DNA of 42,207 bases from Methanotrichaceae archaeon (GTDB lineage Archaea; Halobacteriota; Methanosarcinia; Methanotrichales; Methanotrichaceae), in contig CAVWIG010000022.1 of the NCBI GenBank assembly GCA_963754945.1, positions 1 through 42,207 of the forward strand, read 5' to 3'. Below the pieces are notes generated by a model, which worked only from the letters and a program-made list of their open reading frames with translations, was not told where the DNA came from and did no database searches. The position numbers were made by a program, and so were the translations under genes. Shown here one piece after another: positions 1 to 42,207 of this stretch (within the stretch, counting starts at the first letter, position 1; every line of letters begins with the position of its first letter).

Positions 1-20
1 GGTATGAATTTCGGCGAAAA

Positions 21-317
21 CTACTCATTGCGAAGAAATCTGTTAGTAAATAGAAATCCTCCTCTGACTGTCAGGTTTTTCAGACACAAACAGCTCAACG
101 AGCATTTCGTGCCACAATGGCAGAATGGGCTATGAACACCGTTTACTATAGAATGGCCTTCCTGATCCATGTAAGAAATCTCGGTATTATTCGTGGTACA
201 TTTACAGGCAGGGTCATAGATATCTATAGCCAGATTTTTGCCATCTGGACCGAGATAAATTACTTTCAAGCAAGTGCAATTCATTGACTTGTCGACTGTG
301 CTAATATTATATGCCAA
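21..317 (-). pseudogene. Probable secreted protein fragment, N-terminus truncated
   Basis: The frame extends upstream of the TTG as DSALSGIGLA (resembles the end of a signal peptide) and then hits TGA; no ATG start. Confidence 0.3.
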
Positions 318-738
318 TCCAATGCCCGAAAGGGCACTGTCTCAAAACCAAGTGATTTATAGAGTTTATTGTCACCCGATAGTGAAATCACTAAATTGTA
401 TTATTTTATGTTAATTGACATTAGGATTAATACCTTTTCTATGAAAACTTGCGCTCTATCTCAGATTATGAATACGAAATTTGAAAATATGATTCCAAGA
501 GATACCATATAAACGTCAACCATCACTTGAAAAGTCGATAGTGCCCCCGAAAGCAGCAGGACTAGTGTTATTATTCCTAATTTGTGCATTTCAATATCCC
601 CACTTGGATAGCCATATAACGTTTCAAACTTATATCTATCTCAATTTCAAGTCATGTCAGAAACTATAAATTAGAGGCATTCGGTAATATATCCTTTAAT
701 CATATCGAATCGAGGGGAAGAGATTGCGCGCCTTCAGG

Positions 739-1539
739 ATGGTTGCATTTACATTTGTATTGTTCTTGATTTGCGTATCGCCAACGCTCGCATGCCCATG
801 TGGCTGCAGCGATCCCAATTGTAACTGTGGCGGCATCCCTGGAACATGTTCTGGCGGCGGAGGAGCGACTTCCAGTTCGTCTAACAATGGACAAGCAGAA
901 GCGGAGCAATCCCAATGGGAAGGAGGGGCAAATGCATTTCTTAATAATGGTCCACAGAACGGCATGAGCGACGGAGGAGCCGGTTCGTATCAGGAGCCTC
1001 CTCCTGAGATCGCACCTATTATTGAGCAAAATAATAGGCAAGTTCTTCAGATCGGGCGCCCGACACAAGATGACAATTCCCCTCCAATAGAATTGGCCGC
1101 GGCTCCCACAGGCAAGTATAATCCAGAAGTACCTATACCACCGGGAACAGATCTTAATACGCTCGACGATGGTACTATAATTCACCTTGACCAAGGTAGT
1201 ACCAAGAATGCGCATGAAATTAGAAAGATAGGTAATGATCCAAAAACAGGAATAGCCATATTTACGGAAAAACTTCAAGGGAGGCCAATTCGAACTTTTA
1301 CAGGCTTTAATCCAAGCTCTCCATCAGGAAAGGGAAAAGATTATACTCCGGGTACCAAGGAGACACCACAAGGCGGCCCAATACCAATGGCCATATCTGA
1401 GAGTGCAAAGAAGAGTCTGACGACTACAGGCCTCGACCAAAATTGTCATAATTATCAAAAGGATCTTAGTCAGAAAATACAAGAGAAGCTAAGTACTCCA
1501 ACAACTTCAACAACTCCAACAACATCGGGTGGGCCATGA
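739..1539 (+). CDS. Secreted protein with Cys-rich N-terminus, low-complexity linker and globular C-terminal domain
   Basis: ATG at 739 gives signal peptide MVAFTFVLFLICVSPTLA, then CPCGCSDPNCNCGG; stop overlaps the next ATG (ATGA). Confidence 0.7.
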   Translation: MVAFTFVLFLICVSPTLACPCGCSDPNCNCGGIPGTCSGGGGATSSSSNNGQAEAEQSQWEGGANAFLNNGPQNGMSDGGAGSYQEPPPEIAPIIEQNNRQVLQIGRPTQDDNSPPIELAAAPTGKYNPEVPIPPGTDLNTLDDGTIIHLDQGSTKNAHEIRKIGNDPKTGIAIFTEKLQGRPIRTFTGFNPSSPSGKGKDYTPGTKETPQGGPIPMAISESAKKSLTTTGLDQNCHNYQKDLSQKIQEKLSTPTTSTTPTTSGGP

Positions 1540-2459
1540 AACGATTAATATTTTTCTTGACATTACTTGCAATTTCGATGCCCCTTAGTACCACGGCACC
1601 CACATCGCATGACGCATCTATGCCTGAGAATGGGAGTGGTCCCTATTTTCTATCATTCGACATGGGATTACCATCCACCGACTATACCATCAATGAAACT
1701 GGTCCTTATAAATATCAACAACAGAATGGCAGTATAAGTGTTTTCGAAGTACACATATCATCAAATATTAAACCACAAGTTACGTTGATTTCAATGCAAA
1801 TTTTCGAAGATAACCCATCACTACTAACGGCCAATGAATTAGAACAGATGATACACAACGAAATTGAGAACGCGACCGATATTCGAACTGCTACACTTGT
1901 AATTGACAATTCAGTAGGAGTACTTGCTTCTTATAATCTGACGGTTGCCAATATTAGCATGAAAAGTTACAGTGCAATTTATCAACCGTCCTTTGATCAG
2001 GGGCGATCACTTGTTGTAATATCTTCGAACTTTCCATGGGATCAGGGAACATCTCAATTGTTGAATACCATTCAGGTTTATGAAGCCACTGGTATGGAAG
2101 TTCCTAGCCAACCCACAGGCGCGCCGTCGACTGTGCAGCCGTCATATGCACCAGTCAGCTCGGCCACAATTACCAACCCTTCTTATAGTCCGCAACTCTG
2201 GATTAATACTGCTTCAGGTGGATCAACATACGCTCAATGTTCCTCGGGTGGCACGCTACAGCTACTGTTGTATTTGCCAAGAGGGGGATATGTAGGAGTT
2301 CACGAAATTTATCCTAACAGCGTTTCAACTGTGAGCAACTACTATTTCAACGCGGGCGAATCTATTCATATGTTCAAAGGGGATGTATCCGGTAGACATG
2401 AATTGTATCTAACATCAGGTAATGAAGAAAGCAACAAGATAACAATCGATGTAATCTAG
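1536..2459 (+). CDS. Secreted/cell-surface two-domain protein
   Basis: Signal peptide; GPYFLSFDMG motif resembles GPFSVSVDLG in 6415 and 7881; S/T/P linker; beta-rich C-terminal domain. Confidence 0.75.
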   Translation: MKRLIFFLTLLAISMPLSTTAPTSHDASMPENGSGPYFLSFDMGLPSTDYTINETGPYKYQQQNGSISVFEVHISSNIKPQVTLISMQIFEDNPSLLTANELEQMIHNEIENATDIRTATLVIDNSVGVLASYNLTVANISMKSYSAIYQPSFDQGRSLVVISSNFPWDQGTSQLLNTIQVYEATGMEVPSQPTGAPSTVQPSYAPVSSATITNPSYSPQLWINTASGGSTYAQCSSGGTLQLLLYLPRGGYVGVHEIYPNSVSTVSNYYFNAGESIHMFKGDVSGRHELYLTSGNEESNKITIDVI

Positions 2460-2802
2460 CCGAGACGACAGGGCTAATCTTCATTTACGAGAGTACGTAT
2501 AACGTGTAGAACTGACCTTTCCTTTTTGGAGTCTGCGAAGCCAGAGGATTATTTTACAAACATCTTTTTCACCTACAACTCGTCGGTATTCAGTATGGTG
2601 AGGGCAAGTTCTTATAAAGTGTGGAATTGCGTATCAGCCATCACGCAGTTTGCTCATATACTGCAAGATATCCAATTTTTGTACATACAAAAGAACAGAT
2701 TAATGCATATAACTTTATAAGGATATCATACAATTTGATAGGGTGTTATGATATAACTTGATAGGTAAGTCTCATATACTTTGGTGGTGATAAAGGCATC
2801 TA

Positions 2803-2976
2803 ATGGCGAAAGTTCAGGTTTGTGTATCAATAGATGAAAGCCTTCTTAAATGGGTCGAAGAAGGCATAACTGATAAGACGTTTGCCACTAAGTCCCACGC
2901 TTTTGAGGCGGGATTGGCTAAACTGAAGTTATCTTATCAAAACAAGGCCAAGCGCAAGAAAGGGGCAGATAGCTAA
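2803..2976 (+). CDS. Ribbon-helix-helix (CopG/Arc/MetJ-like) regulator, 57 aa, not in the ORF track
   Basis: Manual translation MAKVQVCVSIDESLLKWVEEGITDKTFATKSHAFEAGLAKLK...; GGTGA RBS upstream. Confidence 0.75.
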   Translation: MAKVQVCVSIDESLLKWVEEGITDKTFATKSHAFEAGLAKLKLSYQNKAKRKKGADS

Positions 2977-2990
2977 GTCAAAAATGGTGC

Positions 2991-3434
2991 TTGGCTATGA
3001 ATACAAGTCTCATAGAGGCGATTGATAGCTGTGTATCGACCATATCCGACCCTAGATTAAAGGCTCTCCTTACTGATTTACTCCAAGAGATTGAAAAACT
3101 AAGGGCTAGGATAATCGAATTAGAGATACAGCAAGACGATCAGGCCGACGCGATAAACAGGAACGCAGGGGCTATCAATGAGGTCTGGAGGCTCACGAAA
3201 CGTTCCCCTTCTGTCCCGAAGGGGCAGAAGACTAAAGCGCGCTTAGAAGACCTAGAGCGGATCCTGAAGTCCACAGGAGGCAGGACGTTAAGCCAGCTCG
3301 AAAAGGACTTAGACATTTCACAGCAACAAATGAGCCATCTGATCTCGAAATTAGATATGAGGCGTTATGAGATCCAGACTCGTCCAGGGAAAGGCAGAGA
3401 GAAGGTGCTTAAGCTTAGGTCCAGAATCATTTAA
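2991..3434 (+). CDS. Coiled-coil plus C-terminal winged-HTH (MarR-like) protein
   Basis: Heptad N-terminal region, then RTLSQLEKDLDISQQQMSHLISKL HTH and a wing. Confidence 0.7.
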   Translation: MAMNTSLIEAIDSCVSTISDPRLKALLTDLLQEIEKLRARIIELEIQQDDQADAINRNAGAINEVWRLTKRSPSVPKGQKTKARLEDLERILKSTGGRTLSQLEKDLDISQQQMSHLISKLDMRRYEIQTRPGKGREKVLKLRSRII

Positions 3435-3788
3435 CATTTCACGTCTAAACGTGAAGTGTGAAATGTTAAGGGGGAATAGATAAGAGTAAGCTGAAAAATT
3501 GATCGCAAACCCAAAATAACGGGCGAATTTTCCGTTATTTCTATATAAACCTAGTATTAGACATATAAGAGTAATGCGTTAGCAATGCGTTAGAAGGTGA
3601 TTATATCTTAAAAAGAGAATAGATATAACATTTCACGGATAACGTGAAGTGTGAAGTATCTTGCCTACAGATATCGATTTTCACGCTTTATATCTCTCTA
3701 AGTCTTGGTTTTACTCGGAGCTGCGTTCGCAGCTCCACTATAAAGAAATTGATCTTTTTATACAACGTTAAGAAAAAAAAAGATCAAT
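3431..3788. repeat. Cluster of palindromes and direct repeats (candidate origin/operator region)
   Basis: TAACATTTCACG-N4/5-ACGTGAAGTGTGAA at 3432 and 3626; 12-bp IR at 3431-3442/3458-3469; AATGCGTTAG x2 near 3572; hairpins 3717-3736 and 3748-3788. Confidence 0.7.
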
Positions 3789-4242
3789 AGGTTCAATATA
3801 AATATTTTTGCAATGTTCTAGTATGTATAACATTTTCTCCCCAAAAAATCATGATTGCATTTTCGCTACGCGTCAAACTCATTCGCTGCATAGCGATTAT
3901 CGATTCGTTTAATATTATCAAACCCATTCTAACTCGTAAAGCAGCCCTTTGCGGTATAGATTATATATCATCAGAATCGCTATGCTCTGCCACATTAGAC
4001 CGATAACAGGCGAGCTGATCAATTTGTGCTTAAAGTCTGTGGAATAATAGGTTTGCCAGAAGAGCGTTTAGGCCGATTTTGCAAGTTGTATATCGGTCTA
4101 TGGATTACTTTCGCGGTGCCTATGTGCACCCTCAGATTAGTTCTATGACATTTTTGATAAGCATGTGCAAAGTGTAATAGAACTTTCTAGGCGAGCGGAC
4201 CCATAACCCTTATGGCTATCTTGCAACCTTCCAGAGATAATA

Positions 4243-4821
4243 ATGACAGAAGACCGCTTGATGATCTTTATTGACGGGCAAAACCTGATGGGAGGGGCCC
4301 GCAAATTACACGCACTGGTTGACAGTGTCAAACTAACAAATACGCTAGCTGAGGGGCGAAAGCTAAAAAGGGTGTACTATTACAACTCAATACCACCAAA
4401 CCCGAATAATGACCCTGAATTGAAAAAAAAGATAGATAAGGAAATGGGTTATTACTATTACCTAGAATATTCGGGATTTAAGACTTCGATTATCCCACTG
4501 AGGAAAAGGACTTTCGATTTCAAATGTGATAGTTGCGGCGAAACCATTACAATTGAAAAGGAAGTTGAGAAAGGCGTAGACGTTGCTTTAGTTTCGGATT
4601 TGCTCTCTCTGGCCGCGGTAGGAGCCTATGACGTTGCCACAATAGTATCCGGAGATCTCGATTACCACAAAGCAATAGACGAAGTTCAAAGGCGTGGACT
4701 GATTGTAGAAGTGGCATATTTCAAAAGCCAGGGCATCAGCAAAGATCTGATTCGGCTAGCAGATCGCTTCATTGATTTGGAGCTGATACTAGACAAAATC
4801 AAACCCGATAAAAGAGAGTAA
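4243..4821 (+). CDS. NYN domain (LabA/DUF88, PIN-like) ribonuclease with a CxxC insertion
   Basis: FIDGQN, EKGVDVAL and SGDLDY motifs; CDSCG insert. Confidence 0.9.
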   Translation: MTEDRLMIFIDGQNLMGGARKLHALVDSVKLTNTLAEGRKLKRVYYYNSIPPNPNNDPELKKKIDKEMGYYYYLEYSGFKTSIIPLRKRTFDFKCDSCGETITIEKEVEKGVDVALVSDLLSLAAVGAYDVATIVSGDLDYHKAIDEVQRRGLIVEVAYFKSQGISKDLIRLADRFIDLELILDKIKPDKRE

Positions 4822-4826
4822 TTAAC

Positions 4827-4866
4827 CAGGCGGCAAGCGATTACTCGCTATTTTCAGAGCCGCCTG
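4827..4866 (+). terminator. GC-rich stem-loop downstream of the NYN gene
   Basis: CAGGCGGC...GCCGCCTG stem with inner AGCGA-TTAC-TCGCT hairpin. Confidence 0.4.
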
Positions 4867-4926
4867 TGAGCTATTAACATAGATACCTTCTTCTGTTCTG
4901 GTAAAAAGCTTTTGGTGTGGATCTTT

Positions 4927-5464
4927 TTCATACCTCAGTCATACTTTGGTAGGAAAATTGTATTACCAAGTTCATACTACAGTATGACACATGGCTAAAA
5001 TAGCCGTCTCTATTCCTGATTCCACATTAAAAAAACTTGAGGAAGGCAGTAATACCAAGGGTATGAATCGATCCCAATATGTGGCAAAGGCCATTGATTT
5101 TTATTCAAACGGAGCCGATAACTACAAAATCGAGATCGATAGGCTAAATAGCCAATTGGCGGAGAAGATCAAAGAATTGGAATCATTATCCGAAGAGGTA
5201 TTACCACTACGCGAGAAAGTTCATACCCTAAGTAATACCTTTATAGATAAGGAAAATGAGCTAAAGAAGAAAACCCTTGAAGTAGGAACAAAAGCTAACG
5301 AGGTATTCCAGAAGGATAAACGGATTCATACCCTAGAGAACCAGATAGCAGAAACGCAAAAGAAAATAGAATCGTTGTCAAACGAGGTATTACTCGCGAA
5401 GGAAGAGGGTATGAAAGCTCGCGAAGAGCTAGAAAAAGCACGATCTGAAGCCTCGAAGTATGAG
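4927..5464. repeat. Array of about 15 8-bp motifs KTMATACY in both orientations
   Basis: Copies at 4927, 4938, 4959, 4971, 4981, 5049, 5060, 5197, 5220, 5232, 5302, 5325, 5386, 5408, 5457. Confidence 0.7.
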
Positions 5465-5611
5465 ATGGCCTTCAAGAGTCAACAATCAGATATAGAGTTT
5501 CTACGTGGTCATGTCGGCCAACTTACCCAACAGATAAGCGTCCTGGCCTTACCGCCATCCCAGGAAGAGGCCAAAAAGAAAGGCTGGTGGCAATTTTGGA
5601 GGAGGGATTAA
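4991..5611 (+). CDS. RHH DNA-binding domain, long coiled coil and C-terminal KKKGWWQFWRR tail
   Basis: MAKIAVSIPDSTLKKLEEG...MNRSQYVAKAI RHH; heptads; basic/aromatic tail. Confidence 0.85.
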   Translation: MAKIAVSIPDSTLKKLEEGSNTKGMNRSQYVAKAIDFYSNGADNYKIEIDRLNSQLAEKIKELESLSEEVLPLREKVHTLSNTFIDKENELKKKTLEVGTKANEVFQKDKRIHTLENQIAETQKKIESLSNEVLLAKEEGMKAREELEKARSEASKYEMAFKSQQSDIEFLRGHVGQLTQQISVLALPPSQEEAKKKGWWQFWRRD

Positions 5612-5612
5612 A

Positions 5613-6131
5613 GTGAACCCGGTTGTCCTCATTGCATCGATAAACGCCGCTTTGAATCACGCCTCCCCAAACTTAATTAAAGATTGGTTACCCTCGATAA
5701 CAGCAATTGTTGTTGTGATAATAGGCGGGATCTTAACATATTTGTCGACTATCAGAATAGAAGAACAAAAACGTCAATATGAACTAAAAAAGGATGTTTA
5801 CTTTAATATAATGGGTGTTATTGTTGATTTTAGAAGCGAAAATGAAACTTATAATGAACTTTATAATAGTTCCAAAAAATTGACTGGGGACCCAACCGTC
5901 CCACTTGACCGAATTAAAAGGATAAAAGATTTATTAAAATTGCTGGAAATGAAGATGAAAATTAGCGCGGGCGAAGACATAAATTGCATTTTTGGCGATG
6001 TGATAAGAAAGGCTCAAAATGTAGAGGATTATCAAGCCTTTAACGACGCTGTCTTTAACCAGTTAATTCCAGCAATAAAAGATGATTTGATGAAAAATCA
6101 AAAGCACTGGTGGCAATTCTTGATTAAATGA
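5613..6131 (+). CDS. Single-TM hypothetical protein ending in HWWQFLIK
   Basis: Hydrophobic ITAIVVVIIGGILTYL; GTG start directly after the upstream stop; low GC. Confidence 0.7.
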   Translation: MNPVVLIASINAALNHASPNLIKDWLPSITAIVVVIIGGILTYLSTIRIEEQKRQYELKKDVYFNIMGVIVDFRSENETYNELYNSSKKLTGDPTVPLDRIKRIKDLLKLLEMKMKISAGEDINCIFGDVIRKAQNVEDYQAFNDAVFNQLIPAIKDDLMKNQKHWWQFLIK

Positions 6132-6334
6132 CAAGCTTCTCACAGTCTCCACGTGACCGGATCCTCTGGACACTGGCCGCCCACGGCGGAAAGATGGAGC
6201 GGAGCAGATTAAGAAGATGTATGGGAGTGGAAGATGCATTACTGAATCCTATCCTTGAGGAGCTGGCCAGGGAAGGCAGAATAAGAATCGCCACTGGCAA
6301 GGATAGCGATTTGATATCTCTGATAAGTCGATAG
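6128..6334 (+). CDS. Small winged-HTH protein, repeat copy 1
   Basis: RDRILWTL...MERSRLRRCMG...LLNPILEELAREGRIRI wHTH pattern; ATGA overlap with the upstream gene. Confidence 0.65.
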   Translation: MTSFSQSPRDRILWTLAAHGGKMERSRLRRCMGVEDALLNPILEELAREGRIRIATGKDSDLISLISR

Positions 6335-7045
6335 GGTGTAGCGATTACTGTCGTAGACACCGTAAGCGATGCTTAATAAGGGGTGAGAATTAATGAATAT
6401 TCTTAAGGGATTGAATGAAAATCAACACGAAGTTTTTTGTTGTGATGGGTGTGGCGTTGGCTGTATTTTGCATTACATTGGCCTATGGTACTGTTACTAC
6501 ATTTAAGACAGGGCCGTTTAGTGTCAGTGTCGATTTAGGCGTGCCGTGTAATGATACAAATATCAGCAAACCTGCTCAAAGTGAGTGGCTGAATGGAAAC
6601 AGGTACATTGACTACAATATGAGCACGTGTGGAGTTTCTATCTTCCTTACAACGACGGACAATGCAAATTATGATCTGAACAGCGGCTTTGACACAGGTG
6701 TTACTAAGGACGACCTGCTGAAGCTGGGTGCCGACAAAGAAACGATCAATGTATCCGAGAGTAAGATCAATGGTTGGCCAGGAGCAGTTGGATCAGGTCA
6801 TGTATCAAAATATGGTTCAACGATATACGAAGCTGATTTCTACGTCAACCCACAAACAGTTGGTCATATATTACTTGATAATAACGAAACTGAAATAATA
6901 TCTGCTCTGAAGACTATCCATGTAACGGAAGCGGCATAGGTGCGTAGGATAGAAACTACAACCCCAATTGTTGTTGCATGCAGGATGCAAGAACATTTCT
7001 CCACTATCCTTTAACCAGCTATTTTTGATATATTGTTTATATCTA
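6248..7045 (+). repeat. Direct duplication, copy A (about 800 bp)
   Basis: Near-identical to 7714-8510, offset 1466 bp. Confidence 0.9.
6415..6939 (+). CDS. Secreted protein, paralog 1
   Basis: Signal peptide; near-identical to 7881-8405. Confidence 0.85.
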   Translation: MKINTKFFVVMGVALAVFCITLAYGTVTTFKTGPFSVSVDLGVPCNDTNISKPAQSEWLNGNRYIDYNMSTCGVSIFLTTTDNANYDLNSGFDTGVTKDDLLKLGADKETINVSESKINGWPGAVGSGHVSKYGSTIYEADFYVNPQTVGHILLDNNETEIISALKTIHVTEAA

Positions 7046-7390
7046 GTGGGACTTACCCATGGACGAGCGGTGCATCGGAGCTAGTTTAGTTAAAACGATT
7101 CATGTCGAAAAACTGTAGATAATAAGGACTGGTGGCAGTTCTGGAAATAGGCGAAGGGGGACTGGAAGAGTTTTGCGGTGTAGAAGGAATAACATCCCTT
7201 AGCTTGAAAACATCCCATTGTACTCAGACGTATTTAGGATGAGTAGCTTAGGAGATAATATGACTGCTAAGTCGGGTCGTCGCCCGAGAGCTCCACCCAA
7301 GAGGGAAGCAACATTTGATACTGAACTTCAGAGATACGTCATGCCAGGCGAACGCCGTGTCACCATGACAAAGTAGGACAGAGGAAGCAA

Positions 7391-7591
7391 ATGAATGAAC
7401 ATTGCGCATTTTGTGGCGGCAACGATTGGACTGAAATCGACTCCAAAAAAGTGCACTGTCTTAAGTGCGGTGCAAATCGATTTCTTTCGCAGGCGCTACC
7501 AAAGAAGCCAAAGAAAGCAAAGACTGAAGAAAAACCTACATCTGTCGTATCGGACAGCGATATAGACAGCGACTCAAATGGAGACCAATGA
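7391..7591 (+). CDS. Small zinc-ribbon protein
   Basis: CAFCG...CLKCG; GAGG RBS; stop overlaps the ATG of wHTH copy 2. Confidence 0.6.
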   Translation: MNEHCAFCGGNDWTEIDSKKVHCLKCGANRFLSQALPKKPKKAKTEEKPTSVVSDSDIDSDSNGDQ

Positions 7592-7800
7592 CGAGCCTAC
7601 TCCGTACAGTCTCTGCGTGACAGAAAATCCTTTGGATACTGACCAACAACGACGGCAAGATGGGGCAAAGCAGGTTGAGGGCACACACAGGGATGAGATA
7701 TGCACTGCTTAACCCTATCCTTGAGGAGCTGGCCAGGGAAGGCAGAATAAGAATCGCCACTGGCAAGGATAGCGATTTGATATCTCTGATAAGTCGATAG
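7588..7800 (+). pseudogene. Small wHTH, repeat copy 2, frameshifted near the 5' end
   Basis: The ATG frame stops at TGA 7618; the homologous RDRKSFG/ILWILTNNDGKM...GMRYALLNPILEELAREG continues in another frame. Confidence 0.7.
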
Positions 7801-8510
7801 GGTGTAGCCATTACTGTCGTAGACACCGTAAGCGATGTTTAATAAGGGGTGAGAATTAATGAATATTCTTAAGGGATTGAATGAAAATCAACACTAAGTT
7901 TTTTGTTGTAATGGTTGTGGCATTGGCTGCATTTTGCGTTACATTGGCGTCTTGTACTGTTACCACATTTAAGACAGGGCCGTTTAGTGTCAGTGTCGAT
8001 TTAGGTGTGCCGTGTAATGAAACAAATATCAGCAAACCTGCCCAAAGCGAGGGACTGAATGGAAACAGATACATTGACTACAATACGAGCAAGTGTGGAG
8101 TTTCTATCTTCCTTACAACGACGGACAATGCAAATTACGATCTGAACAGCGGCTTTGACACAAGCGTTACTAAGAACGATCTGCTGAAGCTGGGTGCCGA
8201 CAAAGAAACGATTAATGTATCCGAGCGTAAGATCAATGGTTGGCCAGGTGCAGTTGGATCAGGTTATGTATCAACAAATGGTTCAACGATATACGAAGCT
8301 GATTTCTACGTCAACCCCCAAACAGTTGGTCATATATTACTCGATAATAACGAAACTGAAATAACATCTGCTCTGAAGACTATCCATGTAACGGAAGCGG
8401 CATAGGTGCAGGGAGAAAACTACAACCCAAATTGTTGTTGTACGCAAGATGCAAGAACATTTCTCCTTTATCCTCTAACCAACTATTTTAAATATATTAT
8501 TTTATATCTA
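7714..8510 (+). repeat. Direct duplication, copy B
   Basis: Matches 6248-7045. Confidence 0.9.
7881..8405 (+). CDS. Secreted protein, paralog 2 (LASC may be a lipobox)
   Basis: Paralog of 6415; signal region ends in TLASC instead of TLAYG. Confidence 0.85.
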   Translation: MKINTKFFVVMVVALAAFCVTLASCTVTTFKTGPFSVSVDLGVPCNETNISKPAQSEGLNGNRYIDYNTSKCGVSIFLTTTDNANYDLNSGFDTSVTKNDLLKLGADKETINVSERKINGWPGAVGSGYVSTNGSTIYEADFYVNPQTVGHILLDNNETEITSALKTIHVTEAA

Positions 8511-8650
8511 TCTCTATCTCAAAGTAATCGATGTCTATCAATCCAGTAAAATCCCACTGGGCCAGGCAAGCACTGCCTTTGCTCCGGCCATGCTCCCCAG
8601 AAATAAGCATCTATAGACCTTATGGTGCAAGATGCACCGGTGGGGGATCA

Positions 8651-8760
8651 ACAGGGATGAGATATGCACTCTTGATCCTATCCTTGAGGGGCTGGCCCGT
8701 GAAGGCAAGATCAAAATAATTATTGGCAACCTTGGCGATTTGATATCGCTGAAAGAATAA
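8651..8760 (+). pseudogene. Small wHTH, repeat copy 3 (3' part only, 1-bp deletion)
   Basis: ACAGGGATGAGATATGCACT identical to copy 2, then DPILEGLAREGKIKIIIGNLGDLISLKE. Confidence 0.7.
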
Positions 8761-9042
8761 TAAGGAGGGAGGTAAACACTGGGCTGCGTTCGCGCATAGA
8801 ACGCCTGGTATCATCGGCCAGAATACCTATCGGTTACAAAGGAAAAGTGGTGACAAGGTATAAGATTGAGGGATTGTTCTTAGCAGGGTTCGCGATAATG
8901 GTAAGCTCCATGCAAAGCCGTTCTCCGAAACCAAAATAGATCGAATCTATTCTGCGTTAAAATTCATATACCAGAAGTGATTAACTTCTAAAATATCGGG
9001 TAACGTGCATCGGGACTAAATCGCTATCTAAAGGATCATAAA

Positions 9043-9096
9043 GGTGCGGGGAAAGGGATTCGAACCCCTGAACTCCTGCGAGAATAGATCTTGAGT
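9043..9096 (-). mobile_element. att site: 3' half of tRNA-Leu(CAA)
   Basis: Reverse complement ACTCAAGATCTATTCTCGCAGGAGTTCAGGGGTTCGAATCCCTTTCCCCGCACC contains the anticodon loop, variable arm, T-arm and acceptor 3' strand; no 5' half adjacent. Confidence 0.85.
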
Positions 9097-9111
9097 ATAC
9101 TATATTTATCA

Positions 9112-9222
9112 TTAGCACTCCGTTTAGCACGAAACCGCGTTATAGTTAGCGATTTAGCGTTTTAGCCTCAGTTAAGCCCATTTACTTATTAGCGGACTTA
9201 GTATTTAAGTTTTTACGCTAAA
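9112..9222. repeat. TTAGC repeat cluster next to the att site (candidate integrase arm sites)
   Basis: TTAGC at 9112, 9124, 9146, 9154, 9162, 9189; inverted GCTAA near 9218. Confidence 0.55.
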
Positions 9223-9320
9223 TAGTTTCACTATATTTAGAGATAATGAGCCATTCCGCAAAGATGTACAAAAAGGGCGAAATTATTTAGTTCAATTTAA
9301 AATAATTATGTTTAAAAATG

Positions 9321-10685
9321 CTACTTCCCTAATTGAATAGCATCCTTTGAAAGTCCGAATGCAGCGATTATCTTTTTTGAGCGGGCCAATTGATCCCATG
9401 GACCCAAATTTGTATCGACATAGATATCCGTCCCCTCTATCTTCTCGCCATGCTTGAATTCATCAGGATTTTTTGAAAAGAAATTATATTTGGAACCTTT
9501 AATCTCTAGCACCTTTTCAAATCCATCCTTATGCCTGGATGCCATTATTGCACAAACTTTAGGGAGCATGTCTTTCCAGAGTTCGAGTTTATACGTTTGG
9601 CCTTCAAATATGAACGACTTTTCACCTGGTGGCTTAATCCCAGATGCTATTTGATCCGAATATTTATAAATATCATCTACTGAATTTATGGAAGTCATTG
9701 TTTCTTTCCCATTTTCATCAAAAAGACCAATCGATTTACGTTTATCATTTAAATATAAACGACATATAGTCCTCTGAGATGGGCCCTCAAGTAGAATATC
9801 AAAAGAGTTTTCAGAATCATTGGTAATGATCTGGTTAGGGCTTACTAGATCTTTTAATAAGGTTTTAACGATATAAAAGCCTTCTAATTTCTCTTTTGAT
9901 GATCCAATATTTTGTTCAGGAGAGTGAATAGTAATGACTGACCCTTCAGACGTTTTTGCAAGGTCCAATCTATAATTTATTTTATCTTCAATATACTGAT
10001 CAAGTGTCTTCTTCGTGAGCTTAGTAAATTGACTCACAACTTTATCGGTCACATTTCCGATATGCACTTGTGATGCAAAGTATTTGACAAATTTGGGAGA
10101 CGGATCTTTGAATTCTCTATCAATTAGTCTTCCTATATCACCCATATATTTAAGTTCACGTGCCCTATCTTTAACAGCAGTGGGGTCATATGGTTTGGAG
10201 AAATTCTTTAATTCCGCTATCGTAGAGTCTCTTATCTCTTTTATGCTAAATTCAAGAAATGGTTCATCATCTAGGACATTTTCTTTTACTAAATCAGTGT
10301 AAAATCTGTAAATAATACCATCGGTTAAAATAGCAAACTTAGGGTTCTCTGCAAACTTAGGGTCTTTGGCATTAATAAAATTAAAGTATGTTGCAAGTTG
10401 TGGAATATGCTCCTTATTTAAATCGGTACCATAACATTTACATTCAATTAATATTATTGGGTTTCCTTCTTTTAAAATTGCATAGTCAACTTTTTCATCC
10501 TTCTTACCGCCCCTATTCGCGCCGTACTCTGGCACAACTTCTTCAATACTCCTTATATCATAACCTAAAATGTCATTTATAAATGGCTGAACCAATGCGG
10601 TTTTAGTAGCTTCCTCAGTTTGAATATGCTCAACTTGTTTTTTAGCATGAGACTGCAATTCATGTATTTTATCAATGAAGTCCAT
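9321..10685 (-). CDS. HsdR N-terminal (type I restriction R-like) nuclease domain fused to a C-terminal SeqA-like domain
   Basis: TEEATKTALVQPF...VVPEY...KVDYAI...ILIECK...LTDG; C-terminal KGSKYNFFS...IEGTDIYVDTN resembles SeqA-C; likely start MDFIDKI at 10685. Confidence 0.8.
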   Translation of the reverse strand: MDFIDKIHELQSHAKKQVEHIQTEEATKTALVQPFINDILGYDIRSIEEVVPEYGANRGGKKDEKVDYAILKEGNPIILIECKCYGTDLNKEHIPQLATYFNFINAKDPKFAENPKFAILTDGIIYRFYTDLVKENVLDDEPFLEFSIKEIRDSTIAELKNFSKPYDPTAVKDRARELKYMGDIGRLIDREFKDPSPKFVKYFASQVHIGNVTDKVVSQFTKLTKKTLDQYIEDKINYRLDLAKTSEGSVITIHSPEQNIGSSKEKLEGFYIVKTLLKDLVSPNQIITNDSENSFDILLEGPSQRTICRLYLNDKRKSIGLFDENGKETMTSINSVDDIYKYSDQIASGIKPPGEKSFIFEGQTYKLELWKDMLPKVCAIMASRHKDGFEKVLEIKGSKYNFFSKNPDEFKHGEKIEGTDIYVDTNLGPWDQLARSKKIIAAFGLSKDAIQLGK

Positions 10686-11144
10686 TCTTATATCACCAGG
10701 TAGAGTCTTATGCCTCATACAAAGAATGAACGGAAATACTTTTGCATTATTTAATGTCAATCATGCCAATAAGCTGAGTGATAGCCTATGTGAAGATTAT
10801 ACTTAAATTTATTTGGATGTTACTGTTTTTATTTAACTGTATGTTTTAGTATGCTACTTTTCGCTTAGGTTCCCCATTTTACTAAGTCAACCATTACGTA
10901 GATTATAGTAATAGCAGCTTCATATAACGTAACTACATACTTATTGGGCTCCGAACCATGTTTATAAAATTGCACTTATGTCAATGGCGTTACGCCTATT
11001 GATTTTGCACCGAATAGCGTCACACGATTTTGAATTATATATCAAATGTAACAACTCCATGGAATGAAAAATATATTATATCTGTATCTGAAAGTTGTTG
11101 CTATTAGCTTCATTAAAGGAATCGGGAGCACATAGATGCTATAC

Positions 11145-11347
11145 AGGGAAAAGTAGAAGGTTATGAGAAGTCTAAAAAAGTAGATGATACGCCAATCTTA
11201 CCTATGAACCAGATCTATTATAACTTCATTAGGCCACATCAGGCACTGAAAGGTAAAACCCCTGCTGAAATGGCAGGGGTAGGAATCGATGGAGAGAATA
11301 AATGGATGGGATTGATTGAGAGAAGTGCTAAAAGGAGGAGTCCTTAA
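11145..11347 (+). pseudogene. C-terminal fragment of a DDE transposase (IS6/IS1-like), frameshifted
   Basis: KVMRSLK/VDDTPILPMNQIYYNFIRPHQALKGKTPAEMAGVG...KWMGLI. Confidence 0.75.
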
Positions 11348-12237
11348 ATTTCTTTATTGTATCCATTGCGCTTTGCTCCTAGTTCATGTTGTCTCTTTTC
11401 TACTAATATCTTGATATTTTTGAGAACCTCTTTGGCTTTTTGCTTATTCTCCGGAAATAAGGGTAATTTGAGATAAGTATCTATCTCTTTGTCCAACGGA
11501 TCTCTCGCCAAATCAAGAAACTCATACATTATTTTCTTAATCTCTGCACGCAATTTGGCAAGTTCTTCTCGCTCTTTTGGCCTCTGGAAATACTGTAGAA
11601 GTATATGAGCATCTATCAAACTCATGAATTCAATAATCTCGTCATCTTTGGCGAATGCGGCATGTAACGGACCAATAAGGTGTCTTAATTCGTCTTCTTC
11701 CTCCTTCGTGACTAATCCTTTCAATTTTTCCCCAAATTTGGTCGTTTCGTTTCTGGCGTCATCGAGTTCGCTTTGTTTTGTTTCCAAATCTTGCTTCGCC
11801 GTATGTACTTTATTCTCCAATTGAGATATTTCGTTTTTGGCAGCATCGAACTCATTTTGCTTTGATGCGAGTGCCTTCTCTGTCTTAGTTCGTTCGCTAT
11901 TCGCGTTTGCAAGTTGACGCTTATACACGTAAGTTATAACTGAATTGATAACTAACCCTGAGATGAGTATACCAATAAAAATCTGCTCGAATGATAAGCT
12001 CCAGAAAAGGGTCACGCTAAACCATCCCCGGAGATAGCCTAGTGCGAGTAATAAGATTGAACCTATTGTATATATATTGCCAATGTGACTGAGATACGAA
12101 TATATTTTTTGAACCCAGCGATTTTGTGAGATATTTCTTAATCTTGGTGGGCTCATAGCGCATCCTATTGGACATCGAGAATATAAGTTCTCTCCAACCG
12201 AGCAACTTATGTAAATTCGTTTCACTGTAATTAACAC
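11344..12237 (-). CDS. Two-TM membrane protein with a coiled coil (start probably MSPPRL near 12156)
   Basis: Two hydrophobic segments followed by heptad repeats. Confidence 0.7.
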   Translation of the reverse strand: MLITVKRIYISCSVGENLYSRCPIGCAMSPPRLRNISQNRWVQKIYSYLSHIGNIYTIGSILLLALGYLRGWFSVTLFWSLSFEQIFIGILISGLVINSVITYVYKRQLANANSERTKTEKALASKQNEFDAAKNEISQLENKVHTAKQDLETKQSELDDARNETTKFGEKLKGLVTKEEEDELRHLIGPLHAAFAKDDEIIEFMSLIDAHILLQYFQRPKEREELAKLRAEIKKIMYEFLDLARDPLDKEIDTYLKLPLFPENKQKAKEVLKNIKILVEKRQHELGAKRNGYNKEI

Positions 12238-12351
12238 AACAGTAACACGCCTTTAGGAAGTTGTTACCAGTAAACACCCTATCATGCGACATCACTTAAG
12301 AACACCCCCAAACGCGACAGAACCCCAAAGGCGAAAACTATTATAGAATAT

Positions 12352-12915
12352 CAAACCAGGCCGCGATTATCAAAAATGGCTTCTACGCAGAATCCTTCAG
12401 TCTCCGGACATGCAAACTGGACCTTGAGTTTGGCTAGCCGCTCCAGGTCGCCTGTCTCGATAAAGCGTCTCATCTTACGCTTAATCGCTTTCTGCGCAGC
12501 TCGAATCTGCTCCGGGGTCAACTTGGCAGACCTCCTTGGGCAGCTTCAGCAGCTTGCCTCATCTTTTGGTCGCTCAGGTACCTCTAGCCTAGCCAGCTCC
12601 ACGGTAACTTTGTTAATGGCATCGACCGCCATCAAATACGCATTATGTACCATCCCATTTGATGACTTGGTGTCTAAGCCCTCTACCTGTTAATAGGCTC
12701 TCCATGAAGGATTCATACTCATAAGACCTGCGGAATACCGGACTTGAAAGCCTATAATCCTTTATTTCGCCGATGTTCTTACGAATACGCTCCAATTGGT
12801 CCCGAATGCCCAAAAGCCGCTTGATGTCGCCTGACTCCTTGCAGCGCCGGATCTTACGCTTAATGTTCTTTTGCTGTTGTTCTATGTTGTCTAGGCTAAT
12901 TGTCTTAGCAGCCAT
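12352..12915 (-). pseudogene. Degraded element gene with an internally repeated domain
   Basis: ORF 12643-12915 (IKRKIRRCKESGDIKRL) appears to continue by frameshift and past a TGA into IKRKMRRFIETGDLERL. Confidence 0.45.
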
Positions 12916-13219
12916 CGCTTATACCTCGTACACGCGAAGGCCTCTTAGGTCTAGGTTTAGGCTTCATTTGCTCCAAGATCGCTGCGTAACGGTCCTGGAA
13001 CGTTGCCACCGCCTTCAGTGCCTTCTCATGTCGGTCTGCCATCATCGAAGCTGCGTGCTCCTCATCAAAACCCGATTCTCGGAGGCACGCGAGCTCTTGT
13101 AGGAGGTCTATATCGGAATCACTGAGGGATGTTAACACCAGACTCACAATGTCCGGCTCGGTTGTGGGCCGACCTTCCAAACGATCCAGCCGCTTCTGCA
13201 GGGCAGTTACAGCGACCAT
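12905..13219 (-). CDS. Small mobile-element protein (LQKRLDRLE motif)
   Basis: Overlapping operon arrangement; helical N-terminal LxxRLxRLE. Confidence 0.6.
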   Translation of the reverse strand: MVAVTALQKRLDRLEGRPTTEPDIVSLVLTSLSDSDIDLLQELACLRESGFDEEHAASMMADRHEKALKAVATFQDRYAAILEQMKPKPRPKRPSRVRGISDGC

Positions 13220-13458
13220 CGTCTGCCCTCTGAGCCTAATTGCTCCTCTAGGGCCTTCAGCCGCTTCTCGATGGCCTCGATCTTGCTCATTTCGTGGCCT
13301 TTTAACCAGACCTGTAGTAAGTTACAGATGCGGCCAGCGTTTTCTACCTGTTTGCCTTCATTGCAGATCTCTTCGAGAACCGACCTGATCAATTCCTTTA
13401 CATCGGAGACGTCATTTAATTTTAGACAGGAATATTTTCGACTATCATTTGAATTCAC
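13207..13458 (-). CDS. Small helical mobile-element protein (terminase-small/DUF5681-like pattern)
   Basis: LNDVSDVKELIRSVLEEI...AGRICNLLQVWLK...IEKRLKALE. Confidence 0.55.
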   Translation of the reverse strand: MNSNDSRKYSCLKLNDVSDVKELIRSVLEEICNEGKQVENAGRICNLLQVWLKGHEMSKIEAIEKRLKALEEQLGSEGRRWSL

Positions 13459-13567
13459 TAAAACCTCTTAATATTATTTGCTATGCGTTATAAATGTACG
13501 GGGGGGTATTACTTTAGGTTTGAACACTCAGGGCCTGCACATCAAAACACCCAGGCGCTTTGCTGGA

Positions 13568-13825
13568 CTACTGCTGCTTTTGACTAATAACGCGGTAATA
13601 ACGCGGATTTCCTCGGGTTGTAACTACTATCATGTCATGAAGCATATCATAAGGCACTGGCCATTCTTCGGGATGTGGTAACCTCGTGCCATATTCTGCG
13701 TCGGGAAAAATCTCAAAGTATTCCCTATCCGATTCATATACTTCATTCAGTGGCGGAATCTCCATTGAGGGTTTCGATTTAGTGTTGGTTAATGAAGCCT
13801 TAAATTCTTGCGTTAATATTTTCAA
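13568..13825 (-). CDS. Hypothetical mobile-element protein
   Basis: Co-oriented with the small-gene cluster; DREYFEIFPDAEY motif. Confidence 0.4.
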   Translation of the reverse strand: MKILTQEFKASLTNTKSKPSMEIPPLNEVYESDREYFEIFPDAEYGTRLPHPEEWPVPYDMLHDMIVVTTRGNPRYYRVISQKQQ

Positions 13826-13916
13826 TCTTTATAGTGGTTTTTTAGCATATTTCACCCCTAAATTGGCTTATTAGATTTCAATTTACCTTGTTGTTTCTAA
13901 TTTTTGCGCTTTTTTA

Positions 13917-15051
13917 GAGAGCTTCCGCTAGGCTGTTTGTTTATGCACTAAATATTTCAACTGTTCCAGGTTGTAAACGACCGAATTCATCATGAATTTT
14001 ACTCCAGCTCTTGCGACAGTTGTTACATAAACATGTGCTCCCTTATGCCCCCGCTTCATAACAGCGAAGCATCTTTCGATGTGCGATCGCGTTTTACTGA
14101 TTCTCTTATTCCTCAGAAGATCTATGATTCCAAGCTTGTGACCTCTTGTAGCTTTTTTCATGGCTGCATCATATCCTCGAGTTTTTGCACCATCATATCC
14201 CTTATCGGCGTAACGTGGTAGCCCTTCAATTCCAAGATCTACCTGACTATCGTGTACAGAAGCAGTTGTAGTCTCAAAATATCTGATAAGGTGGTAATTG
14301 GTATCGATTGAGATATGACCTTTATATCCGAAAAAGGATTTGACACCCTTTTTTGCCCAACTTCCCTCATTTATTGGCTCTTCTTCGAGTCTCTGTGGTT
14401 TGGCCTTGTCATCAATAATATTATTTGAAATACCAATTAGCTCTTTATCAAACTCCTGATTCAGGCTCGTACTGGTGGCTTCGGAATCTTGACCTTCCTT
14501 TTTGTCCCCGCCTTGCTCGTCTTTCTTGTTCCTCTTCCGACCTGGGTCCGAAGTTATGAAGGTTGCATCCTGGATAGTGCCATTCTTTACAGTAAACCCC
14601 ATCTCATCGAGCTGCCTTTGAAGCTCATTCCAAAGATCATCGTATACGTCGCACTTAATCAAACGTTCACGGAATAGCCAAACTGTGCTGAAATCAGGAA
14701 TTACTTCAGTGGTGCCAAGGAAAATACGAAAAGAGATCCTATCCGCAACCTGTCGCTCCAGTTCTGGATCTGTTAGACCAAACCAATGCTGAATTACGAG
14801 AGCTTTCACCATAATCACGATGTCAATGTTCGGACGACCTCCGCGGCTAGTTTTATTTTTGTATATCAATGGTTCCAAAAATCTGAAACGCTCCCAATTG
14901 ATCAACGATCCGATCTCGGATAGATCATCTCCGAGGGCTTTTACTCGAGCATATTCTGCTCGAATGGCAAAATCAATGAGAGTCCTCATGCATTATATTA
15001 TAGTATTAATAGTATATAAGTATTTCGATTGATTAGTTTTTCGAAACTCTC
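13917..15051 (-). mobile_element. IS5-family insertion sequence
   Basis: Imperfect TIRs GAGAGCTTC (13917) and GAAACTCTC (15043-15051) flank the transposase; no matching TSD. Confidence 0.85.
13928..14989 (-). CDS. IS5 family transposase
   Basis: GGRP, LTDPELE, PDFSTVWLFRERL, IQDAT, FGYKGH, YADKGY and RSHIERCF motifs. Confidence 0.95.
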   Translation of the reverse strand: MRTLIDFAIRAEYARVKALGDDLSEIGSLINWERFRFLEPLIYKNKTSRGGRPNIDIVIMVKALVIQHWFGLTDPELERQVADRISFRIFLGTTEVIPDFSTVWLFRERLIKCDVYDDLWNELQRQLDEMGFTVKNGTIQDATFITSDPGRKRNKKDEQGGDKKEGQDSEATSTSLNQEFDKELIGISNNIIDDKAKPQRLEEEPINEGSWAKKGVKSFFGYKGHISIDTNYHLIRYFETTTASVHDSQVDLGIEGLPRYADKGYDGAKTRGYDAAMKKATRGHKLGIIDLLRNKRISKTRSHIERCFAVMKRGHKGAHVYVTTVARAGVKFMMNSVVYNLEQLKYLVHKQTA

Positions 15052-15346
15052 AAAGGATTTGGAGAACCGGTTGAAAGATTTCAAAGGCATCGGGCCGGTG
15101 ACGGGGCAGATATTCTTAAGGGAGATGAGAGGGGTTTGGGACATCAATCTGGATGTATCGAATAAAGCGTTGGAGATGGCAGAGTCGCTGGGCATAGATT
15201 TAGAGGAGTTTTCCGGTGAAAAGCTATCCCGAGTGGAAACTGCGCTTATTAAACTTTACATCAGATGCCGCAAGAAAAAGAGATGTGTAGAATGTCCCCT
15301 TTCCGAATGCCAAAGGAAAGTTATCCCTCATAGACCTAGAGAATAG
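15052..15346 (+). pseudogene. C-terminal part of an HhH-GPD-like protein truncated by IS5
   Basis: LKDFKGIGPVTGQIFLRE HhH motif and CxxxxxCxxCPxxxC; the ORF start lies inside the IS end. Confidence 0.7.
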
Positions 15347-15532
15347 AATCACCCAAAATAGATGAAGATCGATGAGACGATGCGTGCTGTAATCCTTGGA
15401 AATAACAGGTTAAAGCTAATGAATATATAGCAATGGTCGGCCTTCACAATATCATTATTAGACCGTATGAGCATAGTCCTCGAATACAGTCATCCAAAAC
15501 TTTTCTATACTTTTGCAATATTATAGTAATTC

Positions 15533-15823
15533 ATGATAGTAGCTGACTTTTCCATGGTTCCTATGGGATCTGGGACCAGCGCGGCGAAGTACATTAGGGC
15601 TGTTTACGATATTCTGAGAGAATCAGGCGTAAAGTTTGTTCCTGGCCCGATGTCCACTTCGGTTGAGACCAAAAGCTTCGAAGAACTCTTTGGTCTGATA
15701 GAGAAGGCGAACCAGAGGCTTAAAGAGATGGGTGTCCAGAGGATAATCACTTCTGTAAACATAGACTACCGCTTGGACAAGGAGATTTCTATCGAATCCA
15801 AACTCAGGGCGACTGGAAAATGA
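15533..15823 (+). CDS. MTH1187/YkoF family thiamine-binding protein
   Basis: ADFSMVPMG...GPMSTSVE...RIITSVNIDYRLDK. Confidence 0.9.
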   Translation: MIVADFSMVPMGSGTSAAKYIRAVYDILRESGVKFVPGPMSTSVETKSFEELFGLIEKANQRLKEMGVQRIITSVNIDYRLDKEISIESKLRATGK

Positions 15824-15898
15824 GCTGTCATCTGAGTGCTTTAATCAGGGCTCTCCGCGCGAAACTAGAATGAGATAAGAAACTCGGGAAATGTATCA

Positions 15899-16060
15899 AT
15901 GGTTATAAGCAGCTTTCTGACCAACTGTCCCAGATGCGGCTATATTGTCGAGGCTTGGACAGAGGACGGGGTCACAGCAAAAGTGCGATGCAGAATGTGT
16001 GGCTACGAGGGAACTCTGCCAAATCCCGACCTTAAGGATAAACTCTGGAGAATCGGATAA
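15899..16060 (+). CDS. Small CPxCG zinc-finger protein, 53 aa, not in the ORF track
   Basis: MVISSFLTNCPRCGYIVEAWTEDGVTAKVRCRMCGYEGTLPNPDLKDKLWRIG. Confidence 0.7.
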   Translation: MVISSFLTNCPRCGYIVEAWTEDGVTAKVRCRMCGYEGTLPNPDLKDKLWRIG

Positions 16061-16505
16061 TTTATTACCAGTTAGTGGTTCCTGGTTCCCGTTCCTGCAA
16101 GGATGGAGAAAAGGCTCCGTTCATAGTGCTTGCCATATCCGGCTCTTCCGCCTGGAAACTAATCCCCATTCATCCATCGATTGAGGGGCTGGGAGAGGCC
16201 AAGAATTGCTAAAACACAATATTTATATATTCGTTGATTGTCGTATATTGCTAGTTATGTTTTGCAGTAATCTGATTTTATCCCACAAGCTCATCGGTAG
16301 TTCGCCAGTAGCTAGGCACTATCTCCAGGACTGCGCCGACCAACATGCAATGCTGGCATTGATAAGCAACCAATTTGAGATTGGATTATGCACCTGTGCC
16401 TGGCTGATGGATCGGCTGCAGACTTGGTATCAATCTCGTGCATCTATGGTCAGGAGCTATTAGTTGAATGAAGATCAATCTGAATAACACCCTGAGCGGA
16501 TTATA

Positions 16506-16760
16506 GTGGTTAGCGATATTATCAGGCCAGAAGAGGCAGCATTGATCGTGTTCCTGAACTCCAGGGGCAAATACTTTAGAGTCTCCGATCCCAATGGTTT
16601 GAGGCGGCTCTCCAAGCGCTTTGGCCTTACTGAGAAGGATATCGTAGCGGCTCTTCGCGCTTCAGGCTTTGATCTTGTGCTGAAGATACCGATTAAGGCT
16701 TACTGGATGCGAAAAGAGGTTCTGCCCGAGAGGGCCGAGGATGATGAGGCTTCGACCTAA
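16506..16760 (+). CDS. Hypothetical protein
   Basis: Protein-like composition, core-like GC, GTG start. Confidence 0.55.
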   Translation: MVSDIIRPEEAALIVFLNSRGKYFRVSDPNGLRRLSKRFGLTEKDIVAALRASGFDLVLKIPIKAYWMRKEVLPERAEDDEAST

Positions 16761-16922
16761 AGAGAGCGCAAGCCGTTACAGAGGCGCTTAGACCATTCCT
16801 AGATCGAAGCTGTTAAGAATAGTGCTTGCGAGTAGATAATCTCAGGAACTCAATAGCACTCAAACTCATAGCAAAGGAGAAAGCCATTCTTTCATGATCT
16901 ACTCCTCATGAAGAGGTGTTAA

Positions 16923-17771
16923 ATGACTGCTATTTTTTGGGCGGATGAAGCCGATTATCTTTACTCACAAGGCGAATATGATGAAGCTATCGGGTTCTAT
17001 GATAGAGCTATTGAGGCCGCCCCCAAAAACGCGGAATTATGGAACAGCAGAGGCCTGGCTTTATGTCATCTCGGCAGATATGAAGATGCCATTGAGTCCT
17101 TTTGCAGGACCCTCGAAATTGATCCGGAACACGTCGATGCCCGGAATAATAGAGGAGTTGTTCTCTATAAGCAGAATAAATATGCTGAGGCCATCGGATA
17201 CTTTGATGAAATTATCGAAATGAATCCCGAATACGTCAAAGCCTGGTACAACAAAGGTGTAGTCTTAGGCAAGATTGGGAATTATCTGGAGGCGATCAAT
17301 CATTACGACAGGACCCTCGAGCTAAATCCATGTGGAGCCAAAGTCTGGAGCAACAAGGGAGCCGCTTTGGGCTGCCTGGGCAGATATAACGAGGCAGTAT
17401 TGTGTTTCGACAAGGCCATCGAACTCGATTCCAAGAACGCCGAAGCTTGGAACAACAAAGGAGCTGCTTTGGGCAAGCTTGGCCGATACGATGAGGCAAT
17501 GGTGTGCTTTGACCGGTCAATAGAAAGAGATCCTATGCAACCCGAAGTATGGTACAACAAAGGCGAAGCGCTGAGGCGTCAGGATAAATATGCTGAGGCT
17601 ATCCAGCAGTTTGATAAAGCCATCGAAATAGATCCTGCATATAGCAAAGCATGGATCAGCTTGGGTCTTGCCCTCAAGGCTCTCGGCAGAGACGCAGAGG
17701 CCGATGTTGCCTTTGCCGAGGCTGCTGCAAAAGAGAGTGATTACCTAGCGGTTCATGATCATTTTGAGTAA
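16923..17771 (+). CDS. Tetratricopeptide repeat protein
   Basis: About 8 34-aa repeats of WxNKGxxLxxLGxYxEAxxxFDKA; GAGGTG RBS. Confidence 0.95.
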   Translation: MTAIFWADEADYLYSQGEYDEAIGFYDRAIEAAPKNAELWNSRGLALCHLGRYEDAIESFCRTLEIDPEHVDARNNRGVVLYKQNKYAEAIGYFDEIIEMNPEYVKAWYNKGVVLGKIGNYLEAINHYDRTLELNPCGAKVWSNKGAALGCLGRYNEAVLCFDKAIELDSKNAEAWNNKGAALGKLGRYDEAMVCFDRSIERDPMQPEVWYNKGEALRRQDKYAEAIQQFDKAIEIDPAYSKAWISLGLALKALGRDAEADVAFAEAAAKESDYLAVHDHFE

Positions 17772-18130
17772 GAGTCCTGGAGCATCCTCTCGATATGGAC
17801 TTTTAGCGGAGGAAGCTCTGTCGTCAGGACGTTCCATGCAATCTTCCAGTTCACCTGAAAGTAGTGATGGATCAGTTTGTCTCTCATTGCAGCCATCATC
17901 TTCCACTCGATCTCAGGATGTTCTTTCTTTAGTTCAGGAGAGATGTTTTTGGTGGCTTCGCCAATGATCTCAAGGCTTCTGACGACGCCTCGCTGCAATA
18001 GCTCGTCCTCCAAGAGGTCTTCGAACCCCAGGCTCTCGACATGAGTGGTCAGGAAAGTTATCTCGTCCAGGATATGCCCCAGAAAGACGGAATCGTCTTT
18101 AATCAGCCCACACCACCTCTTTCTCCACAT
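17759..18130 (-). CDS. hepT: HepT-like (DUF86, HEPN) ribonuclease toxin; true start probably near 18105
   Basis: RSLEIIGEA and MRDKLIHHYF (Rx4HxY). Confidence 0.9.
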   Translation of the reverse strand: MWRKRWCGLIKDDSVFLGHILDEITFLTTHVESLGFEDLLEDELLQRGVVRSLEIIGEATKNISPELKKEHPEIEWKMMAAMRDKLIHHYFQVNWKIAWNVLTTELPPLKVHIERMLQDSYSK

Positions 18131-18380
18131 AGGGCCTGATTCTATGGCTGATTCCTTCCGGAGTTAATAGGTCAACCCTCCGGCCAAAGAGGTCCTCCAA
18201 GAAGAAAGCAAGGTTCATGAAGTTCCTGAACGTCGGGTCTTCGAACTCCACCAGTATGTCGATGTCGCTATCTTTCGTCTCTTCTCCTCTGACAAAAGAG
18301 CCGAAGAGGCCTATGCGACGCACAGCGAAGCGGTCCTTGATCTCTTGCTCATGGCTTCTAAGGATCTCGATGACTTTCAA
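18099..18380 (-). CDS. mntA: MNT minimal nucleotidyltransferase antitoxin
   Basis: GLFGSFVRGEETKDSDIDILV (GSx10DxD); directly upstream of HepT. Confidence 0.92.
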   Translation of the reverse strand: MKVIEILRSHEQEIKDRFAVRRIGLFGSFVRGEETKDSDIDILVEFEDPTFRNFMNLAFFLEDLFGRRVDLLTPEGISHRIRPYVEKEVVWAD

Positions 18381-18594
18381 AAGAACACCTCGGTGAGTAT
18401 GCCAATGCTCGTAACTCCCTTAATCAAATGATTTCTATAGATTTATCTATTTCCCAAAGCTATTGAATTCTACTAGATACAACCGATATCTTGTCAATCC
18501 TTTCTTGCTAAACAGCGGGGAAAATTATAAAATATCTAAATATACCTACTCACTTTCATTTCATCCTGGGTGCAACTTTTCCCACGTACATCAT

Positions 18595-18795
18595 CTACTC
18601 TTCCTTCGGTTTGGAGCCGCCTCGACCAACTTTTACGTACATGCCCCGATCTTGAAGGGTAGGCTCAAGGATTATTATCAAAAGCTCTTTATTCTTGAGC
18701 GTCTTATCGAGATAAATCTTACTTTGGGCATCGGTTCTCTTGTAGGCGATACCCAGGGGAACTCTTTCAACACCGTTATCATCAATTATCTTCAT
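18595..18795 (-). CDS. Small protein, possibly AbrB/DUF2080-like
   Basis: SKIYLDKTLKNKELLIIIL pattern; GAGTGGT upstream; AGCTA repeats in the promoter at 18847-18878. Confidence 0.4.
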   Translation of the reverse strand: MKIIDDNGVERVPLGIAYKRTDAQSKIYLDKTLKNKELLIIILEPTLQDRGMYVKVGRGGSKPKEE

Positions 18796-19322
18796 TTAAC
18801 CACTCTAAGCTCCTAGTGGTTCTTGTGGCTATTTATGCCATTTTAAGCTAAAAAAGCTTATATAGCTATATTAGCTATTAAGACTTAAAAGGCTGTGATT
18901 GACGATCAGGATTCTCGCAGCCTACCTCGCAAGAGAGGCGATACGCAAATGGAGACTGCAATTATTCGAACCTGCGCGGTAGTGCGTAGGATGCGTACCT
19001 TGGAAGTACAAACATATCCGAACATAGCCGTGACTGTTTCAGCCGTAATCGCATCTGTTAGATTCCAATTGAGGAGGGTACTGAATGGATATTGATTCTG
19101 TCTCGGCGTCGCCAAGCGAAGTTAAACAGGCTATCGTTCAACACATCGAAGAGATAGACCGTGCCGTGATAGCCCTGAATGTAACTAGGATGGTGGAACT
19201 GGCCAAGCTAGTGCTGATCGAGAAGATTGAGGAGATCTAAGCATAAATTTTGAAGTGCGCTGCCGGTTCGATGGCCAGGGATCGCAGCCCTGGAGCGATT
19301 GAAAAGGAGCTGGAGAGCTGAG

Positions 19323-19850
19323 ATGGGCTTCCTCGACTCAATCCTCGGAAAGACCAGGCTGCCCGAGGCAAAGACAGGTAAGCTCTTTGCCATTTCAACC
19401 GCTGCCATAACCCATGAGGCAAACCTGGGCCTCGTGCCTGATGGCGCGGCAGCGGTGTGCATCAAGCCCCATGATTCGTCCAGGTACGAAGCCGCCCGTG
19501 CTGAAGTCGAGGATCTCCTCAAACACAGCTTCAAGGAGACCGGAACCTGGTACTGTATCCAGAAGGACGAGTTCAACTACATCTGGGTAGTATTGAGGAC
19601 AAGGACTTCGGCGACCTAGTCACGAACATCCAGATGGTAAGCCAGATCCTGATGGAGCAGGGATTCGGCATCCAACTTTTGGCCGCTGTCTACCGCTTCA
19701 AGGGCGAGAATATCGTCTACTGGATCCGTGCCTAGCGGCAACCAGCAGAGGAACACGTCCTTAGAGTTCAGGCTGAAGTCGGTGATGGGAAGAGAGCTGT
19801 CAATCAAAAAGGATGAAGCTAAGTTGTATCCTATGTGAGGGATGCCACTG
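19323..19850 (+). pseudogene. PspA-associated protein PspAB-like, with frameshift and internal deletion
   Basis: MGFLDSILGKTRL...KLFAISTA...DEFNYIWVVL, then after a shift EDKDFGDLVTNIQMVSQ..GFGIQLLAAVYRF..YWI. Confidence 0.7.
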
Positions 19851-20053
19851 TAGTTATGGGCTGAAGACCGCGGATTGAGACATTATGATCATCGACGGTA
19901 AGTAGTGATTTTGATGATCTCTCGGTTTCTGCCTCGGATTTCCATGAGATGGTTGCTTTCTCGCCCCTATCCACACGAAGCAAACGCTTTACTATATTCT
20001 TGATTTGTAGATTCATCCCAAGGCATAATCTCTTGCCCATCCTTAACGATATT

Positions 20054-20162
20054 ATACGTTCAGATACGATAAACTACGTTTAACTACGTTTTAATACATA
20101 TTGAAGGGTTTGGTAGCCATAAAAAGTATTTTATATACGTCTGACGTAGTCTATCTACGTTT
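20054..20162. promoter_or_regulatory. TACGT(T) repeat cluster, candidate AbrB operator
   Basis: TATACGTT, ATACGAT, CTACGTTT x2, ATACGT, ACGTAG and CTACGTTT upstream of the AbrB gene. Confidence 0.55.
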
Positions 20163-20167
20163 AAAAT

Positions 20168-20347
20168 ATGGGACAGATTCACACCGCCACGGTTAAGGTA
20201 ATAAAAGATGGTCGAATAACCATACCTCTTGGGATAAGAGAACTTGAAGATATTAAAATAGGGGATTATTTAAAAATAACAGTTGAAAAGCTCGATGGAC
20301 ACAAAGAAACACGGGTCAACAGAAAAAAAACTGCCGGAACAAAATAA
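20168..20347 (+). CDS. AbrB/MazE/SpoVT family DNA-binding protein, 59 aa, not in the ORF track
   Basis: TVKVIKDGRITIPLGIRELEDIKIGDYLKITVEK. Confidence 0.85.
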   Translation: MGQIHTATVKVIKDGRITIPLGIRELEDIKIGDYLKITVEKLDGHKETRVNRKKTAGTK

Positions 20348-20424
20348 ATAGTAGTTACGCTACTTATGGCTCTCAATGTGCCATAGATACGAAACCGCCA
20401 GAGAAACGAGAAACGAGTGAAAAC

Positions 20425-20715
20425 ATGGGCGGTCTCACAATCAGCGATCCAAATTATTATAAGTGGGACGATAGATATATCCAGTTTACGGACCATGCAA
20501 AAATAGAATGCGCCTTATTCAAAATTGGTGTACATGAGATAATAGATATGCTTCATAACCAAATTAAATGTCCTAAAACCAAAAAACATAATAAATCAGA
20601 CAAGGAGATATGTAGTAAAAAGAACAAAAAAATATTCCGCATAATTCTCTTTAAGGATTATTGCATTGATGTGGGAGAAATCTGTTGGTGCGTGAGACAT
20701 GTCAAGCCCAAGTAA
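20425..20715 (+). CDS. DUF4258/BrnT-RelE-like putative RNase toxin
   Basis: IQFTDHAK..C...I..HEI.DML N-terminus and C-terminal beta strands. Confidence 0.55.
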   Translation: MGGLTISDPNYYKWDDRYIQFTDHAKIECALFKIGVHEIIDMLHNQIKCPKTKKHNKSDKEICSKKNKKIFRIILFKDYCIDVGEICWCVRHVKPK

Positions 20716-21361
20716 AGTGATAAGTCATCGTCATGTGTGGGAGAAGGAAGAGCATAAGCTAGACGACGGCTTTTCTTATTACTATATGATTTGTAAAATA
20801 TGCCATGAAGTTCGTTTCCCTGCATTTCAATTACAACAAATTCAGGACTATTCCAAAAAACATCTATTCTTATTTGTAGAGGATTGGGTAATCCTTCTTC
20901 TCTATGCTGGACATAAGAGGAATAAATATATCGCTGGCATCACGATATATCAAAAAATGCTATTTCTAATTTACATGGAGTTTGTACCAAGGTATAAAAT
21001 TCCCTCAGAAAATCCGGGATTTTATGGATATTTGTATGGGCCATTTTCCGCTAGAATAGATGCTGCAATTAACTTATATATAGATCAAGGTTATATTATA
21101 ACTGAGGGATTGAAATCTTCTTCAGCAGAACATTTTATAATTACCGTAAAAGGCAAGAAGAGAGGAAAGGAAATTTTTAATAAACTCTCAAAAGAGCAAC
21201 AAGAGGCCCTTATAGTTTTTAGGGAAAAATGGGATAAATTAGGAACCAAAGCAATATGTAAAGAAATTTATGGGAATGAGAACTATAGAGATTATATTAA
21301 AGAGTCGATAATACTGTCTCACCTATTTCCAGGAAGGAAACTATACAGGAGGCGAGGATAG
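20699..21361 (+). CDS. YgiT/MqsA-like Zn-finger remnant fused to a SocA/Panacea (DUF4065)-like domain
   Basis: CKICHEVRF; GITIYQKMLFL and FYGYLYGPFS..I motifs. Confidence 0.7.
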   Translation: MSSPSKVISHRHVWEKEEHKLDDGFSYYYMICKICHEVRFPAFQLQQIQDYSKKHLFLFVEDWVILLLYAGHKRNKYIAGITIYQKMLFLIYMEFVPRYKIPSENPGFYGYLYGPFSARIDAAINLYIDQGYIITEGLKSSSAEHFIITVKGKKRGKEIFNKLSKEQQEALIVFREKWDKLGTKAICKEIYGNENYRDYIKESIILSHLFPGRKLYRRRG

Positions 21362-21362
21362 C

Positions 21363-22520
21363 GTGAAATCGGTTAAAGTGAGAGTTCTAAACAAAGACAA
21401 CCGATATGGCGGTCGAAATATTCATGTAACCTTGGGGCCGTCCAGTTTCGACACACCAAATAGAGTTGCGACGCAAAAGGACTATTATTCGGTTAGTTCG
21501 CTTCCTCACGATACATCGATTGGTAATCCAATTTCCGAATTCGTTACTGCCTTTGATAACCCTTCATTGAACGCTTTTCTTACAGGCAATGGTTCTCTCT
21601 CAAGGAGGCATAATCGAATAGTTACGCAGGCCCAAGAGATGATGCGCTATTTTCCAATTATATCAACTATTCAGCTTCCTAGTAATAAAAGGGTTCCACA
21701 AGATCAATTATGGTTTTTTGATAAAGTCCAAATCGGCCCGTGTAATATAATCTCTATACCGCCATTTGATTATAATGATATATCTATTTATAAAGTGGAA
21801 ATTATAAATTATAGCGAGATAGCCAAATCTAGGGGGCAAGAAGCAATGCCAATCCTCCAATTATCAACTGAAATAGAAACGTTCAAACGTGAATTCGCTA
21901 TTTTGAGAGAATTAAATAATGATAATGGCTTGTGTAATATAATAGGATTTTCGTATGCGAATCCATTTAATTATTCAAAACAGTTTTATGAACTTTATAA
22001 GAATAGAGAAGAGGCCATTTGGTTCCATTCTTTTGGAGTACCCAGGACACCTAGGGGAAAGAATAAGCTCTCAGTAGCACACATTCATGAATTGCAGAAT
22101 TGGGGATTAGACACCTTTTCTCCAGAGGTAAGACATATTTCGCCCAAAGCACTAGTTTATCTAAAGAAGAAAGCGTTAACTACTGACCCGAAAGACCTAC
22201 AGTGCAGACGATTTGACTCCCAGACACTCGGGATTTTCAAAGAGCCGGATTGGATCAAGAAGTACGGTGATAAAATCAACTGCAATTGCCCTGTATGTGA
22301 AAAGAACAAAAGTCTTTCTTCATTTAAAGATGCATACATATACGAAAAAGACGGGTCATTCAATCCTGCCCTTTTACGCGATGCTGATAAAGTACATGAA
22401 CTGACATCAGGATCTAAAGAGTTTGCTATATCAAGAGATGCAATAAAATCTGATGACTTACCAGGATACTATAGAGAAAAAGAGTTCACGAAAGGCCGTG
22501 TTAGTCCTCCAATTGAGTGA
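21363..22520 (+). CDS. Divergent tRNA-guanine transglycosylase (TGT/DpdA)-fold protein
   Basis: FDTP N-terminal motif, WFHSFGV, GLDTFS and CNCPVC...H zinc site in TGT order. Confidence 0.65.
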   Translation: MKSVKVRVLNKDNRYGGRNIHVTLGPSSFDTPNRVATQKDYYSVSSLPHDTSIGNPISEFVTAFDNPSLNAFLTGNGSLSRRHNRIVTQAQEMMRYFPIISTIQLPSNKRVPQDQLWFFDKVQIGPCNIISIPPFDYNDISIYKVEIINYSEIAKSRGQEAMPILQLSTEIETFKREFAILRELNNDNGLCNIIGFSYANPFNYSKQFYELYKNREEAIWFHSFGVPRTPRGKNKLSVAHIHELQNWGLDTFSPEVRHISPKALVYLKKKALTTDPKDLQCRRFDSQTLGIFKEPDWIKKYGDKINCNCPVCEKNKSLSSFKDAYIYEKDGSFNPALLRDADKVHELTSGSKEFAISRDAIKSDDLPGYYREKEFTKGRVSPPIE

Positions 22521-22526
22521 GAATTT

Positions 22527-22644
22527 TGCTGTGTTGAATAACTCTGCTAAAACCGATATGCATCGTGGCATATCAGTAATGATAGGTAAAATGAGCAAAA
22601 TCGACATCTGCCAGCATCATGGCCTTGAGTTACGCAACACAGCA
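22527..22644. mobile_element. MITE copy 1 (118 bp)
   Basis: TIRs TGCTGTGTTGAATAACTC and GAGTTACGCAACACAGCA; 8-bp TSD GAGAATTT at 22519-22526 and 22645-22652. Confidence 0.92.
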
Positions 22645-22746
22645 GAGAATTTTATAAAGTATAATTGGAATTTTAGCACATATCCTGCTGCAACACCCTG
22701 CGCAAACCCCCATATGCAATAGAACCATTCAGAATAGTTCCTGTGA

Positions 22747-23010
22747 TCATCTTTTTATTATCGTTACAGAGTGTCTTATTGTACCAGAATATCCGCCCAA
22801 ATCTATTACCAAATGCCAACGTCCTGTTGAGGGCGCAGGAATGTTTATTGGGGAGACATCATAATGACCGCCAACATACTGGAATCTCCTGCCGTTAAGG
22901 TAATCTTGATAATTACTTCCATCAAGCAGCATCACATTTGCTTGGATATCAATTTCCACATGCACTATATCACCTTGGTCTAAATAATAATCGGCATGCA
23001 AATGTTCCAT
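22747..23010 (-). CDS. DUF1883 domain protein
   Basis: GDIVHVEI..QANVMLLD..NY..Y..G..F.Y.GG....SP..I..P..G.WHLVIDLGG. Confidence 0.85.
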   Translation of the reverse strand: MEHLHADYYLDQGDIVHVEIDIQANVMLLDGSNYQDYLNGRRFQYVGGHYDVSPINIPAPSTGRWHLVIDLGGYSGTIRHSVTIIKR

Positions 23011-23354
23011 ATACCGCCTCCAATTTTTTGAACTTCTTGGCTAACATCGCTTTTTCCATTATTTATATATTACTACTGCAACGTGAAAGTATTAAACGGT
23101 TGGACTTTCAGAATAATGGTGTACTTTATAATTAACTGGGAGAATTAAGTTTTGGAATTGGAATAAAATTTGTTTCCTATAACTTTCATGAACCGATCAT
23201 ATTTTGATCTTTGTATCATCAGAACGAGGCAGGTATTGCTGCCCGAGAAGTTAGGTCGTGAACTTGACAAAAAACTAAATGATATAATAGCACTGCTTAA
23301 GTTGTAGCACTTATAAGTTTCAATATAAAATATTAAGGAATAATAAATAGTTCC

Positions 23355-24114
23355 TTACGCGTACATCTTCGCATAAGGTCTCTTCGATTTCGGCGCCAGC
23401 CTGATGAACTCTCCTTTGAGGATCTCTTCCTTGCTTAGGCCAAGCTCCGGGAAGTGGTCCACGAACTCTCCAATGTTCTTATCCAGGACTGCGATGTCCT
23501 CTTCCTTCGGCTCGGAGATATCCACCTGGCCTGCCACCTGGAGCTTGTCTACCTTGCCCCTGATGTAGATCACGCCGCCGTGCATCCCTGTGCCGATGAA
23601 GGTCTGGCTGTGGGGCTTGTCGCCGAGTCCCAGGAGAATGACTATGCCGCCTGCCATGTACTCGCCGAGGAAGTCCTGGGTAGTGCCGCCTATGACAAGA
23701 ACGGGCTTCTTGTCCAGGTACTCCTTCATGTGCAGCGCCGTCCGGTAGCCGGTATTGTCCCTGATGAAGATCTTTCCTCCACGCATGGACATTCCGAGAA
23801 CGTCTCCCGCCCGGCCTTCCACCACGATCTCGCCATCGTCCATGGTGTTGCCGACGCCGTCCTGAACGTTGCCGTGAACCCTGACGCGGTGGCCGGACAT
23901 GAAGGCACCCAGGTCGCTTCCCGGAGTCCCGACGATCTCGATGTCCAGCTTATGCTTGTCGCCGTTCTTGGAGTATAGCCTGGTTCCGATATACCTCTGG
24001 CCGCAGACGTTCTTCAGGACGAACTTTTCAGTGCCGTCAAGCATAAGGGCTCTCAGCCGTTCGTTCAGCTCCTTGGTGGGAATGCCCGTTGCATCTATCT
24101 CGACTCGTCTCCAT
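23355..24114 (-). CDS. gltB: Glutamate synthase domain 3 (GXGXG, FwdC-like); the RBS-linked ATG at 24114 is out of frame by one base
   Basis: GQRYIG, GNVQDGVGNTMDDG and DFLGEYMAGG. Confidence 0.9.
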
Positions 24115-24201
24115 CTTACCAGCCTCCCTTTACCCGTGAACTGATACAGATACTGTAACTGCTACTACCATTACCACTCCAGCTGTCCAGCATTGTCCTG
24201 C

Positions 24202-25713
24202 CTACTGTCCTGCGCCCTTTATGCCGAGGACTTCCAGCTCCCACTCGTACAGGCCGATGCCCCGGAGGTGGTCCCTGTTGCCCCTCAGGCTTTCTATGGC
24301 GTTGATGCCCATTCCGCCCAGCATCTCCATGATCTCGTGAGACCAGGCGTTGAGAAGGTTGGTCAGCCGTTTGGTGGCAATCTCTGTGTTGAGCCTTCCG
24401 GATAGACGCGGGTCCTGAGTGCACAGGCCCCAGTTGCACTTGCCTGTGTTGCACTTCTGGCATAGGGTGCATCCCATGGCGATGAGTGCGGCAGTCCCGA
24501 TGTAAACAGCGTCAGCGCCTAGAGCAATGGCCTTGATTATGTCGCTGCTGGATCTGAATCCGCCTGCAGCCACAATGGAGCAGCGGTTCCTGATGCCCTC
24601 GTTCTTGAGCCTCAGGTCAAGAGCAGAGATGGCCAGCTCGATTGGTATTCCTACGTTGTCCCTGATGGCCTTTGGTGCTGCGCCCGTGCCACCTCTCAGG
24701 CCGTCGATCGCAATTATGTCCGCCCCAGCCCTGACTATTCCGGAGGCTATGGCTGCGACGTTGTGAACTGCAGCGATCTTCACCGAGACGGGCTTCTCGT
24801 AGTTGGTGGCCTCCTTGAGGGCGTGAATCAGCATCGACAGATCCTCGATGGAGTATATGTCGTGGTGAGGAGCGGGCGAGATGGCGTCAGTTCCTACTGG
24901 TATCATCCTGGTCTCTGCAACCGACTGCGAGACCTTCTCTCCTGGCAGGTGCCCCCCAATTCCGGGCTTGGCTCCCTGGCCGACCTTGATCTCAACTGCA
25001 GCGGCGCAGTTCAGGTACTCGGCGTCTATTCCGTACCTTCCCGAAGCAACCTGAACTATGGCGTTTCCTCCAAACTCGGATCGCAGCTCTCTTGGCAGGC
25101 CTCCTTCGCCTGTGTTGAAGAGCGTTCCGAACTGCTTGGAGGCTGAGGCCAGTGACTTGAAGGCGTTGTAGCTTATGGCTCCGTAAGACATGGCGGAGAA
25201 GAGGATGGGCGTCTCTATCACCACGCCAGGACCGAGTTGTGTCTCTATCTCCACATCCCCGTTTGTTTTCACCTTCAAGAAGTCAGGCTTTGGCCCTAAG
25301 TAAGTCCGCAGCTCCATGGGCTCGCGGAGAGGATCGATGGAAGGATTGGTGACCTGGGAGGCGTTCAGGACGATGCTGTCCCAGTAGATGCGGAAGGGCT
25401 TGTCAGTGCCGCAGCCAGTGAGGATCACTCCTCCTGTCTCAGCCTGTCTCTTCAGGTCCTCCAGCTTCTCCCTGGACCAGTTGGCATTGGGCCGGTATGG
25501 TGAAAGAGTCGGCCTGACGGATATGGCATCTCTTGGGCAGAAGACGACGCACCTCTGGCAGCCGGAACACTTCACCTCTTCAGATATCATCTCGCCGGTT
25601 TTCTCGTCGAAGATGTGCGTACCGAAGGAGCACTGCCTCTCACAGCCTCTGCACTGGTTGCATCGCTCTTGGTCCCTTATAACCTGAAATTCAGGAAACA
25701 GGAATGACTTCAT
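24202..25713 (-). CDS. gltB: Archaeal glutamate synthase FMN-binding subunit with N-terminal ferredoxin
   Basis: CxxCxxCxxxC x2; SAMSYGA, NTGEGG, QVASGR, EIKVGQGAKPGIGGHLPG. Confidence 0.97.
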   Translation of the reverse strand: MKSFLFPEFQVIRDQERCNQCRGCERQCSFGTHIFDEKTGEMISEEVKCSGCQRCVVFCPRDAISVRPTLSPYRPNANWSREKLEDLKRQAETGGVILTGCGTDKPFRIYWDSIVLNASQVTNPSIDPLREPMELRTYLGPKPDFLKVKTNGDVEIETQLGPGVVIETPILFSAMSYGAISYNAFKSLASASKQFGTLFNTGEGGLPRELRSEFGGNAIVQVASGRYGIDAEYLNCAAAVEIKVGQGAKPGIGGHLPGEKVSQSVAETRMIPVGTDAISPAPHHDIYSIEDLSMLIHALKEATNYEKPVSVKIAAVHNVAAIASGIVRAGADIIAIDGLRGGTGAAPKAIRDNVGIPIELAISALDLRLKNEGIRNRCSIVAAGGFRSSSDIIKAIALGADAVYIGTAALIAMGCTLCQKCNTGKCNWGLCTQDPRLSGRLNTEIATKRLTNLLNAWSHEIMEMLGGMGINAIESLRGNRDHLRGIGLYEWELEVLGIKGAGQ

Positions 25714-26836
25714 CTCGTAACACCTTTTTGCTGTTTAGTCGGCCGACGACAGGCTCTCCCCCGTTGGGGGTCCATACACGATCCAGCTCTGGCGAGATAA
25801 GCCTGATGGCTGCCTCCTCAGAGGAGAGGTAAAGCATCTCACTTCTGGTAGCGGCTGTGAGCGGCCTCAACCGGATTCTATCTGTCAAGCCTATCATGCT
25901 GTCGCTGTGACCTATGATTATCGTAAACGGCCCATTCATGAGCAGTGAACCGTAGACCATCCTCAAGGTGCTAAGTAACTTTCGCTCCTTAGCGTTCATT
26001 CTGTCAATGGAGTTCCAGATCGGCGGGGAGAATATCTTTGCCACGAGCTCGATGGGAAGCTTCTGCCTTCTCATGAGCAGGTCCACGGCATAAGCGAGAA
26101 CCTCAGTATCAGTTCCTGCTGTGCAGGCATAGCTGTACATCTCCAGGTACCAGCGGTTGGTCCCGTAAGAGGAGATCTCGCCGTTGTGCACAACCGAGCA
26201 GTCAAGGAGGCTGAAGGGATGTGCTCCACCCCACCAGGCCTGGGAATTGGTGGGAAAGCGCCCATGAGCCGTCCAGATGTACGCTTGGTAAGTGTCGTGA
26301 AGCATGAAGTAGTCGGCCACGTCCTCCGGGAATCCAACGCCCTTGAAGACTCCCATGTTCTTTCCGGAGGAGAAAACATAGGCGTTTTTTATCTTGGTGT
26401 TGACGTGCATCACCTTGGAGACTATGTAGTCTTCATCCGAGAGAGTTGCCTCTTCGCCCTTCTTGTTTGGGGTGACGAAGTACCTCCACACCAGAGGCGG
26501 ATCTCTAACGTTTGCCTCGTCGCAGTGAGGAATCTCCTCGTCGTAGACCACGTCGAAGTTGCAGCCGAGAAATGCATCGAACTCCTCTTTGGCGCACCTC
26601 TTATCCTCCCAGGTGCTTCCGGCGAACATCATGTGGAAGGCGTAGTAGTCATCGTACTTTGGATAGATGCCGTAGGCTGCAAAACCGCCACCTAGGCCGT
26701 TGCCCCGCACATGCATGTTGGCTATGGCTTTTACGACATCCTGGCCTTTGAACCGTTCTCCATCCCGATTCATCGCACCGAAAATGGAGCAGGAACAGAT
26801 TTCCTTATTGTACAGTTCCCTTCTCTTTCTCAGCAT
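25691..26836 (-). CDS. gltB: Glutamate synthase glutamine amidotransferase (class II) subunit
   Basis: CSIFG, RGNGLGGG, HGRFPTNS, AHPF and HNGEI. Confidence 0.95.
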   Translation of the reverse strand: MLRKRRELYNKEICSCSIFGAMNRDGERFKGQDVVKAIANMHVRGNGLGGGFAAYGIYPKYDDYYAFHMMFAGSTWEDKRCAKEEFDAFLGCNFDVVYDEEIPHCDEANVRDPPLVWRYFVTPNKKGEEATLSDEDYIVSKVMHVNTKIKNAYVFSSGKNMGVFKGVGFPEDVADYFMLHDTYQAYIWTAHGRFPTNSQAWWGGAHPFSLLDCSVVHNGEISSYGTNRWYLEMYSYACTAGTDTEVLAYAVDLLMRRQKLPIELVAKIFSPPIWNSIDRMNAKERKLLSTLRMVYGSLLMNGPFTIIIGHSDSMIGLTDRIRLRPLTAATRSEMLYLSSEEAAIRLISPELDRVWTPNGGEPVVGRLNSKKVLRDEVIPVS

Positions 26837-27090
26837 AATAATCTCGAACTCCGGCCTTCAACTGAAGAGTCACACCCGATGCTGCTATTTATAACCGACG
26901 CAAGCATGAAGAGCCTCAACTAAAGGCTTTATAGATATTTAAGAAATATTCATAAAATATACGATCAAACCCCGATCTGATAATCGATCTTTGATGATAT
27001 AGGAGCCCGTTACAAGATGTCACTTCCTTGAACTTGAAGGCAAGAATTTGAAGCTATGTGGCCCAAAAACAAAAAAGGGAGAGAAAGCAC

Positions 27091-28427
27091 CTACAGAATA
27101 GGTAGGTACCTGTCCAGCTCCCACTGGGTGACCTGAATCCTGTAGTTGTCCCATTCCTTCTTCTTGTTGGCGATGAAGGCGTCGAAGGTGTGGTCGCCCA
27201 GAGCCTCGCGAACCAGCTTGCTGCCCTCTGTGATCTGGACGGCGTCGTTCAGGCTTCCGGGCAGGGATCCAATGCCTGCGGCCTTCCTCTCCTCCTCGGT
27301 CATGTGGAAGATGTTCTGCTCCTGGGGCTCAGGCAACTCGTACTTGTTGGCGATTCCTGCAAGTCCAGCAGCAAGCATCACTGAGAAGGCCAGGTACGGG
27401 TTTGCTCCTGGGTCCGGGCTGCGGTACTCTATCCTTGTGGCTGCCTCCTTTCCGGGCTTGTACATTGGCACCCTGACCAGGGCAGACCTATTCCTTCTGG
27501 CCCAGCAGATGTAGCACGGTGCCTCGTATCCCGGAACGAGCCGCTTGTAGGAGTTGACCCACTGATCAGTGACGGATGTGATCTCAGGCGCATGCTTTAG
27601 CAGGCCTGCGACGTAGTACTTGGCCTCGTCCGATAGGTGGTACTCATCTCCGGCATTGAAGAAGACATTCTTCTTACCCTGGAATAGGGACTGATGGACA
27701 GTGCATTCCTGTGCCGTTCTGGCCGAAGATTGGCTTGGGCATGAATGTTGCGTGGTAGCCGTACCGGTGGGCGATCTCCTTGACTGTGATCCTGAAGGTA
27801 ATCAGCTGGTCTGCCATTTCAGAGCGTCGGCATGTACCTCATATCGATCTCATGCTGTGAAGGTGCTACCTCGTGATGGCTGAACTCGACATCGATTCCC
27901 ATAGCGTCCAGCGCAAGGACCGTGTCGCGGCGGAGGTCGGATGCCGCATCCAGGGTGGTCAGATCGAAGTAGCCGCCCTTATCCAGTATCTCTGTGCCCT
28001 GTTCGTTCTTGAAGTAGAAGAACTCCAGCTCTGGGCCTACATTGAATGTATAGCCTTTATCCTTGAGCCGTGCGAGATTCTTCTTTAGAACCTGCCTCGG
28101 GTCGCCCTCGTACGGAGATCCATCGGGATTCTGTATGTCTCCAAACAGCCTGGCCACGGCGTTCTCCTGTTGTCTCCAGGGAATGATCTTGAAAGTGGTC
28201 GGGTCAGGCTTGATGACCATGTCCGACTCCTCGATCTTCTGGAAGCCGCTGATGGAGGATCCGTCGAATCCCATGCCCTCGCTGAAGGCTCCGTCGAGCT
28301 CGTTGGTGTTGATGGCGAAGCTCTTGGGGAATCCCAGGATATCTGTGAACCATAGTCTCACAAATCGTACATTATGCTTATCTATTGCTGCAAAGACATC
28401 ATCTTTTGTCTTTATTTGTTCAACCAT
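27091..28427 (-). CDS. glnA: Glutamine synthetase type I, interrupted by about 3 indels at 27700-27835 (pseudogene or assembly error)
   Basis: [53 protein letters not shown] and RIEYRSPD distributed over frames. Confidence 0.95.
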
Positions 28428-28455
28428 ATTTCTATTCCTCCTTGTACCTCCAATC

Positions 28456-28506
28456 AATCCGGTCCGGATTTATAGGTATTTGAGAGCCGTTCATAATAAT
28501 TATGAA
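28456..28506. promoter_or_regulatory. Two perfect palindromes upstream of glnA
   Basis: AATCCGG-T-CCGGATT (28456-28470) and TTCATAAT-A-ATTATGAA (28490-28506). Confidence 0.45.
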
Positions 28507-28857
28507 AACTTATGATACCAGAATAATCGATTAATATTAGATTTAATTTTGGAATATGAAGTTTAATTTAAAAAAACATCATCACAATGGGAGGATATTT
28601 GTTAAAGCGTACCTGCTTTTAAAGGGGGATTCCGGGTCCCTCCAGGCAACAATTTTGATTTGAACAGCATTTTTCGCCGATTGAAAGGATGCTCTCAGCC
28701 TCCAGCCTCTGGATGATTACTTGACGGATCAAAAGAGCCCTTAATTAAACGAATAGCTGCAATCCCGGTTAGGCGGTGATAATGATTTATCGCGAGCCCC
28801 TGGCTGAAGACCAAAATCTTTATCAGTAATGAGAAAGGGCCATATTAAGGTGGTAGG

Positions 28858-28977
28858 ATGGACCTCATAACTGTAATCGAAGATCTTCAGGCGTTGCTGG
28901 TGCTGGTAATCTTCCTCCTGATCATAGCCGTCGGGTTCAAGATCTGGGCTTGGAACTACTCAGTTCCTCACAAATAA
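28858..28977 (+). CDS. 39-aa single-TM small protein, not in the ORF track
   Basis: MDLITVIEDLQALLVLVIFLLIIAVGFKIWAWNYSVPHK; AGGTGG RBS; T-rich run after the stop. Confidence 0.6.
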   Translation: MDLITVIEDLQALLVLVIFLLIIAVGFKIWAWNYSVPHK

Positions 28978-29206
28978 AATTTTTCAATAATTTTATATAG
29001 CCCACCTTGCGTGGCCTATATTTTTGGAGCTGGTCGAGATCGGTTGACATGCCGTTCATAACTGGTGTCCAAGCGTTCTAAACAACCAGATCTTGTGCCG
29101 CGTCTTGGCATGAAATAATTCCTCAGTCTTTTAACGCCAAAACTGTGGGTTGTCAATAAAAACGAGATCCATCTTGATGATGATCTATCTTTCATGTAAA
29201 AGCAAG

Positions 29207-29292
29207 CGTCCCGACCGGGATTCGAACCCGGGTTGAAGGCTTTCCGCGAACAGCTCCGCAGGCCTTCGGGATGTCCACTACCCCATCGGGAC
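29207..29292 (-). tRNA. tRNA-Arg(GCG) with a 14-nt intron at 37/38 (29242-29255)
   Basis: GTCCCGA acceptor stem, AAGGC-CTGCGG[intron]A-GCCTT anticodon arm, GGTTCGAATCC T-loop. Confidence 0.93.
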
Positions 29293-29321
29293 AACAGGAT
29301 GTCATGATAAGGTTCAGGTAA

Positions 29322-30110
29322 TTAAGCTTGTTGATTCTCAGGACGCCTTCTGGCCTGGGCGGTGCGTATGGCCCGAAGGAAATCGATCTTTCTGAACTCC
29401 GGCCAATAAGGCGCACAGAAGTAGGCGGCGCACTCATTGCCGTTGGCCTGCCAGGGAAGAAAGTTAGAGGTGCGGGCATCTCCACCCGTCCTGATTATGA
29501 GGTCCACCTTGGGAACAGAAGTGTCGTGATGAGGGTACAGATATCTGGCTATCATTTCTTCATCCACATCGTCCGCCTTTAGCTCTCCATCCTCGATCAG
29601 AAAGGCTAAGGCTTTTGCAGCGTCTACTATTTCACACTGCCCACTGTAGGCGACTGCGAGGTTCAGGTACACACTGTCGTATTCCTTAGTGGCCTCTTCA
29701 ACATCTGCAATGACTTCGCGGAGGTCTTGCGGCAGCAGGTCAACCCTGCCGATGGCTCTGACCCTCATCCGGTTGCGATGGGTCTTCTCCGAGCGCAAAA
29801 TCTCCAGAAGCTTCTCTTTTATCAGACCGAAGAGGTACTCTTTCTCCTCAACGCTTCTCTGGAAGTTCTCTATAGAAAACGCATAAAGAGTCAGGTGCTT
29901 TATGCCCAGCTCAAGGCACCAGTCTGAGACCCTGTCCGTTGTCTTGGCACCCATGCTGTGCCCAAGATTGCTTGGGATTCCCATTCGTCGGGCAAAGCGG
30001 CGGTTGCCGTCCTGGATGATTGCAACGTGCTGTACCAGATGGCCCCTGAGGATCTCCCGCTTGAGAATGGTTTCGTACATCGAATAGCATAGGTTGGCCG
30101 GATTAAACAA
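29322..30110 (-). CDS. uppS: cis-prenyltransferase (polyprenyl diphosphate synthase)
   Basis: HVAIIQDGNRRFA, YAFSIENFQR, DLIIRTGG.ARTSNFLPWQ. Confidence 0.96.
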   Translation of the reverse strand: MFNPANLCYSMYETILKREILRGHLVQHVAIIQDGNRRFARRMGIPSNLGHSMGAKTTDRVSDWCLELGIKHLTLYAFSIENFQRSVEEKEYLFGLIKEKLLEILRSEKTHRNRMRVRAIGRVDLLPQDLREVIADVEEATKEYDSVYLNLAVAYSGQCEIVDAAKALAFLIEDGELKADDVDEEMIARYLYPHHDTSVPKVDLIIRTGGDARTSNFLPWQANGNECAAYFCAPYWPEFRKIDFLRAIRTAQARRRPENQQA

Positions 30111-30290
30111 AAATACAACACCTCAGCTTGTTAATAGGCTCGCGAATTCCTATTTAAATTATTCTACCATGTTGCGATATAGACCTGCATTTATACCTGT
30201 ATTAGACTTGTATTAGATCTATAATGTATCTCTCGTGCCTCTCTTCAGGGGCAAGATACAAATAACAGGTGCCAGGTTTGATCAATGGAT

Positions 30291-30364
30291 GGGCCCGTGG
30301 TCTAGCTGGTTATGACATCGCCTTCACACGGCGGGGATCACGCGTTCGAATCGCGTCGGGCCCA
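30291..30364 (+). tRNA. tRNA-Val(CAC)
   Basis: GGGCCCG acceptor stem; TCGCC-TTCACAC-GGCGG anticodon arm; TTCGAAT T-loop. Confidence 0.96.
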
Positions 30365-30531
30365 TAACTATTTTGATCAACACAACCTTTAACTATCATA
30401 CGCAGGTTTTAGTAGGTAAGCGCGGCGAAATTGTTTCGCTTTCTGGAAACCGGGCCTCGGAGGTGCGTTAACATGTCACCGGCAGATGGCAGATGGTTCC
30501 TCAAGAATACGTATTAATCTCAAAAGGTGAT

Positions 30532-30855
30532 ATGCTGAGAAAAAGAGGCCAAGAAGGGGATGGAGAGAACATCATCACGAGGGTTCGCCTCCCCCATAAA
30601 CAGGATAGAGAATTGTTTGGGTATGTCGAGAGCCTACTCGGCTCGAACAGGATAAGGGTCAGAGGTTTGGACGGCGTGACCAGAATGGCCAGGATTCCCG
30701 GCAAGATGAAGAAGCGCATCTGGATCCGGGAGGGTGACGTTGTCATAATCGTGCCGTGGGATTTCCAGACAGAGAAGGCTGACGTGATCTGGAGGTACAC
30801 TGGTCCCCAGGTTGACTGGCTCCAGCGGAAGGGATTCCTTAAAGGGACTGCATGA
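30532..30855 (+). CDS. eif1a: Translation initiation factor aIF-1A
   Basis: LLGSNRIRV..LDG..RMARIPGKMKKRIWIREGDVVIIVPWDFQ; AGGTGA RBS before ATG 30532. Confidence 0.96.
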   Translation: MLRKRGQEGDGENIITRVRLPHKQDRELFGYVESLLGSNRIRVRGLDGVTRMARIPGKMKKRIWIREGDVVIIVPWDFQTEKADVIWRYTGPQVDWLQRKGFLKGTA

Positions 30856-31619
30856 GCAGGGCGACCAGGGAGGAGGATCTTGACACCCGCATCGACCTCC
30901 TCCGGGAAAGGATAAAGGACTCAGACGATCTGAAGGTTAAAGGCGATGTCTTCGATACTCGCACTCTGATGAACCTTTACGCCCTGGCCAGCAAAGGAGT
31001 AATCGATGCCCTGGGCGGAGAAATCAGCACCGGTAAAGAAGCTAATCTCTTTTACGCCATCCGTGACGACCAGAATCTGGCAGTCAAGATATATCGGATC
31101 ACTACCAGCAACTTCCAGGCCATGCAGGATTACATGCACGGAGATCCCAGATTCGGAAACATCAAAGGAACCAAGAGGGCGATCATATCAGCCTGGACCA
31201 GGAAAGAGTTCCGCAACCTGAAAAGGGCCGAGGAAGCGGGAGTCAGAGTTCCGCATCCAATCGTCACAAGGGATAACATCCTCATCATGGAGCTGATAGG
31301 AGAGAGGGACAATCCAGCTCCTCAACTCAAGAATGTGGACCTAGAATTGGAAGAGGCCAGGCGTATCTTTAATAAGCTATCCGATTACATCTCCCTCCTC
31401 TACAACAAGGCCGATCTCGTGCATGCTGACTTCAGTGAGTTCAATGTGCTCTACGATGGAGAGCCTGTAGTGATCGATATGGGTCAGTCGGTGACTCTGG
31501 AGCACCCAATGGCTTCCAAATTCCTGGCTCGCGATGTGACCAACATCGCCCGCTACTTCGAAAAGAAGTACGGCATCGGCTCGGAAGCGGAGATCTGGTC
31601 TAAAGTGAAAGTTCAATAG
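30852..31619 (+). CDS. rio1: RIO1 family serine/threonine kinase
   Basis: ISTGKEANL, AVKIYR, LVHADFSEFNVL, IDMGQSV. Confidence 0.95.
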   Translation: MSRATREEDLDTRIDLLRERIKDSDDLKVKGDVFDTRTLMNLYALASKGVIDALGGEISTGKEANLFYAIRDDQNLAVKIYRITTSNFQAMQDYMHGDPRFGNIKGTKRAIISAWTRKEFRNLKRAEEAGVRVPHPIVTRDNILIMELIGERDNPAPQLKNVDLELEEARRIFNKLSDYISLLYNKADLVHADFSEFNVLYDGEPVVIDMGQSVTLEHPMASKFLARDVTNIARYFEKKYGIGSEAEIWSKVKVQ

Positions 31620-31670
31620 AGTTCAATAAATTTGCACTATAGATTGACAACTTTGATGGAGGAAATATAA

Positions 31671-32213
31671 TTGCACATTAAGATTCCTGAAGAACGTTTA
31701 GGTGTATTGATCGGTCCGGACGGATCCATGAAGAAGTTTATCGAGGAGAAGTCCAAGACCTTGCTTGAGATAGACAGCGAGTCAGGAACTGTCACAGTTG
31801 AATCCTCCGAGGACCCCCTGATGGTCATGAGGGTATCCGATCTTGTTCGCGCCATCGGCCGCGGCTTCTCTCCTGAGAGGGCTCTTGCCATACTTGACGA
31901 CGAGATGCTGATGCTGGACGTTATGGACCTGTCCAAGATGGTCGGAACCAAGAGCGACATGGCTCGTCTGAAAGGACGCATAATCGGAAAGGACGGCAAG
32001 ACCAGGGAGATAATGGAGAAGCTATCCGGCTCGAAGGTCTCGGTCTACGGCAAGACGATCGCCCTTCTCGGATACCCGGAGCAGATCAGGGTGTCCAGGG
32101 CAGCGATTGAGATGCTCCTGGACGGTGCGCCACATGGCAATGTGTACAGCTTCCTGGAGAAGAAGCATCAAGAGCTGGCAAAGGAAGAGCTAAGGGATAA
32201 GAACGCCCTCTAA
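31671..32213 (+). CDS. KH-domain pre-rRNA processing protein (Dim2/Pno1/Krr1)
   Basis: GVLIGPDG, AIGRGFSPERA, KGRIIGKDGKTR; conserved position after RIO1. Confidence 0.93.
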   Translation: MHIKIPEERLGVLIGPDGSMKKFIEEKSKTLLEIDSESGTVTVESSEDPLMVMRVSDLVRAIGRGFSPERALAILDDEMLMLDVMDLSKMVGTKSDMARLKGRIIGKDGKTREIMEKLSGSKVSVYGKTIALLGYPEQIRVSRAAIEMLLDGAPHGNVYSFLEKKHQELAKEELRDKNAL

Positions 32214-32368
32214 GCTCCCGATCTCATCATTTCTTTTTGGTCTTTGCATTAGACACTCAAAAACGTGACCTCACTCCCTTCAGAGATTTCCCGGACGCCC
32301 ATTAGGCGCTATGCCATCGATGCTCCGAGCTTATATACAGCATCTTTCAGAGTACTGCTAGTGCTGTA

Positions 32369-33994
32369 TTGGAGAGACGTGATTTGAGCCTTTTTGCGGA
32401 GTGGACGTCTGACGACTGGCTGTTCATGGGAGTAGCGGCAGGTCTGTACTGGATGCTGGCCATTCTCATAAGCAACAGCAAGGTCATGAAAGACCATGGT
32501 ATAACTACCTGGGGCCCTGTAATTTTCATACGCACCGTCCGTGGCCTGAATCTCTTGGAATGGCTCGCTCGTCCCAAGCGGCTGTGGAGGATGGTAGCAT
32601 CGGCCGGTGTTCCCCTGGTAGTGCTGAGCATGACCTATTTTCTGGTGCTGCTGCTGTTGATGAGCTATCTGATGATCCGCTCGCCTCCCGTTCCCAGCAG
32701 CTATAACGCACCGAGGAACATGCTTCTTATTCCCGGAGTAAACCAGTACATCCCCTTCGTATGGGGATGGATAGCCCTCTTCGTGACCCTGTTAGTCCAC
32801 GAGTTTGCCCACGGCATTCTGGCCAGGGTCGAGGGCATCAAGGTCAAATCAATGGGATTGGCCTTTTTGGCCGCTCCAATAGCTGCTTTTGTCGAGCCGG
32901 ATGATGAGGAGCTGTTTGGGACTGCCCAGAAGCCCGCCATAGCCTCAAGGAGTGCTCGAGTCAGGATCCTCTCGGCTGGTGTTATCTCCAACTTCCTGGT
33001 TGCAGCCATAGCCATAGCCCTTTTCTTCGGCCCTGTCATAGGAGCTATCTCCCCAATGGACAGGGTCGTGGTGGCCGATGTCCAGAATGCCTCTGCCGGC
33101 GACCTTGCAGGATTCAATCTGAACACGATCATCTTGAAAGCTGGCGGCACAGGCGTGGACAACCTGGATCGGCTATATGGGGCACTGGCCAACAGGTCTT
33201 CAGAACTTGTGGTGCTGAAGGACAACAGAGAGTTGACTCTGCCATTGAAGGGTGATCCCGTTCGGGGAATTTTGATAGTCTCCGTCTTTGAGAACTCACC
33301 GGCAGCAAAAGCGGGATTGCCGGCTAAGTTCGTCATCTCGGGAATAGACGGCAGACGAATAGGAAATGTGGAAGACTTCAGAAGCCGAATGAATTCCACA
33401 GTGCCAGGTCAAAACATCACTTTATCGACCAACCACGGCGACTACGTCGTCAAGCTGGCCTCCAAGCCCGATGGCACAAGTCTGATCGGAATCGGGATAG
33501 CCGGCAACGTTGTCTACGATGGCGGCGTCACCTTCCAGGAGTTCCCTGCAAAGCAGCTCCTTTCCGGATTGGGCCAACTGCCTGGACAAGGCGTTAACAC
33601 TTTTCTGACCTTCTTCCTAGCCATGCCCTTTGTCGGCATCGGTGGCCTGACGTCCGGGGGCTTTCAGGGGTTCAGCGGCTGGATTGAGAACTTCTTTGTG
33701 CCCTCAGGTTGGGCAACACCCTTGGGCAGTCATTTCTTCTGGATAGCCAATGCACTGTTCTGGATAGGTTGGATCAACCTCTATGCAGGGCTCTTCAACT
33801 GTCTGCCCGCGGTACCCTTGGACGGCGGGCATATCTTCAGGGATTTGATCCAGGGCGGCCTGGAGAAGGTCGTGAATGTTAAACGGGCTGAGAGGCTGAC
33901 AAAGACTGTTGTTGCCATCTTCGCATGGCTGATCTTCACCTCGCTAATACTCAGCGTGATGGCTCCATACCTGGCTCACGGACTACCCATCTGA
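32369..33994 (+). CDS. Site-2 protease (M50) with PDZ domains
   Basis: HEFAH and NCLPAVPLDGG; multiple TMs; PDZ segments. Confidence 0.95.
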   Translation: MERRDLSLFAEWTSDDWLFMGVAAGLYWMLAILISNSKVMKDHGITTWGPVIFIRTVRGLNLLEWLARPKRLWRMVASAGVPLVVLSMTYFLVLLLLMSYLMIRSPPVPSSYNAPRNMLLIPGVNQYIPFVWGWIALFVTLLVHEFAHGILARVEGIKVKSMGLAFLAAPIAAFVEPDDEELFGTAQKPAIASRSARVRILSAGVISNFLVAAIAIALFFGPVIGAISPMDRVVVADVQNASAGDLAGFNLNTIILKAGGTGVDNLDRLYGALANRSSELVVLKDNRELTLPLKGDPVRGILIVSVFENSPAAKAGLPAKFVISGIDGRRIGNVEDFRSRMNSTVPGQNITLSTNHGDYVVKLASKPDGTSLIGIGIAGNVVYDGGVTFQEFPAKQLLSGLGQLPGQGVNTFLTFFLAMPFVGIGGLTSGGFQGFSGWIENFFVPSGWATPLGSHFFWIANALFWIGWINLYAGLFNCLPAVPLDGGHIFRDLIQGGLEKVVNVKRAERLTKTVVAIFAWLIFTSLILSVMAPYLAHGLPI

Positions 33995-34950
33995 AGGGGA
34001 CCCATCACCTCCAGGAGTCTTGCAACAGCATAGGCAGGAAAGACATCGGAGATGCGCTTACCGTACTTTTCGGAGAGACGAGCGCAGTTCATTCCAAGGC
34101 ACTGGGAGGCTCTGGCGATGATCTTCTCTCCTATTCCTGTGGCTACAATATTGTTTAGATGGTGTTTTGTGGATTGTTTTTCTATGGCTTGAGTTACGAC
34201 CTCCTGTTGGAGATCGACGGTTTGTTGGGCGATGCTCAAAGCGCAGGATTCCCCGATCTCATCCAGGTCGGCACAAACAGTTCTGGCCAGTCTTCGAAGG
34301 GCTGAAGCCCTGTCCTTGCCAAAGCCGTCAGGCGTATCGCATGAGTACTGCTCCGGCAATATCTGACCGGTCACCAGGTAGGCATCGGCGGTTATTGAGA
34401 AGAACTCCGGGGAAAGCTGGACAATGTGCTCATCAAGTCGGGCTGCTCGAAGCAGTGATCCAATGCTCGTCCTGAGCATGCCGGTGTAGACCAGCTCTCC
34501 GTTTACCAGCCGCAAATAGTCGGTCTTAGAAGCAAGCGGGCGATCTCTTATGGGTATGATATCCGTAGTGGTAGAACCCATATCCACGAAGATACAGTCG
34601 CCAAATTCCCTGGCAACCAGGGCAGTAGAGGCAGACCAGTTCGCCGCGGCCAGCTCTATGGGATCGCGCCAGTCGAACCCGTTCACGCCCCAGAAATATA
34701 TTGGACAGCGAAAAGCCTTCTCCACGACGGCCTTGATGGAAGTGATTCCTTCTGTCTTACTCCTGTAGCAGTCGGCCAGCTCGCCGGTTATCACAACGCC
34801 CACACACTCCGGGTCCTTTTCTGCCAATCTATGTAGGATCTCGCCTAAGGGAGCATCGCGCCACAAAGGGAGGTATACGGACTCCGCCAGAGAGCCGTCT
34901 GCGCTGGCCGCTTTTGTGTTGGCTCCTCCGATGTCCAGGCCCAGGATCAT
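33976..34950 (-). CDS. mfnF: Hydantoinase/oxoprolinase-like methanofuran biosynthesis protein
   Basis: ILGLDIGGANTK, TGELADC, AAANW, DMGSTTTDIIP, RLARTVCAD. Confidence 0.85.
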   Translation of the reverse strand: MILGLDIGGANTKAASADGSLAESVYLPLWRDAPLGEILHRLAEKDPECVGVVITGELADCYRSKTEGITSIKAVVEKAFRCPIYFWGVNGFDWRDPIELAAANWSASTALVAREFGDCIFVDMGSTTTDIIPIRDRPLASKTDYLRLVNGELVYTGMLRTSIGSLLRAARLDEHIVQLSPEFFSITADAYLVTGQILPEQYSCDTPDGFGKDRASALRRLARTVCADLDEIGESCALSIAQQTVDLQQEVVTQAIEKQSTKHHLNNIVATGIGEKIIARASQCLGMNCARLSEKYGKRISDVFPAYAVARLLEVMGPLQMGSP

Positions 34951-35032
34951 TGGTCCTTTGAGATTGGCCGAACCATAAAAGCTTTAGGTCTGAAGCATAT
35001 TCAGTTAGCACCATCTTTTGGAGATTACGATC

Positions 35033-36124
35033 ATGGCGGCCAAGGAGAAGTACGTCGAACCCACATACCTCGAATGCGGATTCGGAGAGCTGGAGCACAA
35101 AGTCATAACCCCCGAGATATGCTGCAAATGCGGCACCTGCGAGGCGTTCTGTCCCAAGATCGAGCACAAGGAGAACAGGCCCGCGCTGACGGAGTACGAT
35201 CCTCTTTGCGGGCTATGTTTTGCCTACTGTCCCCGGACCTTCCTGGACATGCCCGATATCGAGTCCAAGGTCTTCGGCAGGGCAAGATCAGAGGATGAAG
35301 CCCTGGGAATTTACACAAAAGCAGTCTCCGCCCAGGCAAGCCCGGTTCAAGGCAAGGTCCAGGACGGTGGCGTTGCGACAGCCCTTCTTGTTCACGCCCT
35401 TAAGAGCGGCATGATCGATTGTGCTGTTGTCACCGACAGGGATGAGCAGTGGAGGACTGTGCCAAAAGTGGCAACCACAGCCGAAGAGATCCTGGCAGCA
35501 GCGGGCACCAAGTACACCATCTCGAACAGCGTCCTTGGAATAAAGGAGGCCATAGCGAAGGGCTTCTCTAAGATCGGGTTTGTCGGTACCCCCTGCCAGA
35601 TTCAGGCTCTACGCAAGGTCAAGACGCTTGAAGAGCCCTACGAGTTCGGCCAGGAGAAGATAGCCGTGCTGGTGGGTTTGTTCTGCATGGAGAACTTCGA
35701 CTATGATACGCTGATGGATGGTCTGGTCAAGGCCAAGTTCGGGCTTGAACCAAACGACGTGGCTCGATTCGAGATCAAGAAGGGCATGTTCCGGGTGATC
35801 GATAAAGAAGGCTTGGCCCATGAGGTGAAGATCGAGGAGACTGACGCGTTCACCTTCAAGGGCTGCGGTCCGTGCTTCGACTTTGCCTCAGAGCTGGCCG
35901 ACATCTCCGTGGGAAGCGTTGGCTCCGGCGAAGGCTGGTCCACTGTTCTGACCCGCACTGATGTAGGCGAGAGGCTCTATGCTTCTGCTCTGGCCGCTGG
36001 AGCGGTGCAGGAGAAGGCCATTTCCGAGAAAGGATTGGCTCTGGCCAAGCGGTTGGCGGCAAACAAGGGCAAGCGATTTGAGAGCTGCTCAAGCGAGCTG
36101 AACGTTACGGGAATAAAACGCTAG
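35033..36124 (+). CDS. Coenzyme F420 hydrogenase/dehydrogenase beta-subunit family (FrhB/FpoF-like) with ferredoxin
   Basis: CCKCGTCEAFCP, QDGGVATALL, VGTPCQ, GLFCMENF, ADISVGSVG. Confidence 0.9.
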   Translation: MAAKEKYVEPTYLECGFGELEHKVITPEICCKCGTCEAFCPKIEHKENRPALTEYDPLCGLCFAYCPRTFLDMPDIESKVFGRARSEDEALGIYTKAVSAQASPVQGKVQDGGVATALLVHALKSGMIDCAVVTDRDEQWRTVPKVATTAEEILAAAGTKYTISNSVLGIKEAIAKGFSKIGFVGTPCQIQALRKVKTLEEPYEFGQEKIAVLVGLFCMENFDYDTLMDGLVKAKFGLEPNDVARFEIKKGMFRVIDKEGLAHEVKIEETDAFTFKGCGPCFDFASELADISVGSVGSGEGWSTVLTRTDVGERLYASALAAGAVQEKAISEKGLALAKRLAANKGKRFESCSSELNVTGIKR

Positions 36125-36160
36125 AAGAGTTAGAGCGTTAAAGCGTTATCGGACTTGAAT

Positions 36161-37336
36161 ATGTTATCTGTCGGACTGGCTGGAAAGCCTAACTCTGGAA
36201 AATCCACCTTTTTCAAGGCAGCGACACTGGTGGATGTGGCAATCGCCAACTATCCTTTTACCACCATCGATGCCAACCACGGCGTCTCATACGTCCGGGT
36301 AAAGTGTCCTTGCAAGGAGCTGGGCATAGCTGAGGGATGCGGCAAGTGCAGGGACGGCATTCGGTTCGTCCCCATCGAGCTGATCGACGTAGCCGGACTG
36401 GTACCCGATGCCCACCTGGGAAAGGGCCTGGGCAACGAGTTCCTGGACAGCCTGAGGGTGGCGGAGGCCGTCATTCACGTCCTGGACGCCTCTGGCTCCA
36501 CAGACTCAGAGGGCAACCCAATCGGCCTAGGGAACCATGATCCCGTTGGCGATGTCAAGTTCCTGGAGTACGAGATTGGGATGTGGCTCTACGGCATCCT
36601 CAATAGGAACTGGTCCAAGCTGATGAGGAACTACGGAGCCATGGGCGGCAAGCCCGAGCAGATAATGATTGACCAGATGGGCGGAGCCGGAGTTATGGAT
36701 AACCACATCCGCCGAGCCCTGACGGAGATGAAGACCGATCCGCTCAGTTGGGATGAAGATGAGGTGAAGAAGTTCGCAGGCCTGCTGCGGGAGTACAGCA
36801 AGCCCATGATAATTGCTGCCAACAAAGCGGACATAGCTCCAAAAGAGTTCATGGACAAGCTTCTGGCCATGAAGGATGAGACTGTCATCCCTGTCAGCGG
36901 TTCCGCTGAGATTGCGCTACGCATGGCAGAGAAGGCCGGATTGATCAAGTACAATCCGGGCGACAAGGACTTCGAGATCAAGGGCCAGCTTTCCAAGGCC
37001 CAGGAAGCTGGTCTCGAGAAGATCAGGACGCTCATGAAGCAGTTCGGCGGCACGGGTGTTCAGGATTGCCTCAACCGGGCGGTCTTTGATCTGTTGGACT
37101 ACATCGTTCTCTACCCCGTGGAGGACGAGAGCAAGTTCACGGACAAGAACGGCGTCATCCTTCCGGATGCTTTTCTCATGAAAAAGGGGAGCACGGCGCA
37201 CGATCTGGCGTTCCGCGTCCATTCGGACATCGGGGAAAGCTTCCTCTTCGCCATCGACGCCAAGAGCAAGAAGAGGCTGGGCGAGAAGTACGAGCTGAAG
37301 GACGGCGACGTGATAAAGATAGTGTCGACAAAGTAA
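36161..37336 (+). CDS. ychF: OBG-family YchF ATPase/GTPase with TGS domain
   Basis: GKPNSGKST, YPFTT, DVAGL, NKAD; C-terminal TGS. Confidence 0.93.
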   Translation: MLSVGLAGKPNSGKSTFFKAATLVDVAIANYPFTTIDANHGVSYVRVKCPCKELGIAEGCGKCRDGIRFVPIELIDVAGLVPDAHLGKGLGNEFLDSLRVAEAVIHVLDASGSTDSEGNPIGLGNHDPVGDVKFLEYEIGMWLYGILNRNWSKLMRNYGAMGGKPEQIMIDQMGGAGVMDNHIRRALTEMKTDPLSWDEDEVKKFAGLLREYSKPMIIAANKADIAPKEFMDKLLAMKDETVIPVSGSAEIALRMAEKAGLIKYNPGDKDFEIKGQLSKAQEAGLEKIRTLMKQFGGTGVQDCLNRAVFDLLDYIVLYPVEDESKFTDKNGVILPDAFLMKKGSTAHDLAFRVHSDIGESFLFAIDAKSKKRLGEKYELKDGDVIKIVSTK

Positions 37337-38852
37337 GCAACCAATTATCCGACCTTTTACGACTAATTTTTCTATTAATTTCAAAAAATTGAAGTACGAG
37401 AAGTAGGTATTCAATAGAGAATATGATATTGAGGGATTGGGAGATTTGGTATTCCTATTCAACATATTTCCTTGAAGAAATTAATGACCTAGGGTCCGTC
37501 GCAAAATCTTTGATTCAAAGCGATTTATGTGCAGTAGTCTTTTCTTCATACCACGGCGTTATTTGGTGGAAAGATGATGAAGAAATCAAAGAATCAAAAC
37601 TTGATGCAAAACCTGATAAAACGGGAAATGGATTCAAAGTAATTTTTCCAAAAGGCATCGCTGGTTATGCTAGGGAAGAGTTTATCAGGCCATCAATATG
37701 TCCTTTTACGAAACAAAAATATTTGACAAGAAATATCTCTATGAAATGGATTATATAAGAGGATATCTTGAGCCATGTTACCTTAAAAATGATGAGTATA
37801 ATTTACATATTTATCCACAAATAAAGATTTATTCAAGTGGTCCTGTCGATATATCCTTTAGAATATTTGCTCCTGGGAACGATCATCCGATAGATATCGA
37901 ACCATTCATTAAGAATTTCGTTAATTTATATGATATTTGTTTTGAGACTGTCGAGGTCCCTCCTTCGTTGATGCGCTTATTCACAAGATCTTCAATCTTG
38001 GGCCGTTCAAAAACTATAACCGACAGGTATAAATCGATTAAACTTGTTAAAAAATTCTATAAATATATAAATCCGCTTGGTCGGACAATTAAAGAAGAGA
38101 GTTTTACTTTTAGAGCAATATCACTCGACATCATAGGAGAGAGTGGGCCCAATCCGATAAAGAAGCTACAATTTTTATGGACTATTATCAAGACGTCCCT
38201 AGATTATGTTATTAATCAATCAAGTGCCGACCTTATATACACAATGAAAGGCATGAATAAGGAAAAATATAATCTAAGTAATCGCTGGGTTGGTAGGCCA
38301 AGCATATATATACTTGAATTTGATGAGCAGCCCGAAACCAGTCAGGATGTAGTAAAATATTTTGGAAAGGATCTAGGCAAAATATTGTCCAGAATTTCTG
38401 GATCAAGTTATCAATACTTCGACGAATTTTTGGAACCAAATCTACGTGCACTAGATGATTATAGTGTTTACATAAATGAAGCTTTAACTTTATGGGTCTA
38501 TAGCAAGAAAGGATTGAAGATTTGGGGAGACGAGAAAGAACCTAATCATGGCAAATTAGTCTATGAAAAGCAAATTCAGGCCGAATCCATTAATTATCTG
38601 AATATTAGACATTGGCAGCAAGTGGAGAATTCTTCAACAAAGCCTGTTAAAAATGAATCAATTTTAGATAAGAGAGCAAATATATTAGACCTTTTTGATA
38701 TTTCAAGAAAAGTTGGTCAGGCGGGTGAGATTGATAGGTTTCATGAATTTGCGGGAGAAAAATTAAAATGGTCTGAAATGCGTAAGCAAGCTGAAGAAAA
38801 TATAAGGTTAATAGCTGAAGTAAGCGACGAAAATTTTAGAAAATTCGGTCAA

Positions 38853-39544
38853 GTGAAACGGCGGCGGCGCACCCGCGCAGCAAGCTGCGGGGCATCCAAG
38901 GCGCCGCCGCATGAAAGTGGAACCAGGTTAGGCTGATCCAAACCTAAGTTGAATATGCATGCCCTTTATCCCCGATGCAAGCAGTGGGGCGTGTTAGTGT
39001 CGTTTGTAATCAGCTGAAATCCAACAACTTCATTTGTTTATGCCCTTCCTTTTCTTCAGGGCTTCCCTGTGATTAAACATAATTGCGTATTGTGTCCGCC
39101 ATCACGCCATCCCCTACCGTTCCGATGTATCCTCCGTCACTCCAAAATTCGCCGCCCCAAAGCTGTTTCCTTACTTCGGGGAATTTCTTAAAAAACGCTC
39201 TCGCTGTTATGCTTTTTACTATTTGCATCACTCTTGAAGGCGAATATCTCGGCGCAGCTCCAACAAAAATATGAACATGGTCTCCATCGGTTCCTATGGC
39301 ATCAAAATCGAACCAGTATCTTTCACCGATTTCAGAACAAATAGATTTGATATAATTGATACGATCATTATCTAGAAGCAGCTTTTTTCTATATTTTAAG
39401 CTGAAAACCATGTGATATCGAATTTTATAAGTACAATGGCTTGCATTTCTTACCTCAATCATCAATATGCACGATATGCAATCTTCCTTAAGTCGGTTTC
39501 CTGACCATCCCAACCGCAGCAAGCTGCGGGGTATTCATTTTAAA
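38853..39544 (-). mobile_element. IS200/IS605 element, tnpA only
   Basis: Subterminal hairpins CGCAGCAAGCTGCG at both ends; inserted 3' of TTAT on the minus strand without TSD; right end finishes TTCAC. Confidence 0.88.
39010..39462 (-). pseudogene. tnpA: IS200 Y1 transposase TnpA with a premature stop
   Basis: YHMVFSLKYR, DHVH (HUH), FWSDG; RNYV*SQG stop at 39073-39075 removes the Q of YxxxQ. Confidence 0.88.
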
Positions 39545-39561
39545 ATAATATCGGTAATATT

Positions 39562-39679
39562 TGCTGTGTTGCGTAACTCAAGGCCATGATGCTGGCAGAT
39601 GTCGATTTTGCTCATTTTACATATCATTACTGATATGCCACGATGCATATCGGTTTTAGCAGAGTTATTCAACACAGCA
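39562..39679. mobile_element. MITE copy 2 (118 bp), inverted relative to copy 1
   Basis: Reverse complement of 22527-22644 with one mismatch seen; 8-bp TSD GTAATATT at 39554-39561 and 39680-39687. Confidence 0.92.
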
Positions 39680-40219
39680 GTAATATTTGGATTATTCGCA
39701 GCAAGTAATATTGCTTTGCAAATTACCCTTCCTTTGTTTAGCTATATTGGTGTTTGGAATTATCTCTCCTGGGTTCCGAAGGATTTACAATCAACCACTT
39801 CTGTAATCATAACAATGATTGCAATATCCATATTAATATCATATTACTGGAAAATCCATTTGCGTTAATAGCTGATCACATGGACTGAAAGCATTAGGAT
39901 AACCTTATTGGGAAAACGATTGTGAAGTTGATTCATGAAGGTAGGAAAGGCTTATGAAAAAATATTCGAACATTTTAAATAAGTTTCAAGCTCATGAGTA
40001 ATCATGGACGCCAAGCCTGCTCCGCACGTTATGGTACGCCAGACTCAATGAACGGCTGGTGGAGCTTGGCAAAGAGGACCCTGAGATCTATAAACATTGG
40101 CACGATTGGTTCGAGCCAAAAGTGAAGCAGCCATTGTGGCTCAAGCCAAAATGTATTACTTTTCGACTTGGTCTCTTTTGGCCTAACTACCCTTACAGCT
40201 AACTGGTCATTCTAATACT

Positions 40220-40972
40220 TTGTGGAATGATTTATCGACAATTGCCCGATATAGATCTCTTGATAGCAGTCAAATCAAAATAAGAACCAGAATCTATAGC
40301 TCAAAGGCACGGGGGAGTTATAGGTATGTCGCGATAGAAGTTGTCTATAAGGCCTACGAGAAATATTGCGAGACCATGAACGCGGCCGCAACGAACCCCC
40401 AAAAGTTTGGGTTTGGTGTTAAGCGGGTGTGTGGTGGAAACGTTAAATCCGAACGTCAGAGATCCCCAGCAGACTACAAGACGTTAATCAGAGTATATCA
40501 TGGGTTTAGATTTGACTCGGAGAGGTTCGCCACATTCTTGGCAAATTCTAGCCAGGTACAGGAAGATTTACGTTCCGAGTTCAAAACCGCTCAACTCGGA
40601 ACACTCGGAACTAATGCTAGCAGCGGACACGTTCCGAGTAACGTTCCGATGTACGGGGGTGTACGAACTCGGAACGTAAATGAAGATTCCAGTAAAAAGT
40701 CTGAACCCGGACAGGAGGAGCACACTGATATTATCCCTGAAGAGGCTAAAAAAGACGAAAGCCAGACAAATTCTGAGTCAAAAGAGACAAAATCAACCAT
40801 TGGTCCGAAATTCGTAGGGGACCAGGAATATGCCCTTGATAAGGCTGTAATCAGCCTGCGGGAGAAGGATTATCCGGTCAATGTGAACAGTATTCAGACT
40901 TACCTGAGGGCCAACAGAACGGAAATGGCGAACCACGTTGTAGAAAAATACATGAAGGTGAAGAATTTATGA
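40220..40972 (+). pseudogene. C-terminal wHTH of a primase/helicase (D5/P4-like) replication protein, 5'-truncated
   Basis: YVAIEVVYKAYEKYCE......NPQKFG..VKR......R..Y.GFRF pattern; no helicase core upstream. Confidence 0.6.
40571..40677. repeat. CTCGGAAC/GTTCCGAG iterons
   Basis: 6 copies at about 40572, 40595, 40604, 40631, 40643 (imperfect) and 40668, both orientations. Confidence 0.75.
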
Positions 40973-41486
40973 AGAAAAATGCGCAAAAAAGCGATAAGAA
41001 ACCAAAGAATTGGCTAACTCGTAGCGTCGAATAGCAGGAAGAAGAGCAAAAGAAGATAAAAGAACAGGAAACCCTCGAATATAAGAAACCAGCAACTTCC
41101 GCCACTACGAGCAAAATGATATCAGATTTAGAGGATGGTCCGACCCTCAAAAGTCTCTAATTACCTCTGTTGATGAGTCACAGAACGGACCATAATGATG
41201 AGCATATCCCGGCGGTCACTGTAAGGATTGATCATCACTTAATAAATATATGTTTGTCGCAGTAATTGTACCAAAGTTCTTGTTTCAGAATTATCAATAT
41301 CAGTAGACCCTTATGATAGGTCGACATGGTTCGCTAAGTCCGATCTACATTTATATCCACAGGATAATGAAGATCGTTGGACTCATGTCGTACTGAAGTT
41401 CGCTTTCCTTCATTATACGAACTTCGGTTAGACCGTCTAAGGTTATTAGGATTGCACTATCTTACCGTGCTATATATTAGCACGGC

Positions 41487-41642
41487 TCACGGTTGCGATA
41501 ATTCATCTTCAAGTCGATTGAAATTTCGATCGATAAGTATAGTATCTATTCTGCCCATTTCATCAGCATTCCTGACCAATCTGTCCAAACATTGTTGTCT
41601 CATCTTAAGCAATTCTATCGATGTTAATCTATTCAAATCCAT
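41487..41642 (-). CDS. 51-aa hypothetical protein, not in the ORF track
   Basis: MDLNRLTSIELLKMRQQCLDRLVRNADEMG...; GAGGTG RBS; followed by hairpin CCGTGCTA-N5-TAGCACGG at 41465-41485. Confidence 0.5.
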   Translation of the reverse strand: MDLNRLTSIELLKMRQQCLDRLVRNADEMGRIDTILIDRNFNRLEDELSQP

Positions 41643-41661
41643 CCAGACACCTCTCTAATGC

Positions 41662-41897
41662 AAGTGATCCAGGTAAGCCGGTAAGTAAGCCAGAATAATC
41701 AATAACTATAGAACTATTGGATTACTTGGATTACTTGGATTACTTACTTTACCTTAATATGTAGCTGGCATATAAGGAATGTACATCTTTGTACATTCTA
41801 ACCCTACCAATTAAGTATTTGAATTTGCGAGTATTCCAGGCGTTCCAAGTAAGCCAAGGGTCGCCTGTTGCCGATCAGCCGGATTACCTGGAATACT
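41662..41897. repeat. 9-bp iteron array (TTGGATTAC / GTAAKCCAR)
   Basis: TTGGATTAC x3 in tandem at 41717-41743; inverted variants at 41664-41692 and near 41849; GGATTACCTGG at 41881. Confidence 0.75.
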
Positions 41898-42207
41898 CTC
41901 TTCAAGTTCAACTATCCTTATCAACCACCCATAGACCTTACTGCCGTTGATTCTTCTGTGGGCTCTCCATCCCTTATGTGACTTAAAATCTGCCTTAACA
42001 AGTACACCCTTTGCTGCTAGTGCTTTAGTCATAGAGTCGACGTTAGGATGCTGAGTGAAGATGTGCAGCTTCTCCATTTCTGCTAGTATGAGTTCGGGTA
42101 AGACGAACAGGCCGTCTTCGCAGTGCTTCCCTAGAATGTACCCATCACATGTACCAGAAATCCCCTCAGGTTGCCATCTTTGCGGCTGGGAGGCTATCAA
42201 GGCCGAT
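41811..42207 (-). CDS. C-terminal wHTH of a DUF927/Cch-like or primase-helicase replication protein; runs off the window
   Basis: LFVLPE.I.....K.....P...SMTKALAAKGVL......R.RINGSKVYGWLI. Confidence 0.55.
   Translation of the reverse strand, partial: SALIASQPQRWQPEGISGTCDGYILGKHCEDGLFVLPELILAEMEKLHIFTQHPNVDSMTKALAAKGVLVKADFKSHKGWRAHRRINGSKVYGWLIRIVELEESIPGNPADRQQATLGLLGTPGILANSNT

Follow-up and report, generated by a model that had tools for sequence, protein, structure and literature searches.

Gene content of the accessory region

The window, that is, the whole 42,207-nucleotide stretch of Methanotrichaceae contig CAVWIG010000022.1 (C22) that we analyzed, holds an accessory region in which three copies of a small winged-helix (mini-wHTH) gene lie among backbone and cargo genes, all on the forward strand unless stated otherwise. 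At its upstream side lies a 147-aa element-backbone gene encoding a coiled coil and a C-terminal HTH (2991..3434), which clusters with proteins of seven other loci (cluster 5); two members of this cluster match plasmid pGP6 at 10812-11318, and the window protein itself has no pGP6 match at E 1e-4. Behind it follow an inverted-repeat cassette with no strand assigned (3431..3656; 12-bp arms at 3431-3469 and a related second copy at ~3626-3656) and a cargo gene for an NYN-domain nuclease (4243..4821; PF01936, E 2.6e-21; PADLOC NYN/HEC-09 matches). The next backbone gene (4991..5611) encodes an RHH-like and coiled-coil protein ending in KKGWWQFWRRD, with a homologue on pGP6 (NC_015430.1; tblastn E 2e-8). 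This RHH-coiled-coil gene was found in 42 of the 105 family genomes, and its last ~55 nt are another multicopy junction repeat, for which blastn gave 80 hits in 69 records. Multicopy modules besides the mini-wHTH lie in the window at 3946-4092, 5546-5600 and 7124-7380.

The array proper starts with a 172-aa cargo ORF (5613..6131) that closes with its own copy of the WWQF tail; a Pfam search with it returned no family over the cut-off. It overlaps mini-wHTH copy 1 (6128..6334), an intact 68-aa ORF, by an ATGA at 6128. Within copy 1, a 13-bp "core" (6248..6260; codons P41-I42-L43-E44 plus one base) opens a tract identical in copies 1 and 2. Downstream lies the first copy of a 174-aa gene (6415..6939), whose product is probably secreted or anchored, as predicted from its N-terminal hydrophobic segment, and has no Pfam or PHROG match. 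A remnant WWQFW tail with a small "MTAK.." ORF (ATG at 7260) makes up a multicopy module (7124..7376; cluster 17) with blastn matches in ~20 loci. A 66-aa Zn-ribbon-like ORF (7391..7591), with weak Pfam Zn-ribbon hits under the cut-off, is also found upstream of a wHTH in loci L026 and L014, and overlaps copy 2 (7588..7800) by an ATGA at 7588. Sequence comparison identified a second, diverged 174-aa gene behind copy 2 (7881..8405; ~7% different from the first) and mini-wHTH copy 3 (8643..8760). On the reverse strand, a 3' fragment of tRNA-Leu(CAA) resembling an att site (9021..9100) is 96-98% identical to C15 11849-11927 and 23494-23556, the complete tRNA-Leu(CAA) being at C15 11819-11905, and seven TTAG(C/T) motifs lie beyond it at 9112-9202. 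An Rfam scan of window positions 1-16000 gave a single match at chance level.

Much of what the first-pass annotation had described in these copies was confirmed. The core, CCTATCCTTGAGG, occurs in exactly three places in the window (6248, 7714 and 8677) and nowhere on the other strand; both ATGA overlaps are present; copies 1 and 2 match without a difference over 6248-6342 and diverge at many positions upstream; and copies 2 and 3 are broken, the former by an in-frame TGA at codon 11 and the latter as a 3' stub that starts ~86 nt into the gene and is frameshifted just before the core. A 20-mer at 7687/8651 is indeed identical in copies 2 and 3; it is the family consensus (exact in 5 of 76 non-redundant full copies, at most one mismatch in 22 of 76), so that it does not link these two copies in particular, and a derivation of copy 2 from copy 3 was ruled out. 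The 5' flank of copy 2 is found instead in L026 and L074. The copies had also been thought to separate different cargo genes; the same 174-aa gene stands behind copies 1 and 2, which head a 926-bp duplication (6127-7045 and 7587-8510; 89.7% identity). We estimate the junction in the chimeric copy 2 at gene position 117-133. Copy 1 is a mosaic too: over the first 120 nt it is 92-93% identical to L011-L013, and over the 3' part it is 95% identical to L014, a locus that also has the wHTH plus 174-aa gene unit. A Fisher test on mismatches (2/181 vs 43/617, p 0.0014), which uses a hand undercount (51 columns listed) and a boundary set post hoc, is only suggestive of a recent conversion tract.

The mini-wHTH family and its host elements

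The repeat is a previously undescribed 68-aa winged-helix gene under purifying selection: 63 of the 76 non-redundant full copies are intact, and the median dN/dS over 1887 pairs of copies is 0.23. It is a selected protein gene and not merely a site derived from coding DNA. The 68-aa protein has 293 homologues, and its AlphaFold model (pLDDT 85.5) displays three helices and a wing; structure matches fall on the wHTH fold (Z 9-10.7), the best being of MarR/ArsR type (Z 10.7, rmsd 2.5 over 67 residues), and a Foldseek search with the model gave no hit at E 0.001 or better, so the assignment stays at the level of the wHTH fold and names no subfamily. Judging from this modelled fold, the protein would most likely be a transcriptional regulator of the accessory operon. 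A search of Pfam returned only DUF7343, under the cut-off, PHROGs and PLSDB returned no match, IMG/VR contained one locus, and the protein Atlas listed unnamed clusters first and then DUF2582. In the literature covered, from which subscription journals and bioRxiv supplements are excluded, we found no description of the family or of this part of the Methanothrix mobilome. Conservation of the repeat sets in sharply ~7 nt ahead of the ATG and breaks off just as sharply at the stop codon. A promoter-like AT-rich motif is shared upstream of 14 of the 76 copies, and many copies stand in small islets between housekeeping genes. This genome holds 14 pieces of the repeat, and most of its copies are broken; metagenomes gave 413 hits.

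Judged by gene context, the mini-wHTH gene occupies an accessory slot of pGP6-related plasmid and integrative elements of Methanotrichaceae. It is usually the last gene of an accessory operon, behind an RHH-coiled-coil-WWQFW gene or a ParA pair; an RHH-coiled-coil-WW[QR]FW gene and a coiled-coil/HTH gene are both present, and the backbone of the loci is linked to pGP6, ParA, Hfq and integrases. Plasmid pGP6 of Methanothrix soehngenii GP6 (NC_015430.1) likewise carries an RHH-coiled-coil-WWRFW gene and a converging coiled-coil/HTH gene of cluster 5, but it lacks the mini-wHTH and has no cargo in that slot. When 41 cargo proteins were submitted to PADLOC, 6 matched, two of these being generic methyltransferases, and the idea of a dedicated defence array was dropped.

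Exchange of neighbours and position of breakpoints

The first-pass annotation had proposed that the repeat works as a recombination hub. Confinement to this locus with constant neighbours, which would have spoken against a hub, is contradicted by matches in 26 of the 105 family genomes and by diverse flanks, with 50 upstream types in 68 copies and 48 downstream types in 72 copies. Among 2926 copy pairs, 27 share the upstream flank only, 32 the downstream flank only and 25 both (mostly redundant contigs), and the 59 pairs with just one flank in common, together with recurrent tandem arrays, support the hub. Same-orientation arrays of unrelated copies occupy about one fifth of the loci, and adjacent copies are co-oriented in 26 of 27 cases. 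Because neighbouring copies are no more alike than random pairs (~0.6-0.86 vs a median of 0.75), the arrays have accreted and were not amplified locally. The RHH-coiled-coil gene, taken as a control, is followed downstream by neighbours that vary just as much (25 types in 29 loci), so that much of this diversity may reflect general mosaicism without a special role for the mini-wHTH.

The switch itself had been placed at the 13-bp core. As a conserved site the core was rejected: it is exact in just 15 of 76 copies, its third codon positions vary and other 13-mers reach 38 of 76, although our locus search used a peptide pattern spanning the core, which should favour its conservation. Furthermore, breakpoints and the ends of stubs are spread over the gene, the very pattern named beforehand as incompatible with a switch at the core. 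Within the gene, linkage falls off as sites lie farther apart (Spearman -0.10, a value as low as this being reached in 0 of 500 permutations), with no drop unique to the core. In pairs that share the downstream flank, excess identity is -0.05 at the 5' end and increases gradually toward 0.58 at the 3' end without a step at 120-150, and the best breakpoints of 19 such pairs fall at 40-64, 92, 121-144 and 161-203. Internal breakpoints show 95-100% identity on one side. Each of 12 3' stubs has a starting position of its own (+38 to +133), and the ends of 18 5' stubs range from +39 to +148.

Routes of array growth

We consider it probable, though well short of certain, that the arrays were built by homologous and homology-anchored illegitimate recombination through the mini-wHTH gene. 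About 155 nt of the gene stay ~80% identical among many co-circulating elements, which would make it the main homology patch in otherwise unrelated DNA. Crossovers or conversions anywhere in the gene, presumably by RadA-type homologous recombination, would produce the swapping of flanking genes that we observe. Where homology in the gene held one end of an event and the other end was joined illegitimately, a new gene-plus-wHTH unit would be added, and such additions could leave the same-orientation arrays and random-length stubs described above. Recombination between the second wHTH of an L014-like unit (wHTH, 174-aa gene, Zn ribbon, wHTH) and a related element probably produced the chimeric copy 2 and the second 174-aa gene of the window; the junction would lie in the core because there the two parents matched. 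A conserved anchor, scattered internal breakpoints and co-oriented non-sister units, as expected of a homology-anchored array, were all found. Several observations count against this explanation. Some events map to the core or to positions shortly after it (window, 121; L014, 133; L016/L042, 144; others at 141 and 144). Pairs sharing only the upstream flank have almost zero excess identity within the gene, and 3 of 4 recent pairs of this kind break in the first 20 nt, a start-codon cluster not predicted by uniform crossing-over. An identity of ~75-80% across 200 bp is on the low side for homologous recombination to be efficient. No recombination event was seen directly: the sequencing-run contigs compared (best share 0.31 of words) gave 7 joints, all forward skips and none circular, and no piece spanning the stretch.

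A possible but distinctly less probable explanation does without a hub: the mini-wHTH would be one of several small accessory genes in highly mosaic elements, illegitimate recombination and whole-gene selection would put junctions at gene ends, the copies would be debris of integration and decay, and the window a one-off partial duplication. Gene-end junctions of this origin correspond to one of two models of phage mosaicism given in PMC3233612. The equally variable control gene, an upstream similarity to the WWQFWK tail that fades at lengths of 0 to 47 nt, the other multicopy modules of the window and the broken state of most copies in this genome all fit it; however, in-gene breakpoints with near-perfect identity on one side, the linkage decay and the co-orientation of adjacent copies require homology-directed events.

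We regard as doubtful a dedicated gene-capture system with a coding gene as docking site, in which insertion would occur at the WWQFWK/ATGA junction or in the wHTH gene and exchange would be promoted by the wHTH protein or an element integrase. A gene captured at that junction would acquire a stop codon and a membrane-binding tail and become translationally coupled, and the system, if real, would amount to an analogue of integrons whose att site is coding. Somewhat less likely still is a site-specific cassette system in which a tyrosine recombinase of the element, possibly guided by the wHTH protein, acts at the 13-bp core or the WWQFWK/ATGA junction. Junction clusters at 121-144 and near the start codon, the bracketing of ORF 5613-6131 by two copies of WWQF-coding DNA and the tRNA-Leu att fragment 260 bp from copy 3 are consistent with such a system, as is the presence of an integrase no more than 3 kb away at 8 of 113 loci (6 once three identical loci are merged) compared to 1.6% of random genome windows. 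Use of the 3' parts of protein genes as att sites is known from archaeal elements, as stated in PMC6563490; here, neither a constant stub start with an adjacent integrase nor a fixed crossover point was found, 105 of the 113 loci have no integrase in the DNA examined around them, and the inexact core and scattered stub ends also argue against site-specific action. The linked tyrosine recombinase that one would look for is absent from contig C22, which has no PF00589 match.

The integron-like array envisaged at the outset is not supported. An attC site has RYYYAAC/GTTRRRY ends and a bottom-strand hairpin. No such motif pair occurs in 4900-9300 (1 of 76 copies has one), hairpin folding was not significant in 6 of 6 pieces (z-scores -1.25 to +1.18), and the best IntI score in genome G000 (87.7% complete) was 53.9 bits against the TIGR02249 cut-off of 265.

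An account of the repeat as a small MITE-like or retro-copied element that transposes non-autonomously and inserts behind other genes is very unlikely: the repeat's sharp limits and its many copies in islets among housekeeping genes would suit such an element, but target-site duplications and terminal inverted repeats show no excess over swapped controls in 68 copies (mean longest match 5.56 vs 5.63 and 5.26 vs 5.37), near-identical dispersed copies with both flanks new are absent, and the protein is under purifying selection. Just as improbable is an assembly artefact that made the copy-2 chimera by joining strain variants through the 95-bp identical tract; this tract is a graph repeat and no public contig spans the stretch, but the two 174-aa genes are ~7% apart, many identical 1.29-kb IS copies are resolved within contigs, which suggests long reads, and the family-level results are independent of this contig.

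Swapping of neighbours through the repeat is best described as most likely ordinary homology-based recombination and not an integron-like machine at a 13-base site; the mini-wHTH family is new, and the mechanism is of a known kind. Homologous and homology-facilitated illegitimate recombination is the proposed origin of the orphan effector/immunity arrays of Vibrio T6SS and Rhs (PMC5361080), which likewise have a conserved coding anchor, breakpoints that are not site-specific and unrelated units rather than local duplicates; in contrast, our loci belong to archaeal mobile elements, their anchor is a 68-aa wHTH gene that stands alone, and in place of toxin-immunity pairs they carry a mixture of cargo (membrane and secreted proteins, restriction genes, TPR). 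Integron arrays, including archaeal integrons and CALINs (10.1101/2022.02.06.479319), share co-oriented repeats 0.3-3.8 kb apart with short, mostly unknown genes between them, but our loci differ in having no attC core pair or hairpin, no IntI, unfixed junctions and a selected protein gene as repeat. In the phage "boundary sequence" model (PMC3233612), short homology between modules also lets related mobile elements exchange genes, whereas here the boundary is a whole small gene that is multicopy in one element and leaves stubs. Like acr-aca loci (PMC7648647, PMC6538845), these loci combine frequent recombination with a small conserved HTH gene that closes a variable operon in mobile elements; they differ in their winged-helix fold and in having many large or membrane-protein neighbours, and the likeness drawn here is one of gene arrangement rather than of anti-CRISPR identity or an operator.

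These data demonstrate no new recombination enzyme or site; the family offers a natural data set for studying how arrays grow through short coding homology with no integrase involved. Among the methane producers that use acetate, Methanothrix species are major ones. In their elements, the mini-wHTH gene and the WWQFW tail mark entry points of strain-specific genes (surface, membrane, restriction), and they can therefore be used for discovery of cargo through guilt-by-association, as aca genes were.

The repeated gene and its distribution

The repeat within window 6128..8760 is a gene for a 68-aa winged-helix protein (mini-wHTH; predicted model, pLDDT 85.5), whose closest structures are generic MarR/ArsR-type wHTH proteins (Z 10.7). 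No curated family matched it, and literature searches, supplements excluded, found no published description of the family. Homologues fall into 293 clusters. We found 14 pieces in the window's genome (DNA profile search) and protein-profile matches in 26 of 105 Methanotrichaceae genomes, with a maximum of 12 per genome; a single-protein search of 12 genomes from two other families found none.

For comparison we analysed loci from the best 80 of 413 metagenome matches (79 loci), 13 genome loci, one viral locus and relatives' loci, a sample biased to intact, consensus-like copies; we excluded L001 and L006, which are the window itself, and L095-L097, which duplicate L094. L002, from a same-genus genome, and L090 are identical around the gene. 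DNA conservation extends from about 7 nt 5' of the ATG to the stop codon. Because 63 of 76 non-redundant full copies retain an intact ORF and the median dN/dS is 0.23, mini-wHTH is a gene under selection. In the window's own genome the majority of copies are broken.

The three copies and their 13-bp core

Of the three, only copy 1 (6128-6334) keeps a whole 68-aa reading frame: copy 2 (7588-7800) is interrupted by a TGA at codon 11, and copy 3 (from about 8643) is a frameshifted 3' stub. The first-pass annotation had recognized the loss of copies 2 and 3 as ORFs, and the features it described are present: the ATGA overlaps of copies 1 and 2 with upstream genes, and the 13-mer core at 6248, 7714 and 8677. 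The copies do not, as had been thought, separate different cargo. The same 174-aa gene (6415..6939 and 7881..8405) stands behind copies 1 and 2, because 6127-7045 and 7587-8510 form one 926-bp duplication (89.7% identity, self-BLAST). Copies 1 and 2 are identical over 6248-6342 and nearly so to 6428, after which 51 alignment columns differ up to 7045.

Copy 2 is still a chimera, but copy 3 lacks support as its proposed partner: the 20-mer tying the two equals the consensus of the family (5 of 76 non-redundant full copies have it exactly, 22 with at most one mismatch) and therefore says nothing of copy 3 as parent. Loci L026 and L074 have the upstream Zn-ribbon ORF (7391..7591) and first bases in common with copy 2, and the 3' part is common to copy 1 and locus L014. 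Copy 1 is also mosaic, with its first 120 nt 92-93% identical to L011-L013 and its sequence after the core 95% identical to L014; in L014 the same succession of wHTH, 174-aa gene, Zn ribbon and wHTH stands behind another upstream gene. A small 'MTAK..' ORF module (7124-7380; 38 aa from ATG 7260) occurs in about 20 other loci, frequently immediately before a wHTH copy.

The core itself, proposed as the site of the switch, does not behave as one. An exact core is present in 15 of 76 copies, compared with up to 38 for other 13-mers of the gene, and its synonymous positions vary. Best breakpoints are scattered (40-64, 92, 121-144 and 161-203 in 19 downstream-sharing pairs, which are not independent; 8, 12, 17 and 117 in four upstream-sharing pairs), as are the ends of stubs. 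In downstream-sharing pairs excess identity shows a gradual increase along the gene and no jump at the core. Linkage falls with distance, and its value across positions 20-50 is no higher than that across the core. However, a handful of recombination events map to 121-144, which would be expected if repeated crossovers leave each flank in linkage with nothing beyond its nearest conserved block. Upstream flanks also appear to lose their linkage at the start codon itself, which is the basis for an unlikely reading of the arrays as a dedicated gene-capture system with a coding docking site (the WWQFWK/ATGA junction or the wHTH gene); the same loss of linkage is expected, though this is unproven, from selection for whole genes.

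The likening to an integron array was not upheld: we found no attC motif or hairpin in the repeat, no IntI, and no recombinase on the window's contig, and the repeat fails when measured against integrons as defined in 10.1101/2022.02.06.479319. Neither TSD nor TIR was present at mini-wHTH copies.

Flank exchange and mobile-element context

The suggestion that the repeat acts as a recombination hub was largely borne out by varied flanks, one-sided flank sharing and arrays, although other genes of these elements have variable flanks too. Upstream flanks comprise 50 types in 68 copies and downstream flanks 48 types in 72; 27 pairs have only the upstream flank in common and 32 only the downstream one. 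Of 97 loci with a median length of 3.2 kb, some of them redundant, 22 contain two or three copies; L005 probably represents a single copy that is split. Adjacent copies are co-oriented in 26 of 27 cases and no more alike than random pairs, stub values being deflated. For the control, an RHH-coiled-coil gene, downstream flanks fall into 25 types among 29 loci, and a wHTH lies within 1.5 kb in only 3 of 30; its loci come from more distant genomes and the comparison is loose.

This RHH-coiled-coil protein, with its WW[QK]FW end, is a recurrent mini-wHTH neighbour (13 loci including the window), as are ParA with a small partner, Hfq, a coiled-coil/HTH gene and tyrosine integrases. The DNA that codes for the WWQFW tail forms a multicopy junction repeat of its own (5546-5600, 6100-6125 and 7124-7150), and the tail ends unrelated cargo ORFs overlapping the wHTH by ATGA (window ORF 5613-6131; loci L089, L059 and L039). 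An inverted-repeat cassette (3431-3469 and about 3626-3656) lies directly 3' of the coiled-coil/HTH gene. Plasmid pGP6 of M. soehngenii carries homologues of the RHH-coiled-coil gene and of coiled-coil/HTH cluster members; mini-wHTH is absent from it. Cargo is mixed and mostly without annotation (38 of 62 neighbours lack a Pfam match).

The window array is flanked by backbone genes (2991-3434 and 4991-5611) and a tRNA-Leu(CAA) 3' fragment (9021-9100); the full tRNA gene, with another att copy, adjoins an integrase on C15, a second contig of this genome. In better assemblies many copies sit in small islets amid housekeeping genes. Of 113 loci, 8 have an integrase no more than 3 kb away, compared with 1.6% of random windows, and 7 have a tRNA piece nearby, compared with 4.3%; an average 3.5 of 6 kb is covered per locus.

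Several further features were observed. The stretch 9021-9260 is attP-like, joining the tRNA fragment to seven adjoining TTAG(C/T) motifs on a contig without an integrase, and the true tRNA-Leu(CAA) locus on C15 contains tandem elements. A 479-aa HSDR_N protein (type I restriction-like; 9321-10760) adjoins the att fragment in a 34-35% GC stretch. The non-coding stretch 3946-4190, without an Rfam match, recurs in many islands, both in this genome and in relatives (up to 91% in genome G001). An IS5-like transposase (DUF772 + DDE; 13766-15052) has expanded recently, with dozens of copies at 99-100% identity in the genome, and a 118-bp inverted repeat (22527-22644 and 39562-39679; 99% complementary, arms 16.9 kb apart) encloses a higher-GC block of housekeeping genes. 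Since the viral contig L103 has terminase-like genes beside ParA, its partner, an Hfq-like ORF and mini-wHTH (619-2074 and 4045-5589), the module is found on a virus-like element as well. In four 26-27-kb contigs under bacterial MAG titles (L094-L097), one wHTH fragment appears two times, about 13 kb apart; these contigs may represent a circular element that was misbinned and assembled as a dimer.

Mechanism and known systems

Taken together, these results demonstrate a selected multicopy wHTH gene with flank exchange at internal breakpoints, accreted co-oriented arrays and a mobile-element context. RadA-type crossover and homology-anchored illegitimate joins probably cause the exchange and the arrays, and the protein probably has a regulatory role. 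Four sequencing runs, available as contigs only, contained none spanning the stretch and revealed no circles or live rearrangement; their seven joints, all forward skips, are best explained by paralogous loci.

An element using a protein gene as att site (PMC6563490) was rejected as a parallel, since mini-wHTH stubs fail the fixed-stub test. The mini-wHTH arrays work like T6SS/Rhs orphan arrays (PMC5361080) and as in the boundary-sequence model for mosaic phages (PMC3233612), and acr-aca loci (PMC7648647, PMC6538845) are similar in layout. The gene family and array type are new in Methanotrichaceae, and what drives the arrays is most likely a mechanism of known kind.

Follow-up and report, generated by a model that had tools for sequence, protein, structure and literature searches.

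The window analysed here, a 42,207-nucleotide stretch of a contig from a Methanotrichaceae archaeon, carries four co-oriented ORFs on the + strand between positions 20168 and 22520. Their products, p1 to p4, are all basic (pI 9.0-9.8). p1 is separated from p2 by 77 nt, p2 shares 17 nt with p3, and p3 and p4 are spaced by 1 nt, with GTG as the start codon of the p4 ORF. GC content is 0.34-0.38 in these genes as compared to 0.45-0.57 in the flanks, within a low-GC stretch from ~19900 to 23350. This agrees with a preliminary description of the DNA, which had noted four AT-rich genes, the last three overlapping or 1 bp apart. The features of the locus are:

20168-20347, + strand: p1, AbrB/MazE-like, 59 aa (ORF); an adjacent gene outside the conserved module
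20425-20715, + strand: p2, a DUF4258-like putative BECR-fold toxin of 96 aa, pI 9.2 (ORF)
20699-21361, + strand: p3, a 220-aa putative hub protein with an N-terminal zinc finger and a Panacea/DarG-C-terminal-like core with a winged helix (ORF)
20726-20806, + strand: the p3 zinc finger, HRH...CKICH (alignment A4)
20867-21358, + strand: the p3 core domain (alignment A5)
21363-22520, + strand: p4, a 385-aa predicted TGT-superfamily protein without the canonical catalytic aspartates, a candidate pseudo-transglycosylase (ORF and hhalign)
21390-21464, + strand: the p4 N-terminal hairpin, NKDN..GGR...TPNR (second local hhalign segment)
22020-22046, + strand: WFHSFGVPR in p4 (motif position)
22104-22121, + strand: GLDTFS in p4, aligned to GxDxFD of TGTs (alignments with TGT paralogs)
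22281-22397, + strand: the p4 zinc subdomain, CxCxxC...H (CNCPVC...H), with C307, C309, C312 and H345 (alignment)
22527-22644, no strand assigned: a 118-bp MITE-like multi-copy repeat directly past the p4 stop (copies elsewhere in the genome)

The 118-bp repeat has 18-nt terminal inverted repeats (arms 22527-22544 and 22627-22644) and a DNA fold z of -2.7. One more copy lies in the window at 39562-39679 on the - strand, and at least 12 further copies, with 83-100% identity, are found on other contigs of the same genome.

To assess linkage, the four proteins were searched by tblastn against 29 independent loci, which contain p4 by construction. p3 is found in 27 of the 29, and the contig ends inside p4 in the other two; p2 is found in 24, and the contig ends inside p3 or p4 in the other five. 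Where the contig reaches far enough, p3 (27/27) and p2 (24/24) are always present and precede p4. This arrangement is far beyond chance: p2-p3-p4 is a real unit. The operon first proposed stands for its last three genes and fails for the AbrB gene, which is carried by 0/29 related loci. Across 20 loci, the matrices of pairwise distances for p2, p3 and p4 correlate with one another (r = 0.92-0.95), the result that block inheritance of the genes would give, and the mean pairwise distances (p3, 0.32; p4, 0.36; p2, 0.385) identify p3 as the slowest-evolving of the three.

The distribution of this cassette is patchy. It is carried by 11 of 401 genomes of the phylum and by 0 of 12 genomes of the same family; two congeners lack the whole 18206-23319 stretch, and insertion sites vary between loci. 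Genes of defence systems or mobile elements lie nearby in 7 of the 21 loci scanned, and include type I and IIG restriction-modification genes, PglZ, a DUF4258+DUF2283 pair, UPF0175, an integrase, and DUF4365. Further neighbours are HsdS genes (loci L065 and L068) and, in L067, a PIN gene, to which an ORF in L068 is similar. The DUF4258+DUF2283 pair, a canonical one, lies directly beside the module in locus L011.

The window p4 matches no family in Pfam (E<=1), NCBIfam or PADLOC. Its relatives comprise 51 close homologs and, at E<=1e-3, 260 representative clusters. Profile comparison by hhalign matches p4 alignment A2 to canonical TGTs (95.6%, E 1.3e-8), and p4 to TGT paralogs of about 345 aa over 207 columns (q129-380; 94.5%, E 7.7e-8); all 8 shuffles of the latter give 0.4% or less. 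The strongest segment of the p4-TGT match is the zinc subdomain. The N-terminal hairpin is collinear with the TGT N-terminus (..gR.G...eTP; q7-44/t4-37), with a score of 31.7 as compared to a maximum of 15.0 in 10 shuffles, and R18 and P32 of p4 do not vary among 72 sequences. Family models reach some relatives: TgtA matches in 3 of 4 p4-likes, and PF01702 matches 4 of 62 distant relatives, one of which (P0254) scores 26.5 bits against a cut-off of 26.3. Taken together, these profile-profile matches (94-96%) suggest that p4 belongs to the TGT superfamily and keeps its zinc site.

Among 26 close relatives, 62 columns are invariant, as are C307, C309, C312, H345 and D250. In the wide family of 72 sequences, the zinc Cys positions are kept in 53-55, H345 in all 72, and D250 of GLDTFS in 70. 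Positions conserved across the family are mostly TGT invariant positions outside the catalytic motifs, and R34, R228 and H242 are conserved residues specific to the p4 family. At the position of the TGT nucleophile, p4 carries Ser253 (the paralog counterparts are GVDTFD and GvDsFDSS); across the 72 sequences this position is S in 45, T in 8, A in 8, G in 4, C in 3 and V in 2, with Asp in none, including the two sequences not itemized here. S131 aligns to the base-binding Asp of TlDvP in TGTs, and this position is mostly S or T (S 39, T 20). The TGT catalytic motif DSGxxQ is not conserved in the family; p4 contains no DSG or DSGG, and the alignment that maps the DSGG (general acid) region onto p4 is of low confidence. 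Because both the base-binding Asp and the Asp nucleophile are lost, p4 would not exchange bases by the canonical covalent mechanism. The residue pattern fits a pseudo-enzyme better than a new nucleophile.

p3 has 65 homologs, three of which are labelled 'uncharacterized protein YwgA' by JGI, and the window protein matches no Pfam family at E<=1. Its N-terminal zinc finger contains H12, C32 and C35, which are invariant in alignment A4, and H36, which is present in 90% or more. The L064 relative instead has CHC...CPKC, and p3-likes without a p2-type partner gene lack the segment. When five p3 N-terminal segments were compared with the NCBIfam zinc-finger, MqsA and YgiT models, 0/5 matched, and none matched in Pfam. 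The core is defined by residues invariant across 20 diverse p3-likes (L67, G80, K86, F89, G114, P115, G152, Y191 and S203; alignment A5). SocA_Panacea (PF13274) matches 9 of the 24 members of alignment A4, weakly (best 8.6e-4); the relatives in L064 and L065 reach 18.5 and 17.0 bits, and no p3 family member examined reaches the cut-off of 25.7. By hhalign, p3 matches Panacea proteins at 65.5% (E 5.8e-5; shuffles 0.4% or less), and a K..LF ... GP.S motif region is common to both.

The p3 core also resembles the C-terminal part of DarG. Among PDB chains, the core matches 7yk3_B best ('DNA ADP-ribosyl glycohydrolase', 189 aa; E 0.0073), with the alignment covering the F.P.YGPYS motif, and the C-terminal region of the NCBIfam antitoxin_DarG model matches all four p3-likes examined (E 1.1e-4 to 0.022). 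PADLOC models matching p3-likes comprise DarG, PDC-M19A (6.9e-6 for the window p3), the HsdS C-terminus and LmuC. The middle part of p3 is similar to winged-helix regulators: DUF4364 matches 18 of the 24 members of A4, and HTH_45 and MarR-type PDB chains (E 0.07-0.26) are also recovered. These matches give weak to moderate support to a zinc finger joined to a Panacea/DarG-C-terminal-like core, and the DarG C-terminal and Panacea matches would place that core in a class of toxin-binding domains.

p2 has four Cys (49, 63, 80 and 87) that are invariant among 17 relatives. Neither the window protein nor any of the 17 members matches Pfam at E<=1. Against a trimmed alignment of DUF4258 proteins, one of them from L011, p2 gives an hhalign match of 86% over 45 columns (E 4.9e-6), with all 8 shuffles at 1.5% or less; against a single DUF4258 protein the profile comparison gives 0.5%. 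A p2-like relative in L064 matches PF14076 at E 0.022, and there are 0 matches to DUF4258 (PF14076) in the cassette's own genome. Together, this gives moderate support for p2 as a DUF4258-like protein.

The interpretation in the preliminary description is supported in part. Its DUF4258-like assignment of p2 is borne out at a moderate level, and the hhalign alignments and motif search agree with its account of p4 as TGT-like, with a zinc site and H.FG, Ser in place of the Asp nucleophile, and no DSGG. Of p3 it had proposed a zinc finger and a Panacea-like core; both are seen, at a weak to moderate level only.

Relatives in the wider family indicate which parts of the system are constant. A p3-like gene adjoins the p4-like gene in 11 of 12 wider-family loci, and the third gene changes: it is p2-like in two, encodes a 160-aa Zn-ribbon protein in four, and is of PIN/DUF3368 type in four, a call that Pfam confirmed for two of the three tested. 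In three of the four loci with a PIN/DUF3368-type gene, p3 bears a C-terminal UPF0175 module that matches Pfam. Toxin and antitoxin modules are thus swapped around a constant p3-core/p4 pair. The p4-likes associated with PIN genes match the profile over the N-terminal half only (E 1.6e-7 to 4.9e-15), which makes their membership less sure. Locus L074 has p3-like and p4-like genes only. Locus L069, in a complete genome, has a lone, apparently intact p4-like gene with the key residues all kept and no upstream ORF.

On this basis we tentatively favour a reading in which p2-p3-p4 (20425-22520) is a mobile archaeal three-gene cassette of toxin-antitoxin type, organized around p3, with p4 as a non-catalytic nucleic-acid-binding partner. 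The proposed mechanism would involve: a small, basic, DUF4258-like (BECR-fold) RNase-type toxin, p2, whose toxicity is a prediction; p3, a two-module neutralizer and adaptor whose zinc finger would go with p2 and whose core would go with p4; and p4, which appears to keep the zinc subdomain, the hairpin at its N-terminus and segments of the barrel, and may bind nucleic acid, most likely tRNA. Seated on the p3 core, p4 could control the timing of RNase release by p3, a role comparable to that of the chaperone in toxin-antitoxin-chaperone (TAC) systems. The TGT-like (beta/alpha)8 barrel of p4 and all protein contacts here are predictions from sequence. The cassette would probably be used in defence or addiction, and at only about 2.1 kb it is directly testable. 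The modularity of the relatives makes the ideas of a sensor and of a dual-domain antitoxin, both raised in the preliminary description, more attractive.

A broader extension of this proposal seems unlikely as it stands. Here, the archaeal pseudo-transglycosylase family (260 clusters at 50% identity, with no Pfam family), retaining the TGT fold and zinc site without the catalytic aspartates, would have been co-opted as the invariable subunit, for sensing or targeting, in plug-and-play toxin-antitoxin systems: p4 would bind tRNA, which is the natural ligand of TGTs, or virus-made nucleic acid and, through the Panacea/DarG-like p3 core, gate whichever tRNase-type toxin is plugged in (a PIN protein, or a colicin-like BECR protein of the p2 kind). 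If true, this would be a new tripartite logic, TAC-like, built on a dead RNA-modification enzyme. The modularity of the relatives makes the ideas of a sensor and of a dual-domain antitoxin, both raised in the preliminary description, more attractive.

A rather unlikely alternative, which still ranks first among the competing explanations, is that one antitoxin serves two toxins: p4 would be a growth-arresting effector that, for example, clamps or sequesters tRNA or DNA and is neutralized by the p3 core, and the p3 zinc finger would neutralize p2, giving a toxin-antitoxin-toxin operon. The constancy and adjacency of the p3-core/p4 pair are consistent with this, as is L074, for which the simplest reading is that p4 is itself the toxin. 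Panacea (PMC8832971) and, by a reference title, the DarG C-terminal domain are direct toxin binders. Gene order also fits, since p3-to-p4 follows the common antitoxin-then-toxin arrangement and p2-to-p3 the toxin-then-antitoxin arrangement of BrnT and gp49; DUF4258 pairs are listed as antitoxin-first (PMC11980606). Against this proposal, the p4-like gene of L069 stands alone and apparently intact, and p4 has lost the canonical catalytic residues. In addition, an antitoxin that evolves more slowly than its toxin is unusual, and p3 evolves more slowly than either neighbour.

It is improbable that p4 is instead a non-canonical base-excising or base-exchanging enzyme with a new active site, acting on tRNA or DNA as a toxin or as a DpdA-like DNA modifier. 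TGT homologs do occur in conflict systems, namely DpdA and BREX-related systems (PMC12839542) and Cap10 (bioRxiv 2025.04.06.647259), and the strong conservation of p4, including its family-specific R34, R228 and H242, could signal a new enzymatic activity. However, Cap10 keeps its catalytic Asp (D248) and nucleobase-coordinating residues (bioRxiv 2025.04.06.647259), and the canonical TGTs aligned here keep their catalytic Asp residues; p4 does not, and position 253 tolerates A, G and V. Pfam searches of 32 window and 76 flanking ORFs found no preQ0-synthesis, QueC-like, DpdB/C or CD-NTase families, and PADLOC gave no match for p4 or 25 relatives, save two at E 0.0015-0.007 that we take as chance. 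The base-excising toxin suggested in the preliminary description is weakened, since position 253 is never Asp in the family and the base-binding position is mostly S or T.

More doubtful still is the explanation that no conflict system is involved, with p4 a housekeeping-type accessory protein that binds or modifies RNA or DNA, p3 its winged-helix transcription regulator and p2 a small cofactor. The winged-helix-like centre of p3 and the solitary p4 of L069 would fit. The patchy distribution, variable insertion sites, low GC and resemblance of p3 to the DarG C-terminus, Panacea and PDC-M19A argue otherwise, as do the loci where a PIN toxin stands as the third gene and p3 has a UPF0175 antitoxin module fused to it.

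p1 falls just below the family thresholds, scoring 23.4 bits against PF04014 (cut-off 24.7) and 27.3 bits against TIGR01439 (cut-off 28.3), and it matches phrog_4681 'antitoxin' at 9.6e-5. A four-gene operon with p1 as regulator or antitoxin of the system is almost certainly wrong: AbrB/MazE-type proteins are commonly antitoxins, and p1 is co-oriented, 77 nt upstream and of the same low GC (0.37), but none of the related loci carries it, the window lacks an upstream leader that is common to several other loci and is replaced here, and on contig C33 of this genome a p1 paralog of 72% identity lies ahead of an unrelated 320-aa gene. p1 is a locally acquired neighbour and not part of the module; as a general member of the system it is refuted.

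The family described here is a sizeable, unannotated and mostly archaeal TGT branch without the catalytic residues, apparently tied to a Panacea/DarG-like domain and interchangeable RNase toxins. If the cassette works as proposed, it would add a new toxin or sensor fold to the repertoire of Panacea-type antitoxins, represent a second non-catalytic TGT in nature, and count among the small number of toxin-antitoxin or defence architectures specific to archaea. The cassette also offers a concrete handle on DUF4258 toxins.

In comparison with known systems, no named system matches the cassette, as the preliminary description had supposed, and no paper describing it was found in the literature search. 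In PADLOC, p2 matches no model, and the sole protein of the window cassette with a match is p3, to the candidate model PDC-M19A. p3 and 8 of 8 p3-likes match this model at E 6.9e-6 to 6.7e-14, in part only (the first ~130-175 of 294 positions), and p4 and p2 are without a PADLOC counterpart. PDC-M19, of which no mention was found in the literature searched, is likened here by this model match.

Panacea (DUF4065, PanA), a domain of antitoxin type found with a wide range of unrelated toxin domains, is recognized when it lies consistently within 100 nt of a toxin gene in loci of two or three genes (PMC8832971). p3 likewise lies within 100 nt of a putative toxin gene, an adjacency conserved in 27 loci. 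Unlike Panacea pairs, the partner of p3 is a predicted TGT-fold protein, p3 has an extra zinc finger, and there is a third conserved gene; TGT, transglycosylase, DUF4258 and zinc each occur 0 times in the main text of PMC8832971. The DarG C-terminal domain, which keeps DarT inhibited according to a reference title in PMC11825919, resembles the p3 core by the 7yk3_B match and the NCBIfam and PADLOC DarG models over the C-terminal part of p3-likes. The likeness is weak, spanning about 60-150 residues, and unlike DarTG the cassette has no macrodomain, NADAR domain or DarT. PMC11980606 places DUF4258 among the BECR toxin families, with no target known, and records 17 DUF4258-MqsA fusions. Like these toxins, which pair with MqsA/YgiT-type or DUF2283 antitoxins, p2 is small, basic and toxin-like, and its gene precedes that of a zinc-finger protein; it differs in its four invariant Cys and in falling below all thresholds (0/17 members), and the p3 zinc finger (H..C..CH) matches no MqsA/YgiT antitoxin model.

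TGT enzymes are tRNA and DNA base exchangers, and QTRT2 is a non-catalytic eukaryotic TGT subunit. p4 shares with this superfamily (bacterial TGT, ArcTGT/ArcS, DpdA and Cap10) the collinear N-terminal hairpin, GxDxF, H.FG strand and CxCxxC...H, and differs in lacking the base-binding Asp, the Asp nucleophile, DSGG, and PUA or other C-terminal domains; its partner is a Panacea-like protein, and deazaguanine-pathway neighbours are absent. Assignment of the cassette to the Dpd DNA-modification system was rejected on the loss of the Asp residues and the lack of DpdB/DpdC or preQ0-synthesis families in the Pfam searches of 32 window and 76 flanking ORFs. Cap10 of type IV CBASS, which has a catalytic Asp/His pair and is encoded in an operon with a CD-NTase and the QueC-like Cap9 (bioRxiv 2025.04.06.647259), was rejected as well: the Asp is absent from p4, the same ORF searches found no CD-NTase/Cap9 neighbours, and PADLOC gives no match.

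The closest parallel in organization may be the TAC systems, for one of which an abortive-infection role is mentioned (PMC11980606). Unlike TAC, the cassette has no SecB-like chaperone, and its proteins are unrelated. The analogy would lie in the logic, in which a constant third protein and a constant antitoxin extension serve interchangeable toxin-antitoxin pairs.

The genes at 20168-22520 are best read as holding a modular cassette of the toxin-antitoxin type in which p3 is the hub. Four ORFs occupy this stretch:

20168-20347, + strand: p1, ORF of 59 aa
20425-20715, + strand: p2, ORF of 96 aa
20699-21361, + strand: p3, ORF of 220 aa
21363-22520, + strand: p4, ORF of 385 aa with a GTG start

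The p2 and p3 genes overlap by 17 nt, p3 and p4 are spaced by 1 nt, and 77 nt separate the end of p1 from p2. These coordinates and the GC content of the genes (0.34-0.38, in a low-GC stretch at ~19900-23350 with flanks at 0.45-0.57) bear out the preliminary description of four co-oriented AT-rich genes, the last three overlapping or 1 bp apart. All four products are basic (pI 9.0-9.8). The host is an archaeon; window neighbours include archaeal-type glutamate synthase parts, F420-dehydrogenase-type genes, aIF-1A and a RIO kinase. An Rfam scan of 18000-24000 returns no family, so no riboswitch is indicated there, and the promoter scan, whose model is bacterial, is uninformative for an archaeal host.

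Close homologs number 51 for p4 and 65 for p3, nearly all unnamed; the named relatives of both belong to Methanoperedens, Methanothrix and 'Halobacteriota' assemblies. Among 29 loci retrieved with p4 as bait (4 from species genomes, 25 from metagenomes), tblastn places p3 in 27 and p2 in 24, and the missing cases are contig ends: two contigs stop inside p4, and the five without p2 stop inside p3 or p4. The expected linkage of the last three genes is thus conserved, and tblastn and ORF maps of the 29 loci give the order as invariably p2-p3-p4, with identical overlaps. Distance matrices of p2, p3 and p4 correlate at r = 0.92-0.95 (20 loci), which is expected for a co-inherited block and means nothing beyond that. 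The place given earlier to p1, as an AbrB gene of the same operon, is not supported. This ORF falls just below AbrB/MazE cut-offs (PF04014, 23.4 bits against 24.7; TIGR01439, 27.3 against 28.3). It is a local neighbour, because tblastn finds p1 in 0/29 loci, a leader upstream of p2 that is common to several loci (...AATGATAAGTACATCAGATATCC...) is absent from the window, and a p1 paralog with 72% identity on contig C33 of the same genome precedes an unrelated 320-aa gene. The unit is three genes, p2-p3-p4, not four.

The wider p4 family provides a view of how this unit is put together. A p3-like gene is adjacent to the p4-like gene in 11 of 12 such loci, and the third gene varies:

Third genes and p3 architecture at wider-family loci
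L063 and L064: third gene p2-like; p3 with the zinc finger
L065-L068: third gene for a Zn-ribbon protein of ~160 aa (157-163); p3 without the zinc finger
L070-L073: third gene PIN/DUF3368-type; p3 with a C-terminal UPF0175 extension and without the zinc finger

This variation therefore points to a constant pair of p3 core and p4, combined with differing toxin and antitoxin modules. At L070-L073, Pfam confirmed two of the three PIN/DUF3368-type genes tested and the PADLOC model PDC-S70 matched both tested; the aligned C-terminal extension of p3 matches UPF0175 (E 9e-12 to 3e-4), and the PIN-linked p4-like proteins match the profile only over their own N-terminal half. One intact p4-like gene (L069) stands alone. 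The first gene of L065-L068 encodes an N-terminal zinc ribbon, C.(Y/F)CGN...C..C(G/N)R. With the finger absent from the p3-like protein and a ribbon on its neighbour, a domain swap may have occurred here. The centre of these Zn-ribbon proteins scores only 4.7% and 14.7% against p2 and DUF4258; a possible p2-like domain within them is a weak lead.

The p3 protein is predicted to be a hub with swappable ends. Its N-terminus carries H12...C32-x2-C35-H36, invariant or nearly so in the p3 alignment, and its core gives weak matches to SocA_Panacea in 9 of 24 members and to the winged-helix family DUF4364 in 18 of 24. Compared profile to profile with Panacea proteins, the core reaches 65.5% (E 5.8e-5); this match lies over the K..LF...GP.S motif, and shuffles stay at <=0.4%. 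The zinc plus SocA/Panacea architecture proposed earlier thus survives in its H..C..CH ligands and these weak Panacea matches, although the finger matches no MqsA/YgiT model. The family libraries otherwise return for window p3 only PDC-M19A, a PADLOC candidate model (6.9e-6), and two PHROGs without known function. The p3-like proteins weakly match the C-terminal part of the DarG model in PADLOC and, in four of four, in NCBIfam, and the best PDB match of the p3 core is a weak one to a 189-aa DarG chain (7yk3_B, E 0.0073).

For p2, the label DUF4258-like has moderate support. Against a trimmed archaeal DUF4258 alignment p2 scores 86% (E 4.9e-6, 45 columns; shuffles <=1.5%), and a relative in L064 matches PF14076 at E 0.022, but 0 of 17 family members give a library match and comparison with one DUF4258 protein fails at 0.5%. 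The PF14076 model has no match in the whole genome of the window. A 99.8% score against the untrimmed DUF4258 alignment was rejected as an artefact of sparse template columns, the shuffles being equal. In passages of PMC11980606, DUF4258 appears as a family of BECR-fold toxins that is uncharacterised, and 17 DUF4258-MqsA fusions are counted; a passage of the preprint bioRxiv 10.64898/2026.08.28.747851 places it in the colicin-like branch.

The p4 protein, like p2, is without a match above noise in Pfam, NCBIfam and PADLOC (E<=1). The TGT likeness assigned to it in the preliminary description is supported by profile-profile comparison. As a single pairwise comparison, like all p4 E-values from hhalign, the 72-sequence p4 alignment meets canonical TGTs (own genome plus 30 genomes of the phylum) at 95.6%, E 1.3e-8, over 61 columns that comprise CxCxxC...H and the following helix. 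Separate script runs of hhalign agree and add a second collinear N-terminal segment (q7-44/t4-37) with a score of 31.7, the shuffle maximum being 15.0 (n=10); two weak collinear segments lie between the N-terminal and zinc segments. Against ten TGT paralogs of ~345 aa, which themselves match canonical TGT at E 2.9e-51, a single local alignment spans 207 columns (q129-380; 94.5%, E 7.7e-8; eight column shuffles all <=0.4%), an extent obtained only with these closer paralogs. A single atypical paralog aligns over 116 columns at 27% identity, with GiDT.S opposite GVDTFD. A 328-column full-length p4-TGT alignment was set aside, as it came from global/MAC mode; in Viterbi mode the robust segment with canonical TGTs spans only ~60 columns.

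Broader searches gave sparser matches. PF01702 is matched by 4 of 62 full-length distant members in the C-terminal region, one barely above cut-off; NCBIfam archaeal TgtA weakly matches 3 of 4 p4-like proteins; and PDB sequence and profile searches with p4 and alignments A2, A3 and A4 yield chance-level matches only. Atlas look-ups return archaeal clusters without a name (0.95) and, at 0.82-0.83, a viral cluster with TGT in 22-30% of members. The p4 profile finds 260 clusters at E<=1e-3 among 1.84 billion representatives; the best 150 have lengths of 44-466 aa, and thus include no large fusions. Taken in aggregate, these comparisons argue for p4 as a member of the TGT superfamily that lacks the catalytic residues of TGT, its barrel being predicted.

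Two sets of TGT genes were noted alongside. The window's genome carries, besides ArcTGT and ArcS-like genes on contig C23, a 412-aa TGT (C17:259099-260250; 418 bits on PF01702) that groups with short bacterial-type TGTs of a few other archaea in the phylum. Atypical archaeal TGT paralogs (loci L140, at G030:C1:1320500-1327000, and L150-L170) form two groups, one of paired genes (~413 aa and ~665 aa) that eight genomes carry on a single strand with ~0.5 kb between them, and a second that is the ~345-aa family; both retain GxDxFD and served as bridges to p4.

The catalytic positions themselves are changed. In the alignments S131 falls opposite the base-binding Asp (TlDvP) and S253 opposite the nucleophile (GvDsFD); position 131 is mostly S or T and position 253 mostly one of S/T/A/G/C/V, with Asp at neither in any of the 72 sequences. 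The earlier observation that the nucleophile is replaced is upheld, as is the lack of a clear DSGG: p4 has no DSG motif, in a region where the alignment is weak. The positions conserved family-wide are R18, T31, P32, Q123, P133, D250, H345, E353 and Y369, most of which coincide with TGT invariant positions outside the TGT catalytic motifs. Such a pattern marks either a pseudo-enzyme or an enzyme whose site is entirely new.

Across the phylum, the p4-family profile matches 11 of 401 sampled genomes, counting the window's own; within the window's taxonomic family it matches 0 of 12. Two same-genus genomes align to the window left of ~18206 and again right of 23319 and carry other genes between, making this site a variable spot; module flanks differ among other loci also. 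Of 116 flanking ORFs of >=70 aa, 76 were scanned at 21 loci, near-duplicate loci and some distal ORFs being omitted. Pfam reveals defence or mobile neighbours at 7 of the 21 (PglZ; HsdR with a YgjP-like gene; an Eco57I/MmeI-type methylase; a DUF4258+DUF2283 pair; UPF0175; an integrase with a RadC-like gene; DUF4365), and the remaining ORFs are housekeeping or without Pfam match. Searches of IMG/VR viral contigs, PLSDB plasmids and GenBank phages found no p4 relatives, and no direct repeats marking insertion were found around the module. Other features of the window are:

17759-18380, - strand: HepT-like RNase gene (123 aa) overlapping an MNT nucleotidyltransferase gene (93 aa) 2 kb upstream of the module, the two forming a classic toxin-antitoxin pair; a congener retains just a 135-bp remnant
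19273-19846: PspA-associated protein B gene fragment, a 106-aa ORF covering positions 1-94 of a 189-position model, inside a ~0.6-kb stretch repeated on C17 of the same genome (86% identity); full-length (187 aa) in a congener
22527-22644: 118-bp element immediately downstream of the p4 stop; its ends are 18-nt inverted repeats
22747-23010, - strand: DUF1883 protein (87 aa, E 4.6e-26), convergent with p4 and sharing its low-GC stretch; no counterpart next to the module among the 76 flank ORFs of 21 loci
27091-28457, - strand: glutamine synthetase in two ORFs ~350 bp apart, one with Gln-synt_N and the C domain's first third, the next with the C domain's last third; this could be a frameshift, pseudogene or assembly error
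39073-39522, - strand: IS200-like transposase gene
39562-39679, - strand: second copy of the 118-bp element, adjoining the transposase gene

At least 12 further copies of the 118-bp element (83-100% identity) lie on other contigs of the genome, and the element probably derives, in the manner of a MITE, from that IS200-like IS family. Many related contigs stop <200 bp from the module, which may reflect repeats of this kind.

In the favoured reading, p2 would be an RNase-type toxin and p4 a non-catalytic nucleic-acid-binding partner, probably tRNA-binding and bound by the p3 core, that could serve as sensor or gate by analogy with the chaperone in tripartite toxin-antitoxin-chaperone systems. 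This assignment is preferred because the catalytic residues are lost, p3 core and p4 stay constant beside interchangeable toxins, and a p4-like gene stands alone in L069. The main rival makes p4 another toxin beside p2, which the Panacea/DarG-like core of p3 would hold; the DarG C-terminal domain keeps DarT inhibited, according to a reference title cited in PMC11825919. Alternatively, p4 may have a new enzymatic activity, as an entirely new site would allow and as loss of the catalytic residues disfavours.

No match to an already named system emerged, in line with the preliminary description: PADLOC gives only PDC-M19A on window p3, and full-text literature searches for this gene combination found no description; p2-p3-p4 is probably a toxin-antitoxin or defence cassette, in a form that the literature searched does not describe. 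TGT is not mentioned in the main text of the Panacea survey (PMC8832971), whose supplements may list such a cluster. The p4 family is the largest component of the cassette, sizeable, without a Pfam entry and undescribed in the literature searched. Among known systems, TGT homologs in DpdA and BREX-related systems are reported as catalytic in passages of PMC12839542, as is Cap10 of type IV CBASS in passages of bioRxiv 2025.04.06.647259. The partner genes of DpdA, BREX-related systems and Cap10 are absent around p4 (window ORFs; 76 flank ORFs). According to the same preprint passages, Cap10 keeps its catalytic Asp, whereas p4 has no Asp at that position.
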